Positions 1 through 64,000 of a stretch of DNA of 64,000 bases are shown one piece after another. This DNA comes from a virus (lineage: Duplodnaviria; Heunggongvirae; Uroviricota; Caudoviricetes): IMG/VR virus record IMGVR_UViG_3300028887_000082; one strand, written 5' to 3'. A program made the translations under genes and the position numbers. Position 1 is the stretch's first letter; every line of letters begins with the position of its first letter. The notes beneath the pieces are model-generated. The model did not search any database and had not been told where the DNA came from. It was given only the letters and a program-made list of their open reading frames with translations.

Positions 1-12
1 AAGTAATATTCT

Positions 13-94
13 GGGAGTGTCGCATAGTGGCAATTGCAAGGGTCTGTAACACCCTCGCCTTCGGGCTTCGGAGGTTCGAGTCCTCCCGCTCCCA
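13..94 (+). tRNA. tRNA-Tyr (anticodon GTA), type II
   Basis: Acceptor GGGAGTG/CGCTCCC (one G-U); anticodon stem AGGGT/ACCCT with loop CTGTAAC; long variable arm; T-arm GGAGG-TTCGAGT-CCTCC; discriminator A. Confidence 0.75.
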
Positions 95-110
95 CAAAAA
101 CTTTAAGGTT

Positions 111-443
111 ATGAAAAAGACAGTTAAGTTTTTCAAACAGGATGACAAATGGTATGCAGACATTCCAAACCACACACTGGATGAAAATGAGATGGTGATG
201 GGTTCTGATATTATGTTGGAGATGTTTGCGAACGGTGCGAAGGAACTCACATTAACATTGTCTGATGATGATATGTCTGATGCATTCATAACATTGAGAA
301 GAAAGGAACATGATGAGGATGGTGCCTGGTACACAGTGTTCGGGACAGACTTTGAGGATGTTTGGATATGTAATGTGACACATGATGTCTTCGGTGAACA
401 CCCTGAATGTATCTACATCAGTAAGATAACTCAACATAAATAA
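111..443 (+). CDS. hypothetical protein (110 aa) embedded in tRNA array
   Basis: ORF 27..443 trimmed to the first ATG (MKKTVKFF...), because its upstream part overlaps tRNA-Tyr. Confidence 0.45.
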   Translation: MKKTVKFFKQDDKWYADIPNHTLDENEMVMGSDIMLEMFANGAKELTLTLSDDDMSDAFITLRRKEHDEDGAWYTVFGTDFEDVWICNVTHDVFGEHPECIYISKITQHK

Positions 444-530
444 GGGGATGTGCTGAAACTGGCAGCCAGGCCAGACTTAGGATCTGGTGTCCGGAAGGAC
501 GTATGGGTTCGAGTCCCTTCATCCCTACCA
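444..530 (+). tRNA. tRNA-Leu (anticodon TAG), type II, CCA encoded
   Basis: Acceptor GGGGATG/CATCCCT; anticodon stem CCAGA/TCTGG with loop CTTAGGA; long variable arm; T-arm TGGGTTCGAGTCCC; ends ACCA. Confidence 0.75.
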
Positions 531-607
531 CAGTCTTTCGGGACTTTAAAGAGTTGTAGAAATACAATCCATCGAGGTCAGTCCAGAACCAGTTAATCTG
601 GACATTT

Positions 608-680
608 GCGGCAGTGGCGGAATGGTAGACGCGCCACTTTGAGGGGGTGGTCCGGGCAACCGGGTATGGGTTCGAGTCCC
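608..680 (+). tRNA. tRNA-Leu (anticodon GAG; Ser/TGA reading not excluded), type II
   Basis: Acceptor GCGGCAG/CTGCCGC perfect 7 bp; Leu-type D-loop AATGGTAGA; anticodon stem CCACT/GGTGG with loop TTGAGGG; long variable arm TCCGGGCAACCGGGT; T-arm ATGGG-TTCGAGT-CCCAT. Confidence 0.65.
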
Positions 681-791
681 ATCTGCCGCACAATAAAAAG
701 GGTGGGCCAATCGGAATAAGGCAGGGTAAGTCTCCGGTTCTTCTTTGATGAGGGTGCACCAGTAATCAAAGTTTCTTAAATTACCCAACCC

Positions 792-865
792 GGGCAAGTA
801 ACTCAGTTGGTTAGAGTACCACTCTGATACAGTGGTGGTCGTAGGTTCGAGTCCTACCTTGCCCA
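792..865 (+). tRNA. tRNA-Ile (anticodon GAT)
   Basis: Acceptor GGGCAAG/CTTGCCC perfect; D-arm ACTCAGTTGGTTAGAGT; anticodon stem CCACT/AGTGG with loop CTGATAC; T-arm GTAGG-TTCGAGT-CCTAC. Confidence 0.85.
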
Positions 866-873
866 CAACAAAT

Positions 874-948
874 GCCCCTATCATACTAATAGGTTTAGGT
901 GGCCACCCTCTCAAGGTGGAGATACGGGTTCGAATCCCGTTGGGGGTA
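874..948 (+). tRNA. tRNA-like, possibly tRNA-Glu (anticodon CTC); weak D-arm, possible pseudogene
   Basis: Acceptor GCCCCTA/TGGGGGT pairs only with two G-U pairs; anticodon stem CCACC/GGTGG with loop CTCTCAA; canonical T-arm ACGGG-TTCGAAT-CCCGT; no convincing D-stem. Confidence 0.45.
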
Positions 949-967
949 CAAAAAATATTCAAAAATA

Positions 968-999
968 TTTGGTAGTTTCAAATTTTTTTGTTATCTTTG
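968..999 (+). promoter_or_regulatory. Bacteroidota-type promoter (-33 TTTGG, 20 nt, -7 TATCTTTG)
   Basis: AATATTTGGTAGT ... TATCTTTG; same architecture recurs before many genes in this window. Confidence 0.5.
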
Positions 1000-1169
1000 T
1001 ACTGTAAGTTCATTGAAATATTGATGCACATATAGGAACAACAAGATGGGGTACCTATAAGTCTCACATAAGGATTCTAGATTGAGGGGGTGTGAGAGAA
1101 GGGTACAAATAATGTTAAAGAGGATTCCCGACCCTTAATAGGAGGAGAAAAGCGCTCTCTCCGATCCTC

Positions 1170-1204
1170 TGACAACAGTGACTACGGAAATCTGTTGTGT
1201 TCTT
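1170..1204 (+). ncRNA. hairpin with conserved loop TGACTACGGAAAT (stem ACAACAG/CTGTTGT)
   Basis: 7-bp stem around a 13-nt loop, 4 nt upstream of tRNA-Leu(CAA); the same loop recurs at 1426-1448 with a different stem. Confidence 0.45.
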
Positions 1205-1207
1205 TAT

Positions 1208-1280
1208 GCCCAGGTGGGGGAATGGTAGACCCAGCTGTCTCAAAAGCAGCCGACCATCCGGTCATGTGAGTTCGAGTCTC
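1208..1280 (+). tRNA. tRNA-Leu (anticodon CAA), type II
   Basis: Acceptor GCCCAGG/CCTGGGC perfect; D-loop AATGGTAGA; anticodon stem GCTGT/GCAGC with loop CTCAAAA; long variable arm; T-arm GTGAG-TTCGAGT-CTCAC. Confidence 0.85.
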
Positions 1281-1425
1281 ACCCTGGGCACTTTGATGAA
1301 AATCCTAGGTGGGTGGTATCTATAGCAGACTCCTTTAAAATGGGGAAGGAGGAAAGATACCGAATACTGGACAGGTGGTTTCGTCTAGCATCCTGGTGAG
1401 GGGGAATGTCCTCACAAGACCACTT

Positions 1426-1462
1426 GAGAATGGTGACTACGGAATTCCATTTGTTTTCATTT
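1426..1462 (+). ncRNA. hairpin with conserved loop TGACTACGGAATT (stem AATGG/CCATT) plus T-rich tail
   Basis: Second copy of the TGACTACGGAA loop with a compensatory stem; followed by TTGTTTTCATTTTTTAT, so terminator-like. Confidence 0.4.
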
Positions 1463-1837
1463 TTTATGGTGGGGTTATCAAACTTAACCACCCGCATCCT
1501 TGAAGAGAATGTGTTGCCGAGCCGTGTCAAGTTTATCTTGTATCCGGAGGAGTGAAACTTCCAAGTTGACAGGTTATTGCACTCGCCTGTCAATTATTAC
1601 TGAACCCACCAGTAAGACTGTTAAGCAGTATATCAGTATGGTACATGGGAGTTGTGCATGAGCTGGCTGAAGAGTAGTTTCCGGATATGGTGTTGAAACC
1701 CGGGGAAAATGAAAAGTAAGTCAATAGCAATAGGGAACCGGTGGAGTTACTGTGACTTTGTAATTTTGTCCATTACAGAACCGGGGAAATAATGGAACAC
1801 CAATGTGGCTAAAATGGTAGGGATTCACAAAAATCAG

Positions 1838-1898
1838 TGAAGGTGGCCACACACCTGGACAATCACTGATTACGAAAATTATTTTTTATAAATATATA
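1838..1898 (+). terminator. stem-loop (ATCAGTGA...TCACTGAT) followed by T-rich run, upstream of tRNA-Glu
   Basis: 8-bp stem with a structured 21-nt loop, then TACGAAAATTATTTTTTAT. Confidence 0.4.
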
Positions 1899-1904
1899 AC
1901 AGTT

Positions 1905-1976
1905 GGCGCCCTCGTCTATCGGTTAGGACACGAGATTTTCATTCTCGGAAGAGGGGTTCGATTCCCCTGGGCGCTA
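1905..1976 (+). tRNA. tRNA-Glu (anticodon TTC)
   Basis: Acceptor GGCGCCC/GGGCGCT (G-U at 1:72); D-stem GTCT/GGAC; anticodon stem CGAGA/TCTCG with loop TTTTCAT; T-arm AGGGG-TTCGATT-CCCCT. Confidence 0.8.
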
Positions 1977-2037
1977 CTAATCAACCGGAAGGTTGTTTAC
2001 TATCCAGTCAATAATTCATGAATAAACCTGGGTAGAG

Positions 2038-2111
2038 GTCTGATAGCTCAGATGGTGAGAGTACCACACTGATACTGTGGAGGTCACAAGTTCAAGTCTT
2101 GTTCAGACTAC
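2038..2111 (+). tRNA. tRNA-Ile (anticodon GAT), second copy with imperfect acceptor stem (possible pseudogene)
   Basis: D-arm TAGCTCAGATGGTGAGAGT; anticodon stem CCACA/TGTGG with loop CTGATAC; T-arm ACAAG-TTCAAGT-CTTGT; acceptor GTCCTGA/TCAGACT has two mismatches. Confidence 0.5.
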
Positions 2112-2225
2112 GAAACATATCGCGGGGGAGTGAAACGGATAAGAACATCCCACAAGTTTGTTCAAAGATCATTACAGGCTCATAACCTGTAGATACTGGC
2201 TTCGACTGCCAGACCCGCAACAAAG

Positions 2226-2379
2226 ACCTTTATGAAGCAAGTGGAATTCGGTATTTCAACCTATGCAAGTTATCAGAGTCAGTGTACAATGAATCTGAAG
2301 AACAGTATAAAAGTCAATACTGATAAGTCTTCTGTGGAAATTCAAGCCCAGTTGTCCTGGTTCGAGCCCAGGTAAAGGT
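2226..2379 (+). ncRNA. elongated tRNA-like gene (154 nt) with ~75-nt internal insertion
   Basis: Perfect 7-bp acceptor ACCTTTA...TAAAGGT flanks a canonical T-arm CCTGG-TTCGAGC-CCAGG; TG follows the 5' acceptor strand as in neighbouring tRNAs; internal part not foldable by eye. Confidence 0.4.
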
Positions 2380-2555
2380 CCATATACAACAAAAAACAAC
2401 AAACATGGCAACAGTTAAAAACACATCATTCTCAAGAAGAGAAGTCAAGCATAAGAAACGCCCTGGAATCATTTCCAAGTGTAAGTCTTCAAAGAACAAG
2501 ACATCAAAACACTATGTGAAACCATACAGAGGTCAGGGCAGACCATAAAAACCTT

Positions 2556-2637
2556 CGGGGTGTAACCGGTAGTTGGTTTCCGACCAGTTTTGGGAACTGG
2601 GCCGCAAGGCGCGCAGGTTCGAGTCCTGTTACCCCGA
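2556..2637 (+). tRNA. tRNA-like, probable tRNA-Pro (anticodon TGG) with unusually long variable arm
   Basis: Acceptor CGGGGTG/TACCCCG; anticodon stem CCAGT/ACTGG with loop TTTGGGA (G37); 12-nt variable hairpin GCCGCAAGGCGC; T-arm GCAGG-TTCGAGT-CCTGT; D-stem only 3 bp. Confidence 0.5.
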
Positions 2638-2640
2638 CAA

Positions 2641-2822
2641 CACCTGGTGGACAAATGGTAAAGTCGCCCTATTGGGTAGGGAGGTGTGTAATAGAAGTTT
2701 TCCGGCAGTGAGGAGTAATGGAGTCGCGATCCACCGAAGGCACGGGAACGAGAATAAGCACAGGCCTGGATGTATTCGCGATGCTGAAGGGTGAATGGGG
2801 GTTCAATTCCCCTTCGAGGTGA
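2641..2822 (+). ncRNA. elongated tRNA-like gene (182 nt) with ~110-nt insertion after the anticodon region
   Basis: 5' part CACCTGG-TG-GAC-AATGGTAAA-GTC with stem-loop CCCT-ATTGGGT-AGGG (TGG anticodon-like); 3' part GGGGG-TTCAATT-CCCCT then CGAGGTG, which pairs 6/7 with the 5' acceptor; insert contains two copies of TCGCGAT. Confidence 0.4.
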
Positions 2823-3129
2823 CAAAGATTGTTGTGGTGTTGCAGAACTTTAAAAGGAACAACACAGGTGTAGAGGGAAACTTTAATGGGTAATTTTTTT
2901 TACCAGCTAACCTTCAGAGACCTCACCAAGGATGATGCTTCATCATGGAGGGCACTCCAAGATGACAAAAAGATAGTTACAGTGAGAGTCTTATTGAGAA
3001 CTGTTCGACCCAGGAGGAGTGATGTTTTAGAGCATGTTTGACTGTACGGGGATAAACGGTGGCGACCGGTGAGTTTTTCTGGGCACTTCTCAGAACAAAA
3101 ACAAAGAAAATTAACAAAACAGTCTTTAA

Positions 3130-3204
3130 GGGTGTTTAGCGCAGCTGGTTCAGAGCATCTCGTTTACACCGAGAAGGTCGGGGGTTCGAATCCCTCATCA
3201 CCCA
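3130..3204 (+). tRNA. tRNA-Val (anticodon TAC)
   Basis: Acceptor GGGTGTT/ATCACCC (one mismatch); D-arm TAGCGCAGCTGGTTCAGAGC; anticodon stem TCTCG/CGAGA with loop TTTACAC; T-arm GGGGG-TTCGAAT-CCCTC. Confidence 0.75.
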
Positions 3205-3342
3205 CAAAGAGATACTTGAAGAAGCTACGGGTGTAAGATACTAGTAAAGATTACACATAGGGGCCTACCATATTGTAGTTTATGTGTTCTAAAACATCAA
3301 GTAACAACATAGAGGACTTCGAATTAATCTATGGCTCTTAAT

Positions 3343-3414
3343 GCCGATGTAGCTCAGTGGCAGAGCAGGGGTTTTGTAAACCTCAGGTCGAGATCTCGGT
3401 ATTCTCCATCGGCT
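3343..3414 (+). tRNA. tRNA-Thr (anticodon TGT) with non-canonical T-loop
   Basis: Acceptor GCCGATG/CATCGGC perfect; D-arm TAGCTCAGTGGCAGAGC; anticodon stem GGGGT/ACCTC with loop TTTGTAA; T-arm GAGAT-CTCGGTA-TTCTC (4 bp, unusual loop). Confidence 0.65.
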
Positions 3415-3472
3415 CAAAATTATTGAACTTGAACTTTCATAAATACTTTATAAGGATTATAAAAGTTCAACT

Positions 3473-4066
3473 ATGACAAACTGGGAAGATAGAAAAGATA
3501 CCCTGGTAGATTTGATACAGGTTCAGAAATTACCATATGAACAGATTGGTAGAATGTTCAATTGTTCAGGTAATAACATCAAGAAAGTTGCAAAAAAACT
3601 TGGTATTGAATTAGTCCAGAAAAGAAAGATAAATGAAAGTGAAACTTTCAATAAAGGAAAAGGTAATAAGGGTATCTGTTTAAACTGTGGATGTGAATAT
3701 AACATTTACAGGTCTTCAAAAGGAAAGTTCTGCTCAAACAAATGTCAGGGAGAGTATGAATATAAAGAGTTCATTGAAAAATGGAAAAAGGGTGAAGAAT
3801 CTGGATTGACAGGAGAATATGGAATTTCTCGTCACATAAGGAGATACCTTTTTAATAAGTACAAATGTAGTTGTCAAATTTGTGGATGGAGTGAAGTAAA
3901 TCCATTTACTGGTAATGTTCCTTTGGAAATTCATCATATAGATGGCAATTACGTAAATAATAAAGAGGAAAATTTACAACTCCTTTGTCCAAATCATCAC
4001 TCACTGACTGAAACCTTTAAGAACCATAATAAAAATGGTAGAAAAGGTAGAAGGAAGTACAATTGA
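3473..4066 (+). CDS. HNH homing-type endonuclease (free-standing, inside tRNA array)
   Basis: C-terminal HNH motif ...EIHHIDGNYVNNKEENLQLLCPNHH; Cys-rich Zn-binding stretches CLNCGCEY...CSNKCQ and CQICGW; N-terminal HTH-like segment. Confidence 0.85.
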   Translation: MTNWEDRKDTLVDLIQVQKLPYEQIGRMFNCSGNNIKKVAKKLGIELVQKRKINESETFNKGKGNKGICLNCGCEYNIYRSSKGKFCSNKCQGEYEYKEFIEKWKKGEESGLTGEYGISRHIRRYLFNKYKCSCQICGWSEVNPFTGNVPLEIHHIDGNYVNNKEENLQLLCPNHHSLTETFKNHNKNGRKGRRKYN

Positions 4067-4072
4067 TAATTT

Positions 4073-4227
4073 GCCCCAGTGGCTCAATGGTAGAGCAACG
4101 CACTTGTATAGATGGCGAAATTCCATTTTAAAAACTATGACTACATCAAAAGGCTCATAGGAGTGAGGGTTCGATTCCCTTATGTAGTCCAATGCGTAGG
4201 TTGCTGGTTCGATTCCGGCCTGGGGCT
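4073..4227 (+). tRNA. interrupted tRNA gene: 5' half + ~90-nt insertion in anticodon loop + 3' half; insertion contains a nested T-arm/acceptor minihelix
   Basis: Outer acceptor GCCCCAG...CTGGGGC perfect 7 bp; D-arm TGGCTCAATGGTAGAGC; anticodon stem ACGCA (4098-4102) pairs with TGCGT (4193-4197); T-arm GCTGG-TTCGATT-CCGGC; insert 4103-4192 begins CTTGTAT (TGT-like); nested ACTACAT...GAGGG-TTCGATT-CCCTT-ATGTAGT-CCA at 4140-4191. Confidence 0.6.
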
Positions 4228-4285
4228 CAAGAAAAAGGATTTTGGCCTGTTAGTTAAAATCCATATAAAATAAAAAGTCAAATTT

Positions 4286-4906
4286 ATGTCAAAATTAATG
4301 AAACCAGAAGAGAGGGATCAGCAGATCAAGGATTTGATGATTACCATTAGAAGGAACACACAGGGTTCCAAATGTATTGAGATCTTTGAAAATCTTTTGA
4401 ATGAGGTTGAGGACAAAGAGTTTGTTGATACTGTTATAGCAGACACTCACAAATTCATCTCTGAGTTCTCAAGACTATGTAAGGATGTGGACAATATGAA
4501 GAATCTGGATTATATCTCCAGAATCCTCACACATGAGTTCATACTTCCCCACAAGTATTTCCGTAAGTCACAGAATATGGCGAAGGTATACTTGCTGATG
4601 TATGACAGACTTGTGAAGATATATTCACATCCTGTATATGATGTTGAGAAAGGTATCATCCTTTCCAATGTCAACTTCCTGGGTACAATTCACCACAAGG
4701 AAGACCTCACTGCAAATGATGTGATTGCAGTGTTCAAGTATTTCGGTGACCTTTCAGGACTTTCCGTTGACCAGGTAAAGGAAAAGAAGGAAGAAGCCAG
4801 GATGGTCATCTTACTCTACAATTATCTGCCTGCCATAGTGAAGGCACTTATTCAGACCAAGAGGAGAAGCTTGAATCTTGACAAGAACTCCAAGAAGTTT
4901 GAATAA
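4286..4906 (+). CDS. hypothetical protein (206 aa)
   Basis: Long + strand ORF between the tRNA block and tRNA-Ala. Confidence 0.6.
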   Translation: MSKLMKPEERDQQIKDLMITIRRNTQGSKCIEIFENLLNEVEDKEFVDTVIADTHKFISEFSRLCKDVDNMKNLDYISRILTHEFILPHKYFRKSQNMAKVYLLMYDRLVKIYSHPVYDVEKGIILSNVNFLGTIHHKEDLTANDVIAVFKYFGDLSGLSVDQVKEKKEEARMVILLYNYLPAIVKALIQTKRRSLNLDKNSKKFE

Positions 4907-4934
4907 ATAACAGAACTAACAGGCTGGAATCTTT

Positions 4935-5001
4935 GGGGGATTAGCTCAGCTGACTAGAGCACCTGATTTGCACTCAGGAGGTCATGGGTTTGAATCCCAT
5001 A
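4935..5001 (+). tRNA. tRNA-Ala (anticodon TGC), CCA encoded
   Basis: Acceptor GGGGGAT/ATCCTCC (G-U at 4:69); D-arm TAGCTCAGCTGACTAGAGC; anticodon stem CCTGA/TCAGG with loop TTTGCAC; T-arm ATGGG-TTTGAAT-CCCAT; ends ACCA. Confidence 0.8.
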
Positions 5002-5043
5002 TCCTCCACCAAAAAAGGACAATTATTTGCTGGGATACTGTGA

Positions 5044-6132
5044 GTGTCCCTTTTTTATTCAATGAAAAGAATATTTATATTCATTGTATTTTTATTCCTT
5101 GGTATGACATCACTGCAATCGCAGAATGTCGTATCATCTACTGTTGAGTTTTTATTCAACACAGATGAGTTTGTACAGAATGAGAAATATGACAATTTCA
5201 TAAACACAATTGTACCTTATATCAACAGCAACAAGGATAATATTGAGAGTATCCTGTTGGTGGGATCTGCATCCCCAGAAGGAAACAAGGAATGGAATGA
5301 CTACCTTGCTGTCACCAGGGCCGAAAAGGTACACTCATATTTTATGGACAGTATTCCAAGACAGAAGGTCAATGTCATCAATGACTATGACCTATTCCTG
5401 GAAAAGACAGGTTATGATGAGAAGAACTGGAAAAGGTTGAGGGCAACTTATATTGAAATCCAACTCAAAAAAGCACCTGAAACCATAACCCTGTTTGACA
5501 CCATATATATAAAGGAGATGGATACAATCTACCAGTGCTGTGGCACTGATACTGTATATATCAAACAGGAACCGGAAAGGATACCTCTTCTTGCAGTAAA
5601 GACAAATCTCCTTTCTGATGTTCTCATCACCCCCAGTATTCAAGCTGAACTCTACACACATCTCTGGGGACTCTCACTTGAATTTGACTACACATTCCCC
5701 TGGTATCACAATGATGATGTATATTGGTATTACCAGATCCTCAATGGTACTGTTGGAATAAGGAAGTACTTGAACAATGAGTACTATGGTCATTACTTTG
5801 GAATATATGGAAACACTTTCACATATGACATCTGTTTTGATGCAGATAATGGATACCAGGGTGAGGGTAATGGAATCAGTATAGGTTATGGATATGTGTT
5901 CAGGAGTAAGAAACATCCCAAACTGAAGTTTGAACCTTATGTCAGGTTGGGTTATCTGTATTCAAGATTTGACACATATCATGCCTCTAATCCCTGGGAT
6001 GGAAAGTATTACTACAACTGGCATAAGAAGGCCAGTGAATTTACTCCCAGGAGACTTGAACTTAATTATTTCGGACCTACTGCAATAGGTTTCAATATAA
6101 CATACGACTTGATATGGTTAAGAAAGTATTAG
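5044..6132 (+). CDS. secreted outer-membrane beta-barrel-like protein (DUF3575-like, OmpA-like segment)
   Basis: Signal peptide MKRIFIFIVFLFLGMTSLQSQ; segment AVKTNLLSDVLITPSIQAE resembles the DUF3575 core found beside Bacteroidales fimbrillin genes; GSASPEGNKEWNDYLAVTRAEKV is OmpA-C-like; aromatic C-terminus. Confidence 0.5.
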   Translation: MSLFYSMKRIFIFIVFLFLGMTSLQSQNVVSSTVEFLFNTDEFVQNEKYDNFINTIVPYINSNKDNIESILLVGSASPEGNKEWNDYLAVTRAEKVHSYFMDSIPRQKVNVINDYDLFLEKTGYDEKNWKRLRATYIEIQLKKAPETITLFDTIYIKEMDTIYQCCGTDTVYIKQEPERIPLLAVKTNLLSDVLITPSIQAELYTHLWGLSLEFDYTFPWYHNDDVYWYYQILNGTVGIRKYLNNEYYGHYFGIYGNTFTYDICFDADNGYQGEGNGISIGYGYVFRSKKHPKLKFEPYVRLGYLYSRFDTYHASNPWDGKYYYNWHKKASEFTPRRLELNYFGPTAIGFNITYDLIWLRKY

Positions 6133-7178
6133 TTTTTATTGTTTCACTGTTGTTAGTTTTTTCTGCTTGTGATAAGAAACCTCTATATCTTCAGGGTGAT
6201 GCAGCAGTCACCGTTAATGTACAGACTCAGGTATCAATAGAAGCATATTGGAATACAAACATTCAAAGTACATTAAGATATGACTGGGACACCACTTTGT
6301 ATGGACCAATAGGTTATTCAAAGGTGGATAATGTTGACCTTGTGATATTCAACAACAAAAAGATAATAGAAAGGAAGACATTAAACACAGGAAAACGTCA
6401 ACTGATAGATATTGAATTAGGTAATACATATGACTTTTTGATTTTCAATAAAACAGAAAACACCGAGGATTTTTATATAGACAACAAGTTTTTAATAAGT
6501 ACAACCACTCCTGGTACAAAGTCTGTTGTTGAAGATGTATATTATGATTTGACAAACCAACCTGGTGAGATATTTTGTGTTTATCAAAAGAATGTATTTT
6601 TGTCAGATGATTTGTCTCAATATAAAGAGGTATATGATCATGACAAGTTAATATATGTGTATGACATCAATACTGAATTAAAACCGGTATCATACATCTA
6701 CCTTATACAGTTTATTATTGTAAAGGATGACAGTTTGGATATTGATGTGAAAGGTATTCCGGAATACAGAATAACCGGTGTGAGTTCCTCAAAGAATCTT
6801 TTCACCAACACTCCTGTATATACCGGAAAGAAAGAAATCAGGTCAACTGACATCAAACCCCCACAGGTGGTAGAGGATAGTTTGATTTTTGCGTCAAAAT
6901 TCACTATATTGAACTTGGGTAGTGATGATGAACAAAGTTCATGGGAGACTCCTGATAATTATATATACAACTGTTTGATAAATATTGAGACTGAGAAATC
7001 AGGAAGTTTTAATGGAATTGTCAATATTACAGACCAACTTAAAAAACAACCACAAGGAGGAATAATAACAATAAGGATTAACAGTTCAACATTGAGAAGG
7101 AAGGATCAGGACAGTGGTGGAATTAATGTTGATGTTGAACCCTGGCAAGAGGAAGAGGTTCAAGAAATAGAAATATAA
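6114..7178 (+). CDS. lipoprotein (354 aa), pilus-accessory-like
   Basis: Lipobox MVKKVLVFIVSLLLVFSAC-DKK; beta-rich N/T/D-rich composition; sits between the DUF3575-like and fimbrillin-like genes. Confidence 0.55.
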   Translation: MVKKVLVFIVSLLLVFSACDKKPLYLQGDAAVTVNVQTQVSIEAYWNTNIQSTLRYDWDTTLYGPIGYSKVDNVDLVIFNNKKIIERKTLNTGKRQLIDIELGNTYDFLIFNKTENTEDFYIDNKFLISTTTPGTKSVVEDVYYDLTNQPGEIFCVYQKNVFLSDDLSQYKEVYDHDKLIYVYDINTELKPVSYIYLIQFIIVKDDSLDIDVKGIPEYRITGVSSSKNLFTNTPVYTGKKEIRSTDIKPPQVVEDSLIFASKFTILNLGSDDEQSSWETPDNYIYNCLINIETEKSGSFNGIVNITDQLKKQPQGGIITIRINSSTLRRKDQDSGGINVDVEPWQEEEVQEIEI

Positions 7179-7220
7179 TACATAAATAATACATAAATAA
7201 TAATAAAAAACTTAATTGAA

Positions 7221-8405
7221 ATGAAAAAGATTTTATTCACATTATTAACCATATTAATGGTAATCGTATCATGTGCAAAAATAGATATTGTACCTGATAC
7301 ATATAATTCTCGTAATGAGAATGTGGAGATTGTTTTCGGTGCCCATGCAGGCAAGGGTTTGATGACAAGAGCAGTCATTAATGGTGATACTTTACCAGAT
7401 GGATCAGAGTTTGGTGTTTATTCATACTATGCAGCAGGAACCAATCATTTGTTGATTGACAATGGTCACTATGCAGTAAACAAGGATACAGCCAGGGCTA
7501 CTGGTGGTGAAAAGTATTATTGGCCAAAGTCAGATAACAATAATGTCACAAAGGATAGTATTGACTTCTTGGCAATTTATCCATATAGTACAACTGATTA
7601 TTCTCGTTCAGGAAACACTGTTACTATTACACTTAATGCATCAACAACAGATAGTACTTCTACAAAGGATGTTCTTTATGCAATAGCTGATAATCAGTAT
7701 CATCAGACAGTTGGAACTTATAACAATACTACACCAAATAAGTATTATGTTCCATTGACATTTAAGCATGCATTGACATTGGTTGAGTTCCAGGGTAAAC
7801 ATGCTGGAGCAACAAATAACATTGATACTATAACTGTTACAGAGATTGCTTTCTTGAATAGTGATGGTACTGCATATGCTATTTACACTGGTGGTTCAAT
7901 ATCATTTGATATATCTAAAATAACTGCAACCACAAAACCTGATACAACTTTTACAGGTGGTACAACAAACAATACTTTAAACTTTGCTAATAATTGTGGT
8001 CTTACATCATCAAAATACACAACAATATCAAAGGCAATAATGGTTCCTCAGGCTGTACCTAATAAGGTTCGCATAACTTATAATATAACCATTAAGAATA
8101 CTAATGGTGAAAAAGTGGAGTTCACTGGTCGTCAGGTAGTAAAAGAAATTAATACCGGTAGTGATATGACAAATAATACTCCTAGAAATTATGTATCTAA
8201 CTGGTATTCTGGTAAGCATTATGTTTACAGGTATTATATAACTGCTGAAGCTATTGAGTTTACTGTAACAGTTGATGACTGGGATCTTCCTGATGGTTGG
8301 CAGATTTGGGATCATGATGTAGCATCATATGTTGACCGTTTTTTCGAGAAGGCTTCAACAATCATGGGGAACTGTATAGAGGTGCAGAACCACATAATGG
8401 CGTAA
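7221..8405 (+). CDS. fimbrillin-like (type V pilus Mfa/FimA-like) lipoprotein; reading continues in -1 frame to 8980 across a T6 tract
   Basis: Lipobox MKKILFTLLTILMVIVSC-AK; candidate Arg maturation site LMTR|A near residue 50; T/S/N-rich beta-rich body; the -1 frame is open from 8336 to 8980 with no start codon before 8669. Confidence 0.5.
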   Translation: MKKILFTLLTILMVIVSCAKIDIVPDTYNSRNENVEIVFGAHAGKGLMTRAVINGDTLPDGSEFGVYSYYAAGTNHLLIDNGHYAVNKDTARATGGEKYYWPKSDNNNVTKDSIDFLAIYPYSTTDYSRSGNTVTITLNASTTDSTSTKDVLYAIADNQYHQTVGTYNNTTPNKYYVPLTFKHALTLVEFQGKHAGATNNIDTITVTEIAFLNSDGTAYAIYTGGSISFDISKITATTKPDTTFTGGTTNNTLNFANNCGLTSSKYTTISKAIMVPQAVPNKVRITYNITIKNTNGEKVEFTGRQVVKEINTGSDMTNNTPRNYVSNWYSGKHYVYRYYITAEAIEFTVTVDDWDLPDGWQIWDHDVASYVDRFFEKASTIMGNCIEVQNHIMA

Positions 8406-8668
8406 AATTTTCAAATAGCGTAAAGGGCCTTGATTTTAGTAGAGGAGATTACATTGAAGCCAAAATAGATTTACGCAATTTAAATAGAGCAAAGCAGAAC
8501 ATCATCTCTATTGGAGAAGATATAGCCAACTGGACCCCAAGTGGTAGTGGAGAAAAATATAATCTTCATATTTATTATCCCAATGATGTTAACGATTTAC
8601 GAATAAGATTTTCTGCATTAAGCAGTAATAGAATTAAGATTGGTAATACCACTTATAATCGTAGAACA

Positions 8669-8980
8669 ATGGGAATTGTTGATTCAGATATATTTTATTT
8701 TGATGAGGATACTAATTATGAAGTTACTATAAAATTTGACAAAGATGGATTTTATGTCAATGACCACTTGATAACCAGAGATGATTTTGAATCTGTTGAA
8801 CCAAGTAAAATACCTGAGTGGCCAACAAATCCAAGTGGTACTGGAACAGATGTTTGGACATATCCAGATTATTTCATGTTACATTTCCAAAATAAAGTAA
8901 GTGTTAGTTTTGGAAGCATGGAAGGTAGTACACGAAGTTACGCTTATTATGAATACATAAAATATCATCATGTACTATAA
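8669..8980 (+). CDS. C-terminal segment of the frameshifted fimbrillin-like gene (listed as separate 103-aa ORF)
   Basis: In-frame, stop-free extension from 8336 upstream of this ATG; probably not independently translated. Confidence 0.35.
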   Translation: MGIVDSDIFYFDEDTNYEVTIKFDKDGFYVNDHLITRDDFESVEPSKIPEWPTNPSGTGTDVWTYPDYFMLHFQNKVSVSFGSMEGSTRSYAYYEYIKYHHVL

Positions 8981-8981
8981 A

Positions 8982-9008
8982 AGAGAGGATAAAACATCCT
9001 CTCTTTTG
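8982..9008 (+). terminator. rho-independent terminator (AGAGAGGAT-AAAAC-ATCCTCTCT-TTTG)
   Basis: Perfect 9-bp stem with T-run directly after the stop at 8980. Confidence 0.7.
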
Positions 9009-9031
9009 TACATAAATATTTTATAAAAACT

Positions 9032-9268
9032 TTGTTATATTTAATATACAAAATAAGTTATATGAGTATGAATGATTTGAAATACTTTGGTAAGGTGGTT
9101 GCCTTGTTTCTTGCAGGATTCATTGCCATCATCACAGCATCAGGTGTTTGGAATGGTGTAGCAGAAGGATGTGTTGATTCCTTCTATGGTTGGGTTGCTG
9201 GTATCAACTTCATCATCCAGGGATTTGGTATCTATTCACTTTATAAGAAATTATTCCCAAAAGAATAA
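9032..9268 (+). CDS. small membrane protein (78 aa)
   Basis: Two predicted TM helices (VVALFLAGFIAIITASGVW; AGINFIIQGFGIYSLY). Confidence 0.45.
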   Translation: MLYLIYKISYMSMNDLKYFGKVVALFLAGFIAIITASGVWNGVAEGCVDSFYGWVAGINFIIQGFGIYSLYKKLFPKE

Positions 9269-9465
9269 TACAATATGCTCTCTGGTGAGTTTATGGGTGT
9301 CTTGATTAACTTCATATATGACCCATAAATAAAAGTGGTATAAGTGCAGTATATTCCAGGAGTACATACTGCAACGGTTCATAGTTCAGCCGGGAAACGT
9401 ACGAAACTATGCGTGGGATCCATAACAGACGGAGAAGCATACGGTCACTTGAAAGTCTGTTTTTC

Positions 9466-9553
9466 GGAGGGTTGCCTGAGTGGACGAAAGGGGCTGCCTG
9501 CTAAGCAGTTGAACCCTTTATGGGTTCCAGAGGTTCGAATCCTCTACCCTCCG
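9466..9553 (+). tRNA. tRNA-Ser (anticodon GCT), type II
   Basis: Acceptor GGAGGGT/ACCCTCC perfect; Ser-type D-arm CCTGAGTGGACGAAAGG; anticodon stem GCTGC/GCAGT with loop CTGCTAA; long variable arm; T-arm AGAGG-TTCGAAT-CCTCT; ORF 9344..9649 over it is spurious. Confidence 0.85.
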
Positions 9554-9671
9554 CACATAAATACTATGAATATACAATGTTTTTGGTCCAGAGGATTCCG
9601 GAACCTTTTGAGTGTTAATAAAAGACACGAATGGATTAGAGACAGTTAAATACAAAATAATTTAATAAAGT

Positions 9672-10508
9672 ATGTCTAATTTTATCGTTAAAGACTCATT
9701 GGCAAAGATTGCCATCCAAAAAAATCTAATCAAGGAATACAAGACTTCTGAATCTGACAGAACAGTGTACCTCAATGATGGTACTGAATTCCAAATCTAT
9801 CTCAAAAATCCTTATCAGACACATCTGGGTATTAAGATTTCTGTGAACAACAAGTCCATAGGTAATATGCTTGTGTTGAAACCAGGTCAGAGTTTCTGGC
9901 TTGACAGGTTTGTAAATGAGAACAGTAAGTTCTTATTCTCTACATACCAGGTTGAAAACACAGGTGAGATGAAGTATGCAACCAGTAACAATGGTAAGGT
10001 AAAGATTGAGTTCTACCATGAAAGGGAAAACACTTTCAGTTTCTGTCGAGGTGTCTCAACAGTTTATGATGGTTATAATGGTTGGAGTAGTGGTACCAAA
10101 TTATACAACAATGACAATATAACCTGTTATTACAGTGCTTCAACCATCACAGGTTCAGCAGCAACACCTGATACAGTTCTTACAGCAAGTTCTGCTTGCT
10201 TGGATTCAAGTTCTCGTTCAAGAAGTCTCAAAAAGGAGATTGACAAGAGTGCAAACAAGAAAGTTGATCATGACCTTACAATGGAGACAGGTAGGGTAGA
10301 AAAAGGTGGAAGATCAGACCAGGAATTTACAACCTGTGACATTAATTTTGATTACTATCCATTCCAGACAGAGAACATCCTTATCCTTCCAAATTCAAGG
10401 AAGCAGATAAGGGTTGAGGATACCAGAAGAAGATATTGCAGTCAGTGCGGAAAGAAGGTAAGTCCAAAGGATAAGTTCTGTTCCAACTGTGGTGCGAAAC
10501 TCTACTAA
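9672..10508 (+). CDS. hypothetical protein with C-terminal zinc ribbon (278 aa)
   Basis: C-terminus CSQCGKKVSPKDKFCSNCGAKLY; followed by a terminator. Confidence 0.6.
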   Translation: MSNFIVKDSLAKIAIQKNLIKEYKTSESDRTVYLNDGTEFQIYLKNPYQTHLGIKISVNNKSIGNMLVLKPGQSFWLDRFVNENSKFLFSTYQVENTGEMKYATSNNGKVKIEFYHERENTFSFCRGVSTVYDGYNGWSSGTKLYNNDNITCYYSASTITGSAATPDTVLTASSACLDSSSRSRSLKKEIDKSANKKVDHDLTMETGRVEKGGRSDQEFTTCDINFDYYPFQTENILILPNSRKQIRVEDTRRRYCSQCGKKVSPKDKFCSNCGAKLY

Positions 10509-10513
10509 ACAAA

Positions 10514-10541
10514 ATCCCGGATGAAAGTCCGGGATTTTTCG
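10514..10541 (+). terminator. rho-independent terminator (ATCCCGGA-TGAAAG-TCCGGGAT-TTTTT)
   Basis: Perfect 8-bp GC-rich stem plus T5. Confidence 0.8.
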
Positions 10542-10551
10542 TAAATATAGT

Positions 10552-10932
10552 ATGAAAAGATTTACAAACAGTGAGATTACATTTGGTGAGGAGATCCAAA
10601 TCAATGACTGGCAGGTCAGACTTCCTGTCATTGTTGATGGTAAGGAGATGTCTGTTGATGATGTGAACTTCATCATAGAACCTCATTATGTGTCAGGAGA
10701 GACATTGTATCAACCTCATATATTCATTGATGAAAGACTCCGGGACCAAGGTCTGGGATATGGAATCTACAAGGCATTCATACATGAGTTCGGGAACATA
10801 TACAGTTCCCACTGGTGTAGGACAAACAACAAGGAAATTATATCCATCTTCAACAAACTTGCACTGGAAGATGACATAGTGGTGGAGAAAAACAACAAAT
10901 ATTATTTCGCATATCTAAAGGGTTCAAGATAA
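10552..10932 (+). CDS. hypothetical protein (126 aa)
   Basis: + strand ORF bounded by terminators at 10514-10541 and 10921-10946. Confidence 0.55.
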   Translation: MKRFTNSEITFGEEIQINDWQVRLPVIVDGKEMSVDDVNFIIEPHYVSGETLYQPHIFIDERLRDQGLGYGIYKAFIHEFGNIYSSHWCRTNNKEIISIFNKLALEDDIVVEKNNKYYFAYLKGSR

Positions 10933-10946
10933 TTTGAACCTTTTTT
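10921..10946 (+). terminator. rho-independent terminator (GGTTCAA-GATAAT-TTGAACC-TTTTTT)
   Basis: Perfect 7-bp stem plus T6. Confidence 0.75.
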
Positions 10947-10978
10947 GTTATATTTAATCTGGATTATTTAATTGAATT

Positions 10979-12109
10979 ATGCAGATTATAGACAATGTAC
11001 AACTTGACTTCAGTGATGTTCTCATTAAACCCAGGAGGTCAAGTATTGATTCGAGAAGTAAGGTAGATATTACCAGGGAGTACAAATTCAAATGGTGTCC
11101 ATATAAAATCACAGGTACTGGTATTATGCAGGCCAATATGGGAACCATAGGTAACTTTAAAGTGAGTGAGAAACTGTTGGAGAATGGTATGTTTGCTTGC
11201 CTTCACAAATATCATGATACTGACAAACTGATTGATTTCTACAAGAAACTCATCCACAAAGGTGACGGAAGTATGAGAAGATGTCTCCTTGCAATAGGAT
11301 TGAGAGATAATGGTATTGAGAAACTGAGGGAAATAAACAAGGCAACCGGTGAACAGATTGGTGTGAAGTTTGATGTTCCCAATGGATATATTCCCCAGGT
11401 AAAGGAAAGAGTCATTGAACTCAGGAAGGAGTTTCCAGATATGTTCATTATGGTTGGTAATGTGGTTACTGGTGATATCACAGAAGACCTGATTCTGTCA
11501 GGTGCAGACTGTGTTGCAGTAGGTATCGGTAATGGTGCCCAGTGTCTCACAAGAAGACAGACAGGTTGCGGAAGACCACAGTTCTCCGCTGTCGTAGAGT
11601 GTGCAGATGCAGCTCACCAGGTCGGAGGTATGGTTTGTTCTGATGGTGGTATCACCTGTCCTGGAGATTTGGGTAAGGCATTTGGTGCCGGTGCGGATTT
11701 CATTATGATAGGAAGTCTGTTTGCAGGAACTGATGAGGCAGATGGTGAGACTGTTGAGAAGTATGTCTTCAATGGTGAGTATGACAAAATATTATATAAT
11801 CCTGGTTATGTGTTTGATCCCCATCTTGATAAGAAACAGTTCAAACAGTTCTATGGTATGAGTTCAACTCTGGCCCAGGAAAAGTTTGGTAATGGTAAAC
11901 CCAGTTACCGTGCGAGTGAAGGTCGTGTAACTCTGATGCCTTATACAGGATCTGTTTGTGATGTGATTGAGGAACTCCTTGGAGGATTGAGGTCAACAAT
12001 GACTTATATAGGTGCATGGAAACTCAAGAATATTCCTAAACAGTGTGTGTTCTATAAGGTTCACAACCAACTGAACCAGACATATGAGAGATTTACAGTA
12101 GGTAAATAA
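10979..12109 (+). CDS. guaC: GMP reductase (IMPDH/GMPR family)
   Basis: N-terminus ...LDFSDVLIKPRRSSIDSRSKVDITREYKFKW... parallels E. coli GuaC ([31 protein letters not shown]); catalytic-loop motif GIGNGAQCLTRRQTGCGRPQFSAV; ~375 aa. Confidence 0.8.
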   Translation: MQIIDNVQLDFSDVLIKPRRSSIDSRSKVDITREYKFKWCPYKITGTGIMQANMGTIGNFKVSEKLLENGMFACLHKYHDTDKLIDFYKKLIHKGDGSMRRCLLAIGLRDNGIEKLREINKATGEQIGVKFDVPNGYIPQVKERVIELRKEFPDMFIMVGNVVTGDITEDLILSGADCVAVGIGNGAQCLTRRQTGCGRPQFSAVVECADAAHQVGGMVCSDGGITCPGDLGKAFGAGADFIMIGSLFAGTDEADGETVEKYVFNGEYDKILYNPGYVFDPHLDKKQFKQFYGMSSTLAQEKFGNGKPSYRASEGRVTLMPYTGSVCDVIEELLGGLRSTMTYIGAWKLKNIPKQCVFYKVHNQLNQTYERFTVGK

Positions 12110-12141
12110 AAAAATGAGAGGTTGTTGCCTCTCATTTTTAT
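12108..12141. terminator. bidirectional terminator (ATGAGAGG-TTGTTG-CCTCTCAT flanked by A-run and T-run)
   Basis: 8-bp perfect stem between the convergent guaC (+) and 12143..13075 (-) genes. Confidence 0.75.
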
Positions 12142-12142
12142 T

Positions 12143-13075
12143 TTAATCACCCCAGTATGTACCTGGTCTTGAACAATTAATTTCAACTTCATATTTATAT
12201 CCTTTTGAGAAGTTGTCATCATTGACATATCTCATAACAGTCTTGACATCATAAGGACTCATTGAGATGAACTCATCATATTTGACATAAGGTGCATCCA
12301 TATAATCATCAGATTTCAGTGCATCTGCAATTTCCTTTGGAACATCCTGGGCAGCAATCTCCTCATAGTTGTCAGGATTTGCCTCAACATCTGCCTTGAG
12401 TGCCTCAACCCTTGCATCATATGCTTCTTTCTTTGCCTTCTCTGCGGCAGTCCTGGCTTCCTCCTCTTCTTTTTCTATTCTTCTCTTTTCCTCCTCTTCC
12501 CTCTGCTTTTCAAGATATTTGTCATAAAGTTCATCCACTTCCTTTGTAACTTCCTCAAGACCTGATGTCCTGATTTTGATGAACATTTCCAGAAAACCTA
12601 TTGCATCATTGTTACTGCTGTAATATGATTTTGAATCTATTGTTGTGAAATAGAAGTATTTGTTTTCCTCATTCCAAAGAACATAATAGAGGTCACCCTT
12701 GTTTGTGAAGCATGATTTAACTTTCTCAATATTGGGTTCTGACAATACTTCAAGGAGTCTGTCCACTTTACCTTCTGTACCGAATGTATGTGTGTCCAAA
12801 TATGCCTTACTTGGTTTATGAGAAATATAATCTCTACCTCCACATTCATATAATTTATCACATATTTCATCAGGAACAACAGCCTTGATTTCCTTATATG
12901 CAAAATTATTAAAAGTTTTTACTTTGAAAGATATGTTTCCCAGGAACTCATAATCCTTTGAAAGGAAACCATTCTTCATCTGTGAATAACTCAGATTCCT
13001 GATGTTTCCATTTTCAAGTTCCTTTATTGAAATAGATTCCTTAAGAAAGTTGTAACTATTAAAGTTTGGTACCAT
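12143..13075 (-). CDS. hypothetical protein with E/K-rich coiled coil (310 aa); one of two minus-strand genes
   Basis: Long minus-strand ORF ending at the bidirectional terminator; contains ...EEEKRRIEKEEEEARTAAEKAKKEAYDARVEALKAD... Confidence 0.6.
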   Translation of the reverse strand: MVPNFNSYNFLKESISIKELENGNIRNLSYSQMKNGFLSKDYEFLGNISFKVKTFNNFAYKEIKAVVPDEICDKLYECGGRDYISHKPSKAYLDTHTFGTEGKVDRLLEVLSEPNIEKVKSCFTNKGDLYYVLWNEENKYFYFTTIDSKSYYSSNNDAIGFLEMFIKIRTSGLEEVTKEVDELYDKYLEKQREEEEKRRIEKEEEEARTAAEKAKKEAYDARVEALKADVEANPDNYEEIAAQDVPKEIADALKSDDYMDAPYVKYDEFISMSPYDVKTVMRYVNDDNFSKGYKYEVEINCSRPGTYWGD

Positions 13076-13105
13076 ATTTTTGTTATATTTATAATTGAAC
13101 TTATA

Positions 13106-14206
13106 ATGTATTTATGTATGAATAAGAATTTTTTAGAAGATTTTTTGAAGACTTACAGACCTTCAGGGTTTGAACAGGAAGGTGCTGAAGTGTTTGTCAG
13201 TAATGCCTGTGGACTCAAAGGAGTCAAGAAAGAGTTTATTGATAAGATGTGGAATGCATGTGTGAGTGTGGGTAGTGAAAAGGAGGATGCACTGAAAATC
13301 CTCATCTCCGGTCACTCTGATCAGAACTGTCTCATTGTGACTGAAATCACAAAGAATGGTTTCCTCAAGTATGCAACCCAGGGTGGATTCTCTCCAAGGA
13401 CAGTAATTGATTCAGACCTCTTTGTCATCACAAACAATGATGGTGTGAAGAAACTTATCCCCTGCTTCTGTAGTTATAAAGCAATACATATAGAAAAACC
13501 GGATGACAGAAAGAAATGTCCAGAACATAAGGATCTCTATCTTGATTTGGGATGTACATCCAGGGAACAGGTTGAGAAACTCGGTGTACATATAGGTGAC
13601 CTGGTTGTATTCAACAACAGTGGTCTGAATATGGACTTTGGTCCTGATGGCAACTACATTGTAGGTTCAGGTCTTGATGATGGTGTTGCTTGCGGAATCG
13701 TTTATGATGTCCTGAAGAAACTTGATGAGAATGAACTCAAGGAGATGAACATCAGGGTATATGGTGCATGCATCACATCAGAGGAAACTGGTGCCAGGGG
13801 TGTTGGTCCTGTAGTAAGAAAGGTTCAGCCACATATCTCCATAGATATTGATGTATGTCATGACTGCACCAAGGAGATTGGTGAGGATGAAGGCCGGATT
13901 GCAAAGATGGGTGATGGTGCTGTCCTGAACTATGGTCCTGACAAATACAGACCTCTCAATGAAGACTTGAGACAGATTGCAAAGGATTATGACATCAAGT
14001 TGCAACTCATTGCCGGCAAGGCAGGAGGTACAAACACCAACAACATCCAGATGATGTCAGACAACTGTGCCACAACCCTGTTGAGTATCCCTTGCAGATA
14101 TATGCACAGCGGAACACATGAGATGGTCAATAAGGATGACATTGATGGTTGTGGTCAGCTCATATACAAGTTCATCAACAAGGTAGATCCAAAGAAGTAT
14201 GTATAA
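13106..14206 (+). CDS. M42-family metallo-aminopeptidase-like protein
   Basis: KILISGHSDQNCLIVTEITKNGFLKYATQGGFSPRTV parallels the M42 motif around the metal-binding His-x-Asp; downstream GSGLDDGVACGIV and D/E/H ligand-like residues. Confidence 0.65.
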   Translation: MYLCMNKNFLEDFLKTYRPSGFEQEGAEVFVSNACGLKGVKKEFIDKMWNACVSVGSEKEDALKILISGHSDQNCLIVTEITKNGFLKYATQGGFSPRTVIDSDLFVITNNDGVKKLIPCFCSYKAIHIEKPDDRKKCPEHKDLYLDLGCTSREQVEKLGVHIGDLVVFNNSGLNMDFGPDGNYIVGSGLDDGVACGIVYDVLKKLDENELKEMNIRVYGACITSEETGARGVGPVVRKVQPHISIDIDVCHDCTKEIGEDEGRIAKMGDGAVLNYGPDKYRPLNEDLRQIAKDYDIKLQLIAGKAGGTNTNNIQMMSDNCATTLLSIPCRYMHSGTHEMVNKDDIDGCGQLIYKFINKVDPKKYV

Positions 14207-14678
14207 GTCTGAAATCACAGATGATATGCCTGAACTTGAGAAGTTTGTCAGGCAAGAGGCAGCTGCCTATGTCAATTCCACAATCTTCTTGAGTTGTATT
14301 TCAACCAGTCACAAGAACATTGACAGTGTTGTTGAGAAAGGTAAGGATGTTGTACCATATGTAATTAAACTATACAAGGAGAATGGTGAATACTCCAACC
14401 AGAATATGTACACACATTTCTTCCTGATTGTCATGCAGAGACTCTATGGTAACCCATTTGATGGATATGTAGGTATGAACTTTGCAGAGAGGTATTGGTT
14501 GAAGAGATATGAGCATGGCATGCTGGATGACTATGATGAGAATACAGACAAGAAAAAGGAAGAGAATTTCATACTTGACCTGTTCCAGTGTAAGTCTATG
14601 GAAGAACTGAAGGCATTTTTTAAACCTGATTCAGTAGCATCTTATGGAGGAGGAAACAAAAACATACAGGACTCCTAA
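14199..14678 (+). CDS. hypothetical protein (159 aa)
   Basis: + strand ORF overlapping its neighbours by a few nt, as in phage operons. Confidence 0.5.
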   Translation: MYKSEITDDMPELEKFVRQEAAAYVNSTIFLSCISTSHKNIDSVVEKGKDVVPYVIKLYKENGEYSNQNMYTHFFLIVMQRLYGNPFDGYVGMNFAERYWLKRYEHGMLDDYDENTDKKKEENFILDLFQCKSMEELKAFFKPDSVASYGGGNKNIQDS

Positions 14679-15069
14679 ATGGAGAGAGTATTACAGTATC
14701 ATCCTCTGGTGGATGAATGAAAAGTTCCATGACCAGAATAATCTGTCTGGTTATGATGCCACACCTGTACAAAAATCCATTGATGGTAATGAGGAATATT
14801 ACTCATTCTGGGTTGAGATAGGTAATCAGGTATATGAGAAAGGTCATGAAGATTATATGAAAGACAATCCTGAAGCTGGAAAATTCTATGAAATACTCAA
14901 TCCTATGAAGAAGGTTACACTGGATGACCTACAGGAACTCAATCTCAAACTGAAGGAAGCGGGTGCTGATGAGGTGTATATTCAGACAAAAGAGATGTAT
15001 GTGCATGGTCAAGCAGCTTTGTACAATTACATAAGTCCGAATATCCTACAGTTACTCATCAAAAAATAA
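14644..15069 (+). CDS. hypothetical protein (141 aa; true start may be an internal Met)
   Basis: + strand ORF; 35-nt overlap with the upstream gene suggests a later start. Confidence 0.45.
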   Translation: MEEETKTYRTPKWREYYSIILWWMNEKFHDQNNLSGYDATPVQKSIDGNEEYYSFWVEIGNQVYEKGHEDYMKDNPEAGKFYEILNPMKKVTLDDLQELNLKLKEAGADEVYIQTKEMYVHGQAALYNYISPNILQLLIKK

Positions 15070-15705
15070 TTGAAGAAAGAGTCAGGAAAACCTGACTCTT
15101 TTGTTATTTTTATGTTGTCAAAAAATGTATTTATTATGAGCAGACCAAACAAATGTATCAAGGATGAGAATGGAAAGGATCAGTGGATCTCCCGCAGTAC
15201 TGTGGTAATACCTATTGTATTCAAGATAGACAATGAAACCGGAGACATCTACACTATTGTGGAACAGAGAGGTAATGCAGTAACCCATCCTGGTGAATGG
15301 TGTTGTCCCTGTGGATTTATAGACTGGGATGAGACTCTTGAAGAGGCCTGTCAGAGGGAAGTGAGGGAAGAGACCGGAATCATCCTCAATCAGGAAAACA
15401 TCCATTTTATGTATGTCTATAGTGACCCCAAGAGTACCAATCAGACTGTTGACTTGTGGTATATGTGCTGGACAGATGCAGACATAGACACATCAAAGAT
15501 TGAAACAAAGGAAGAGGTTATGGATGTAAGGTGGCTGAAGGTCGGTAAGTTATACCGGGGTAGTACATTGTTCATCTTCAACACATCAATCAAAAACTGT
15601 TATGGTACCTGGGCATTTAAGACACATGCCGGCAGAGTCATAGAGATGTTGAAAACAATTGTCAAAGATGCCAAGAATGGTAGAGTGGTTGAAGTAAATG
15701 ATTAA
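15070..15705 (+). CDS. Nudix hydrolase (true start probably a downstream Met, e.g. ~15112/15136)
   Basis: Nudix box [23 protein letters not shown] (Gx5Ex7REVxEExGI). Confidence 0.75.
15076..15104 (+). terminator. terminator hairpin (AGAGTCAGG-AAAA-CCTGACTCT-TTTG) inside the 5' end of the next ORF call
   Basis: Perfect 9-bp stem plus T-run; implies the Nudix gene starts at a downstream Met. Confidence 0.7.
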
Positions 15706-17197
15706 GAAAGGCAAATATGAGAATATCCTGGATCATGGATATACAGTCTGGCTTGACTTCTTGCTGAATGACCAGCAGAAGGATGTCATCAAGCAGATAA
15801 ATGACTTCATAACAAGTCCTACTGAATTTGCTATGACCATATCCGGATGGGCTGGAACAGGTAAGACCACCCTGATGGAAATTGTCAACAAGAGGTACTG
15901 GATGAGTCATACTGTTCATTTTGCAGCCACTACACACAAGGCAGCAGGTGTACTCAAGGAGAAAGTAGGAAAGAAGGTATTTACTGTCAATTCACTCTTT
16001 GGAATCATGATTGAAACCGATATGGAGGGTGAAACATATGATGTGTCCAAGAAAGCAAGGAAACTATCTGATGACAAAGTGAAACCAAACTCAATCATCA
16101 TTATTGATGAGGCATCTATGCTTTCCATCCAGAACTATATTGATGTGATTCTCAAGGCAAGAGAAAGAAAGTGCAAGATAATCTTCATAGGTGATTCAGC
16201 ACAGTTGTCTCCTGTCAATGAGGATGACATCTCCATTGTGTTCAGAAATACAGATCACAGGATAGTGGAACTCACCAAAGTGATGAGAACTGATGATGAC
16301 TCCATCCTGAATGAATCCACTTCTGTAAGAACAGGTGATGGATTCACATATGAAACTCACATCAATGAAGAGGGAGATGGTGTCAGATATATCTCAAGTA
16401 AGGATACAAAAGCAATTCTTGATGTAATTGACAATCATATTGAAGGTCTGAAAGATGATCCCAATTACTTCAGGGTACTTACATACACCAATGCCAATGT
16501 GGAGAAACTGAACAGGATGATCCGCAAGAAACTTGGTTATGACGGTCTGAATCCACAACCTGGGGAACCATTGATGGCATACAGTAACTGGGGGTATCAG
16601 GGTATGGGTCTATCAGGTGCTGTATATGTTGTGGTCAATTCGGAGGCATATACAGTCAAGAGTGTTCCTGAAATGTATGATGTCATTGTCCATAAAGAGG
16701 ATGTAAGCAGAATGATAACATACACCAATGAATCAAGATTGGATGACTACAACCTTGAAATCATTGACCTTGAGATTGAAGACTCACTGGGTATTCCTAT
16801 TGATGTTCCTTTGATTGATGTCAAGAACAACTCTCACAACAGGGAGATAGTGGTTGCCCTTGCATATGAGAAAGTCCATCAGTGGAATCTCTACAGGGAA
16901 GCGGAAAACAAAAATGACAAACTGACCTGTCTTGATAAGATAAATGCCATTGATGACTTCCTGTTTGTCAATGACAATGTATATGACAAGTATGGAACTC
17001 TGATCCAGGCCAAGGTGATTGACTATGGTTATGCCCATACAATCCACAAGAGTCAGGGAAGTACCTTCAGGCATGTTCTCATCAATGATGATGACATCAA
17101 CCGCTGTCTTGACAAGAATGTAAAAAAGCAGCTCAGGTATGTGGCTGTTACCAGGGCACAGAAATCAGCAAATATTATTACATCACATGTTGTTTAA
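15698..17197 (+). CDS. Dda/RecD-like superfamily 1 DNA helicase
   Basis: Walker [12 protein letters not shown]; Walker [11 protein letters not shown]; C-terminal motif [11 protein letters not shown]. Confidence 0.85.
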
Positions 17198-17199
17198 TT

Positions 17200-17811
17200 A
17201 TGAGTTATAAGATTAGTTTATACAGATGTCCAAAGAAGGATGTTGATTCAATAAGGGACATCACAGATGAGGAGTTTGAGGTCAATTATGACAAGATATA
17301 TGCCACACTTGAAAAGGAGAAAATCAAGTATGACACCCTTGCAAATATACTTGACACTGGTATGGAGGTTAGGGAAAACCTATGCAGCAGAATCTTCACA
17401 AACAAACTGAAGTGTGAAGAGGATGTATCTTTCTACACAATATCCAAAGACCAGCTCAGGAATATCATAGAAAAAATCAGGCAGCGCACCTTTGAATATG
17501 AATGGGGAAACACCATTGATTATGACAATAAAATAATAGGTGAAAAGATACATGGAGATTTGTCCTGGGAGAAACCTACCTGGGATGAAGCCATCAAACA
17601 TGTATGTCGTGAATCAAGGTTTGACGCAAGGATGTGGGCAGACTATCTGGAGAATGAAGACGGTACTAAAAGATACACCAATGTAGATACCAGTGACAAT
17701 AAGTGGTGGATTACCAATGGGTTTGGTTACAAGTACTGCATATTCAACTTTGTGCATATCCTGAAGTGTTTTGACTGGGAAAATGACTATCTTGTCGCAA
17801 TCGGCGGATAA
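17200..17811 (+). CDS. hypothetical protein (203 aa)
   Basis: + strand ORF adjoining the helicase stop. Confidence 0.55.
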   Translation: MSYKISLYRCPKKDVDSIRDITDEEFEVNYDKIYATLEKEKIKYDTLANILDTGMEVRENLCSRIFTNKLKCEEDVSFYTISKDQLRNIIEKIRQRTFEYEWGNTIDYDNKIIGEKIHGDLSWEKPTWDEAIKHVCRESRFDARMWADYLENEDGTKRYTNVDTSDNKWWITNGFGYKYCIFNFVHILKCFDWENDYLVAIGG

Positions 17812-17839
17812 ATTATTTTTCAATTTACATAAATAACGT

Positions 17840-18280
17840 ATGGGAAAATATAGAATGTACAGCTTGGTGCTGAGGCAACTAAACCCAATTCAAAAAGGTG
17901 TTCAATCAGCACACTCAATCGTCGAATACGCAAAGAAATTCTACAAATCCACTGAATATATACAGTGGGTTAATGTGGATAAGACCATTATCATACTTGA
18001 TGGTGGAACATATCCTGAATTGAAAGAATGTAGGGACACCCTCATCGATTTAGGTGTACCTTATATGGCTTTCTATGAAGAAGATCTTGGTGATGTGATG
18101 ACTTCAATATCATTCCTGGTTGAAGACAAGGTCTGGGATTCGAAGTCATATCCTTCTTATGAAGATGAACTTGATGAGAATTCATCTGAATCCGAAAATC
18201 CGGTATGGCTCATTATGATGGGTGGAAAACGGAATCTTGAATTAAGGAAATTCCTGATGAGTAAAAGACTTTCAGCATAA
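17840..18280 (+). CDS. hypothetical protein; weak resemblance to PTH2-type peptidyl-tRNA hydrolase
   Basis: LVLRQLNPIQKGVQSAHSIVEY resembles the PTH2 motif (MxxGKxxAQxxHA); only a short segment matches. Confidence 0.35.
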   Translation: MGKYRMYSLVLRQLNPIQKGVQSAHSIVEYAKKFYKSTEYIQWVNVDKTIIILDGGTYPELKECRDTLIDLGVPYMAFYEEDLGDVMTSISFLVEDKVWDSKSYPSYEDELDENSSESENPVWLIMMGGKRNLELRKFLMSKRLSA

Positions 18281-18311
18281 AAGTGATGAACAAAAGTTCA
18301 TCACTTTTTTG
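18280..18311 (+). terminator. rho-independent terminator (AGTGATGAAC-AAAA-GTTCATCACT-TTTTT)
   Basis: Perfect 10-bp stem plus T6; followed by GTTATATTT. Confidence 0.8.
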
Positions 18312-18654
18312 TTATATTTACTTTATAATACTTAAGGTTATGACTGATAATGAACTGTTCCACTATATCTGTATGTATGTGACCGATGATGTCTTCACAT
18401 TTGAGGAAAGGAGGAGTATGAGTGTGGAGGATTTCCACCAGTATGTAAGAGAACACTTCATACCCATACCCAAATCAGAACTCATCACAGGTGTAATTTA
18501 TGATGGATATTGCCGGAACACCAACAGGGCAACATGGGATGGGGAGGAATTTCATTATAAAAGACATAAGTTCGGTACCACATTTGATGACACAATCAAC
18601 CATTATGAAGATGATGAAGGTTATGATGTGTTTGTACCCATAAAGGAGATTTGA
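18283..18654 (+). CDS. hypothetical protein (true start probably MTDNELFHY at ~18340)
   Basis: The ORF's 5' end overlaps the terminator hairpin, so the internal ATG is more likely. Confidence 0.5.
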   Translation: MMNKSSSLFCYIYFIILKVMTDNELFHYICMYVTDDVFTFEERRSMSVEDFHQYVREHFIPIPKSELITGVIYDGYCRNTNRATWDGEEFHYKRHKFGTTFDDTINHYEDDEGYDVFVPIKEI

Positions 18655-18655
18655 T

Positions 18656-19021
18656 ATGGAGAAATATAAAGCAAAAGGTTTGTATGGTGAAGGGGATGTT
18701 TATGTCCTCAAGACTATGGAAGACTGGGATGAACTTGAAAGAATAAAGAGATCAAGATCCCCGGAATTTCCAAAATGGACTCCTGCCTTCTTTGACATCA
18801 AGGAGGATTTCCGTAAATTCATTGGAAAGATTTGGCAGGATAAGGAGAAACTCAGGTACCTATATAATGGTGAACCGGTTTATGTCCAGTATAGAATAAT
18901 TGCCATTGAAGATAACGATCCAATGGCAGACTTCTATTGGGTAGTACAGAATGTAGATGATGACAGGGATATTAAGTATATCAATGTCCTTACACCAATC
19001 AGGAATGATATAATCTTTTAA
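18656..19021 (+). CDS. hypothetical protein (121 aa)
   Basis: + strand ORF, 1-nt spacing from the upstream gene. Confidence 0.5.
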   Translation: MEKYKAKGLYGEGDVYVLKTMEDWDELERIKRSRSPEFPKWTPAFFDIKEDFRKFIGKIWQDKEKLRYLYNGEPVYVQYRIIAIEDNDPMADFYWVVQNVDDDRDIKYINVLTPIRNDIIF

Positions 19022-19176
19022 ACATATGGATACATTTAGATACAAGGTCATTAAGACTTCTACAGAATTGAGTGAAGCGAAACTCAACGAATTCGGCCGC
19101 AGAGGATTTGAACTTGTCAGTGTTGATTCTGATGAGTATGGTCACAGATATTATTTCAAAGTAAAGGTGGAGAACA

Positions 19177-19746
19177 ATGGGTAAACTGACATTCACTTAT
19201 GCCTGTATGGGTGCCGGCAAAACAACCCAGATGCTCACAATGTTTGACCAATATAAGAGGAGAAAGAAGAAACCCATCATTGTCAAACCCTGTATAGATG
19301 TGAGGGAAGGTGTGTTCACTGGTTGGGGTATCACAAAGTCACGAATTACGAAGAACGAGGAACCGACCTATTACTACAAGAATCTGAAAGAAGAGTTGGA
19401 GAAACTTGACTATGGTGTTCTCTTTGTGGATGAGGTACAGTTCCTATCCAGGGAAGATGTCCTGACACTCTGTGATGTATGTGACAAAAAGGATGTTGAT
19501 GTGTTCTGTTTTGGACTCAAGACTGATGTGACTGGTAATCTCTTTGAAGGGAGCAGATACCTGTTGGCCCTGGCAGATAACCTCAATGAAATCCAGACTC
19601 CCTGTGAGATAGAAGGATGTAACTGTAATGCAACCTGTCATATCAGATATATAAATGGTGTGAGGGATACAGATGGAAGAACTGTCGCAATAGAGACGGG
19701 AGATGTGACATATAAGGCAGTGTGTAGGAAACACTGGAAGTTATAA
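19177..19746 (+). CDS. tdk: thymidine kinase
   Basis: P-loop ACMGAGKTTQML; FVDEVQFL; FCFGLKTDVTGNLFEGSRYLLALADNLNEIQTPCE with C-terminal Cys cluster; ~190 aa. Confidence 0.85.
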   Translation: MGKLTFTYACMGAGKTTQMLTMFDQYKRRKKKPIIVKPCIDVREGVFTGWGITKSRITKNEEPTYYYKNLKEELEKLDYGVLFVDEVQFLSREDVLTLCDVCDKKDVDVFCFGLKTDVTGNLFEGSRYLLALADNLNEIQTPCEIEGCNCNATCHIRYINGVRDTDGRTVAIETGDVTYKAVCRKHWKL

Positions 19747-19767
19747 AATATGTGAAAAATATCATGA

Positions 19768-19796
19768 AAAGTGGAGATATACTCTCCACTTTTGTT
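19768..19796 (+). terminator. rho-independent terminator (GTGGAGA-TATAC-TCTCCAC-TTTTG)
   Basis: Perfect 7-bp stem plus T-run after tdk. Confidence 0.7.
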
Positions 19797-19823
19797 ATTT
19801 TTATAATGAAAAATTATTGAGTT

Positions 19824-20045
19824 ATGAAAATATATGGAATTAAATGCATCCAGTCTGAATGGGATGGATGCAATGGTTGTGAAACAGACAGTTATTTGTT
19901 GGACTATTTTTTCAGCACAAGAGAAAAAGCAGAAGAAAATCTTTTAGAAGATGTACATAGTGCTGGGTACAGAAAAAGGTATGAGGTTGCTGAAATAGAC
20001 CTTGACAGATATACTACAAGACCTGAATACCGCAGAAAGAAATGA
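19824..20045 (+). CDS. hypothetical small protein (73 aa, Cys-containing)
   Basis: + strand ORF. Confidence 0.4.
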   Translation: MKIYGIKCIQSEWDGCNGCETDSYLLDYFFSTREKAEENLLEDVHSAGYRKRYEVAEIDLDRYTTRPEYRRKK

Positions 20046-20500
20046 AAGAATTGACAGAGACCGAAAAGCAGTATGTATGGTTACATGAGTTCTATGAACT
20101 TGAGGACAAAACCAAGTCAAGATCATATGATAACTATGATTCCAAGAGATCTGCTGTTGCCATATTAAAATGTACAGGTAAGATAAAGTATGGTCTTTAT
20201 GAAGCAACTGTAATAGACATAGTTTCAAAAGAGGAGTTCAGGGTTATGGGGACTCTGTCTGAATATACCCAGCAGTACAGGATAGGTCAGAAGATACAGT
20301 TGAGACAACACAGGGAACAACCTACAAGAAGTTCCTTTTCAGACCACCATCACCACTTCTGGTATAATCCAGAACACAGGGACACCTTCCAGGGTGAGAG
20401 ATATGAACTGTTGCAGTATGAAGCACAGTGTATCAACTACAAGATAGATGATGTAACAAAATATACAACAATGGAATTGATTCCAGTTTCTAACAGATAA
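20042..20500 (+). CDS. hypothetical protein (152 aa)
   Basis: + strand ORF; 4-nt overlap with the upstream gene (ATGA). Confidence 0.5.
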   Translation: MKELTETEKQYVWLHEFYELEDKTKSRSYDNYDSKRSAVAILKCTGKIKYGLYEATVIDIVSKEEFRVMGTLSEYTQQYRIGQKIQLRQHREQPTRSSFSDHHHHFWYNPEHRDTFQGERYELLQYEAQCINYKIDDVTKYTTMELIPVSNR

Positions 20501-20505
20501 ACATT

Positions 20506-20697
20506 ATGTACATAGGATTTAAACATTACAAGACATTTCAGTGGATTGAGGAAAAGACCTCTGATGAGTTACCAATTGTTCCAGACAAGGGAGATGTTGT
20601 CTGGTTAAAGGGTCATCAATACAAGGTCAAGTCTAAACTGTTCAACATCATTGATGGAAAGCATTCATTGATGTTCATATTTGTAAAAGAGGTATGA
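20506..20697 (+). CDS. hypothetical small protein (63 aa)
   Basis: + strand ORF. Confidence 0.4.
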   Translation: MYIGFKHYKTFQWIEEKTSDELPIVPDKGDVVWLKGHQYKVKSKLFNIIDGKHSLMFIFVKEV

Positions 20698-20870
20698 GTA
20701 TGTGGGAATTAATATGTTTAGCATTATTTGTTGGAATTGCTACTCTTCTTGCATTTATAATTATATTTGGTATAGGTTATACTATCTATATTGGTATAGA
20801 ATATTTCATTCACAGGAAGAAACTTATGAGGAAGTTAAGAGATGTTGATCTTGAACATTTTGATTGAGAT

Positions 20871-21056
20871 ATGATGACAAAGGAATTAGAAGAGTGGTTG
20901 AGGTATCACTGGAGAAGGGATAACCACCCCAAATATCAGAGATATTTTGAAGAGTGGATGGCAAATCTTCTGCCAACACAGATAGAGTATTTCAAGAAAC
21001 AGATGTACAATGAGAAGAATGGAATCCTGGGTAAGACAATGACAAATAAGAAATGA
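20871..21056 (+). CDS. hypothetical small protein (61 aa)
   Basis: + strand ORF. Confidence 0.4.
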   Translation: MMTKELEEWLRYHWRRDNHPKYQRYFEEWMANLLPTQIEYFKKQMYNEKNGILGKTMTNKK

Positions 21057-21057
21057 T

Positions 21058-21267
21058 ATGAATAACAGTATAAAAGTGATAATAAGTCCTCTTGTCGGAA
21101 CAAAGAATTACAGTATGCATGAAGGTAAGGAATTGGTTCTACCTTGTGTACCTCAAATTGGATCAGTCATTGAAATTGGCAGTGACAACCTTGAAGTCAA
21201 AAGAGTGTTTTATATATATAAAGAAGGTGAATATAAAGTTTATTTAAGTGTAACTGACTGGAATTAA
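21058..21267 (+). CDS. hypothetical small protein (69 aa)
   Basis: + strand ORF, 1-nt spacing. Confidence 0.4.
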   Translation: MNNSIKVIISPLVGTKNYSMHEGKELVLPCVPQIGSVIEIGSDNLEVKRVFYIYKEGEYKVYLSVTDWN

Positions 21268-21268
21268 T

Positions 21269-21472
21269 ATGACTAAATTTACATTAATCCCAATACACTG
21301 TAAGGTCCTCAGGATTTATTATTCCAAGATGTGTTATAATGGATACTGTGATAAATCTGTTCTCAAAGATAAGGAATGGGTTGTGGGAAAATACTTTGTT
21401 GCTGAACATTCAAAGACACCAGGTCTTAAAGAGGGTGACAGTTTTATAATCAAAGAAATATATACTGATTGA
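21269..21472 (+). CDS. hypothetical small protein (67 aa)
   Basis: + strand ORF, 1-nt spacing. Confidence 0.4.
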   Translation: MTKFTLIPIHCKVLRIYYSKMCYNGYCDKSVLKDKEWVVGKYFVAEHSKTPGLKEGDSFIIKEIYTD

Positions 21473-21903
21473 GATATGGATAACAGTACATTAATCACTT
21501 TATTTATTTTTGGTGCAGGATTTCTTTTGGGGTTTTGGATTAGTGACAAGATGTCAAATAACAAAAGAAGAAATTAGTATGAAACTATTGAATGTATTTA
21601 AATGGATGTGGTATGAACTCGGTATTATGGGAACCCTGATTGATGATTATGGAGATCCCGACGGAGCACAGAAACTCCGTATTGAACTATATAAAAAACA
21701 GGATGAACTAAAATGAAAATACTTTGTGTTATATTTTTGATTTACCTAATTGTAGGAACACTTGCGTTTATAGGTGGATCCATATATGCTATACTAACAT
21801 ATAAAAGAGATAAATCCAAAAAGAGTAATTATGGTTATCCATATCTGGGATTCAACAATCCCCTTATGGATGGGTTTGAATAATAGAATATAAAAAAGAT
21901 ATA

Positions 21904-22422
21904 ATGGAAAAGAAAGGTAATATGGATGAGTACATAGACAGACTCATCAGGGAACTTCCAGGTGTCCATACCTATGAGTATGGTCAGAGTTGGCACAAGG
22001 GTACATATGAAGGTTTGGCTGCCTTTGCCAAACTTCTTATAGAATATGGTATTGAACTTGGTCACACAGAAGCAGATGTGGAATCCAAAATGACAAGTAT
22101 ATACAGCAAACCTCTGGATGAGGCTGCAAGAAAATATGAGGATTATTATGATGCATGTGATGAGACACCATACCTGTACTGTATGAGAGGTGATATGGAA
22201 CAGGCATACAAGGCCGGTGCAGAATGGCAGAGAATCCATGACATAGAGGGAAGAGGTGTTGATATAGAGTCAGGTAAGGAGATTATGAAGATGGAGTTGA
22301 TGAAGGATGCAAAAGAATGTACTGTTTTCATCAGTGATGGAAAGAAAGTTATCAACCCTGGTAATATAGAGGTTGATGCAGATTTTGGTGATAAAGTTAA
22401 ACTTGTAATTATAAAGGAGTGA
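21904..22422 (+). CDS. paralog family A protein (172 aa) with C-terminal GDKVKLVIIKE motif
   Basis: Shares xGAxWQ and ...DGxxx...(F/V)GDKVKL(I/V)IxK(D/E) with 22427..23140 and 28781..29599. Confidence 0.55.
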   Translation: MEKKGNMDEYIDRLIRELPGVHTYEYGQSWHKGTYEGLAAFAKLLIEYGIELGHTEADVESKMTSIYSKPLDEAARKYEDYYDACDETPYLYCMRGDMEQAYKAGAEWQRIHDIEGRGVDIESGKEIMKMELMKDAKECTVFISDGKKVINPGNIEVDADFGDKVKLVIIKE

Positions 22423-22426
22423 GATT

Positions 22427-23140
22427 ATGATTGATGATAAGGATATAGAACAGTTAGTTCAGGATTATATTGGTGATGATGATATTGGGGATGATTTAGG
22501 AGATATCCTTGATGGATTTGGCAGATACTTGCGTGACAAGATATTATCAAAGGGGGCATATGAAGGAGATGACCTGGAAAGGGCAGCAGAGAAATATGAA
22601 CACAACAGAGCCTATGAGAATGAGATGGAGAGGTATGCCAATTACCTTGAAGGTCTTGAAGAAGATGAAACCCCAAGAATGAAAGAACCATCACCAGATA
22701 CAGAGTATATATTAAATGCTGATATGATTGATTCTTTTATAGCTGGTGCCCAATGGATGGAATCAAAGATGATAGGAGATTACAGATGGATGACTCCTCA
22801 CAAGACCAAGATAATCCAGAAGTCCTGGTATCTGGAAGGATGGCATGACCACAAATATAACCAGAAACCCCAGTTTGAACCTGGTCCGGACTTGGAACAG
22901 AAATACCGACCCTGTCATATGACTGGTGATGAAGTACAGGAACTGTGTAACAGGAACTATGAGAATGGTAAAAAGGATAAGGAGGAGGAGATAATGAAAG
23001 ATGCCATTCATTGTAAAGTGTTCTGGCATGATGGTCCACTGTTAGATTATACCCAGGAACAACAGGATGATGCTCTTGAAAAGATAGGAGCAGAAGTCGG
23101 TGACAAGGTGAAACTTATAATTGTTAAAGACAATGAGTGA
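22427..23140 (+). CDS. paralog family A protein (237 aa), acidic N-terminus, C-terminal VGDKVKLIIVKDNE
   Basis: FIAGAQWMESK and CKVFWHDGPL...VGDKVKLIIVKD parallel 21904..22422 (AGAEWQRIH; CTVFISDGKKV...FGDKVKLVIIKE). Confidence 0.55.
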   Translation: MIDDKDIEQLVQDYIGDDDIGDDLGDILDGFGRYLRDKILSKGAYEGDDLERAAEKYEHNRAYENEMERYANYLEGLEEDETPRMKEPSPDTEYILNADMIDSFIAGAQWMESKMIGDYRWMTPHKTKIIQKSWYLEGWHDHKYNQKPQFEPGPDLEQKYRPCHMTGDEVQELCNRNYENGKKDKEEEIMKDAIHCKVFWHDGPLLDYTQEQQDDALEKIGAEVGDKVKLIIVKDNE

Positions 23141-23690
23141 TTCCAAATCCCTACATTACCAACTTTGTCTGGAAGGTGCCAAGTGGTTACATAGGAAAAA
23201 GAATGACTACAAGAAGTGCCCAAATAAAGACTGTCACTTGAAGTTCTGCCGGAACTGTGAGACTTACGATTACGTTGCGGTGGAACTCTGTGTATATGGT
23301 GCAGAGAACACTGATGTATGGGGTTACTCATGTGGAAGTCATACCAGTGCAGTCATTGAAGTAAAGACATCTCATTCCGATTTTCTGGCAGATCAGAAGA
23401 AATGGTGGAGAAGTAAGGAAGCAGAGAATGGTGGGTTCCAGGCTGGACAAAGGAGATGGTATCTATGTCCGGAAGGTGTCATCAAACCTGATGAACTTCC
23501 CGAGGGTTGGGGACTTCTTTACTGGGATGGCAAGAAGGTATATCATGTGGTGAATCCTGTTATGACAGACAGGAAAACATCCAGGGCAGATATGATAATG
23601 CTGACATCTATATTGAGGCGAGAGAATTTCCCCAAGAAGATTTACAACTACAGATACACTAATCCAAATTTCCAAAATGATTTGGAATAA
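23121..23690 (+). CDS. hypothetical Cys-rich protein (189 aa)
   Basis: CPNKDCHLKFCRNCETYDY...C...C cluster suggests a Zn-binding module. Confidence 0.5.
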   Translation: MLKTMSDSKSLHYQLCLEGAKWLHRKKNDYKKCPNKDCHLKFCRNCETYDYVAVELCVYGAENTDVWGYSCGSHTSAVIEVKTSHSDFLADQKKWWRSKEAENGGFQAGQRRWYLCPEGVIKPDELPEGWGLLYWDGKKVYHVVNPVMTDRKTSRADMIMLTSILRRENFPKKIYNYRYTNPNFQNDLE

Positions 23691-23712
23691 CAAGAAAAAA
23701 TCATTATCTTTG
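23681..23712 (+). promoter_or_regulatory. Bacteroidota-type promoter (TTTGG, 20 nt, TATCTTTG)
   Basis: TTTGGAATAACAAGAAAAAATCATTATCTTTGTAATGG upstream of ORF ~23726. Confidence 0.5.
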
Positions 23713-23823
23713 TAATGGAGAAATAATGTTTAAGAATATGTGGATAGTATTATTACTGTTGATTGGATTGATAGCTTGCCTTTGGAAAGGTGAAGGTAGT
23801 AAGTAATTTTAAAAAATATAATT

Positions 23824-24039
23824 ATGGCTTGGTATTGGATTGTAGCAATTATCATTGGCTACTTTATTTTTGGTAGCACCCTTACAGCTCTTGCAGTAAG
23901 ATTTGACATTGTTGAAGACAATGAGGAAGCTGGCTTCTGTATTGTGTTCTGGCCAGTTTACACACCGGTGAGATTTATATTCTGGTTGTGCGCAACTATC
24001 TATTGTGAAATTGCATTCCCAAAAAACAAAAGAAAATGA
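23824..24039 (+). CDS. small membrane protein, MAWY family (71 aa)
   Basis: N-terminus MAWYWIVAIIIGYFIFGSTLTALAV parallels 25130..25321 (MAWYFIVLIVLGYFIIGGITAGLYK); two TM helices. Confidence 0.5.
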   Translation: MAWYWIVAIIIGYFIFGSTLTALAVRFDIVEDNEEAGFCIVFWPVYTPVRFIFWLCATIYCEIAFPKNKRK

Positions 24040-24260
24040 AAAGAATTGATTTTAGAGTTCTGTTGAAGTCAATAGGACTGTTTATTCTGGTGATTGGAGC
24101 AATCATAGGATTTTGCTTTTTTACAACTTTTTATCCTGTGGCGGGGTGTTGTATTTTCATTATATGTGTATCAGTAGTTTGTATCTGGTGTATATATGAT
24201 ATAGTACTTGATTCTGAACGTCGTATAAAAAACCACACCAAGGATCCTGGATCAATGTAA
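24036..24260 (+). CDS. small membrane protein (74 aa)
   Basis: Two hydrophobic helices; 4-nt overlap with the upstream gene. Confidence 0.45.
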   Translation: MKRIDFRVLLKSIGLFILVIGAIIGFCFFTTFYPVAGCCIFIICVSVVCIWCIYDIVLDSERRIKNHTKDPGSM

Positions 24261-24269
24261 ATTAAAGTT

Positions 24270-24587
24270 ATGAAAGTAAAAGTAATTAAAACAGGAGAAA
24301 TCATAGATGTCGAGTGTTTATACTCCACTGTATATTCAAGATTGGACGGTAATGGTAAAATCTTTGAAGAATACTATGATGATGAGATTGAAATTCTCCA
24401 TGACGGTGAAGAAACACTTGGCGCACGTTTAAGAAACCTTCTCACACCTTACAAGAACCTTATCCAGTTGAATAAGGATGGTAGGGATGTCAGTGGTTAT
24501 CTTGAGGATGTGGAGAAAAACTTCAAAGACTTGTTGGAGTTTTCTGAATTATGGACAATGGAAAACCACTACTTAAAGAAAAAGTGA
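24270..24587 (+). CDS. hypothetical protein (105 aa)
   Basis: + strand ORF. Confidence 0.45.
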   Translation: MKVKVIKTGEIIDVECLYSTVYSRLDGNGKIFEEYYDDEIEILHDGEETLGARLRNLLTPYKNLIQLNKDGRDVSGYLEDVEKNFKDLLEFSELWTMENHYLKKK

Positions 24588-24588
24588 T

Positions 24589-24828
24589 ATGACCAGCACA
24601 GAAGAAAGATGGGCAGCAAAGGCAAAGGATGCTGAACAGAATCTATATGACCTTATTCCCAGGTTCAAGGGTGCTCATGGCAGGTATCTTGCAGAACGTG
24701 ACTTCTATTCATTGAGAAACCTGGCAATGATGGCAGAAAATGTCAAACGGGATTGTATTGACATAATGAGAACATTCAGGGGTCCTGATGTTGAAGAGGA
24801 AATAAGAAAATTAGAAAACTATGACTAA
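24589..24828 (+). CDS. hypothetical protein (79 aa)
   Basis: + strand ORF, 1-nt spacing. Confidence 0.45.
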   Translation: MTSTEERWAAKAKDAEQNLYDLIPRFKGAHGRYLAERDFYSLRNLAMMAENVKRDCIDIMRTFRGPDVEEEIRKLENYD

Positions 24829-25129
24829 TTTCTTTATAAATGGCGTGGTCATAAAGGCGGAGACCGAACAAAAGGCATTGGAAAGATATGCCCGGGAGTA
24901 TGGTCACCACTATGAGGAATATGAAGATGAACTTTATGAAGATGAGATATGAGAAAAGAAGACATTGTAATTGGTAAGAAGGTTTATTACCATCCTATCA
25001 TTGGTGGATCTGAAAAGAAGGAGGCTACTATCACCAGTGAAGTGTTTGTAATTGGAGGTACAGATTGTTGTATGGTTGACACTGTATCCGGTTGTGTTGC
25101 TATTGAGGCATTAAGTAAAAGAGAATAAT

Positions 25130-25321
25130 ATGGCGTGGTATTTTATAGTTTTAATTGTTCTGGGATATTTTATTATTGGTGGTATTACCGCAGGATTATA
25201 CAAAAGATATTTTGAACAACCAGTAGTTGGTGATTTAACTATGGTCATAGGTTTTTTATGGCCTATATTTATAATACCAATGTTTATAGTAATTATTTCT
25301 GACTGGGTATCAAATATATAA
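25130..25321 (+). CDS. small membrane protein, MAWY family (63 aa)
   Basis: Paralog of 23824..24039. Confidence 0.5.
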   Translation: MAWYFIVLIVLGYFIIGGITAGLYKRYFEQPVVGDLTMVIGFLWPIFIIPMFIVIISDWVSNI

Positions 25322-25324
25322 ACC

Positions 25325-25606
25325 ATGAACATAACAAAGGGGAAACTGAAGGTTGAATGGAATGATACCCACACATGGAAGGTCACCAAGAGATACAATA
25401 AAGAAGGAAAGGTGATTGCTATGAAGTTTATGGGCGAGTGGTATTACCCCAGAAAGGATTACAGTGGAAGAGATTGGATGTATGGAAGCTGGTATATCGC
25501 CAGTGATGTCTGTGACAACTGTGCCCTTGAAAAATATTGTAAAGGAGATAATCCAATCTGGAATGCATGTAATGGTGCAGATCAATCAGAAATAAATTGG
25601 CATTAA
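25325..25606 (+). CDS. hypothetical protein (93 aa), Cys-containing
   Basis: + strand ORF. Confidence 0.45.
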   Translation: MNITKGKLKVEWNDTHTWKVTKRYNKEGKVIAMKFMGEWYYPRKDYSGRDWMYGSWYIASDVCDNCALEKYCKGDNPIWNACNGADQSEINWH

Positions 25607-25609
25607 GAT

Positions 25610-26191
25610 ATGAATATTGAAATTTCACAAGAGGATTATGAATTCCTGAAGGAGTTACAGCATGAACTGAACACTCAGGAGAATGATGGAAATGCTGACC
25701 CTGTATTCTGGGGTGTGGAAGAGACTGTTGAAGAGTGCAGAGGTGGTGATGGTGAATATGGTGGAGACCCATATATTCATTATGATGATGGTGACTGGAC
25801 ACTTGAAGAGGCAATTGAAGAGGTTGAGAATGCATTCAAGGATGAGGACAACTATGGTCCATATGATGAAGATACCCGTGAAGCATGGAAGGAGGTTGAC
25901 AAGACCTGCGCAGAGGATGTCTATGATTTTATGACAGAAGAACTTGGATGGAATTTTGTCTATGGTGTTGTTTATGTTGAAAAGGTACCGAGGGTGACTC
26001 CCTATACTGGAGCATTCATCACCAAGAGGGCTTGTAAAAACTATATTGAGAGATTTGGTTACAATCACAACAATCCTCACACATATGCTATGACAGCATA
26101 CAGGAACTTTGAGTTGGCAAGACTGATAAAGATTCTCAAGACTATGAACTTTAAAGATTCAGACAATGGGGGAAAAGAAGCAGATGCATGA
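25610..26191 (+). CDS. hypothetical acidic protein (193 aa)
   Basis: Strongly acidic N-terminal half (D/E-rich). Confidence 0.5.
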   Translation: MNIEISQEDYEFLKELQHELNTQENDGNADPVFWGVEETVEECRGGDGEYGGDPYIHYDDGDWTLEEAIEEVENAFKDEDNYGPYDEDTREAWKEVDKTCAEDVYDFMTEELGWNFVYGVVYVEKVPRVTPYTGAFITKRACKNYIERFGYNHNNPHTYAMTAYRNFELARLIKILKTMNFKDSDNGGKEADA

Positions 26192-26356
26192 ATGGGAGAT
26201 ATATGAGAAAGACCTCCCCTGGTGGTTTTTCCTCATTCACCCCGGTGATGCTATTGTGTTCCAACACTATGGTTCAGTATGTTATGGTGGATACACTATT
26301 GAAGATGTCCCAAAGGAGTACAGGAAACATGCAAGAAAAATAATTCAGATAAAGTA

Positions 26357-27250
26357 ATGACAAAGAAAGCGGAATATATCGGTGATAACCATCCTCAGGT
26401 CTATGGATTTGAGGTTGGTCATATCTATTTATACAGAGACTTTGGTAGAGGGGTTGAAGTCTATTACTCCAAAGAGGGTGGTACTTCCCTGGCAATGGGT
26501 TACAATATGTTCAATGCCTGCTTCAGGGGTGTGGAAGATAAAGTGTTCAAGAAGGAGGGTAGACTCCAGCACATCACTTTCACAGGTATTGATTGGAAGA
26601 CTGACTTGAATGAACTGTCAGAAATCCAGAAGCAGTATCCCTATGTGGAATGGGGAGTACTTGTATCAAAAAATTGGAAGACCAATGGTAACAGGTATTT
26701 CAACCCCTCATTCATAGAAGCACTTGACAGTAACCTCAACCTATCTGCACATATGTGTGGAAGGATTGCAAGGGAAGCAGTCAGAGGAAACCTGAATCCA
26801 TTCCTGGATTGGGTAAATGGATATGGTTACATCTTCAAGAGATGTCAACTCAACATATCAGGAAGTGAGACCAACCCAGAGAAGTTTGAATACAAGGGTG
26901 ATTTGTCAGATTACTTTGATGAAGTCATACTTCAACAGAAGGGAGTCAATAACTGTGACCTGTTTATGAAGAGCAAGGGAAACAGACATGTGTCCATACT
27001 CCTGGATGCATCCGGTGGAAATGGAATCAACACTGACATTGAACTCCTCAATGTCAGGTCAAAGGTTGGTTATGCTGGAGGTATCAATGCCGACAATGTG
27101 GCAGAGAAACTAACATATCTTGAAGAGAACTGCAAGACTCCATATTGGATTGATATGGAAGCAGGTGTAAGAACCAATGACTGGTTTGACACAGAGAAGG
27201 TGAGAAAGGTTCTGGAGATTTGTGATGGTATAATCAATAAAAAGAAATGA
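26357..27250 (+). CDS. hypothetical protein (297 aa)
   Basis: Long + strand ORF; no confident motif. Confidence 0.55.
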   Translation: MTKKAEYIGDNHPQVYGFEVGHIYLYRDFGRGVEVYYSKEGGTSLAMGYNMFNACFRGVEDKVFKKEGRLQHITFTGIDWKTDLNELSEIQKQYPYVEWGVLVSKNWKTNGNRYFNPSFIEALDSNLNLSAHMCGRIAREAVRGNLNPFLDWVNGYGYIFKRCQLNISGSETNPEKFEYKGDLSDYFDEVILQQKGVNNCDLFMKSKGNRHVSILLDASGGNGINTDIELLNVRSKVGYAGGINADNVAEKLTYLEENCKTPYWIDMEAGVRTNDWFDTEKVRKVLEICDGIINKKK

Positions 27251-27251
27251 C

Positions 27252-27713
27252 ATGGATCCAAATGATGTAAAACGTGGAGACTGGGTATTCTCCAATACTA
27301 TGAACCAACCCTGTAAGGTACTGGGAATCATCCCGGAGGAGACAGAGGAGGGTGAGAAAATTGTGTTCAAACTCACAAATGGTACATCAACATTCCTTGT
27401 CTATAACACAAGTGTGGATCCTCTTGACATAAGTGATGACTTCCTTTTAAAGAATGATTTCCAACCAATCAAAGGTGTAGACAACAATACCATAAAATAT
27501 ATTTTGATTGAAGATGGAAGAAGAGAAGGATGTGTTATAGAGATTACTCCTTACAATCCTCCTCATATGGGTGTGAAATTCCTGGTCTCAATCCACACAG
27601 AATCAACACACGATAATGGTGTAAACAGGATACACAATTGTGATATTGAGTATGTACACCAACTTCAGCATGCATTTAAGATTTGTAAAATTAAAAAAGA
27701 TTTTATTGTATGA
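27252..27713 (+). CDS. hypothetical protein (153 aa)
   Basis: + strand ORF, 1-nt spacing. Confidence 0.5.
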   Translation: MDPNDVKRGDWVFSNTMNQPCKVLGIIPEETEEGEKIVFKLTNGTSTFLVYNTSVDPLDISDDFLLKNDFQPIKGVDNNTIKYILIEDGRREGCVIEITPYNPPHMGVKFLVSIHTESTHDNGVNRIHNCDIEYVHQLQHAFKICKIKKDFIV

Positions 27714-28225
27714 AAGCATTTTACTTTGGTGGTCAGTTCAGGTTCAGATACAAGGACTGTAATCCTGATTTACTGGCAAAGGATTACCGGTCACTCCTAC
27801 TTGGAGACAAGAAGGATATATGGATTAACAGACCTGAATGGGGATATGTGGAAATCAATGATAGTGTATTATATAATGGTCCATTCTACTTCTATGACCA
27901 GATTGATTCAGAGACTGTTGTCAAGGTTGAATCAGAAAGTATAAGTGGTTCAACTGACTGTGTGTTTGTGTTGAGTAATGATGATGCACCTGGAACAGTC
28001 ACAGAGATAATCCAGGCAACAATGTTAAAGAAGAATGTGTACATATTCTTTGAGAAGAAAGATTTGCCAAAGGAAGAGGTGGATACCAAATATCCTTCAA
28101 ACCTTTGGTATGTAATAACATTTGCCTGTATGAATAATAACCCCAATGTCAAATACTGTATGGGATTTGATACGTATGATGATGCAGTTAAAGCATGTGT
28201 TAACTATTTCAAAGGAGTATTATGA
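27710..28225 (+). CDS. hypothetical protein; possibly nucleoside 2-deoxyribosyltransferase-like Rossmann protein
   Basis: MKAFYFGGQF and GTVTEIIQA loosely resemble the NDT-family motifs YLAGPFF and GTxFExG; weak. Confidence 0.35.
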   Translation: MKAFYFGGQFRFRYKDCNPDLLAKDYRSLLLGDKKDIWINRPEWGYVEINDSVLYNGPFYFYDQIDSETVVKVESESISGSTDCVFVLSNDDAPGTVTEIIQATMLKKNVYIFFEKKDLPKEEVDTKYPSNLWYVITFACMNNNPNVKYCMGFDTYDDAVKACVNYFKGVL

Positions 28226-28776
28226 TTGAGTTTATTTGTGCAATACTTGGTCTGGCACAGGGAGTTCTGGCCTGGCTTAACAAGAGAATCAACTGGCTTG
28301 TATATGCAGTGATGATGGTGTTTCTAATCATATTCTCTGCTGCCAACAATCTATGGGCAGATGTTTTTCAGAACTCAATATATGCAGCAATATGTCTTTA
28401 TTCATACTTCATAATGTGGAACAAAGGTTCTGATTTTGACCACATATCAAAGATGAGTAATGAAAATAGATATTGGACTGTTGCGATAGTATTGTTGGCA
28501 ACACTCCTGCTTGGTGTGTTGTTAAAGGGTACCAATGACCCCTTACCTGTGATTGATGCATTTACCACAGTTACTACATTTGGAGCCCTGATACTGATGT
28601 CACGACACAAGATAGAATGTTGGATTATGTGGTTAATCAATGACATTGCTTACATTGTCCAGTACTATATGTTACCGGACCAGGCATGGTATTTGATATT
28701 CCTGTATATAATATGGACAGGATTTGCCATTGGTTCATTGATAACTTGGAGAAAGCAAATGATAACTAATTCTTAA
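28222..28776 (+). CDS. pnuC: PnuC-like nicotinamide riboside/NMN transporter
   Basis: IEFICAILGLAQGVLAWLNKRINWLVYAVMMV and AAICLYSYFIMWNKG align segment by segment with E. coli PnuC (IEAVGTIAGLLCIGLASLEKISNYFFGLINV; AANIYGWYAWSRQ); repeated WLINDIAYIV.../W-rich helices. Confidence 0.65.
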   Translation: MIEFICAILGLAQGVLAWLNKRINWLVYAVMMVFLIIFSAANNLWADVFQNSIYAAICLYSYFIMWNKGSDFDHISKMSNENRYWTVAIVLLATLLLGVLLKGTNDPLPVIDAFTTVTTFGALILMSRHKIECWIMWLINDIAYIVQYYMLPDQAWYLIFLYIIWTGFAIGSLITWRKQMITNS

Positions 28777-28780
28777 GAAT

Positions 28781-29599
28781 ATGTCAAAAGAGAAGGAAAT
28801 AAAGAACTATATGGGTTACAAGGAAGCCCTCCTTGAAGCAAGGAAAGAGGTGGAGGGTCTCATCAGTAGATATGAATCCATCAAGGCAAAAGATTCATAC
28901 AGTGAGACATTCCAGAAAGCAAGGGTGATGGGATACAGGGATGTACTCTACAGAATAGGTAACCTGATTGCAAAGTATGACAATGAAGGTCATAATTATA
29001 CTGCACTCAATGAAATCAATGAGGCAGCAGACAACTATGTTGGTCATCCAGAGGAAGTTGATGAAGGTATCACAGTATCCGGAAGGAGAGATGCCTTCAA
29101 GGATGGTGCCAAGTGGCAGATGAAGAAAGACTTTGATTTCTTCACAGGACAGATGGGTTTGTATGATCCGAATATGGAAGTGACTGATGAGGAGAAAATA
29201 GAAGCATTGAGGTTTGCTTATGACCTGGATGCTTATATGGAAGGTGAAGGTCCCAACATCACTGATGTGGTGAATGGTTACTATGGAGGTCTCCTTGCAC
29301 AGAAGAAAAAGGATAGGACAGAACATCTTGCATACCCTGTGACAGATACAACAAAGGATAAGATTGAACATTATATTGCTTCCACATTCCACACAGAAAG
29401 ACCTGAACCTGTTCTCATTGAAACAGTGGAAGAGGGTGTCAGACTCGGAAGACAGGAGTATAGGGATGAGATGATGAAGGATGCACTTGATGGATATATC
29501 TCTGTTGGTGGTAAAAGAAGACTCATAACAATCCTGGATGGTATGAAGGACTTCAAGTTTGGTGAAAAGATTAAGGCAATTATATTAAAGGATAAGTAA
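28781..29599 (+). CDS. paralog family A protein (272 aa), C-terminal FGEKIKAIILKDK
   Basis: DAFKDGAKWQMKK and ITILDGMKDFKFGEKIKAIILKD parallel 21904 and 22427. Confidence 0.55.
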   Translation: MSKEKEIKNYMGYKEALLEARKEVEGLISRYESIKAKDSYSETFQKARVMGYRDVLYRIGNLIAKYDNEGHNYTALNEINEAADNYVGHPEEVDEGITVSGRRDAFKDGAKWQMKKDFDFFTGQMGLYDPNMEVTDEEKIEALRFAYDLDAYMEGEGPNITDVVNGYYGGLLAQKKKDRTEHLAYPVTDTTKDKIEHYIASTFHTERPEPVLIETVEEGVRLGRQEYRDEMMKDALDGYISVGGKRRLITILDGMKDFKFGEKIKAIILKDK

Positions 29600-29899
29600 A
29601 TGGGATTTCTTGAAAAACCAAAATTGAGTGAACCAAATGAATTGGGATATCAGTTCGGTATAAATGAATCACTCACAAAATATGCACATGATAAACAAAT
29701 GCAGAGTGCCAATACATACCTTCCGGGTGTCAAGATCACTGTAATGGAAGTATGGAAGGATGATAAACTGGTGGCATATCTTTTGGTTGATGAGAAGACA
29801 AACCAACCACTGAAGGAAGCACAGGGGTATGAAGCAGCTGCGGTTGATATTGATGCATACAAAATATTAGCTCAATCAAAACAACTTGAGAAGAATTAA
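29600..29899 (+). CDS. hypothetical protein (99 aa)
   Basis: + strand ORF, 1-nt spacing. Confidence 0.45.
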   Translation: MGFLEKPKLSEPNELGYQFGINESLTKYAHDKQMQSANTYLPGVKITVMEVWKDDKLVAYLLVDEKTNQPLKEAQGYEAAAVDIDAYKILAQSKQLEKN

Positions 29900-30163
29900 T
29901 TATGAGTAAGGAGGATGCCATTCAGGAGTTGGAAGAGTTACTCTATTACTGGAGACATATAAAGTTTTACAACAACAAATCTGAACAGGACGCTGTTGAG
30001 TTTGCAATTAACTACTTAAAAGAGAATTGATTATGAATGATGAGATTAAAAATTATCTCAAGAGTCATCTTGGTTTGAGATGGGAAGTTAATCGTCATGG
30101 AGATTATTTTCTGGATCTCACACTGGATAATGAGACAATAAGTAAGGTACCGTTTCATATGGA

Positions 30164-30382
30164 TTGATTATGAACAGAGAAGAATTTATAGAGATGCTGG
30201 TTAAGCTTGCCAGAATAAGGTACAACCTGTCAGAAACTGAACTCAATGAGTTCAGGACAGTGTTGGAAATGATGCCGGACAGGGAATCATTGGATACAAG
30301 TATCCAACAGGTCAAACCAAAGAAGAATCCCTGGCCACAGAACTTTGATAACATACCACTTATGTATGGACCCCCAAGATGA
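30164..30382 (+). CDS. hypothetical small protein (72 aa)
   Basis: + strand ORF. Confidence 0.4.
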   Translation: MIMNREEFIEMLVKLARIRYNLSETELNEFRTVLEMMPDRESLDTSIQQVKPKKNPWPQNFDNIPLMYGPPR

Positions 30383-30488
30383 TGACTATGTGTTTAAGTG
30401 CAGGTATTTTAATTGTAGGTATGCTGGCAGTCATATGTATATGTGTTGTGGAAATGTTTGATGACTGCGAAAATGACGATGACGAAGA

Positions 30489-30677
30489 ATGAAAGCTACA
30501 TTTGAAGATTGTATGGATTGTCCATTCTGCCTGGTGAGCAAGAAGGACAGAAAGTATGCCAATGTGTTTTGTCATGGTTTGGACAAAGTGGTGGCTCAAG
30601 TACTGATAAAAGATGTCTTGGATAAGACAGCAAAAGCAGGACTTCCGCCAAACTGTCCATACATTGATAAGGATTAA
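30489..30677 (+). CDS. hypothetical small Cys-containing protein (62 aa)
   Basis: CMDCPFC...C pattern. Confidence 0.4.
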   Translation: MKATFEDCMDCPFCLVSKKDRKYANVFCHGLDKVVAQVLIKDVLDKTAKAGLPPNCPYIDKD

Positions 30678-30691
30678 AAAATGCGAAAAAA

Positions 30692-30722
30692 TTTGTTGGT
30701 TCAGATTTTTTTATTATCTTTG
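30692..30722 (+). promoter_or_regulatory. Bacteroidota-type promoter (TTTGTTGG, 19 nt, TATCTTTG)
   Basis: Upstream of 30744..31349. Confidence 0.5.
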
Positions 30723-30743
30723 TAATAGAAATAGAAAGGATTT

Positions 30744-31349
30744 ATGAATAAAGATGATATTATCAAGATAGGTAGTCACAACAGTTGGTCTTTCAATCCA
30801 ATAAAGCAGTTGTGGCTTAAACCTTTTTCATGGGTGGCAAGGTGTCAAAGAGTCACCATACTTGAACAGTATTTTGATTATGGGGTGAGAGTGTTTGATC
30901 TCAGACTCCGTTATGACAAGAGATCCAAGTCATTTAAGGTCGCACATGGACTTGCTATATTCAAGTGTGATTGGGAGAATGACCTCAAGGATTTAAATGC
31001 CCTGGCTGCCCTCGATACCATCTATTGTAGGGTTTTACTGGAAGATGATGAAAACCAGAAAGACCAGAAGGAGAATGATGAGAGGTTCAAGGCAGAGTGT
31101 CAGAGACTGGCAGAGAAGTATAAGAAGGTAATATTCTTTGGTGGTTTCCCGGCAAGATACAGGTGGAGAAAGGTCATATATGACTTCAAGACCAAAGAAC
31201 CCACCCTGCATGACAAGTATTCATCATCAAAACTGGTGAATGGAAACAAGGTATGGCCTTGGCTCTATGCTTTCAACCACAACAAGAAAAACCTGAAAAT
31301 GGGAACTAATTTTGATTTCCTTTTCATTGATTATGTTGACATTAGATAA
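30744..31349 (+). CDS. hypothetical protein (201 aa)
   Basis: + strand ORF with its own promoter. Confidence 0.5.
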   Translation: MNKDDIIKIGSHNSWSFNPIKQLWLKPFSWVARCQRVTILEQYFDYGVRVFDLRLRYDKRSKSFKVAHGLAIFKCDWENDLKDLNALAALDTIYCRVLLEDDENQKDQKENDERFKAECQRLAEKYKKVIFFGGFPARYRWRKVIYDFKTKEPTLHDKYSSSKLVNGNKVWPWLYAFNHNKKNLKMGTNFDFLFIDYVDIR

Positions 31350-31358
31350 AGATAAGAT

Positions 31359-31964
31359 ATGCTGACAGTAGATGAAATGAAGTCCAATTCTGAACTCTAC
31401 ACATTGAGGGAAAGTCTTGGAAGACACACCCAACCGGTGATGTTGGATTACAGAATAGGTGATGCCCTTGTGAGTGATGACCTCACACACAGGGGAAGAA
31501 AGTATGATATGGATGTTTATCTTGAGAAATACAAGACAAACCTTCAGCGTCCTTATGTATGGACATATCCACAGCAGAATGCTTTCATCCAGTCTGTCCT
31601 TTATGACAAGGTTGTATCTCCATTTGTTGTAATCATGCACTCTTTGAGTAATGATGGTCTTGGTGACAAGATTGTATATGTCATTGATGGCAAGCAGAGG
31701 CTCACTACTGTCCATAAGTTTATGCACAATGAGTTTCCTGTTGAGGTTGGTGGTGAGAAATATTACTACAAGGATTTTGATGATGACTTGAAGACCTATT
31801 TCAACAGAAACCTTGACCGCTTTGTGGCAATTGTGTATTACAGTTACCCTTATGAACCGGTCACTGATGATGAGAAGATCCAGATCTTCAACTTCTACAA
31901 CTTCACAGGTACTCCCCAGGCAGAGGAACACAAGATTAAGTTACAGAACCTTTTGAAGAAATAA
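31359..31964 (+). CDS. hypothetical protein (201 aa)
   Basis: + strand ORF. Confidence 0.5.
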   Translation: MLTVDEMKSNSELYTLRESLGRHTQPVMLDYRIGDALVSDDLTHRGRKYDMDVYLEKYKTNLQRPYVWTYPQQNAFIQSVLYDKVVSPFVVIMHSLSNDGLGDKIVYVIDGKQRLTTVHKFMHNEFPVEVGGEKYYYKDFDDDLKTYFNRNLDRFVAIVYYSYPYEPVTDDEKIQIFNFYNFTGTPQAEEHKIKLQNLLKK

Positions 31965-31966
31965 CT

Positions 31967-32338
31967 ATGTGCCTTTTATCAACATCTATTAAACCCAAGA
32001 AGGCCAAAGAGGATATTGTCTGCTACAAGTTCTTTTTTAAACGTAATGGACGCCTGATATCTCCCTGGACTCATTTTGAATGGAGAACAAATGTGACATA
32101 CACTGCCAGAAAGGCTAAACCAATGTATCCTAATGAGATAAAGGATGGATACTTCCATAGTTTTACAACAAATGAAATAGCAGATGAGATGGCAGATCAT
32201 TACTCTGGTATACGTCATTGTTATGTATATGAGTGTGTAATCCCAAAGGGTACTTACTACTATACTGGTGAACATCGAGGACTTTCTGGATATGCATCCA
32301 AGAAATTGATTATCAAAAAGAATGTAAGTGTATTTTAA
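31967..32338 (+). CDS. hypothetical protein (123 aa)
   Basis: + strand ORF. Confidence 0.45.
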   Translation: MCLLSTSIKPKKAKEDIVCYKFFFKRNGRLISPWTHFEWRTNVTYTARKAKPMYPNEIKDGYFHSFTTNEIADEMADHYSGIRHCYVYECVIPKGTYYYTGEHRGLSGYASKKLIIKKNVSVF

Positions 32339-32350
32339 GTTCCTAACATT

Positions 32351-32593
32351 ATGATGTACATACTTGCAGGAAGAAGTTATCAATTATATGGCATCTTCTC
32401 CACAAAGGAGAAACTCAATGAGGCCATCGCAGTCGTAAGGAAACATGACCCTTACACACATCTCTATTGGCAGGAGGTAGAGGTTGACAACTTTGACACA
32501 ACCATTGCCTCATTCTTTACAATGCATCCGGAAAAACTTATAGAAATAGAAAAAGACACAGATTATGAAATTTCTGATACAGACAGTAAATAA
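32351..32593 (+). CDS. hypothetical small protein (80 aa)
   Basis: + strand ORF. Confidence 0.4.
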   Translation: MMYILAGRSYQLYGIFSTKEKLNEAIAVVRKHDPYTHLYWQEVEVDNFDTTIASFFTMHPEKLIEIEKDTDYEISDTDSK

Positions 32594-33290
32594 ACAGATT
32601 ACATATGACTTCATTTTTGAGTTGACCATATGTAAGGAATACTTTGATTGGATTGGAAGGGATTTCAAACTCAAGAAACATGAAGGTCTGAACTTTGATG
32701 ATATAAAGAACCCGGACCAGTATGTCCCTGTTGGTTCTGTTGAGTTTGTATCAGAGTATTTGAGGAAGTTTTACCCCCAGGCAGAGAAAGCACTCATACC
32801 TATCAATGTTCCAGAACAGTTGTTCCCATTTGCCGGCAGAACCATTGCCAACATAACCAAACCGGAGGATATGAATGGGTTTGATTGTCTTGTGTACAGA
32901 AAGTCTTTGGATACAATAAAGGATCCCAACAATGGATGGTGGGGATTTCCTGAATATGAATGGTGTAAGGGTTACCAGGTTTCCACTCCAATTGATAACA
33001 TTATTTCTGAATGGAGAGTATTTGTATTCAATGATGTAATTGTGGATGCAAAAAACTACAGGGGTGACTTTTTCGTATGTCCGGATGAAGAAACAGTTTC
33101 CAATATGGTGAAAGCATATAAGAATTCACCCAGAGCATATACGCTTGATGTAGCAGTCACAAGTGAAGGTAAAACTGTAGTGATTGAGTGTCACCGGTTC
33201 TTTTCATGTGGTCTGTATGGATTTTGTGAGCATGATAAATATCCTGTAATGCTTTCACAGGAATGGTTTGAAATGAAAAATATGAGATAA
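32565..33290 (+). CDS. ATP-grasp fold enzyme (amidoligase-like)
   Basis: EWRVFVFNDVIVDAKNY and LDVAVTSEGKTVVIECHRF resemble ATP-grasp motifs (ExxRxF; DxxxxxxGxxxVIExN). Confidence 0.45.
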   Translation: MKFLIQTVNKQITYDFIFELTICKEYFDWIGRDFKLKKHEGLNFDDIKNPDQYVPVGSVEFVSEYLRKFYPQAEKALIPINVPEQLFPFAGRTIANITKPEDMNGFDCLVYRKSLDTIKDPNNGWWGFPEYEWCKGYQVSTPIDNIISEWRVFVFNDVIVDAKNYRGDFFVCPDEETVSNMVKAYKNSPRAYTLDVAVTSEGKTVVIECHRFFSCGLYGFCEHDKYPVMLSQEWFEMKNMR

Positions 33291-33292
33291 TT

Positions 33293-33595
33293 ATGAACAC
33301 TAAAAAAAGAAATGTATTCTTTGATTTGTTTTACAAGAAATACAAATCCATTGATAAAATGAACTACATCAAAAATGTTATGGACTCTTGTGAGACAAAA
33401 GTACAATTGGATTCAGCGTATTCATGGGGAATTGAAATCATTTGGAAAACATGTAGTGCAATGAGAGAAATACTTGATAATGAATATGGTAGTATCTTTG
33501 CATTTCCTATTGAAGATAAAATAATGGATATGTGTAAAGAAATATCAGATGAAATTACCAATCATTATAATAACATACTAAAAAGAAAGATATAA
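33293..33595 (+). CDS. hypothetical protein (100 aa)
   Basis: + strand ORF. Confidence 0.4.
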   Translation: MNTKKRNVFFDLFYKKYKSIDKMNYIKNVMDSCETKVQLDSAYSWGIEIIWKTCSAMREILDNEYGSIFAFPIEDKIMDMCKEISDEITNHYNNILKRKI

Positions 33596-33604
33596 AAGAA
33601 TGAT

Positions 33605-33901
33605 ATGATAGGTATTTTTATTTTCCCGGCAAAACCAAACAAGGATTACCTGTTCTACAAAGAACCCAGAAAAGTTCTTGAAATGAGTGATGATGAAATC
33701 ATATCATCAAAAAATTCATCAAGGGGTATTTTCTATAACATACATTATGACAATGAATGGGAAGGACTCAGTGATGCAGAAATTGTTGATAAGTGGAATG
33801 AAAAAGCGATAAACCTCCAAATTCAGATTGGTAACAGAAAATCCGGACTTGGTTATACATCAGTAGATAAGACTAAATTTATTAGAATAATAAGGAAATG
33901 A
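33605..33901 (+). CDS. hypothetical protein (98 aa)
   Basis: + strand ORF. Confidence 0.4.
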   Translation: MIGIFIFPAKPNKDYLFYKEPRKVLEMSDDEIISSKNSSRGIFYNIHYDNEWEGLSDAEIVDKWNEKAINLQIQIGNRKSGLGYTSVDKTKFIRIIRK

Positions 33902-34575
33902 AACACTATGACAGTATTCCCAGACTCCAGGATGATGGAACACTGAAAGGAGAGATGGTCGCCGGGTACAACAAACTTGACGGTCAGAACTTCTGTGTCA
34001 CATATAATTGTAGAAAGAAAACCTGGGGACCTTATGGATCCAGGACTGTCACTGTTGATGAGAACTCTGAACAGTTTGGGGACACGGTTAGATTCTTCAA
34101 CAACTCCGGTTACAAGGAGATACTTGGAAATATCATCAAGGAGTATTCAGGTAAGGGAGATGTGTTCAATGGTGTTGAAGAAGTCACATTCTTCTTTGAG
34201 TGGTATGGGTGGAACTCATTCGCTGGCAAACACAAGGAAGGTGACAAGATGCACCTGGCACTCATTGATGTGTTCCTGAAGAAGAGAGGTTATATGGAAC
34301 CCAAATCATATGAGATGTGTTTCAGAAATTGCGGAATTGAACTTCCTGATCTCATATATTCCGGACCACTCAATGCAGACATTATAGAAAAGGTTCAGAA
34401 CAATGACTGGACAGACCCGGATTGTTGGAATTCCAAAGTACATGAGGGTGTTGTCTTCAAAAGAACAACACTCCTGAAAGGACAGAGGAGACCATCAGTC
34501 AAGGTGAAGACCAAATGGTGGTTGGACACTCTCCACTCACTTTATACAGAAGAGGAATGTAAGAAACTTGAGTGA
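33898..34575 (+). CDS. ATP-dependent RNA ligase-like nucleotidyltransferase (Rnl family)
   Basis: Motif I AGYNKLDGQN (KxDG, lysine adenylylation site); motif IV EGVVFK; motif V KVKTK; ~225 aa. Confidence 0.6.
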   Translation: MKHYDSIPRLQDDGTLKGEMVAGYNKLDGQNFCVTYNCRKKTWGPYGSRTVTVDENSEQFGDTVRFFNNSGYKEILGNIIKEYSGKGDVFNGVEEVTFFFEWYGWNSFAGKHKEGDKMHLALIDVFLKKRGYMEPKSYEMCFRNCGIELPDLIYSGPLNADIIEKVQNNDWTDPDCWNSKVHEGVVFKRTTLLKGQRRPSVKVKTKWWLDTLHSLYTEEECKKLE

Positions 34576-35428
34576 TATGGAAGGATACAGTATAAATCCA
34601 TTAGACTATCTTAACCAGGCACTTAATTATGCACATCGTTGGAAACTTGATGTCAATCTTGAAAATCCGACCACAATACAGGACAAACTGTTCTGGTTGA
34701 ATTTCTATGACCAGGACATCAGAAAGTCCAGATGTGCAGATAAACTGTTAGTCAGGGAGTATGCAAAAGAAAAACTTGGTTTTGACATCAACATACCAAT
34801 ATTAAAGGTGTATGACAGTGTTGATGACATAAACCTGGATGAACTCCCAGATAAGTTTGTCATAAAGTGTAATCATGGAAGTTCAATGAACATTGTTGTC
34901 AAAGACAAGAGTTCATTTGACTTTGAAAAAGCAAAGGACAAACTCAGGAAATGGATGAGTATTGATTATGCACTATATAATCATTATGAGTTCCATTACC
35001 ATGACATACAACACAAGATTCTGATTGAGGAATACAAGGAAGATCTCAAGACCAATGAACTCAGGGATTACAAGTTCAGCTGTTTCAATGGTGTTCCCAA
35101 AGTTATGTGTGCAATCACAAACCTGTTCAAACACAATGAGACAACCAACTATTATGATATGGATTTCAATCCATTGACTGATATGTCCCTGATATATCAT
35201 CCTGCAAACTACAATGTCCAGATTGATAAACCCAAAGGGTTTGAAAAGATGATAGAGTATGCCACAAAACTCTCCCAGGACTTTAAGTATGTCAGGGTAG
35301 ATTTCTTCAGTATCAATGGTGATGTGTATCTGAGTGAGATGACATTCACACCACATGCCATAATCTGGTTGAGATTCAATAACCCCAAATATGACCTTGA
35401 ACTGGGTAATATGCTTAATATAAAGTAA
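34568..35428 (+). CDS. ATP-grasp enzyme (TupA-like)
   Basis: KFVIKCNHGSS...; ILIEEYKED; YVRVDFFSINGDVYLSEMTFTP. Confidence 0.5.
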   Translation: MSDMEGYSINPLDYLNQALNYAHRWKLDVNLENPTTIQDKLFWLNFYDQDIRKSRCADKLLVREYAKEKLGFDINIPILKVYDSVDDINLDELPDKFVIKCNHGSSMNIVVKDKSSFDFEKAKDKLRKWMSIDYALYNHYEFHYHDIQHKILIEEYKEDLKTNELRDYKFSCFNGVPKVMCAITNLFKHNETTNYYDMDFNPLTDMSLIYHPANYNVQIDKPKGFEKMIEYATKLSQDFKYVRVDFFSINGDVYLSEMTFTPHAIIWLRFNNPKYDLELGNMLNIK

Positions 35429-35429
35429 T

Positions 35430-35672
35430 ATGAATACAAGTTTCATTTATAAGGTGATATCTGAATCAGAAAGGTGGCAGGTAAGACGCAAGAGAAAGAT
35501 CGAGAGGATGAAATTTCTGATGAAAGTTCTTGAAGACAGAAACCTTAACCTCCCTGAAAGATTTTATGGTATGCTGGCAAGGTGGGAGTCAGAATATAGA
35601 AGAGAATGTGAGGAATATCAGCAACTACTTAACATAACCAAGAATGAAAAGAAAGAAGAAAGAATACAGTAA
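35430..35672 (+). CDS. hypothetical protein (80 aa)
   Basis: + strand ORF. Confidence 0.4.
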   Translation: MNTSFIYKVISESERWQVRRKRKIERMKFLMKVLEDRNLNLPERFYGMLARWESEYRRECEEYQQLLNITKNEKKEERIQ

Positions 35673-35913
35673 CATCTGTGATATGAATGGGGAACTCATC
35701 CCATATGGTGTCCCTATTGACTTCACATGGTGGGCATACTATGGGACAGAAGTTGAACTCCACCTGGTTGCGAAGATACGAAAGCGAAAATCCGGTGACA
35801 TCTTTGAGTTCATAAAGGATGAACATGGAAGAGATTGTTTCTTCACTCACAGACTGACATCACTCAATTGGGAACCGGCAGATTTGGAAATATTAAATGA
35901 AAATGAGTTATGA
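35644..35913 (+). CDS. hypothetical protein (89 aa)
   Basis: + strand ORF. Confidence 0.4.
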   Translation: MKRKKKEYSNICDMNGELIPYGVPIDFTWWAYYGTEVELHLVAKIRKRKSGDIFEFIKDEHGRDCFFTHRLTSLNWEPADLEILNENEL

Positions 35914-36185
35914 ACAACATCTTTAATTATATCTTTAATTTTGGACCGGTAATTGTCTCCCTCATCCTCCTTATCTGGATGAGATGTTGTTGTGTATTCA
36001 CAGAGAACATCAAGTTCCCGACAAGAGGACATATTGTACTGATTACACTGTTGTCAGCAATCCCCATTATAGGAATTATAACAGTGGCGGGTATGATTGC
36101 ATTCTATATTGGATTCAGAGTGACAGGTGATTTACGTCTTAAAAGTAATAGATTTACTAAATTTTGGTTTGACATAGATGAATGA
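35910..36185 (+). CDS. small membrane protein (91 aa)
   Basis: Two hydrophobic helices. Confidence 0.4.
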   Translation: MNNIFNYIFNFGPVIVSLILLIWMRCCCVFTENIKFPTRGHIVLITLLSAIPIIGIITVAGMIAFYIGFRVTGDLRLKSNRFTKFWFDIDE

Positions 36186-36705
36186 TTTTAAGAAAATAGT
36201 TTTCCTGGATATAGATGGTGTATTGGCATCCATCCAATTCTTGTGTGATCATCCCAAGTCATCAGGAATTGATCCGGAAAAGTGTAAACTCCTCAACACC
36301 CTTTCTGAAATAGGTGCTGAAATTGTCATATCCTCTTCCTGGGGACACGACAATGGCAGAACTGAAAAGACATTGAGACAATGTGGGTTGACCCTTCCAA
36401 TCATAGGTTACACCCAACATTTTTCCCAGGACTGGATATGTAGGGGTAATGAAATTGAGAAGTGGTTGACAGAGATGTATGGTGGTATGGGTACCAAGTT
36501 TGGTTACGATTGCGATACGGGTGAACCATACTACAGGGAACACTTTAGTGATAATGATGTTGATTATGAGTATGTTATCTTTGATGATGACACTGATTTC
36601 CTGCTTGGACAAAAAGACAACTTCATCAAAATAGATGAAAAGACAGGTCTGACAGAAGAGGACATCAACAAAGCAATTAAGATACTTACAAGAAGTGGCG
36701 AATAA
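36178..36705 (+). CDS. HAD-superfamily phosphatase (polynucleotide 3'-phosphatase-like)
   Basis: Motif I VFLDIDGVLAS (DxDGxL); motif II IVISSSW; lies 1.6 kb downstream of the RNA ligase. Confidence 0.55.
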   Translation: MNDFKKIVFLDIDGVLASIQFLCDHPKSSGIDPEKCKLLNTLSEIGAEIVISSSWGHDNGRTEKTLRQCGLTLPIIGYTQHFSQDWICRGNEIEKWLTEMYGGMGTKFGYDCDTGEPYYREHFSDNDVDYEYVIFDDDTDFLLGQKDNFIKIDEKTGLTEEDINKAIKILTRSGE

Positions 36706-36726
36706 ATTTCGCCATTTTTTTTTTGT
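36697..36726 (+). terminator. rho-independent terminator (GGCGAA-ATAAAT-TTCGCC-TTTTTTTTTT)
   Basis: Perfect 6-bp GC stem plus T10, overlapping the gene's stop. Confidence 0.75.
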
Positions 36727-36752
36727 TATTTCAAAAAAATATATTATCTTTG
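36722..36752 (+). promoter_or_regulatory. Bacteroidota-type promoter (TTTG, 19 nt, TATCTTTG)
   Basis: TTTTGTTATTTCAAAAAAATATATTATCTTTGTAATAG upstream of 36775. Confidence 0.55.
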
Positions 36753-36774
36753 TAATAGATATAAACAAACAGAT

Positions 36775-37380
36775 ATGAAACTGATTGAATTAGGTACCCA
36801 GTATCTCACCCGTAAGGATGAGGAAGAGGCTGCCAGACAGGCTGCCCAGAAGATTATGGAAGAGATTGAAACCCTGTGTCCTCACAAGGTTGGTGAGATA
36901 ATCAAGTGGATTGGATCCAAGTGCAAGAAGGTTGGTCCGGTACATGATTCATATTGGACAACCGGTGACAAGGTTGAGAAGAAAGCTATGCTTTCCAAGG
37001 TTCAACCTGACATCTTCAAAACTCCTGATGGTGAGGTCAAGGTCAATTTCATATATACTTTCCGACCCATCACATCCAAGGGCAACCTGAGTCATATACA
37101 TACTTCACCTGAAGAAGAATTTGAATGGACAGGGGAAATGTATGAGAACCCCAACAAGAAGGATTACACATCTGACTTTGAGCAGTTCAAGAATGAACAC
37201 CCGGGTTGGGATAAGTATGGTATCACTGATTCAATGGCATATGACCTGATGGATTGGTATGATATAAAGCACAACATCACACTTGAACTGGATGAAGATG
37301 GTGAGGCAATATGTGCAAGTGATGAGGGACATGAGTTCGCAAGATATGTCTGGACTGAGATTCTCGGTCTTGTATGGTAA
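36775..37380 (+). CDS. hypothetical protein (201 aa)
   Basis: + strand ORF with its own promoter. Confidence 0.5.
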   Translation: MKLIELGTQYLTRKDEEEAARQAAQKIMEEIETLCPHKVGEIIKWIGSKCKKVGPVHDSYWTTGDKVEKKAMLSKVQPDIFKTPDGEVKVNFIYTFRPITSKGNLSHIHTSPEEEFEWTGEMYENPNKKDYTSDFEQFKNEHPGWDKYGITDSMAYDLMDWYDIKHNITLELDEDGEAICASDEGHEFARYVWTEILGLVW

Positions 37381-37399
37381 ACAATTAAACACTAAGGAT

Positions 37400-37732
37400 A
37401 TGAAGAAGATTTTATTTTTACTTTGTCTTATGTTGTGTCTGGTCTCTTGCGGGCCATTAGGCAGATGTGACTATAAGAGTACAATCACATACAAACTGGA
37501 TGGAGTATCCCATACAGAATCAATATTGATGGAAGACATACAAGAGTATTCTGTTCCATCTTATTCCTGTAGTCCAAAGGGGTTACAGATAATTGCTTCT
37601 AATGGTCCATACATCACCTACCGTAAAAAGATATACACAGGAAATCTTCCCATTGAGGTTGAAAAATTTGAATACAAGACATTGAGAACATACAAGGTTT
37701 CCGCATGGAGTGGAAAGGAAATTAAGAAATAA
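37400..37732 (+). CDS. small lipoprotein (~110 aa)
   Basis: Lipobox MKKILFLLCLMLCLVSC-GP at the internal ATG of ORF 37283..37732. Confidence 0.5.
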   Translation: MKKILFLLCLMLCLVSCGPLGRCDYKSTITYKLDGVSHTESILMEDIQEYSVPSYSCSPKGLQIIASNGPYITYRKKIYTGNLPIEVEKFEYKTLRTYKVSAWSGKEIKK

Positions 37733-38027
37733 TCATATGTTTGGAGATACAATAGATGATATGATGGTCATTATGGACAATGGTGTAAAGTCAAACCAGT
37801 CTGTCTATTCCGATCGCCTTTGGCAGATGAACCCCAAGAAGTATGACTCCTGTTGTATGAAGGTGTGGGGTAATGAAGGTCAGACTTTCTATGGCAGAGA
37901 GTTCAATGACATTGAGAAGTTCCTGAAACTCTATACAGAAAACAATGACCTGATACTGTGTAGAGTACTCCAGACAGAGAATGTCTCCAATGGTTACCCG
38001 CTGTGGAGATTTGATTACAAGATATAA
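37710..38027 (+). CDS. hypothetical protein (true start probably MFGDTIDD, ~37737)
   Basis: + strand ORF. Confidence 0.4.
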   Translation: MERKLRNNHMFGDTIDDMMVIMDNGVKSNQSVYSDRLWQMNPKKYDSCCMKVWGNEGQTFYGREFNDIEKFLKLYTENNDLILCRVLQTENVSNGYPLWRFDYKI

Positions 38028-38286
38028 AAAAGTTATGGCAGCATCAAAATTACCTAAAATCAATGTAGTTCGCATCACAAAGAACTATGTAACATTCAAG
38101 AGGGAAGACTTTGAAGCATTGAAGGCTGCATATCTTGATTTGTATAATGAACACAAGAATGACCCCAATGTCGGTAAGTCTGTCAAGGATCAATGGCTTG
38201 GACACTATCTGATGTTGTCTGAGATTTGTGGTAAATGGTCATTTCCCACTTTAGAAACAAAACCGGAAACAAATAAAACAAAATAA
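37981..38286 (+). CDS. hypothetical protein (101 aa)
   Basis: + strand ORF. Confidence 0.4.
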   Translation: MSPMVTRCGDLITRYKKVMAASKLPKINVVRITKNYVTFKREDFEALKAAYLDLYNEHKNDPNVGKSVKDQWLGHYLMLSEICGKWSFPTLETKPETNKTK

Positions 38287-38288
38287 TT

Positions 38289-38849
38289 ATGGCTTATAAA
38301 GGAGACCCCGAAAAGGATTTGATGGTCCAGTTTCTTGACCAGAAAACAATGTCATTCCAGACATTAATAGATGGTGTTGAGAATTTCAAACACAACTGTG
38401 AGTTAAACCATATTGACCCCAGGAATGTTCCATTTGTCATAGAGACAGATGGTCTCAAATATGCTGTACCCTGGTATGGTATCAGTCTTGGTATAGGAAA
38501 GGGTACAAGAGTTGCTGTGGAGTTTTCCAAGGATAAAAAGTGCATGCCCATTGTACCTGATGTAAGACCTGAGGGTGAGGGTGAGTACTGGAGTTCAAGA
38601 GGTCCAGGTTACCCGGACATATCCGGTTTCGTAAAGAGCAAGCAGGCCGGTGAGAGAATTGATGCTATGGTTGACAGGGTACTTGGTACCAAGAATCACA
38701 AGACCTGGCTTGATTACAGGGAGTTTGAACCCACCTGGATCCAATACAAGTTCCACAAGGATGAGTTTGATATGGAGAAACTGGACAAACTGACCAAGGA
38801 TAATGATTATATCATCACTGAAGAAATCATAAGGAGGTGTAAAAGATGA
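38289..38849 (+). CDS. hypothetical protein (186 aa)
   Basis: + strand ORF. Confidence 0.5.
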   Translation: MAYKGDPEKDLMVQFLDQKTMSFQTLIDGVENFKHNCELNHIDPRNVPFVIETDGLKYAVPWYGISLGIGKGTRVAVEFSKDKKCMPIVPDVRPEGEGEYWSSRGPGYPDISGFVKSKQAGERIDAMVDRVLGTKNHKTWLDYREFEPTWIQYKFHKDEFDMEKLDKLTKDNDYIITEEIIRRCKR

Positions 38850-39064
38850 AAGGAAAGGCAAGACTGATACGAAAGGAAGATGGCAGATATTATGTCTATG
38901 CAAAGGACTTCTGGTTTCAGAGGTGGAAGCCATTGACATACAGTGAGAATAGTGATGTACAGATTTCATTCAAGGACTTTGCTGAATTTGGGGAGGTAAC
39001 CCAGATTGAAACTTTTGATGTCATCACATTATCTTATGACAAGTTTTCAGGAATGAGAGGTTGA
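38846..39064 (+). CDS. hypothetical small protein (72 aa)
   Basis: + strand ORF, ATGA overlap. Confidence 0.4.
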   Translation: MKGKARLIRKEDGRYYVYAKDFWFQRWKPLTYSENSDVQISFKDFAEFGEVTQIETFDVITLSYDKFSGMRG

Positions 39065-39087
39065 CTATGTAACATAAAGAAATAACT

Positions 39088-39723
39088 ATGAGAAAGTTCA
39101 AAGAGGGTGATGTAATCAAGTATGATGGTATAGGTCACAATGTATATATCATCAAGGAGGTTCATAGATCCCATTATGTAAACAGTTTGGGTAACTGTAT
39201 GGATGGTGCTTACACAGATGCTAATTTCGTTTTCTGTGAAAGATGTAAACCGAACACTCGGATCGGAGAACTTGAAAAACTGATAAAAGAAAAGGAATCT
39301 GAATTGGGAAAACTCCGCCAGGAATTGCATGAACTGGAAGAGAACATCAATTACGGCAACATCAATTTCTTAATAAAGTGTTCAAATGATTCATCCATAC
39401 TTGCAAAGAATACAGATGAAGGTGACATTCTGATTGACTCTTATGTGGACAACAATGGTAAGGTTCATGCCCGTTCTGGAAAAGAAAGAAGGGAATATGC
39501 TTCTGACATCTTCCTGGAATATCTTGGAACAGGAAACAAATACACTATCTGTACTTGCAGTGATGAGGCATTGAATGCTATTGGAAACCTATTGATGGAA
39601 TACAATGTCATACCCAACAATATAGAGGTACTTATGTTCTCTAAGGAACATCCGGAAGGTAAGGTCAGTCACTACACAAGAGAAGGATACCTGACCAACT
39701 GGGAGATTGGTTTCCTGGGTTAA
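39088..39723 (+). CDS. hypothetical protein (211 aa) with short coiled coil
   Basis: ELEKLIKEKESELGKLRQELHELEENI segment. Confidence 0.5.
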   Translation: MRKFKEGDVIKYDGIGHNVYIIKEVHRSHYVNSLGNCMDGAYTDANFVFCERCKPNTRIGELEKLIKEKESELGKLRQELHELEENINYGNINFLIKCSNDSSILAKNTDEGDILIDSYVDNNGKVHARSGKERREYASDIFLEYLGTGNKYTICTCSDEALNAIGNLLMEYNVIPNNIEVLMFSKEHPEGKVSHYTREGYLTNWEIGFLG

Positions 39724-39734
39724 AAAATACAACT

Positions 39735-40058
39735 ATGGTAGCATACAAGACAAGTAAAGACTATAAACACCTCATAGAGTTACTCAACAAAGGTGTTGAG
39801 GTGGTATGTTTCTACACTTATGACTGGAATATGCTCAGACCTGGAGAGAAACAGGAAGACCATGAACCAATGATGGTAACTGATGTATGTACTGCAAAAC
39901 TGATGTATAAGGACAGTAAATATGAGCAGTATGTCATCTCGTGTAGAGGATCCCAGTTCATAAGTTACTGGGTACATGATTTCCCTTACACATACACATT
40001 TGAGGAATTGCTTAAAGCAAGAGATATAGAATATATTGAACCCAATAACATCCAATGA
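39735..40058 (+). CDS. hypothetical protein (107 aa)
   Basis: + strand ORF. Confidence 0.45.
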   Translation: MVAYKTSKDYKHLIELLNKGVEVVCFYTYDWNMLRPGEKQEDHEPMMVTDVCTAKLMYKDSKYEQYVISCRGSQFISYWVHDFPYTYTFEELLKARDIEYIEPNNIQ

Positions 40059-40326
40059 TATGGAAGTAATTATAGATGGAGTAAAATATCTTCCTTCCAA
40101 TGTGGCACAACCCACAATGGAGGAACTGAAACAGTATCTGGAGGAACTGAAAGGTAAAAGTCATCTGGTTGCTGAACAGAAAGTCCCTGCTGAATATGTA
40201 AGAGATGATGACAGAGGCAGACCCTTTGACAAGGCATATGACAAGAGAGACTGTTATGAAAGGGGATATGACTATGCCTTATTGGAGATTTTATACTGGG
40301 TAAATGAACACACTAATAATAAGTAA
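40036..40326 (+). CDS. hypothetical protein (96 aa)
   Basis: + strand ORF. Confidence 0.4.
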   Translation: MNPITSNDMEVIIDGVKYLPSNVAQPTMEELKQYLEELKGKSHLVAEQKVPAEYVRDDDRGRPFDKAYDKRDCYERGYDYALLEILYWVNEHTNNK

Positions 40327-40711
40327 TATGGATAGAGAAAAATTATTGACAGTATTCAATTTGAGTAACAGTGCATTGATATTCACCTCATTTGGTGTAT
40401 TCAATATGGCAATAAACAACCACAAGGGTGCATTCATCCTGTTCGGTATTGCCCTGGTGGAACTCCTGGCGATGTCCATCACACTCGGAATTGGAGTGTT
40501 TGGAAAGAATAAATGAACATCCAATGGAAGGAAAGAAGTTAGGCAGGAAGGATAAGGAAATGCTCAAGTCGGCACTTGGTGCCATCCACTTCGCAGATGA
40601 CAGGTATTACTTTGATGGTGGAGAATACACATCCATTGATGTAATATCCTGACTGACTGATCTGGTCCTGAATAAATGACTTAATTTGGTATATTTATAT
40701 AAAGGTAAGAT

Positions 40712-40912
40712 ATGACAAAAGAAGAATTCAATAATGAGATATCAGTCGGTGATGTAGTAAGAATCATTGGAACTGACAAAGAGGAAGACTGTGTGGTTCA
40801 ACACAAGACAGAATATGCAGTCAATCTCCTGACTGTTGAATTAGGTCCGAGCGGTCTTCCGCGCGGAAGTTTCTATCGCACATATGATGAGATAATTTCA
40901 AAAGTAAAATAA
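40712..40912 (+). CDS. hypothetical small protein (66 aa)
   Basis: + strand ORF. Confidence 0.4.
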   Translation: MTKEEFNNEISVGDVVRIIGTDKEEDCVVQHKTEYAVNLLTVELGPSGLPRGSFYRTYDEIISKVK

Positions 40913-40913
40913 T

Positions 40914-41114
40914 ATGGGTAATAAAAACAAATTAAAGGGTGAAGGTACTGCCACAATCATACAGACCAAACAAAACCTGGGTCTCTTCTTTGAGAATGGC
41001 AGATTCTACACCATGTACTCCAATAGTTCATATGGTCCCATACTTGAAAAGGAGGATGTGACCGATGAAATTGCAAAGGTACTGAAACCATATTTCACAT
41101 CTAATCCGGATTGA
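40914..41114 (+). CDS. hypothetical small protein (66 aa)
   Basis: + strand ORF. Confidence 0.4.
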   Translation: MGNKNKLKGEGTATIIQTKQNLGLFFENGRFYTMYSNSSYGPILEKEDVTDEIAKVLKPYFTSNPD

Positions 41115-41584
41115 CAATGATCCCTGTACTCACATTAGACACAGATGCCATCACCAAGAACTGGAAGGGTGACCAGGAGTCCATTGACTGGGTAAAGAAG
41201 TACTGTAACGCTGTTTATGCAGAGAACAGTACCATCCCATTGTATCAATGTGATGAGAACTATGTTGATATGGAAGTCTTCAAGGAGTTCAAAAAGATTT
41301 GTACTATGAGGGATTTCCATGACTATGGTTACTGTGACAATGAGGAGTCCCTGGTGAAATATCTCCAGAAGTATGTTGATGACAAAGACAACAACTACTT
41401 TGTCCATTTTGGTTTTATGAGTATGGACTATGAGAAGTACTACAAGAATGGGACATACATCAACAAGGATGGTATTGATACTGATCAGGACTACTATCTC
41501 TATATAGATCAACATCCGGAGATGAAGATTGACCAGGAGTTTGAGAACAAATGGATAACATATACAGTAAGAAAACTGAAATAA
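41111..41584 (+). CDS. hypothetical protein (157 aa)
   Basis: + strand ORF. Confidence 0.5.
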   Translation: MTMIPVLTLDTDAITKNWKGDQESIDWVKKYCNAVYAENSTIPLYQCDENYVDMEVFKEFKKICTMRDFHDYGYCDNEESLVKYLQKYVDDKDNNYFVHFGFMSMDYEKYYKNGTYINKDGIDTDQDYYLYIDQHPEMKIDQEFENKWITYTVRKLK

Positions 41585-41599
41585 TCAAAATAAACAACT

Positions 41600-42391
41600 A
41601 TGGCAAAAAAGAAGGAGAATGAAGAGGAGAAGACAATCTCTCCAAGTCAGTACTTTGATTTCTTGAAGGGAGCAAAGAACATCATCACAACCGAGGCACT
41701 CAAGGAGTCATATGATGTGTTCATAAAACTGGCTGAAAAGTACCAAAAGATAGGTCAGGTGGAGTCTCTCAAGAAGCTTTGCTTCCTTGCAGACACACTG
41801 GTGAAGGAGGAGAAACTCATTGAGATGGGAATCAACACATTCATCTATAAGGACACCATTGAGGACTACATTGAGAATGTGGCAGGTAAGACCGTCAAGA
41901 TTGTGGAACTCTCCAGATATATGAGAGAGGTTCCGGATGAACTGGTGGAGACCATTGAAAAGACCAAGAGTCTCTTCAATGAGTTCTATGTAATCTTCAC
42001 AGACTATACCGGTAAGGAAGAGAGAAAGATTGAGAAGGAGAGAAGGGATAAGGATCCCATCCTGTTCGGTGTGTTCAAAGACAACACCAATGTATCTGAC
42101 CGCTTCTACTTCCTGGGTGACTGGGTGGATGAGTATTGTGACCTCACCCTTGACAAGATGGTTGAGCAGTACAAGTCAAAGAAGAATGTCTCACCTGTTG
42201 TAACCACAGAGATACCCAAGGATAGTGATGAACTTGTTTCAATCCTCAAGACATACAAGATTGAGGAGAAGAAGGGTAACAGTTACATAACCCTTACACC
42301 CAATGATCCGCTTCCTGTTGCCAATTACAAGGTAGAGGGTGAAAAGAAACCCGGATTCTTTAAGAAGGTCTTCAGTGTATTTAAGAACTAA
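41600..42391 (+). CDS. hypothetical protein (263 aa)
   Basis: + strand ORF. Confidence 0.55.
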   Translation: MAKKKENEEEKTISPSQYFDFLKGAKNIITTEALKESYDVFIKLAEKYQKIGQVESLKKLCFLADTLVKEEKLIEMGINTFIYKDTIEDYIENVAGKTVKIVELSRYMREVPDELVETIEKTKSLFNEFYVIFTDYTGKEERKIEKERRDKDPILFGVFKDNTNVSDRFYFLGDWVDEYCDLTLDKMVEQYKSKKNVSPVVTTEIPKDSDELVSILKTYKIEEKKGNSYITLTPNDPLPVANYKVEGEKKPGFFKKVFSVFKN

Positions 42392-42393
42392 GT

Positions 42394-42798
42394 ATGCTTC
42401 CGAGAAACATTGATCTCACCGAGAATAGAGACTTTGGTGGTGATGGAGAATTGGATGGACTTGACATATCACTCTGGTGGGATGATGATGAATTGATAAC
42501 TCCTGCCCAGTGGCACAATAGTGTAAGGTTTCAGAGTTTCTTTGGGAAAAGAATCCACAAGAATGAGAAGGATAAAATCTTCACTCATATGGATCTTCCA
42601 TTTCTCACAGGTGATGAAGGTAGATGTACCAAGTGTGGTCGCTTATTAGTCCCCTGGAATAGGTTTCACGGATTCTGTATGGGATGTAAAGATGAAATGG
42701 AAAAGTTCACACCAAAGGACATTCCTTGGCGGAACAATGAACTAAGAATAGTTAGAGCTGGTGACAGAGGTCAGGGAGATTTATTCAATTTAAGATGA
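42394..42798 (+). CDS. hypothetical protein with zinc-ribbon (134 aa); C-terminus ends ...RAGDRGQGDLFNLR
   Basis: CTKCGRLLVPWNRFHGFCMGCKDE; its C-terminal GDRGQGD echoes the N-terminal tag of the downstream array. Confidence 0.5.
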   Translation: MLPRNIDLTENRDFGGDGELDGLDISLWWDDDELITPAQWHNSVRFQSFFGKRIHKNEKDKIFTHMDLPFLTGDEGRCTKCGRLLVPWNRFHGFCMGCKDEMEKFTPKDIPWRNNELRIVRAGDRGQGDLFNLR

Positions 42799-42971
42799 GT
42801 ATCTGGGGTGATATGCTTGACAAAGGTCAGGGAGATATGGAGAGAGGAGAAGACCTTCCACATATCAGAAGTCTTTATCCCTCAGTGTTTGGTAAGAAAA
42901 ATCCCACAAGAAAGGATTTGGAAGACTATAGAGAAATGTGTGAAAACTTAAATAAAATATTTGGACTATGA
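42795..42971 (+). CDS. tandem-array member 1 (58 aa): N-terminus MSIWGDMLDKGQGD...
   Basis: Shares the N-terminal MS(I/V)WGDMLD(R/K)G.G motif with the next four genes. Confidence 0.5.
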   Translation: MSIWGDMLDKGQGDMERGEDLPHIRSLYPSVFGKKNPTRKDLEDYREMCENLNKIFGL

Positions 42972-43237
42972 GTATCTGGGGTGACATGCTTGACCGGGGA
43001 ACCGGGGAGAAAATAAAGAAGGAGGATATCATCCCCTTTCCTAACTTTGATGAACTTTTTTATCCTGATATTACTATTAATCCCAAATCATTTACTGTAG
43101 ATTATTTAGACCAATTAAGAGATTTCTCAAAGAAAACATCAGATATAGAAAGTAAACTATCAGATGTGGAAAAGAAACTCAAGGAACTTGGAGTTACAAT
43201 AAATGATTTTACCAAATCATGTAGATTACCATTATGA
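42968..43237 (+). CDS. tandem-array member 2 (89 aa): MSIWGDMLDRGTGEKIKKEDIIPF...
   Basis: First ~60 nt nearly identical to member 5; C-terminus unrelated. Confidence 0.6.
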   Translation: MSIWGDMLDRGTGEKIKKEDIIPFPNFDELFYPDITINPKSFTVDYLDQLRDFSKKTSDIESKLSDVEKKLKELGVTINDFTKSCRLPL

Positions 43238-43494
43238 GTGTCTGGGGTGACATGCTTGACAGAGGTAGAGGTATAAGAGAAAAGAAAGAAGATGATTACC
43301 TCTCCAAAATGAAAAGTGCGGGTGTATATAAACCTGTATTTGTACCCTGGTGGAAGAATTTTGACTCTACTGATATTGATATTGATGAAGATGCAATAAA
43401 GGAGATGAACAATTTCAGCTGGGATAAAATGTGGAAGAAACAGAATATCAATGATGAATATTCAAGAGACCTTTTATCCAAACTGTACAAATAA
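43234..43494 (+). CDS. tandem-array member 3 (86 aa): MSVWGDMLDRGRGIREKKEDDYL...
   Basis: Conserved N-terminal 20 aa, divergent remainder. Confidence 0.6.
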   Translation: MSVWGDMLDRGRGIREKKEDDYLSKMKSAGVYKPVFVPWWKNFDSTDIDIDEDAIKEMNNFSWDKMWKKQNINDEYSRDLLSKLYK

Positions 43495-43499
43495 ATCTT

Positions 43500-43817
43500 A
43501 TGGGAGTCTGGGGAAAAATACTTGACCAAGGTTGTGGTATAAAGATTAAGAAGGAGAATGAATATTTGGAGAATCTGAAAAGGATGATTAGAGATGTCCT
43601 ATCTTCCCATAAGGTTTGTCCAGATGGTGACCCACCAATCAAAAATTTCTTTATTGAGGTTGAAGAAGATGGAGGAGTACAAAGATATTCCATTACCCTT
43701 GCAGCCTTGGAACACAAAGATGAATATGGACAAATAACAAGAGATTTTAATAGTCTTGATAATTTGGAAAGCATCCTTAAACTACTTAAAAAAGGAAAAA
43801 TAATATATGTATTTTAA
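43500..43817 (+). CDS. tandem-array member 4 (105 aa): MGVWGKILDQGCGIKIKKENEYL...
   Basis: Most divergent copy of the N-terminal motif. Confidence 0.55.
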   Translation: MGVWGKILDQGCGIKIKKENEYLENLKRMIRDVLSSHKVCPDGDPPIKNFFIEVEEDGGVQRYSITLAALEHKDEYGQITRDFNSLDNLESILKLLKKGKIIYVF

Positions 43818-43819
43818 TT

Positions 43820-44233
43820 ATGAGTATCTGGGGTGATATGCTTGACCGGGGAACCGGTGAAAAGATAAAGAAGGAGGATCTCATTGCCGATCCACTGGGG
43901 ACACTTGAAAAAAGTGTTATAGTGTATATAGGACCTGTGGACAGAACAGTGTTTCCCACAATGCCGGCGGAAAAAGGACAACTGTACTATGTAAAGGATG
44001 AGGTAACCATTGAAGGTGTAACCTTTCCAGCAGGTTCAGGTATAGTCTATGATGGAACCAAGTGGGTAAATGTAGGTGGTTACACTGTTGAAAGGGTAGA
44101 TGCCAATATCGATTACCTTAAACCTGATTCTGGTTTGGAATATATCCCTGAGCCGCCGCGAATTACAATAGCAGCATATGACGATGACGGAGTATATGTA
44201 CCAAAGTCAATAGGATGGAAAAATAATTTTTGA
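43820..44233 (+). CDS. tandem-array member 5 (137 aa): MSIWGDMLDRGTGEKIKKEDLIAD...
   Basis: N-terminal motif; unrelated beta-rich C-terminal domain. Confidence 0.6.
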   Translation: MSIWGDMLDRGTGEKIKKEDLIADPLGTLEKSVIVYIGPVDRTVFPTMPAEKGQLYYVKDEVTIEGVTFPAGSGIVYDGTKWVNVGGYTVERVDANIDYLKPDSGLEYIPEPPRITIAAYDDDGVYVPKSIGWKNNF

Positions 44234-44259
44234 TTAATCAAGAAAAATCATTATATTTG
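44229..44259 (+). promoter_or_regulatory. Bacteroidota-type promoter (TTTG, 19 nt, TATATTTG)
   Basis: TTTTGATTAATCAAGAAAAATCATTATATTTGTAAGAG upstream of 44286. Confidence 0.5.
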
Positions 44260-44285
44260 TAAGAGAAGAGACATTTAATCTTATT

Positions 44286-45605
44286 ATGAAACTAACATTA
44301 GAGAATATTACAATCAAAGACCACAAGATTTATGACCCGGAAGGAAACTTCAGGGGAGAAATCTTGTATGAGTACATTCGTGGTTCTCATCTGTATTCAA
44401 CCAATGTGGAGACATCAGATGAAGACCAGGGAGGTATCTACATTATGCCTAACAGCACCATATTGGGTCTTGGTCTTGACTATCAGAATGAGATAAAGGA
44501 TAAGAGTAATGACAAGTGCATCTGGGAGTTGGGAAGATTCCTGGAACTTGCCCTGTCTTCAAACCCAACTGTCCTGGAGGCACTCTTTGTTCCTGGTGAT
44601 AAGGTCATCTATGAACATCCTGTCATCAAGGAGATCCGTTCACACCGTGATGAGTTTATCACCAAGAAGTGTTTTGCACCATTTGGAGGTTATGCTTCAA
44701 GTCAGATAAAGAAGGCTCAGGGTCAGAACAAGAAGATCCACTGGGATATTGCCCAGATGGTAAGGAAGACTCCTATGGACTTCTGTTATACCTTGAAGAA
44801 CCAGGGTAGTCAGCCTATGCAGGACTGGTTGGATGAAAGAGGACTTGATCAGAGAAACTGTGGTCTGGTCAATATTCCCAATATGCCTGATATGTTCGGT
44901 GTGTATTATGACTGGGGTCAGCACATCAGACTTGCCGGTATCACCAAGGAGTATTTCACCAATAAGGAGAATTACTACAAGGATAAGTTTATCAAGACTA
45001 TGGACATGTATCTTGGAAATGAATATATCCTCCATGAGGATGGAAACCTTGAGGATGAACTTGAATATATCTGGGATCATCACTCTGAACCTCATGGTGG
45101 TTACTGTGGAATCATCTCACCCAATGAGGATTCCAACACAGTAAGGTTCTCTTCTGTTGTCAAGGGTGAGAAACCCATCTGTTATATGTCTTACAATGCC
45201 AATGCATATATATCACATTGTAAGGAGTATAGGGAGTATGAGGACTGGAAGGAACACAGAAATCCAGCAAGGTATGAATCCAATATGGAGGGAGAGAAGT
45301 CAGGCAATGCAGATATGAAATATGACTGCAAGAATATGATGCACTGCTTCAGGTTGATGGCAATGGCAAAGGAGATTGCAGAAGGAAAGGGTGTGATCCT
45401 GGATCGCGCTGGTATTGACAGGGAGTTTCTCCTGGATGTTAGAAACCGTAAGTATGGTTATTCTGAACTCCAGAAGAAGATGCTTGACCTGAAGGATGAG
45501 ATGGATGCTGCCATTGAGAAATCTACCATCAAGGATGAGATTGATCCCCAAATGGTCAATGACCTCCTCCTGGAAGCAAGAAAACATTTTAATTCAAAAG
45601 ATTAA
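44286..45605 (+). CDS. Pol-beta superfamily nucleotidyltransferase (439 aa)
   Basis: N-terminal hG[GS]x9-13Dh[DE]h motif: IRGSHLYSTNVETSDEDQGGIYI; substrate specificity not determinable from sequence. Confidence 0.5.
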   Translation: MKLTLENITIKDHKIYDPEGNFRGEILYEYIRGSHLYSTNVETSDEDQGGIYIMPNSTILGLGLDYQNEIKDKSNDKCIWELGRFLELALSSNPTVLEALFVPGDKVIYEHPVIKEIRSHRDEFITKKCFAPFGGYASSQIKKAQGQNKKIHWDIAQMVRKTPMDFCYTLKNQGSQPMQDWLDERGLDQRNCGLVNIPNMPDMFGVYYDWGQHIRLAGITKEYFTNKENYYKDKFIKTMDMYLGNEYILHEDGNLEDELEYIWDHHSEPHGGYCGIISPNEDSNTVRFSSVVKGEKPICYMSYNANAYISHCKEYREYEDWKEHRNPARYESNMEGEKSGNADMKYDCKNMMHCFRLMAMAKEIAEGKGVILDRAGIDREFLLDVRNRKYGYSELQKKMLDLKDEMDAAIEKSTIKDEIDPQMVNDLLLEARKHFNSKD

Positions 45606-45622
45606 CTTTAAAAAATAACACT

Positions 45623-45898
45623 ATGTTTGGAATTATTTTATCATTAGTAGCTGCACTTCTATGTGCAATTTCATGTGGTATTTACATTCTTGAAAAGAAA
45701 CCGGTGGGTGCCACATTTTTTGGATTCTTGTCAATTTTAAATCTTGTTTTCTTTTTTCTTAATCTTGTGAACTATAATTCAAATGAAATTGAGAAACATG
45801 AGATTGAAAATGTTATAAAGTATGATGTTGACAGTACCATGACAATATCCGGAAAGGACACTACAAAGACATACACAATTTATTACTACAAATATTAA
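45623..45898 (+). CDS. small membrane protein (91 aa)
   Basis: Two TM helices. Confidence 0.4.
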   Translation: MFGIILSLVAALLCAISCGIYILEKKPVGATFFGFLSILNLVFFFLNLVNYNSNEIEKHEIENVIKYDVDSTMTISGKDTTKTYTIYYYKY

Positions 45899-45902
45899 AA
45901 TT

Positions 45903-46352
45903 ATGAAACCGGAGAATAGGAATACATTGAAGAAAAGTGTGGAAGCTCTCACTACCCTTGGGTTCAAACCTGAAAACATTATGGTAACCGGAAGTATAGC
46001 TCTGGATATTGTTGGAGTACTTCCCCCGAACAGATGGACTCATGACATTGATTTCATCATCAAAATGGATGACAAGTCTTGGCATTGCATGAAACTGCTT
46101 GAAGCAATTGAAAAGGCAGATATGGGTAAGGATAGCAAGTATCCTGATGACAAGAATATGGTCTTCCTGAAGTTAAAGGGTATCAGTACTAACATATGGA
46201 GACACACTCCCAACTTTGACTGGTCAACCATCAAGGATACAGAGACTGGTGTTATGGTGGCAACAGTGTCTCATATTATTCAGGCAAAGAAGGCATATGG
46301 TCGCCAAAAGGACTATGAGGATCTTGCCGCCATTTGCAAATACATTCTTTGA
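45903..46352 (+). CDS. hypothetical protein (149 aa)
   Basis: + strand ORF. Confidence 0.5.
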   Translation: MKPENRNTLKKSVEALTTLGFKPENIMVTGSIALDIVGVLPPNRWTHDIDFIIKMDDKSWHCMKLLEAIEKADMGKDSKYPDDKNMVFLKLKGISTNIWRHTPNFDWSTIKDTETGVMVATVSHIIQAKKAYGRQKDYEDLAAICKYIL

Positions 46353-46354
46353 TA

Positions 46355-46573
46355 ATGATATTCAAGTTCAATGGAGGTAGAGGTGCCATCCTTTGTGACA
46401 AATGTGGAATCATCCTCAAGTCAGGAGATGACATTCCAAAATATGTCTGGGATGCAGTCAGGAAAGGTACTGTAAGTGACCTCCCTGGTATGTGTTGTGA
46501 TGACAACTGTGAAAGAAGTAAGAAAATTCTTGGAGACATCTACACAGGTAACACCAAAGATGTAGGACAATAA
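46355..46573 (+). CDS. small Cys-rich protein (~72 aa; internal ATG of ORF 46334..46573)
   Basis: CDKCG...CCDDNCERSKK pattern. Confidence 0.4.
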   Translation: MIFKFNGGRGAILCDKCGIILKSGDDIPKYVWDAVRKGTVSDLPGMCCDDNCERSKKILGDIYTGNTKDVGQ

Positions 46574-46583
46574 AATTAAGATT

Positions 46584-47429
46584 ATGTATTTCAAAAACCT
46601 AAAAGAAAAGTGCGAATATTACCGTTCGCTTACTGATTATAAACTGATGTCAAACTCTTATGTCCTGGTGATGGTGGATGGTCACTGTTTCAGCAAGATG
46701 ATCAAGAATAAGTTTGACAAACCATTTGATGATGAGTTCATCAATATGATGAATGAGACTGCAAAGTATCTGTGTGAACAGGTACAGGGAGTTAAGTTTG
46801 CATACACACAGTCTGATGAGATTTCACTTCTCATCACAGACTTTGACACACCAGTAACCGATGCATACTTTAGTTTCAGACTCTGTAAGATGCAGTCACT
46901 CATTGCTGCACTGGCAACTGCCAAGTTCAACCAGTTATATGCCATCCATAACATTGGTAAGGAAGTGAGTGGTGGCAGCAACAAGATTGAACTTAAGAAG
47001 ACTATTCCACTCTGTACATTTGACTGTAAGGTATGGACTGTTCCAAATGCAAATGACGCCTATGCCTGGTTCCTCTACAGACAGACTGACTGTATCAAGA
47101 ACTCAAAGGCACAGACAGCCCAGACATATCTTCCACACAAACAGTTGGTGGGTCTGACAGCAGATGATATGATTGCCAAACTCAAGGATGAGCAGAACAT
47201 TGACTGGTATGAGTTTGTCAATGGTAAGAAGTATGGAAGACTCATCAGGAAAGTGGAGACTCCTATGGAGAAAGACCTTTCCAATGGACTACACATTGAA
47301 TACATAAGGAATGTATGGACACCTGTTGAGATAACAGACTTGAGAGAGGATGGGTCACAAGTGAGAGATCTGATTCCTGAACTGTTCAGACCTGGTGTTA
47401 ATATAAAAGAAGAAATCACAGAAGAATGA
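46584..47429 (+). CDS. Thg1-like protein (tRNA-His guanylyltransferase family, 3'-5' nucleotide addition)
   Basis: YVLVMVDGHCFSKMIKNKFDKPFDDEFINMMNETAKYLCEQVQGVKFAYTQSDEISLLI parallels the Thg1 catalytic core (...VVRIDGRGFHKF...KPND...LMN.....FAYGQSDEYSF). Confidence 0.7.
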   Translation: MYFKNLKEKCEYYRSLTDYKLMSNSYVLVMVDGHCFSKMIKNKFDKPFDDEFINMMNETAKYLCEQVQGVKFAYTQSDEISLLITDFDTPVTDAYFSFRLCKMQSLIAALATAKFNQLYAIHNIGKEVSGGSNKIELKKTIPLCTFDCKVWTVPNANDAYAWFLYRQTDCIKNSKAQTAQTYLPHKQLVGLTADDMIAKLKDEQNIDWYEFVNGKKYGRLIRKVETPMEKDLSNGLHIEYIRNVWTPVEITDLREDGSQVRDLIPELFRPGVNIKEEITEE

Positions 47430-47806
47430 TTATAGGTATAGATTTTGATGGGACATGTGTAAAGCATGCATATCCCAATATAGGAGATGACATTGGTGCT
47501 GTTCCAGTACTCAAGGAATTCATAAGACAGGGACACAAACTGGTTCTCATCTCAATGAGGTCCGGGGAACTCCTGGACAATGCCGTACAGTGGTTTAAGG
47601 AGAGAGGAATTGAACTCTATGGAGTAAACCACAATCCTGATCAGGACAGTTGGACTAAGTCACCAAAGATTTATGCACAACTGTATATAGATGATGCCGG
47701 ACTTGGTTGCCCCACTAATTTTGACCAGAGAACCGGAAGACCTTATGTGGATTGGAAAGTAATTGCACAGGCATTCGGTTACAAATATGATGAACTTCCA
47801 AAATAA
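47426..47806 (+). CDS. small HAD-superfamily phosphatase (126 aa)
   Basis: Motif I IGIDFDGTCV (DxDGT); motif II LVLISMRSG; overlaps the Thg1-like stop by 4 nt. Confidence 0.5.
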   Translation: MIIGIDFDGTCVKHAYPNIGDDIGAVPVLKEFIRQGHKLVLISMRSGELLDNAVQWFKERGIELYGVNHNPDQDSWTKSPKIYAQLYIDDAGLGCPTNFDQRTGRPYVDWKVIAQAFGYKYDELPK

Positions 47807-47816
47807 TATTTGATTT

Positions 47817-48536
47817 ATGGATACTACCAATACCAATTATTATTATATGATGAGAGATGAGATAGACAGTATTGACAATCCTGAAATCAGGAGGTTTGCC
47901 AACACACTGTTGAACAGAGTCCCCGATTATTTTTTCAAGGTACCCGCATCTTCATCAGGTAAGTATCACCCAAAGAATGACCTGGGTGAGGGTGGATTGG
48001 TCAGACACTCCATCAGTGTAAAGAGAATGCTTGTACATCTCCTTGAACTGGACTGTTATAGTTTCTCTGATGATGAGAAGGATCTCCTGATTGTTGCGGC
48101 TCTGTTCCATGACTGTATGAAGTCAGGAACACAGGAGGAGTATAAGAAAAACAACAGAACCAAATTCCTCCATCCTGTCCTGGCTGCCAACTTCATTATC
48201 ACCACATCTGTGATAGATGGGTTCAAATATGATTGGGCATTGTATATTGCTGATGCTGTGATTTCACATATGGGTCAGTGGAACACCAACAAGAGTGAGG
48301 ATGGTGAACTCCCTGTCCCTGTTAATCCGGCACAAAGAATCCTCCATCTTGCAGACTATCTTGTCTCAAGAAAGGACATCAATATGGTCCTCAGGGAAGA
48401 TGATGAGATTATTGACAATGAAGTAATTGTAACCCAGGATGACAACAAGGATGAACCTGGAGATGTTCCTGAACACAAGGAGAATGGTGAGGACACCAAG
48501 ACAGCACCAGGAACAACTATGGAAATGTCAGACTGA
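47817..48536 (+). CDS. HD-domain phosphohydrolase
   Basis: GKYHPKNDLGEGGLVRHSISV ... IVAALFHDCMKSG (H...HD metal-binding motif). Confidence 0.55.
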   Translation: MDTTNTNYYYMMRDEIDSIDNPEIRRFANTLLNRVPDYFFKVPASSSGKYHPKNDLGEGGLVRHSISVKRMLVHLLELDCYSFSDDEKDLLIVAALFHDCMKSGTQEEYKKNNRTKFLHPVLAANFIITTSVIDGFKYDWALYIADAVISHMGQWNTNKSEDGELPVPVNPAQRILHLADYLVSRKDINMVLREDDEIIDNEVIVTQDDNKDEPGDVPEHKENGEDTKTAPGTTMEMSD

Positions 48537-48562
48537 TTGCTGCGATAGCGGTTGCGACAATA

Positions 48563-48596
48563 AAAAAGAGGGTGAATGATTTCATCCTCTTTTGTT
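48563..48596. terminator. bidirectional terminator (AGAGGGTGAA-TGAT-TTCATCCTCT, flanked by A6 and T-run)
   Basis: Lies between convergent genes 47817..48536 (+) and 48598..48895 (-). Confidence 0.65.
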
Positions 48597-48597
48597 T

Positions 48598-48895
48598 TTA
48601 AATACCATCACATCCTTCTTCACCAGAATCAACTTCTGCATAGTCCTCACCTTTGGGGATTGGGTCTTTAAACCTCTTCTCAAACACACCTATACCCAGG
48701 AGGGCAAATGCACCAATCATCATGGTCATTATTGCCTCACCAAGCCAAACTGCCTGAACATTCCTGAACACACTGATTACAATGACAGTGAGTAAGACAA
48801 TAAGAATGAATGTACCCAACACTCTCTTGGATGACACTCTTCCATTCGCACCGGTGAACATTGTGTCAAAGAATCTGACCTTTTTGTTTTTCATG
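48598..48895 (-). CDS. small membrane protein (~98 aa), minus strand
   Basis: Internal Met MKNKKVRFFDTMF... of minus ORF 48598..49056; two TM helices; ends at the bidirectional terminator. Confidence 0.5.
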
Positions 48896-48930
48896 TTGTA
48901 TGTGTTTATTATAAAATATTTATGTGAATA

Positions 48931-48962
48931 TTTGGATATTTCAAAAAAACATATTATATTTG
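48931..48962 (+). promoter_or_regulatory. Bacteroidota-type promoter (TTTGG, 20 nt, TATATTTG)
   Basis: TTTGGATATTTCAAAAAAACATATTATATTTGTAG upstream of 48986. Confidence 0.5.
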
Positions 48963-48985
48963 TAGTAAGAATAAAAATATAAACT

Positions 48986-49444
48986 ATGTATTGGAAATTT
49001 ATATACAGGTGGTGGTACACCGCACAGGCATCAGTAATGTATGTTTGTGCAGACAATGCAAAGGATGCTGAGAAGGAATTTGACTCCCACTTCGGTTATG
49101 AGGATGTGGATATAGTCAGTTACAGTGAAATATCCAAGGAGGATATGCTGAAGGAAATGGTGAAGGGTTACAAGGGTGATGATACCGACAAGAAACTCTA
49201 TCAAGTCTTTGAGGTGGACACCACCATTGAAGAATATAATATGGAATATTGTCTTATTGGTGCCAATAATTTGGAAGATCTCATCCAGCATCTTCCAGAC
49301 ATTCTGAAAGAATATAAAAATATATCCAAAAAAGAAATAAGGGGACTGATGAAGAACTATGAGATATACCCACCTAAACCAGTTGTGGGTACATACACAA
49401 ACAAACCATATTCTGTCTTAACTATGTTTGGTTATATGGAATAA
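48986..49444 (+). CDS. hypothetical protein (152 aa)
   Basis: + strand ORF with its own promoter. Confidence 0.5.
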   Translation: MYWKFIYRWWYTAQASVMYVCADNAKDAEKEFDSHFGYEDVDIVSYSEISKEDMLKEMVKGYKGDDTDKKLYQVFEVDTTIEEYNMEYCLIGANNLEDLIQHLPDILKEYKNISKKEIRGLMKNYEIYPPKPVVGTYTNKPYSVLTMFGYME

Positions 49445-49653
49445 CGGACGATTACGAACGACAAAATAAAAGGCATTATGTTTTATATTTATAAAAAGAA
49501 CTTGAACACAGGCAAGTCCTCATTCTTTATGAAGACTGCTGATAACAAACTGGCTGAGTCCAGGATTAGGGAACTGAATGCCGAGTCATTGTATGATGAT
49601 GAGTACTACTACATTTCAGAGACACCTATCAATGGTTAAAAAATCTAAAAATA

Positions 49654-49685
49654 TTTGGTAGTATCGATTTTTTGTTTTATATTTG
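49654..49685 (+). promoter_or_regulatory. Bacteroidota-type promoter (AATATTTGGTAGT, 20 nt, TATATTTG)
   Basis: Extended -33 AATATTTGGTAG shared with promoters at 968, 51855, 59112, 62661. Confidence 0.5.
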
Positions 49686-49713
49686 TATCAGAAACCAAAA
49701 ACAATAAACAATT

Positions 49714-49899
49714 ATGAACGACGATCAACTCTTCATAGAGGTATTCAGGAACTTCCAGGAACATTATTATGGTCTGGATATGAGAGGTACACTTGTTTAT
49801 TACAAGGGTGAGTGTAAATTCAACATAGAGGGTTACAACCTCTGTTATAATCTCCTCCGACTCACAAGGATGCTTGAAGAGGCTGGAGAACTCAGGTAA
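49714..49899 (+). CDS. hypothetical small protein (61 aa)
   Basis: + strand ORF. Confidence 0.4.
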   Translation: MNDDQLFIEVFRNFQEHYYGLDMRGTLVYYKGECKFNIEGYNLCYNLLRLTRMLEEAGELR

Positions 49900-49919
49900 C
49901 AACTTAAAACATCAAAATT

Positions 49920-50138
49920 ATGAAACTTATCAATGTAAATGACAGAGATGGGGATACTTACATAATCAATCCCATCCATGTGGAGGAAGTCAAAGTCACA
50001 CGTTCAAGTCACAATAATGACTGGTGTATTGTGATTTCCGTTGGGGAGAACAGGACACACACAATCTTGTGTCATTCAGAATCAGAGAAGGACAAACATG
50101 TTCTTGAAATCAATGCAGCAATGGAGTCAATTTCTTAA
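49920..50138 (+). CDS. hypothetical small protein (72 aa)
   Basis: + strand ORF. Confidence 0.4.
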   Translation: MKLINVNDRDGDTYIINPIHVEEVKVTRSSHNNDWCIVISVGENRTHTILCHSESEKDKHVLEINAAMESIS

Positions 50139-50254
50139 TCCTGACAACTATGAACTGGACAAATTTTTGGTTGTTCCTCATTGTACTTGTACTTTATGGA
50201 ATAGGGGATGAAATCCATAAGTTGAACAACAAAAACAAAGACTAATTTGAGATT

Positions 50255-50860
50255 ATGAAGAATATCCGTATAATTTTCAATGTCATAGCGACACTTTTGT
50301 GTATGGCTCTTGCCTTTTTGTTGATATATCCCTTCCTTGGGAATCCAAAAGAAAAGGAACTGAGAAAAATGGTGAATGTATACTATGAGACTCATGATTT
50401 CACCAACTTTGAAGAGTATCAGTCCATCCGCCTGTGTGATGAGGTTGAGCAACAGATTAAGGTTATGAACACCAAACTGAACTGGGATAAGAGTTTCTGT
50501 GAGGCATACCGGGAAAATCTTGATGGTGAGGTGGAGAGTACACTTTCAGAGGATGAGGTTGTATTCAGTTATAACTACTATAAACATGAGATAGAGAAGG
50601 ATGAAAAGATGCTTGAATATCTCAAGTATGTAAATCTGCTTTACCCGGAGAAATATAATGAGGTATCATACACTACATACAGAATAACATACCTTGGGAA
50701 AGATAAGGATGGAAATGTAATCCATGACAGATGTTATGGGAAATTTGACAATGACGGTGTGATGGTCGCATACAGAATGTCTGACACCGCCGAGTGGAAG
50801 GTTACTTATAAAGGTGAAACCACATCCATCCCAAAGTACCGTGAAATGCTTTTACAATGA
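50255..50860 (+). CDS. membrane-anchored protein (201 aa)
   Basis: N-terminal TM helix IIFNVIATLLCMALAFLLIYPFLG. Confidence 0.5.
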   Translation: MKNIRIIFNVIATLLCMALAFLLIYPFLGNPKEKELRKMVNVYYETHDFTNFEEYQSIRLCDEVEQQIKVMNTKLNWDKSFCEAYRENLDGEVESTLSEDEVVFSYNYYKHEIEKDEKMLEYLKYVNLLYPEKYNEVSYTTYRITYLGKDKDGNVIHDRCYGKFDNDGVMVAYRMSDTAEWKVTYKGETTSIPKYREMLLQ

Positions 50861-50874
50861 TTAATAGAAGTACA

Positions 50875-50912
50875 TTTGAAGAAGGTTGTCTGTGAAGATA
50901 ACCTTTTTTGTT
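50875..50912 (+). terminator. terminator hairpin (AAGGTT-GTCTGTGAAGAT-AACCTT-TTTTG)
   Basis: 6-bp stem, 12-nt loop, T-run; followed by GTTATATTT. Confidence 0.5.
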
Positions 50913-50925
50913 ATATTTACATATA

Positions 50926-51788
50926 TGATTATACCCCCAATTAAAATACAAGGAAAGAAGACCAAACTGGTTCCGAGAATAATGGAGATTGCCCAGGACC
51001 AACTGGATACACATCCGGAGATTGACACCTGGGTTGAACCCTTCCTGGGATCTGGAGTGGTGGCCTTCAACTGTCCGGACAGAATAAAGAATGTCATAGT
51101 CAATGACATCAACCCCCATATCATCAATCTATACAAACAGATTGCATGTGGATTTATCACCCCCGAAATGGTGAAAACTGTATTCTCACAACACAATGAT
51201 GCACTACTGAAAGGAGGATATACATACTATAATAAAATCAAAGACAGATTCAATAATTATTTTGATCCTATGGATTTCCTCTTCCTTACCAGGACTGGAT
51301 TCAATGGGGTGATGAGATTCAATGGTTCAGGAAAATGGAATGTCCCATTCTGTAAACTCAACAACAGGTTGTCCACAAAAGTCATAGAAGACCTTTCCAG
51401 CTCCATAGAGGAACTTTCTCACCTCTTCCTGAGCAAGTCATTCACTTTCTATAACACTTCGTTTGAGAAGGTTTTAGAGGCCTCTCCTGCCAATTCAATT
51501 TTCTATTGTGATCCTCCTTATTATGGACTCCAGGTTCAGTACTTCAAAGGGTGGGAAAAGGAAGATGAAATAAGACTCAATGAAATGTTAAAGGATAAGG
51601 TGTTCATCTACTCAACCTGGCTTAATGATGGAAAGAAAGACAACCCTATGATAGATGAATACTGGAAAGACTTTGTGGTGGAGAAGATACCTCACAAATA
51701 CAATGTGGCAGAGAAGTCCACAGAGAGAAACCAAGTGTTTGAGGGACTCATATACAGACCGGCGGAAAACAAGTTTTCATTGTTCTAA
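50926..51788 (+). CDS. dam: DNA N6-adenine methyltransferase (Dam-like)
   Basis: IIPPIKIQGKKTKLVPRI (KWAGGK-like); catalytic motif IV FYCDPPYYG; start moved to ATG 50926 because ORF start 50886 overlaps the terminator. Confidence 0.8.
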
Positions 51789-51811
51789 ACCTTGCGGTCA
51801 CGACCTTACGA

Positions 51812-51847
51812 AAGATGAAGAAACAAAAAATCTTCATCTTTTTTTTC
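51812..51847 (+). terminator. rho-independent terminator (AAGATGAAG-AAACAAAAAAT-CTTCATCTT-TTTTTTT)
   Basis: Perfect 9-bp stem plus T8. Confidence 0.75.
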
Positions 51848-51854
51848 ATTTTTA

Positions 51855-51886
51855 TTTGGTAGTTTCAAAAAAAACCTTTATATTTG
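51855..51886 (+). promoter_or_regulatory. Bacteroidota-type promoter (TTTATTTGGTAGT, 20 nt, TATATTTG)
   Basis: Upstream of 51911. Confidence 0.5.
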
Positions 51887-51910
51887 TAGTGTAAATCAAG
51901 TAACAAAGTT

Positions 51911-52234
51911 ATGAAACACTCTTACACGATTTTTCAACTTGATGATGAGAACATCAAAGTTCTCAAGGAACACAAACTCTTTGAGTCTTGGGAATTTCTC
52001 AACAGACGTTCAGAGTTTGACTTTAACCAGTATAAGAAGGTATATGAGAATGAGATCGATGGTGAAACCCCGGCAGGTATTCTTGAAGACCTGTTTCAGA
52101 AGTTCAATCTTCACATCCCGAAGGGTTTCAGAGGTCACTCCCTCTCTGTGTCTGATGTTGTCATTCTTGATGATGTCAAGTACTACTGTGACTGTTATGG
52201 TTGGGTAAATGTAGAGACAGGTAAGAAAGTCTAA
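51911..52234 (+). CDS. hypothetical protein (107 aa)
   Basis: + strand ORF. Confidence 0.45.
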   Translation: MKHSYTIFQLDDENIKVLKEHKLFESWEFLNRRSEFDFNQYKKVYENEIDGETPAGILEDLFQKFNLHIPKGFRGHSLSVSDVVILDDVKYYCDCYGWVNVETGKKV

Positions 52235-52244
52235 ACACATCATT

Positions 52245-52778
52245 ATGGAAAGGATTAATATTAGATTTAAGATAACACTCCTGATGCTTGCGATATCGCT
52301 CGCAGTAAATGTGTACTTCATATCAACCAAGGAACAGAAACATCCTGGTAATGAAGATTCATATCCTGTTGTGGTGCAGAACAATGTCTTTTACTCAATG
52401 CCTGACACCCTGTCAGACTGGAGTACCCTTCAGTTGGCAATAGCAATGACTGAGTCTGAATTCAAACCGGATGCAGTCGGAAAGACAAAGGATTATGGTA
52501 TCTATCAAATCACTCCCATTTATGTGGAAGAAATCAACAGACTCCTGGGTGAACAGATTTATACCCATAACCAGGCATTTGACATAGAAAAGTCTGTTGA
52601 AATGTTCAATGTTATGCAGGAGTTCAAGAATCCTGATCATGACATTGAGACTGCCATATACTATCACAACAAGGCCTCCTGGTATAAGAAGAAGGTGTTG
52701 AGAAACTATGAGACAGTCAAGAGGTATGAGGAGTTGAGATCCATATTACAAGATTATAACAAATCACAGAACATATGA
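52245..52778 (+). CDS. membrane-anchored lytic transglycosylase / lysozyme-like protein
   Basis: N-terminal TM helix; SLT motif LAIAMTESEFKPDAVGKTKDYGIYQIT (E-S...G..GLMQ pattern). Confidence 0.55.
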   Translation: MERINIRFKITLLMLAISLAVNVYFISTKEQKHPGNEDSYPVVVQNNVFYSMPDTLSDWSTLQLAIAMTESEFKPDAVGKTKDYGIYQITPIYVEEINRLLGEQIYTHNQAFDIEKSVEMFNVMQEFKNPDHDIETAIYYHNKASWYKKKVLRNYETVKRYEELRSILQDYNKSQNI

Positions 52779-53059
52779 GAATAGAAAAAAGGCAGAAGAC
52801 AGTGGTTGTAGACTATAATGTCTATATTGCCAATGATGGTCAGGAGTTTGCAAGTGCGGAACTGTGTCGTGATCATGAGAAGATGCTTGATGGTACCAGG
52901 ATCACCTGTCCAGAATGTGATGGAAAGAAAGGATACCGAGGTAAGTGGATAGAACCATATGATCATTGGGATGGACCAATGGGTGGTTATTATGAATGGC
53001 ATACATGTTCAAGATGTGGAGGTAAGGGTTACCTTGAAAAGAAAACAACCTGGGAATAA
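52775..53059 (+). CDS. DnaJ-type zinc-finger protein (94 aa)
   Basis: CPECDGKKGYRGK...CSRCGGKGY (CxxCxGxG repeats). Confidence 0.45.
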   Translation: MRIEKRQKTVVVDYNVYIANDGQEFASAELCRDHEKMLDGTRITCPECDGKKGYRGKWIEPYDHWDGPMGGYYEWHTCSRCGGKGYLEKKTTWE

Positions 53060-53211
53060 CTATGGCACACATATTAACACAGAAGGAAACTGAAACAAGT
53101 TCGGTGTATGTTATGCCAGCAAAAGAAAAATGCAAAACATGCATATACAAACATCATGATTGTTCAAGTGACCCGGACAACAAGTGTCAAGTAACTTATT
53201 AACCGAAGAAT

Positions 53212-53514
53212 ATGACAACTAAATCATTCAAAGAATTACTCAACAAATCCTTTGAGATAGGATTTAATGATGAGAAAAGAATCATTTGGTTTATCAATGA
53301 TTGCCCCTGGCTCAATATTGAGTGGAAAGAAGGAAATGGGTTTATCTTTGATTATAAAAAGAATACATTTGTTGCTCATATTACCATTGACAGTGTTCCA
53401 AGACTTGTGGATGCTCTAAATCTTTGTGGACTGTCAGTGTTGGCAAAACAGGTAACATATAACTTTATAGACTCCGGTAGATGTCCGGAAATAAAAGAAG
53501 ACATTGTAAAATGA
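53212..53514 (+). CDS. hypothetical protein (100 aa)
   Basis: + strand ORF. Confidence 0.4.
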   Translation: MTTKSFKELLNKSFEIGFNDEKRIIWFINDCPWLNIEWKEGNGFIFDYKKNTFVAHITIDSVPRLVDALNLCGLSVLAKQVTYNFIDSGRCPEIKEDIVK

Positions 53515-54008
53515 TAAGAAGAATAGTAGTTGACGGTAATGACGGAACAGGAAAGACTGCAACCATTAACAAGTTGAAGTTCCTATTCCCTGGTATTGAA
53601 ATACAGGACAGAGGTCTGTTCTCTGAAGCGACTCTCAATGATGAGTTGTTCAAGGAGTATGAGGAAGAGAGTAAAAGGAGGGAAAATAACCCGAATTTAT
53701 TTCTAAACTTTGGTATGAATATTGATAACCAACAGGTGAACAAAAACATCATGAATTTCCTGTTGAGTCTCAGTGAAATCCCAGAATGTGATACACTCTT
53801 TATCATATGTGTTGCAGACCCGGAGGTATGTCAACAGAGAATTGCTGCCAGAGGTGACTCCATTGAGGAGGAATATCACACAATGGAAGACTTGAAAAAG
53901 TTTGACTACCGTTTCAGAATACTGTGCAGACTTGCCGATTACAAACAGAACATAATGTTGGTTGACACAACAAACAGGACAAACCCGGATACTTGTGATC
54001 TGGTATAA
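53511..54008 (+). CDS. (d)NMP/thymidylate-kinase-like P-loop kinase
   Basis: MIRRIVVDGNDGTGKTAT parallels the Tmk P-loop (EGxDGxGKST); start taken at the internal ATG of ORF 53481..54008. Confidence 0.5.
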   Translation: MIRRIVVDGNDGTGKTATINKLKFLFPGIEIQDRGLFSEATLNDELFKEYEEESKRRENNPNLFLNFGMNIDNQQVNKNIMNFLLSLSEIPECDTLFIICVADPEVCQQRIAARGDSIEEEYHTMEDLKKFDYRFRILCRLADYKQNIMLVDTTNRTNPDTCDLV

Positions 54009-54031
54009 AAATAATATGTAAAGTTAAAGAT

Positions 54032-54304
54032 ATGGATAAAGCAAAAGAAAAAGCATTGAAGGCATACCCAGATTATGTTGGGTTCAATGACCCTAACACC
54101 ATAAACCATGTGAGAAAAGCATATGAAGATGGTTACAATGAAGGTCATAAAGACTCGGCTGTCACCACAGAGGACATAGCCAGGATAAAGGACTTGCTGG
54201 ACATCGTTCGTGCAGTCAAGGGTGTTTCAATACCTCAGGACCAGTTCTATGAGGAGGTGTTGAAGAGATACAACAACTGGAAAGAAAACAAATCAAAAAA
54301 TTGA
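54032..54304 (+). CDS. hypothetical protein (90 aa)
   Basis: + strand ORF. Confidence 0.4.
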   Translation: MDKAKEKALKAYPDYVGFNDPNTINHVRKAYEDGYNEGHKDSAVTTEDIARIKDLLDIVRAVKGVSIPQDQFYEEVLKRYNNWKENKSKN

Positions 54305-54311
54305 AAATAGT

Positions 54312-54794
54312 ATGAAGGTATTTTTCCCGGGGACTTTTGATCCCTTTACAATTGGTCATGAAGACCTTGTTAAGCGTGCATTGGCAATGGGTTTTGAGGT
54401 GGTAATCGGTATTGGCATCAATGAGAAGAAGGAACCTCTCTTCACCATAACAGAAAGACTTGATGCCATCCGTAAACATTTTGCTGGTTACACCCGTGTT
54501 GGTGTTGTTCAGTATGAGGGACTCACTGTTGATGCTGCCAGGGCAAATGGTTGCCAGGCAATCCTGAGGGGTGTCCGCTCAGTGGTAGACTTTGAGTATG
54601 AGAGAGGTCTGGCAGACATCAATGACAAGATTGACGGTATAGAGACCATCCTACTGGTATCCAAACTTGATCTCCAGTATGTGAGTAGCAGTTTTGTCAG
54701 AGAACTCATCCACTTTGGTCGCAACCCCAAGGATATGGTGATTGACACATTCCAACCGGATGTGGAACTCAAGGCATACTACAATAAGTCATAA
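54312..54794 (+). CDS. coaD: phosphopantetheine adenylyltransferase-like nucleotidyltransferase
   Basis: FPGTFDPFTIGHEDLV (GTFDPxTxGH); ILRGVRSVVDFEYERGLADIN parallels CoaD ([21 protein letters not shown]); ISSSFVRE; ~160 aa. Confidence 0.75.
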   Translation: MKVFFPGTFDPFTIGHEDLVKRALAMGFEVVIGIGINEKKEPLFTITERLDAIRKHFAGYTRVGVVQYEGLTVDAARANGCQAILRGVRSVVDFEYERGLADINDKIDGIETILLVSKLDLQYVSSSFVRELIHFGRNPKDMVIDTFQPDVELKAYYNKS

Positions 54795-54798
54795 AGTT

Positions 54799-55212
54799 AT
54801 GAAAAAGAAAAGATTATGGAAGGTCATCAAGACCGGACTCACATACAGCAAGGCATTGAGTATTTTCAAGGCCCAGGCAATTGAGGGAAAGCAGTATGAA
54901 GACCTTGCTATCCAGGTTGGTGACAAGTTCTTTTCACGCAATTCCAATCCGGAACTGGAACAGTACTTCCCATCGGAATTACTCAATGACACATGGGAGG
55001 TGTTGGTACCCGACACTGATGAGGAGGCAAAGTGTGACAAGATCCGTCAGGCAGTCAAGGACTCAAACTGTTCAGGACTCAACTATGCACAGATAGACAA
55101 TATGACTATCCCTGAACTGTTTGAAAGAATTATGTCTGGTCTGAATAATGATCAGATGTATAAAGTTCTCAAAGCATTCTATAATGAAGAGATATACAAA
55201 ACAAAAAATTAA
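54799..55212 (+). CDS. hypothetical protein (137 aa; internal ATG of ORF 54742..55212)
   Basis: + strand ORF starting MKKKRLWKVIK. Confidence 0.45.
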   Translation: MKKKRLWKVIKTGLTYSKALSIFKAQAIEGKQYEDLAIQVGDKFFSRNSNPELEQYFPSELLNDTWEVLVPDTDEEAKCDKIRQAVKDSNCSGLNYAQIDNMTIPELFERIMSGLNNDQMYKVLKAFYNEEIYKTKN

Positions 55213-55467
55213 CAAATTCAAAAAGTTATGATTTACACTATTGTAATTGGCCTGTTGGTATTGGCCGTAGCACTTTACTACATTTTCTGTTTTCTGGAAA
55301 TCTTCGGTGTGATAGATTTCACCGGTGAGAAGACCACAGTTAAGGTTCCCCAGATGTTCATCCCCTTCTATTACCTCATCCATGAGGATAAGGATTCCAA
55401 AGAGAAGGAAAACAAATCAAAAGACAAATCAAAAAAGTAATTAACAATCAATTTAACAAAAAGTATT

Positions 55468-56685
55468 ATGATTAAACTTACAAAAGGTAAAGTTACCGCT
55501 ATCATTTGCGGTGTGTTCACAATCATCGTTCTCTGTCTGTTGGGCAGTATAGGTGAGGATGTAAAGAACAAGACAATCGTTGTTAACCAGTATCCCATTT
55601 CAGGTCGTATGGCCTATTGGACTGAACCTGGTTTCAAGTGGCAGTTGTTCGGTAAGACAACTACTTATTACAAGACCGAGCAGTTGTGGTTCGGTGGTAA
55701 GGACATCAATGACAACCCCATTGGATCTCCCATCCCGGTGAAGTTCTATGACGGTTCTGATGGTATGATTTATGGTTCTCTCCGTGTTGAGCTTCCTACA
55801 GACACAAAGTATCTGGCAAAGATTCAGAGAGAGTATGACAGTATGGACCGACTCATGAATGACCTGGTTAAGCAGACAGTAAGTAAGGTTATATATGCGA
55901 CAGGTGCTTTGATGACAGGATTTGAGTCTTATGCAGAGAAAAAGAATGACTTCTTGGAGTATGTTCAGGACCAGCTCGCTCATGGTGTATATAAGACAAA
56001 TGTTAGGATAGAAGAGGTTAAGGACCAGGCAGGTAATATAGAGAAACTCAAGATTGCCAGTCTTATACCCGACACAGCATCTGCAAATGGTTACAAGAGA
56101 TCTGAGACTTCACCCTTTATGGATTATGGAATTAAGGTGAACCAGGTATCTATTTCAACAATTGACTATTCACAGAAGGTTAAGGACCAGATTGCACAGC
56201 AGCAGGAGTCAAATATGTTGGCACAGACTGCAAAGGCCAAGGCTGCAGCCGCAGCACAGGAGGCAATCCGTGCAGAGGAGGAAGGTAAGGCAAAGGCTGC
56301 TCAGGCAAAGTGGGCACAGGAGACCATCAAGGCTACAGAGGTGACAAAGGCAGAGCAGGAGTATGAGGTTGCCGTCACCCAGGCAAAGCAGCAGAGGGAG
56401 ACCGCCAAGCTTGCAGCAGAGAAGGCAGAGTTTGATAAGAAGAGAATTATCGCCCAGGGTGAGGCTGAGGCCGCAGCTAACAGAGCAAAGGTCAATGCTG
56501 GTCTGACTCCTCAGGAGAGGGCAGAGTGGGACTTCAAGACCAAGGTTGGTGTCGCAGAGGCAATCTCCAAGGTTAATCTTCCTACAATCGTAATGACCGG
56601 TTCAGGTTCAAATGGTAGCTCATCAGCACTGGATGCAATGGGTCTGAAGATGCTGACCGATCTGGCAGACAAAATGTCCAAGTAA
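55468..56685 (+). CDS. SPFH/band-7-like membrane protein with Ala/Glu-rich coiled-coil tail
   Basis: N-terminal TM anchor (VTAIICGVFTIIVLCLLG); long A/E/K/Q-rich helical C-terminus (AKAKAAAAAQEAIRAEEEGKAKAAQAK...) as in HflK/C and QmcA relatives; the SPFH core itself is weak. Confidence 0.4.
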   Translation: MIKLTKGKVTAIICGVFTIIVLCLLGSIGEDVKNKTIVVNQYPISGRMAYWTEPGFKWQLFGKTTTYYKTEQLWFGGKDINDNPIGSPIPVKFYDGSDGMIYGSLRVELPTDTKYLAKIQREYDSMDRLMNDLVKQTVSKVIYATGALMTGFESYAEKKNDFLEYVQDQLAHGVYKTNVRIEEVKDQAGNIEKLKIASLIPDTASANGYKRSETSPFMDYGIKVNQVSISTIDYSQKVKDQIAQQQESNMLAQTAKAKAAAAAQEAIRAEEEGKAKAAQAKWAQETIKATEVTKAEQEYEVAVTQAKQQRETAKLAAEKAEFDKKRIIAQGEAEAAANRAKVNAGLTPQERAEWDFKTKVGVAEAISKVNLPTIVMTGSGSNGSSSALDAMGLKMLTDLADKMSK

Positions 56686-56703
56686 CTATAAGTAAAACTT
56701 GAA

Positions 56704-56735
56704 AAAAGACCATCCGAAAGGGTGGTCTTTTTTTG
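56704..56735 (+). terminator. rho-independent terminator (AGACCATCC-GAAA-GGGTGGTCT-TTTTTTT)
   Basis: 9-bp stem (one G-U) plus T7. Confidence 0.75.
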
Positions 56736-56790
56736 TTATATTTTTTATAAAATGACATAAATATCTATATAGTGTTTATAAGTTTTTCAA

Positions 56791-57063
56791 ATGGCAGACG
56801 ATATTGAAACCATATCTTACATAAACCCTGGTGACGGACAGAATCATCCCATTGATGCTGTTACAGTTGGAGGTAAAACCATACCGGGTGCAACATCTCT
56901 CCTTCCATCAGTGTCTAATTCAGACAATGGAAAGGTGTTGAGAGTTGTCAATGGACAGTGGGTCATTGTTACTCCTGCCATCATCTACACAGGTGATGGT
57001 GAGCCATCCGACAGTGAAGGAAATGATGGAGACATCTACATACAAACAAATATAGAGATCTAA
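56791..57063 (+). CDS. hypothetical protein (90 aa)
   Basis: + strand ORF. Confidence 0.4.
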   Translation: MADDIETISYINPGDGQNHPIDAVTVGGKTIPGATSLLPSVSNSDNGKVLRVVNGQWVIVTPAIIYTGDGEPSDSEGNDGDIYIQTNIEI

Positions 57064-57065
57064 TT

Positions 57066-59036
57066 TTGGCACAGTATATCAAGATAGGAGGTAGATGGAA
57101 ACAAATCAGGTCTGTCTATAAGAAGGTAAACGGTACCTGGATCCCCCAAGAGTATTATAATTTTGATGACAATATCCACTTCTTTAATGCAGCAGAGGTG
57201 GATGTTGATGTTTTCACTATTGTATCAGAAGACTCTTATACCGGTAAACAGTTCTATCTTGTTGCAAAGTTCAATGGTACAAGAGTGTATCCTACCTGGT
57301 CAATCACATCAGGAAATGAATATGCCACAGTCAACAGTAATGGTAAGGTGACCATACTTGCCGGAGCCCACAATAACACTATCACAGTTCATGCTTCACT
57401 CAATGGTCTGGGAAAGTCCAAGACCATCACAGTGTCTTACAGCAACCAGTTGTCAATTGAGGGTGCTGACACAATGTCAGGAACATCGGGTAACCTGATT
57501 GCCCTTTACAACTCAACCATAGTTGTTCCTACCTGGTCAATCACATCAGGAAGTCAGTATGCCGAGATATATCCGACAGGTCAAATCTCCATTATGGATT
57601 CAGGACAGATTACAGTATCTGCCACATATGATGGGTATACTGCAACCAAGGTCATCACTCTTGTCTATGATGAGAACAGTTCAGCATATACAGATGTTGA
57701 TCCCGACACCGGTGCAGTCACAACAACCGAGACTACAACAACAGTTGACCCGGAGACAGGTGCAACAATAGAGACAACAACATCTACAACAACCAACACT
57801 GACGGTTCTACATCAGAGACATCAACAGAGACAACAACAAACACTGATGGTTCTACAACAACCACAGAGACAACTACCAATTCAGATGGTAGCAGCAGTT
57901 CATCAACCACATCAGTGTCTTCAGCAGATTCAGATGGTGCAGTCACAACAGAGACCAGCACCACAACCAATAATGCAGATGGTACATCAACAGAGACCAA
58001 CTCTACAACAGTTGAGAATGAAGACGGATCTTCAACATCAACATCATCCACTGTAAACTATGATGAGAATGGAAATGAGACATCATCATCCTCATCAACA
58101 GTGAATGTTTCATCAGCAGATTCTGACGGTGCGGTTACGACAGAGACCAGCACAACAACAAACAATGCTGACGGTACATCATCAGAAAGTACATCCACAC
58201 TGGTGGAGAATGAGGATGGTTCATCATCATCACAGTCACAAACAGTCAACTATGATGAGAATGGTGACACCACAGGATCTACAACCAATGAGACCAATGT
58301 CAATTCTGACGGTTCATCACAGAGTTCTACAACAAACTATGATGCATCAGGTGACCCGACAGACACAACCAATGTGGGAACAGACACCACAGGTAATGTG
58401 GACACCCAGAACATCGAGTATGATGAGGAGGGTAACCAGACAGTAACAGGTTATGACATCAACACAGAGGCAAGTGAAGGTGAAGGTAAGGAGATTAGTG
58501 GTGATGGAGTCAATACAGAGTTTGTTCCTTTTGATGACCAGGGTTCAGGATTCATCTGCCACATCAGATTCAAGACTGTTCAGTCAGAACAGCCGAGACC
58601 TCCTCTTGTTGAGGACATAGATGACAGTGGTACAAACTATCTTTATAATGTAATGTCTGCCAAGTCACCTACAAAGATTGGTAACTACTATCCTGGCTTT
58701 GACATAAGATGGGCAATCTCCAAGACCAATGCTTCCAGTGGAGTAATCCAGTTCAGGTATGCCCCCGCCAATTCAGGAAACACCCAGACTAACCTCACAC
58801 CATATGGAGATAATGAGTATGACATCACAGTGACTTATGATCCCCATAAGTTATACAACAATTACAAGCTCAGGGTCACATCAGCACTGGGAAGTATCCA
58901 GACCATTCAGGCAGACAAGGAGTTTTCCACACTGAATATGGACTTCACAATAGGTTGCGCCCTTTCATCACAAGGTACACCATACAGACATGCCAATGTG
59001 ACAATATATGAGTTCACGATAACCAAGTTACATTAA
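57066..59036 (+). CDS. large Ig-like (Big_2-type) repeat protein with mucin-like T/S-rich repeats; probable virion fiber/decoration protein
   Basis: Two Big_2-like repeats (...YPTWSITSGNEYATVNSNGKVTILAGAHNNTITVHASLNG... and ...VPTWSITSGSQYAEIYPTGQISIMDSGQITVSATYDG...); ~230-aa T/S/D/G repeats with a duplicated ~45-aa unit; beta-rich C-terminal domain. Confidence 0.6.
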   Translation: MAQYIKIGGRWKQIRSVYKKVNGTWIPQEYYNFDDNIHFFNAAEVDVDVFTIVSEDSYTGKQFYLVAKFNGTRVYPTWSITSGNEYATVNSNGKVTILAGAHNNTITVHASLNGLGKSKTITVSYSNQLSIEGADTMSGTSGNLIALYNSTIVVPTWSITSGSQYAEIYPTGQISIMDSGQITVSATYDGYTATKVITLVYDENSSAYTDVDPDTGAVTTTETTTTVDPETGATIETTTSTTTNTDGSTSETSTETTTNTDGSTTTTETTTNSDGSSSSSTTSVSSADSDGAVTTETSTTTNNADGTSTETNSTTVENEDGSSTSTSSTVNYDENGNETSSSSSTVNVSSADSDGAVTTETSTTTNNADGTSSESTSTLVENEDGSSSSQSQTVNYDENGDTTGSTTNETNVNSDGSSQSSTTNYDASGDPTDTTNVGTDTTGNVDTQNIEYDEEGNQTVTGYDINTEASEGEGKEISGDGVNTEFVPFDDQGSGFICHIRFKTVQSEQPRPPLVEDIDDSGTNYLYNVMSAKSPTKIGNYYPGFDIRWAISKTNASSGVIQFRYAPANSGNTQTNLTPYGDNEYDITVTYDPHKLYNNYKLRVTSALGSIQTIQADKEFSTLNMDFTIGCALSSQGTPYRHANVTIYEFTITKLH

Positions 59037-59057
59037 AACGGTTGCGACAACGAAGCA

Positions 59058-59095
59058 CGAATCACCAATTCCAAAAGGAGTTGGTGATTTTTTTG
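59058..59095 (+). terminator. rho-independent terminator (AATCACCAA-...-TTGGTGATT-TTTTTTG)
   Basis: 9-bp stem plus T7, downstream of the GC-rich post-stop motif. Confidence 0.7.
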
Positions 59096-59111
59096 TTAAA
59101 AAGTACGAAAA

Positions 59112-59145
59112 TATTTGGAGGTATCAAATATTTCTTGTATATTCG
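59112..59145 (+). promoter_or_regulatory. Bacteroidota-type promoter (AATATTTGGAGGT, 20 nt, TATATTCG variant)
   Basis: Upstream of 59176. Confidence 0.4.
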
Positions 59146-59175
59146 TGACAGAAACCAATAAGAAAGAGGGTATAT

Positions 59176-59382
59176 ATGAATACAAAGGAAGAGATAATTG
59201 AGTTCATCAAGAATGTGAAGACAACCTCTGCAAGAAACAGTATGGGTTGTTCTGAGAACTGGTACAATGCATATTTTGCAATCTCTAAAACATTCACAAT
59301 GGAGGAAATTGAGGCGATGAGTGAGAAGGAACTGAATAATCTGGTCAAACTGGCCGACAATATTGCAGAAGGTTTATATTAA
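59176..59382 (+). CDS. hypothetical small protein (68 aa)
   Basis: + strand ORF. Confidence 0.4.
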   Translation: MNTKEEIIEFIKNVKTTSARNSMGCSENWYNAYFAISKTFTMEEIEAMSEKELNNLVKLADNIAEGLY

Positions 59383-59393
59383 AACTGACAATT

Positions 59394-59606
59394 ATGACAA
59401 AGAAATCAATCCTGGTGCGCAAGATGCGCAGGGCATACAACAATAAGCACAACAGAGAGTATTCATTATTCAAGGGTTACCCCAGTGACACATACTTTGG
59501 TTACTACTCCTTTGATGAAATGAAGAAGAGTGTACTCAAAGATTTCAGAGAGTATTATGGAAAGGGATTGAAGAGATACAGATTCAAAAAATTAACACAT
59601 TGCTGA
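59394..59606 (+). CDS. hypothetical small basic protein (70 aa)
   Basis: K/R-rich. Confidence 0.4.
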   Translation: MTKKSILVRKMRRAYNNKHNREYSLFKGYPSDTYFGYYSFDEMKKSVLKDFREYYGKGLKRYRFKKLTHC

Positions 59607-59674
59607 CAATCTGTCATACAAACCCGACGGTACAGCATTTGTATTATATATTGAGGATTTAAAACAACAAAGAT

Positions 59675-60514
59675 ATGGTTATAAATTACACCAACCTTAA
59701 TGAGAACATCAACATCTATTTCAAGGAGATCCGCAACTTCGCATCCCTGACAAGAGAAGATGAGGTAAGACTGTTCTCAAGAATCAAGACAGGTGACAAG
59801 TCAGCACAGGCTGAAATCTTCAACAGGATGGCCAAGCTGGCGGTCAACATTGCCAAGACATACACAGGTGATGCAGACCTTTTGGAAGATCTCATCCAGG
59901 AGGCAAACATTGGTATCCTTACCGCCATTGACAAGTTTGACCTCAATTCCGGTTTCAGATTTTCATCATATGCCCGTTACTGGATGAAGGCCGCCATTTC
60001 CAAGTATCTTGATGAAATGGGTGTGGTACGTCACTGCAATCCCCATCTTGTTGACCTGGCCAACAAAATCCGTGAGAAGTTCTACAAGGAGAACCAAAGG
60101 GATATCACCAGTGTGGAACTGATGGATATGTTGGAGGATGCAGGTGAGGTGGTTGATGACATCAAGTCAATCACCAGCATCACCAATGTGAGGATTGATC
60201 TTCCTTATGATTGTGATGAGTCCGGAAAGCCAAAGGGCGAATATGGAGACTTCGCAGACCGTACTGCCTGTGACAATGGGTTTGTAGAAAAGGAAAGAGC
60301 CGAGGAACTTTCAGAAGACATCAGACGAAGACTCTCAAGACTCACTCCGAGGGAGCAGCAGTTGGTCCTGTTGATGTACGGTTTCGTCACCGGAGAAGAA
60401 ATGGGTTATGACGCTGTTACAGAAAGGTGGAATGAAGGTAAGCCCGAGAAGGAACAGCTCACACAGGAGAGAGTCCGTCAGATCATCAAGGGTGCACTCA
60501 AAAAGATGAAGTAA
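59675..60514 (+). CDS. RNA polymerase sigma-70 family factor
   Basis: Region 2: LIQEANIGILTAIDKFDLNSGFRFSSYARYWMKAAISKYL; region-4-like LTPREQQLVLLMYGF...; 279 aa. Confidence 0.8.
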   Translation: MVINYTNLNENINIYFKEIRNFASLTREDEVRLFSRIKTGDKSAQAEIFNRMAKLAVNIAKTYTGDADLLEDLIQEANIGILTAIDKFDLNSGFRFSSYARYWMKAAISKYLDEMGVVRHCNPHLVDLANKIREKFYKENQRDITSVELMDMLEDAGEVVDDIKSITSITNVRIDLPYDCDESGKPKGEYGDFADRTACDNGFVEKERAEELSEDIRRRLSRLTPREQQLVLLMYGFVTGEEMGYDAVTERWNEGKPEKEQLTQERVRQIIKGALKKMK

Positions 60515-60701
60515 TGACACAGGTTCAGATACAAATGCTTGAGAGTGCAATCCAGACTCATCAGAGTTCCCTTTACAGGGATGCGGAGGCATACAAGCGT
60601 CAGAACAACACTGAAGCAGTCAAGGACTGTCTTGCTGAGATAAAGAAGTTTGAAGACTTGAAAAAGTCACTTAAATCAATCCCTGTAGAAAAGTAATCAC
60701 T

Positions 60702-60980
60702 ATGTTCCCATTTTTTATCATCCCCTGGATACACTGGGCAATCAACAGAGAGGATCTCCCGGAGATAGACTCATCAAAAGAAACATTAAAGACAGCTATA
60801 TATTTTGCCATCATCACCCCCATATGGTTTGGATTGGGCATATGGTTCATTCCGAATATAGTAAGTGCCGGCAACCCGACTTTTGATATCGGACTGATTA
60901 AAATGGTAATATGTATATTGGTATGGTTAGCAGTCTATGCTGCCGCAGGTGTAATAGGAATCAAGAAGATATTCAAATAA
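60702..60980 (+). CDS. small membrane protein (92 aa)
   Basis: Three hydrophobic helices. Confidence 0.4.
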   Translation: MFPFFIIPWIHWAINREDLPEIDSSKETLKTAIYFAIITPIWFGLGIWFIPNIVSAGNPTFDIGLIKMVICILVWLAVYAAAGVIGIKKIFK

Positions 60981-61017
60981 TAAATTGTAAATAACTTTTG
61001 CTCACCTTATAAACGAG

Positions 61018-61341
61018 GTGAGCAAAATAAAACAGATAGGAAATATGGAAATAGAGGACATTACAGATCTCAATCCGGAGGAAGTACAGAATCTGGAGGT
61101 AAAGGAGTCAATTGAGGGGTGTGGTTTTGTTGCAAGAGACAAGTGTGGAGACTTGTATTTCTTCAACACTTTTGAGAAACCCATAAGAGATAAGTTTCTT
61201 GGTATCAAGAGTGGTAGATGGGTTTCAGTGAAAAGATGTCTTGTATTCAGACTGAATCCCAAAAGTTTCAAGAATGTTACCTGGGAGTCAGAGCCATTGA
61301 TGGTGACACTGACAATAAAACCTAATGACTGGACAAAATGA
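61018..61341 (+). CDS. hypothetical protein (107 aa)
   Basis: + strand ORF. Confidence 0.45.
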   Translation: MSKIKQIGNMEIEDITDLNPEEVQNLEVKESIEGCGFVARDKCGDLYFFNTFEKPIRDKFLGIKSGRWVSVKRCLVFRLNPKSFKNVTWESEPLMVTLTIKPNDWTK

Positions 61342-61568
61342 CAGACAAAAAGAAAAAAATTAGGGATATTCTCCTGCCTACACTGGTACTCCAGATGTTC
61401 GCTCATAAGACTTCTGATGAAACATTGGAGGAAATTACAGATTCCTTCAATGATGACATCAAGAAACTTGAAGAACAGATGAAGCAGTCAATCATTGATG
61501 AGAAAATCTCCAATGACAGGTACAACAAGGAACAGATGAAATTCAGAAAAAGGTTTTATAAGAAATGA
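61338..61568 (+). CDS. hypothetical small protein (76 aa)
   Basis: + strand ORF. Confidence 0.4.
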   Translation: MTDKKKKIRDILLPTLVLQMFAHKTSDETLEEITDSFNDDIKKLEEQMKQSIIDEKISNDRYNKEQMKFRKRFYKK

Positions 61569-61900
61569 ACAACTTTACAAGTATAGAGGAAGGTTACACC
61601 CTGTTACACCTGGGTGTCAATAGGATCAGTGCAGATATGTACTATGGTTACAAGAGGGAGAAACCCGTTCCTCTTCCATACAATGATGTGGAGATAACCC
61701 ATTTATGTACACCTTGCTGGACAGTTGGGGCACTGTTGGAAATCCTGCCGTCAGGTAGTTCAATTGTCAAGAAAAGTGAGGGTGCATATTACTGCACATG
61801 TCCACTGAAGAAGGATGAGGTTCCCACAACATATGAGACTCCTGTCAAGGCAGCATATGAAATGGTGGTCTGGTTGTTGAAAAAGAAAAGAAACAAGTAA
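61565..61900 (+). CDS. hypothetical protein (111 aa)
   Basis: + strand ORF. Confidence 0.45.
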   Translation: MNNFTSIEEGYTLLHLGVNRISADMYYGYKREKPVPLPYNDVEITHLCTPCWTVGALLEILPSGSSIVKKSEGAYYCTCPLKKDEVPTTYETPVKAAYEMVVWLLKKKRNK

Positions 61901-62154
61901 TGTCAAGGGAATGGATAGAACATCAGGACAACAGTGGTGAAACCATCTTCAGGGTGGGAGACACTGTTGAGGCAGGTGACATCAGATATGAACTGGGAAC
62001 CTGTTTCAGACCTGGTATATCCATCATTGAAATCAACATCACAAGGAGATCAATCACAACCCACAATGAAGGGTTTGGAAATTTCCAGATGACATACAGT
62101 AAGAATATGTCCGAAGAGGACTTCTATAATGAAATCAAAAAGAGACTGATATGA
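61900..62154 (+). CDS. hypothetical protein (84 aa)
   Basis: + strand ORF. Confidence 0.4.
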   Translation: MSREWIEHQDNSGETIFRVGDTVEAGDIRYELGTCFRPGISIIEINITRRSITTHNEGFGNFQMTYSKNMSEEDFYNEIKKRLI

Positions 62155-62594
62155 AAGAGATAACATACAGTAACAGTATGAATAATGTCTACCTGGCAGA
62201 CAAGGGTGAATACAAGGGAGTCAAGTACTTCATCATTGCTGGTGGTATCCATCCCTGTGCATATGTCATGTGTGACGAGGAGTTTGTCAACAACCACAGG
62301 AATGAGTGGGGAGACCTGGACTGCATCAGTGTGCATGGTGGCGTCACCTGGTTGGAAGATGCCGACCATCTGAAGTGTCACCCTGATGACTGCACAGGTA
62401 TATGCTTCGGTTGGGACTATGGTCATGCCGGTGACTGGGCAGGTTACCATCAGGATGTGGAGAATATGGTCTATGAGAACCACAAATACACTCTGATGGA
62501 AATCCAGTATCACTGTAAGGATGCCATTGACCAGTACCTGAAAGCAATCAGGAAAGAGAGAAGAGGTGACAACTACAACAAAAGTGAAAAGTGA
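62151..62594 (+). CDS. hypothetical Cys/His-rich protein (147 aa)
   Basis: Multiple C/H residues (CAYVMCDEEFVNNH...CHPDDCTGICFGWDYGH), possibly metal-binding. Confidence 0.5.
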   Translation: MKEITYSNSMNNVYLADKGEYKGVKYFIIAGGIHPCAYVMCDEEFVNNHRNEWGDLDCISVHGGVTWLEDADHLKCHPDDCTGICFGWDYGHAGDWAGYHQDVENMVYENHKYTLMEIQYHCKDAIDQYLKAIRKERRGDNYNKSEK

Positions 62595-62660
62595 TATGAA
62601 ACCTTGCGATAACGACCCGCGATAAACCCTTTGTGTTAAAAAGTCTAAAAATATCAGGAA

Positions 62661-62695
62661 ATATTTGGTGGTTCCGAAAATATATTGTATCTTTA
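62661..62695 (+). promoter_or_regulatory. Bacteroidota-type promoter (AATATTTGGTGGT, 20 nt, TATCTTTA variant)
   Basis: Upstream of 62728. Confidence 0.4.
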
Positions 62696-62727
62696 CATCA
62701 GAAACAAGAAACAAAAACATAAAAGAT

Positions 62728-63297
62728 ATGAGTACAACAAACTACAACTTCAAGAGAATGGATGAGGATGAGAAGATCCTTGCTATGGTAGAGTTGCTTG
62801 GCGCAAATTCCCCAGAGACAGCAGTCACAATGGAGCAGATAATCGCCAAGGGTATCGAGACAGGAGCCACTGAAGACTATTTCAGAGAGAACTGGCATGG
62901 TTACAAGGAGGGAGATCATCCCTGGTGGCAGAAGGTCGCCCCTATGATGGGTGTAGGCACAATCGAGGAGGTCAGAGCACATGACTGTCCCCATCTTCAC
63001 CGCCGTCAGGTCAAGGAAATGAAGAATGACCGCAAGACCAATGTCATGAGATACTGGATTGATGAGTCAATGACTCACAAACAGGTCATCAGACAGAAGA
63101 AGGTCAAGACAAAGGTCAATGTTCTTCCTGAGATTCCACCTATGGAGGTAAGGTTCAGAGGTGAGGATGGTGCACAGCAGAAGGCTAAGGAGAATCCAGA
63201 CTGGATTGCCATCAATGGAAGGGTTTACAGCCGCCAGTTCATCCTGGATCACCCAGAGAAATTCAATTCTGTTGAGATTGCTATGGCCAGACAGTAA
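62728..63297 (+). CDS. hypothetical protein (189 aa; internal ATG of ORF 62665..63297)
   Basis: Starts MSTTNYNFKRM downstream of the promoter. Confidence 0.5.
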   Translation: MSTTNYNFKRMDEDEKILAMVELLGANSPETAVTMEQIIAKGIETGATEDYFRENWHGYKEGDHPWWQKVAPMMGVGTIEEVRAHDCPHLHRRQVKEMKNDRKTNVMRYWIDESMTHKQVIRQKKVKTKVNVLPEIPPMEVRFRGEDGAQQKAKENPDWIAINGRVYSRQFILDHPEKFNSVEIAMARQ

Positions 63298-63433
63298 CAC
63301 TTAAATCATCACAATATGAAAAAGGGAAGCAAAACAATCCTGGGAGAGTACACAATATCTGACAATCCCATTGAAGGAAGACGAGTGGCAGTCCATTACA
63401 GTGACGGTTCCACAAAAATAATCTGCAAATAAT

Positions 63434-63464
63434 TTGGAATATCCGAAAAGATCCATTATATTTG
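63434..63464 (+). promoter_or_regulatory. Bacteroidota-type promoter (TTTGG, 20 nt, TATATTTG)
   Basis: AATTTGGAATATCCGAAAAGATCCATTATATTTGTAATG upstream of 63484. Confidence 0.5.
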
Positions 63465-63483
63465 TAATGTAAGGGAATAAGAT

Positions 63484-63699
63484 ATGAAGAAAAGATTCAA
63501 TGTTATCAGACAGGTCCTCGTCACAACAGAGGACATCTGGGAGGCAGAGTCAGAACAGGAGATCCTGGACAGGCTTGAGGATGGAACATCACTTGCCGGG
63601 GAAATATCTCTCTTGGGACTCAAGTCAAGACCGGGAAGGATTGTCAAGTATCAGTTCCCGACTGATCCAAAAGTAAAAGAGTTAAATAAACCGTTGTGA
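63484..63699 (+). CDS. hypothetical small protein (71 aa)
   Basis: + strand ORF with its own promoter. Confidence 0.4.
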   Translation: MKKRFNVIRQVLVTTEDIWEAESEQEILDRLEDGTSLAGEISLLGLKSRPGRIVKYQFPTDPKVKELNKPL

Positions 63700-63817
63700 T
63701 GTTGTTTTAAGTCCTAAAGATTCATACCGCAATCATCAAAAATAAAATATTGATTATTACTTTTAAGAATCTTGTTAATCCGCTTTAAGACAACATCACA
63801 ACATAAAAATCAAAACA

Positions 63818-64000
63818 ATGGCAATACGAAAAGTAACAAATGAGGAACTTCGTCAGATGATGAAGGAGGGAAAGGTGACTTTCCAGTACAAGAAGAAGGA
63901 CGGTTCAATCCGTCAGGCAACAGGTACACTCAAACCTGAGCTCATTGAGAAGAAATCACAAGGAGGTCCTTGTTATCCCAAGGAGCAGGATATTCAGTCT
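63818..64000 (+). CDS. hypothetical protein, 3'-truncated by window end
   Basis: MAIRKVTNEELRQMMKEGKVTFQYKKKDGSIRQATGTL...; continues past position 64000. Confidence 0.4.
   Translation, partial: MAIRKVTNEELRQMMKEGKVTFQYKKKDGSIRQATGTLKPELIEKKSQGGPCYPKEQDIQS

Follow-up and report, generated by a model that had tools for sequence, protein, structure and literature searches.

The locus described here raises the question of why five consecutive phage genes should start with nearly the same twenty residues and then have nothing else in common. The genes lie in a 64,000-nucleotide stretch of DNA from the IMG/VR record IMGVR_UViG_3300028887_000082, the whole of which we refer to as the window, and they form an array of five tightly packed plus-strand genes whose products are 58, 89, 86, 105 and 137 aa long. 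All five N-termini fit the consensus MS(I/V)WGDMLD(R/K)G.G...KKE(D/N), referred to below as the tag, and the remainder of each protein is referred to as its cargo. The array fills a slot whose content differs between relatives, and the features of the locus are as follows.

32565-33290 and 34568-35428: two ATP-grasp genes, 7-10 kb upstream of the array
41600..42391, + strand: conserved 263-aa protein (phrog_10081, labelled 'transposase')
42394..42798, + strand: 134-aa CxxC...CxxC protein, the left border of the slot and not itself a tag carrier
42795..42971, + strand: tagged gene 1, 58 aa, tag at 42795-42854, starts MSIWGDMLDKGQGDMERGED, basic 38-aa cargo
42968..43237, + strand: tagged gene 2, 89 aa, tag at 42968-43027, starts MSIWGDMLDRGTGEKIKKED
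43234..43494, + strand: tagged gene 3, 86 aa, tag at 43234-43293, starts MSVWGDMLDRGRGIREKKED
43500..43817, + strand: tagged gene 4, 105 aa, tag at 43500-43559, starts MGVWGKILDQGCGIKIKKEN
43820..44233, + strand: tagged gene 5, 137 aa, tag at 43820-43879, starts MSIWGDMLDRGTGEKIKKED, as gene 2
44286..45605, + strand: RlaP-family nucleotidyltransferase, the right border of the slot

The start codons of genes 1 to 3 each overlap the stop codon of the preceding gene (ATGA), genes 4 and 5 follow after gaps of 5 and 2 nt, and none of the five has an alternative start further upstream. A 27-nt start pattern matches four times where 0.00 matches are expected (100 shuffles), and the gene 4 tag, MGVWGKILDQGCGIKIKKEN, is the most divergent. 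Pairwise nucleotide identity among the genes is 0.55-0.93 in the first 60 nt, against 0.08-0.38 in the next 60 nt and 0.13-0.50 in the 30 nt upstream, so that similarity ends sharply at nucleotide 60; blastp among the five cargo regions (after residue 20) finds no similarity (E > 0.07). These comparisons bear out the first-pass annotation, which had described five tandem genes with a near-identical 20-aa start and unrelated C-termini, and its phrase 'conserved N-terminal module on variable cargo' frames them correctly. Scans for sigma-70 promoters and terminators across the array gave chance-level results, and a TAnnTTTG motif is present at 44252-44259, ahead of the nucleotidyltransferase gene. 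Megablast of positions 40-48 kb of the window gave no match among cultured phages, and the exact tag DNA pattern has none in IMG/VR.

The 134-aa gene at the left border is kept together with the 263-aa gene, which served as the anchor for fetching related loci, whether or not the slot between the borders holds tagged genes. The protein ends with RAGDRGQGDLFNLR, and this had been read as an echo of the tag. The resemblance stands, but homologues at L003, L011 and L014, all fetched loci without tagged genes in the slot, have this C-terminus conserved; the echo is therefore a property of the 134-aa protein family, and we reject its interpretation as a recombination scar.

The cargo of the five window genes is 38-117 aa long, with a Cys/Ser/Thr fraction of only 0.09-0.17. 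Calculated pI values are, in gene order, 9.0, 4.9, 5.2, 5.3 and 4.4, and four of the five are acidic (4.4-5.3). Orthologues were found for gene 1 (P0012, which bears the same tag), gene 2 (P0003-P0005, the gene 2 cargo looking helical by eye, without a prediction run), gene 3 (P0110) and gene 4 (P0111, P0117, P0166 and P0137). The beta-rich cargo of gene 5 also occurs in other lineages, there under their own tag variant, as seen in an alignment that took in L013, L004, P0107, P0148 and P0161. Two simple roles for such proteins were considered and set aside. The tag is charged and lacks any hydrophobic stretch, the whole proteins have GRAVY values of -0.25 to -1.0, and neither the hydrophobic N-terminal h-region of a Sec, Tat or lipoprotein signal nor the C-terminal sorting domain of T9SS is present. 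Polymorphic toxins or effectors with an N-terminal trafficking domain were rejected on the strength of zero toxin family matches for the five proteins in Pfam and PHROGs, and the array lacks toxin-immunity pairs because its consecutive genes are all tagged.

The near identity of genes 2 and 5 (93% across 60 nt) had been attributed to a recent conversion event limited to the tag. That explanation is unsupported, because the four codons that differ are all synonymous (4/4) and the other copies also differ largely at synonymous sites; among the tags of locus L088 the mean pair has 6.3 synonymous and 1.7 non-synonymous codon differences. Selection therefore acts on the peptide, and it is peptide-level selection that keeps the tag.

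Profile searching had divided results. The five complete proteins have no significant match in Pfam or PHROGs, while a profile of the tag recovered 362 tag-bearing proteins at E <= 1e-3; these are cluster representatives, and the number is a lower bound on family size. A large, undescribed family is represented in the window by five genes of its free-standing form, which starts with Met; the peptide that defines the family spans about 20 residues and reads S-(I/V)-W-x-D-(I/M)-x-x-R-(S/G)-x-G-x-x-x-(R/K)-K-E-D. The main fact, which the first-pass annotation did not see, is that the tag extends beyond N-termini and recurs inside large proteins from the same phage lineage, where its repeated copies mark the borders between modules. 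We counted 453 copies across 185 proteins, of which 59 are exactly N-terminal, 104 follow a leader of 5-12 aa (MIPDFKTYIxE or MKKLSKIxE) and 288 are located internally. Many members are 300-1159 aa long and carry 2-7 internal copies spaced about 153 aa apart, 153 aa also being the median module length. Inside the proteins the pattern is (V/I/L)-x-E-S-(I/V)-W..., Glu taking the place of the Met of the free-standing genes: the Met position is Glu in 389 of 392 non-N-terminal copies, and the residue two before it is V, L, I, T or M in 380 of the 392. The tag itself ends in (R/K)-K-E-D, with an invariant Glu19 and a basic residue at P3.

The cargo of the family is as varied as that of the window. 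At least nine unrelated cargo types follow an exactly N-terminal tag, one type being the WYL_2 domain, which is also found untagged in an adjacent gene. GNAT and nucleotidyltransferase domains are among the cargo, some multi-tag proteins open with a GNAT domain, and among the large members DUF285/BspA-like leucine-rich repeat (LRR) cargo is found in 8/97 and lectin-like Lcl_C cargo in 4/97. Comparison of the long relatives with PHROGs matched cargo domains only and never the tag. Within some long proteins the modules are visibly homologous to one another, and modules appear to have been shuffled among proteins of different phages. AlphaFold was informative for one relative and not for the window: the model of gene 5 is too poor to use (pLDDT 47), while a one-module member has a confidently predicted domain (residues 31-172, pLDDT > 90) preceded by a leader and tag at about 50. 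In this model the tag is predicted to sit outside the roughly 140-aa cargo domain as a low-confidence extension.

The tag variant follows the genome and not the cargo. Tag identity is 0.76 within and 0.54 between genomes (103 copies in nine genome groups), a gap reached in 0 of 1000 permutations, and within a genome the M-type and E-type tags agree with each other. At least six lineages have distinct variants, among them LDRGTG, HKRSNG, RKRGNG, QDRSSG and MRRGSG, whereas the contigs of L001, L010 and L011 belong to close relatives in which no tag is detectable. Related phages of 345 and 411 kb carry 20 and 30 copies. None was found in 185,579 cellular genomes, and in IMG/VR the tag is on only six contigs of 33-412 kb, five of them larger than 150 kb; sample names suggest a rumen origin for this clade of uncultured giant phages. 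The family is absent from Pfam, PHROGs and the PDB (sequence searches), from cultured phages and from the literature searched, and tblastn of the tagged one-module protein P0186 gave no match among cultured phages.

Genomic context provides mixed clues to function. At L087 and L089 tag genes are interleaved with genes for a T4-type large terminase, a gp13-like neck protein and a gp5-like baseplate hub; a tagged protein that is LRR-like by eye only, and has no family match, lies between the gp13-like neck and fibre-like genes, and further tag genes directly follow the gp5-like hub gene. Many other tag genes, the window array included, lie amid RNA-repair, replication or RimK/metallophosphatase genes and not structural ones. 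The annotated ORFs of the window and L087 and the ORF listing of L092 show no gene for a prohead protease, capsid or portal, and one walking step along the 411-kb contig revealed more tag genes and neither head genes nor a protease. A receptor for the tag did not emerge either. The T4-type terminase, gp13-like and gp5-like genes make a gp21-type protease (PF03420) plausible in these phages.

We suggest, with a probability of roughly 0.4, that the tag is a portable docking peptide recognized by one co-evolving phage-encoded reader, that it probably serves virion loading, and that the long forms are cut after Glu. A linear address tag lying outside the cargo fold would be bound by a single phage-encoded receptor that co-evolves with it, and the most likely destination of tagged cargo would be the assembling virion. 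If so, the small, unrelated proteins of the slot may travel in the particle and be delivered along with the DNA. The large multi-tag proteins would be polyproteins cleaved after the Glu of (V/I/L)-x-E|S, and each module so released would have the same S-(I/V)-W... N-terminus as a free-standing protein that has lost its initiator Met. The conserved E-S and the hydrophobic position before it could alternatively be structural and not a cleavage site.

The closest precedent is the capsid-targeting sequence (CTS) of phage T4, the best of the three analogies offered by the first-pass annotation, and a circumstantial one. As in IPI, IPII and IPIII of T4, a short conserved N-terminal peptide is carried by small unrelated proteins, and as for the non-essential internal proteins of the T-even phages, whose loci are variable (PMC3012670, PMC9026906), the genes occupy a variable locus that lies apart from the head genes (PMC9026906, PMC3012670, PMC8442874). 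Terminase, neck and hub genes of T4 type are present in the relatives. Cleavage by the T4 prohead protease gp21 follows an (L/I)-x-E rule (PMC9026906), which the hydrophobic-x-Glu before each module of the long forms matches; in the tag family this motif stands ahead of the tag and is confined to copies that are internal or carry a leader. The T4 CTS, MKTYQEFIAE, is about 10 aa long (PMC8442874), to be compared with 5-12 aa for the long-form leaders, both ending in I-x-E, and the leader MIPDFKTYIxE has KTY as well as I-x-E in common with it, a likeness too short to score. In detail the two differ. The tag is 20 aa long with no sequence similarity to MKTYQEFIAE, its own end lacks (L/I)-x-E, Glu19 following (R/K)-K instead, and the tag would therefore stay on the mature protein. 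The T4 internal proteins are highly basic (PMC8442874), unlike the mostly acidic window cargo, and a tag present 2-7 times within long proteins and 20-30 times per genome has no counterpart in T4.

Among giant phages, SPN3US has paralogous families of up to 20 members, and giant-phage prohead proteases cut after Glu (PMC5694885, PMC9026906). SPN3US, phiKZ and 201phi2-1, noted for head paralogues and long propeptides, resemble the phages described here in having large paralogous families and identical N-termini on diverged paralogues (PMC5694885, PMC9026906), but their head families show whole-protein homology and A/S/G-x-E cleavage motifs. In PHROGs, neither the tag nor the modules of the tagged proteins match a family, and no tie to these head paralogues was detected. 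Encapsulin cargo-loading peptides offer a further parallel, being short linear peptides, disordered outside the cargo fold, that direct diverse cargo into an HK97-fold shell. They are usually C-terminal, belong to bacterial nanocompartments and occur once per cargo; the tag is likewise short, linear and outside the cargo fold, with no encapsulin-like context near tag genes.

A bolder form of the docking proposal is possible, and we hold it tentatively, the odds being against it: the tag would be a genome-wide 'zip-code' written 20-30 or more times per genome and read by a single receptor, with a Glu-specific protease cutting the polyproteins and the cargo delivered to the next host.

The DUF285/BspA-like LRR and Lcl_C cargo of the large members looks more like surface adhesins, which counts against internal loading and favours a tag that tethers adhesin-like or decoration modules, as uncut multivalent 'beads on a string', to the exterior of the capsid, neck or baseplate. 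The neck, fibre-like and hub genes beside the tag genes of L087 and L089 fit this explanation. Receptor-binding proteins also combine a constant N-terminal anchor with a variable C-terminus; in the known cases the anchor is a folded domain of at least about 100 aa, sits on large trimeric fibres and is not repeated within the chain. The tag shares that organization, some adhesin-like cargo and some baseplate or neck neighbours, and differs in being a 20-aa low-confidence peptide, in the window on proteins of 58-137 aa encoded in a non-structural region. We consider an external anchor unlikely, since the window cargo is tiny, unrelated and not adhesin-like, the GNAT, nucleotidyltransferase and WYL_2 cargo points to intracellular action, and the near-invariant (V/I/L)-x-E ahead of internal copies would be superfluous for anchoring.

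Equally unlikely in our estimation is that the peptide, rich in S, K, E and D, is recognized or modified by a phage enzyme acting on many folded substrates, a leader-peptide logic applied to proteins. The candidates are a RimK-like ATP-grasp ligase, a PF05618 protease-GNAT fusion and a papain-like peptidase. In at least four lineages (the 411-, 233- and 155/248-kb contigs and L088) a RimK-like ATP-grasp gene (PF08443) is found no more than about 1 kb from tag genes, and in L131 it is directly adjacent to them; a PF05618 plus GNAT gene follows the ATP-grasp gene in L120 and in the tag-less L116, a GNAT domain being also what opens some multi-tag proteins; and a papain-like C1 peptidase is conserved near the tag genes of L087 and L089. 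The same ATP-grasp is nevertheless found at L112, L113, L116-L118 and L120 with no recognizable tag within 3 kb, and we reject it as a specific partner of the tag. No such enzyme adjoins the window array, and sequence by itself implies no chemistry.

There is a slim chance that the tag has no virion role and docks small effectors on an intracellular machine of host or phage, such as RNA polymerase, the ribosome or, as a degron, a protease. Descent of the whole family from one duplicated gene, of which only the N-terminus is still recognizable and which has no addressing function, is improbable. The tandem layout and the mutually homologous modules of some large members would agree with it, but cargo lengths and predicted secondary structures differ, WYL_2 occurs both tagged and untagged, the tag of the modelled relative lies outside its folded domain, and the tag tracks the genome rather than the cargo.

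The proposal that the tags are leaders of graspetide-type RiPP precursors, made in the first-pass annotation from the conserved leader, the variable remainder and the two ATP-grasp genes upstream, is largely refuted. Multi-core RiPP precursors (prochlorosins, cyanobactin PatE and multi-repeat graspetides) do repeat a conserved recognition sequence before each variable unit, as the tag is repeated, and some members of the tag family have ATP-grasp and GNAT genes nearby. The window enzymes, however, are of the R2K clade and TupA-like, and flank an RNA ligase; some 0.8 kb further downstream lies a HAD_SAK_2 gene, and the group reads as an RNA-repair module and not as dedicated maturases. In place of short cores the tagged units are long, unrelated and Cys/Ser/Thr-poor, with folded domains of about 100-150 aa (about 140 aa in the modelled relative); no RiPP-cluster transporter or peptidase accompanies them, and the tag genes of L081-L084, L087 and L089 are in loci without an ATP-grasp. 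A DNA-level element, in which the shared 60 nt mark the edge of a recombination or gene-conversion cassette or serve translation initiation, the peptide being incidental, would account for the sharp boundary, the ATGA overlaps and the apparent shuffling of modules, and is likewise largely refuted because of the synonymous and non-synonymous counts, the same peptide also being conserved inside long ORFs where no initiation takes place.

As a loading signal, the tag would show how giant phages carry and rapidly exchange many accessory proteins, and foreign proteins could be packaged by means of a tag that is both short and transferable. Polyproteins holding as many as seven tagged modules per chain would be unusual among the strategies of tailed phages. 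Should the genome-wide version be correct, a large and fast-changing cargo repertoire of inhibitors, enzymes and binding modules would be loaded for delivery, and this would be the first polyprotein-based cargo loading in a tailed phage, with a packaging tag ready-made for engineering. Whatever its function, the tag is a clean marker of this phage clade and of an undescribed protein family, and its genome-specific variants are a direct handle, computational as well as experimental, for finding the receptor by co-variation.

Five consecutive open reading frames in the window (genes 1 to 5) share an N-terminal tag with the consensus MS(I/V)WGDMLD(R/K)G.G...KKE(D/N), the tag of gene 4 (MGVWGKILDQGCGIKIKKEN) being the most divergent.

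Features of the window
13-9554: 12 tRNA genes (Tyr, Leu x3, Ile x2, Glu x2, Pro, Val, Ala, Ser), at the window start
12143-13075, minus strand: the sole sizeable minus-strand gene, 310 aa, weakly matching a PHROG family of major head proteins (E 9e-5)
31359-37000: RNA-repair style set of GmrSD_N, R2K-clade ATP-grasp, RNA ligase, TupA-like ATP-grasp and HAD_SAK_2
42795-44233, plus strand: tagged array, five consecutive ORFs of 58, 89, 86, 105 and 137 aa
44252-44259: TAnnTTTG motif, within the 52 nt that separate gene 5 from the RlaP gene
44286-47429: RNA-repair style set continued, RlaP nucleotidyltransferase and then Thg1-like tRNA-His guanylyltransferase

The start codons of genes 1-3 share ATGA with the preceding stop, and gaps of 5 and 2 nt precede genes 4 and 5. 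Four matches to a 27-nt start pattern compare with 0.00 expected in shuffled sequence. Pairwise nucleotide identity of the copies is 0.55-0.93 in the first 60 nt and falls to background over the next 60 nt (0.08-0.38), upstream identity is low (0.13-0.50), and blastp finds no mutual similarity among the five proteins beyond residue 20 (E > 0.07). The near-identical 20-aa N-terminus on unrelated C-termini described in the first-pass annotation is thus borne out. The same annotation proposed recent gene conversion confined to the tags of genes 2 and 5, which are 93% identical over 60 nt; however, all four differing codons are synonymous and none is non-synonymous, pointing instead to conservation of the peptide. 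Elsewhere the synonymous and non-synonymous differences per pair of tags are 6.3 and 1.7 (L088), 4.3 and 2.9 (L089) and 5.5 and 4.7 (L087; L-numbers denote related loci that we fetched). Differences within a genome are therefore mostly synonymous, and it is the peptide rather than the DNA that is conserved.

The array occupies a slot between a 134-aa gene and the RlaP gene that is variable, with unrelated genes there in most close relatives. All sizeable window genes except one are on the plus strand, and other annotations include a Dda-like helicase, a DNA methyltransferase and a sigma-factor-like protein. The TAnnTTTG motif, which we take to be a Bacteroidota-type -7 element, is absent between the tagged genes, suggesting that the array shares a transcript with the genes upstream. 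Window positions 40-48 kb have no DNA-level (megablast) similarity to any cultured phage. The 263-aa gene two positions upstream of the array (phrog_10081) has 80 related IMG/VR loci, many on 340-412 kb contigs, from which we infer that the window phage is an uncultured jumbo phage; the sample labels STEW19 and SHIW14 of related ENA contigs suggest a rumen origin. The slot of L013, on a 411-kb contig, contains three tandem genes with the N-terminus MSIW(A/R)D(M/I)H(R/K)RSNG, and there are four tagged genes in L086, one in L004 (345-kb contig) and one, at the contig end, in L085. In L085 and L086 the slot is flanked by the same RNA-repair style set as in the window.

The product of the 134-aa gene ends in RAGDRGQGDLFNLR, in which an echo of the tag had been seen. 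The sequence is present as reported, but it is kept in homologues from L003, L011 and L014, relatives in whose fetched loci the slot has no tagged genes; it is thus a trait of the 134-aa family and not a leftover of the tag. Comparison of window 42757-42798 with L013, L086 and L085 shows GDRGQGDLF.LR where tags have LDRG.G and PRSAMDIFTLR where they have HRRSNG, a loose parallel in two lineages only, the DRGQG form also occurring where fetched loci show no tagged slot genes.

Word-indexed searching with an alignment of the tags recovered 21 more small proteins (52-76 aa) with an exactly N-terminal tag and several different C-termini. In the L081-L084 lineage the tagged genes are spread across 8 kb, and one has a WYL_2 domain that its neighbour carries without the tag. 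When 1.84 billion representatives were searched exhaustively with a profile, 362 proteins reached E <= 1e-3; unexpectedly, the top matches are 300-1159 aa long and contain 2-7 motif copies. These long ORFs are genuine; L087, on the same 411-kb contig as L013 (GC 38%, standard code), has adjacent genes of 458, 172 and 337 aa with three, one and two copies. Among 453 tag copies in 185 proteins, 59 start the protein itself, with Met at motif position 1, 104 follow a 5-12-aa leader, mostly MIPDFKTYIxE or MKKLSKIxE, and 288 are internal; the median module length in these proteins is 153 aa. Glu replaces Met in 389 of 392 non-N-terminal copies, and V/L/I/T/M lies two positions before it in 380, giving the full motif (V/I/L)-x-E-S-(I/V)-W-x-D-(I/M)-x-x-R-(S/G)-x-G-x-x-x-(R/K)-K-E-D. 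Recognised cargo of the long forms comprises DUF285/BspA-like LRR (8/97), Lcl_C (4/97), GNAT and nucleotidyltransferase, and the majority of modules have no family assigned. The window cargo regions are all unlike these modules, and every one has tagged orthologues of its own.

Several divergent or partial tags fail the strict motif: MKKLSKITEGILGDIAKRDLSGEKKRED at L115 1935-2324, with Trp changed to Leu; EGILGDIAKRDLSGEKKRED, also from L115; the start MGVLLNLTQEYFGKKPRTED of a DUF285 protein (L116 1679-2971); and the start MNEIRKEDN (L113 2110-2727). Given these forms, the family is probably wider than the profile recovers.

Genome-specific tag variants
Window: WGDMLDRGTG
155- and 248-kb IMG/VR contigs: WG(D/G)(I/M)LDRG(T/S)G
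411-kb contig: W(A/S)D(I/M)H(K/R)RSNG, 30 distinct copies
345-kb contig: W(N/G)DIR(K/R)RGNG, 20 distinct copies
L089: WSDIQDRSSG
233-kb contig: WGDMMRRGSG

Mean tag identity is 0.76 within and 0.54 between genomes (103 copies, nine genome groups), a gap reached in 0 of 1000 label permutations. Free-standing (Met-type) tags match the internal or leader-preceded (Glu-type) tags of their own genome at 0.69-0.72 and those of other genomes at 0.52-0.58. The gene 5 cargo recurs in L013, L004 and elsewhere, always bearing the local variant; the tag therefore tracks the genome and not the cargo.

The AlphaFold model of P0186, a one-module protein from the database searches (25-sequence alignment, mean pLDDT 85.8), has a confident alpha/beta domain at residues 31-172 (block means 86-97). 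Residues 1-30, the leader and tag, have pLDDT of ~50 and include a helix, which we take to be unpacked against the domain. For window gene 5, model quality was too low for use.

The context of the long forms is mixed. In L087, L089 and L090 tag genes are interspersed with a T4-type large terminase (PF03237), a gp13-like neck protein (PF26809 / phrog_211) and a gp5-like baseplate hub (phrog_430), and elsewhere they adjoin DNA polymerase B, a SAM-synthetase-like gene, a metallophosphatase, DUF7487 and a RimK-like ATP-grasp (PF08443). The gene for this ATP-grasp (L131 159-1928, L116 3001-5958, L103 1150-2913) is no more than about 1 kb away from multi-tag proteins in several lineages and directly adjacent to them in L131, but it is also present without any recognisable tag nearby. 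Its downstream neighbour in L116 and L120 is a fusion gene that combines a PF05618 'Zn_protease' (RimB-like) domain and a GNAT domain. A conserved element EC(D/E)GVPGGATPxNVGGMG...PGSGD(I/L)P...Y.QV.PF, then a lysine run and FRKEDE.CVH (L116 1362-1673, L115 2290-2622, P0033 C-terminus), forms the final part of a multi-tag protein or its own ~105-aa ORF upstream of the ATP-grasp, and has no Pfam match. A conserved 210-aa gene (MIKIGIDFSLISPAICVYKDGEYSF...) lies within tagged arrays of four lineages (L088 11025-11657, L104 2564-3196, L125 6461-7093, L129 6529-7161); it has no Pfam hit and by eye looks RuvC/RNase-H-like. The L089 terminase (5571-9225) is apparently interrupted: an inserted gene of 390 aa separates the 166-aa N-terminal part from the remaining 657 aa, in which there is a faint intein-splicing hit. 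The terminase of L087 is a single 630-aa gene. A papain-like (Peptidase_C1) gene follows a small lipoprotein-like ORF in the terminase/hub region, about 9 kb from the nearest tag genes in L087 (269-1218) and 2-5 kb in L089 (16099-17057). Papain-type enzymes prefer a hydrophobic P2, making its product a possible alternative processing enzyme.

A degenerate DNA pattern that recovers the known copies matches none of 185,579 cellular species genomes; its only IMG/VR matches are six phage contigs of 33-412 kb, five of which exceed 150 kb. The large related contigs of L001, L010 and L011 have neither a pattern match nor tagged slot genes, although divergent tags such as that of L115 could escape the pattern, and a negative contig does not prove absence.

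These data show that the tag is a portable linear peptide, selected as a peptide, lying outside the cargo fold and covarying across all copies of a genome, which calls for a single, putative phage-encoded reader. We tentatively favour, at a probability of about 0.4, a role in loading cargo into the virion, combined with processing of polyproteins. The long forms would be cut after the Glu of the hydrophobic-x-Glu preceding each tag, and the modules would start S-(I/V)-W, as do free-standing proteins once Met is removed (Met-aminopeptidase removes the initiator Met before Ser or Gly); the tagged cargo would be loaded into the virion. The closest known logic is that of the T4 capsid-targeting sequence (CTS). 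T4 internal proteins are diverse and non-essential, and common to all is only the ~10-aa N-terminal CTS MKTYQEFIAE, which directs them into the prohead core and which gp21 cleaves off after L/I-x-E; in T4-related phages their place is taken by other proteins with a CTS (PMC3012670, PMC9026906, PMC8442874). The tag is similar in that hydrophobic-x-Glu directly precedes each internal copy and ends both leader types, but differs in lacking a cleavage site at its own end. This logic, the hydrophobic-x-Glu and the matching S-(I/V)-W N-termini together favour virion cargo loading. The objections are real: the cargo is mostly acidic and in part adhesin-like in look, many tag genes lie in non-structural neighbourhoods, and neither protease nor receptor was found in the DNA examined (a prohead protease was sought in the window, the annotated ORFs of L087 and the ORF listing of L092).

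That the tag is an external virion anchor is unlikely, as is a recognition site for a modifying or processing enzyme, and we rather doubt an intracellular hub-binding peptide. Ordinary diverged paralogues are improbable, and a RiPP leader very much so. The mostly synonymous tag differences leave next to no room for a DNA-level element.

Nothing in Pfam, PHROGs, PDB or cultured phages matches the motif or the modules, and the searchable literature does not contain the tag strings. The principle of a shared targeting peptide on variable cargo is already known; the peptide itself, its repetition within long proteins, the copy number per genome and the genome-specific variants are new.
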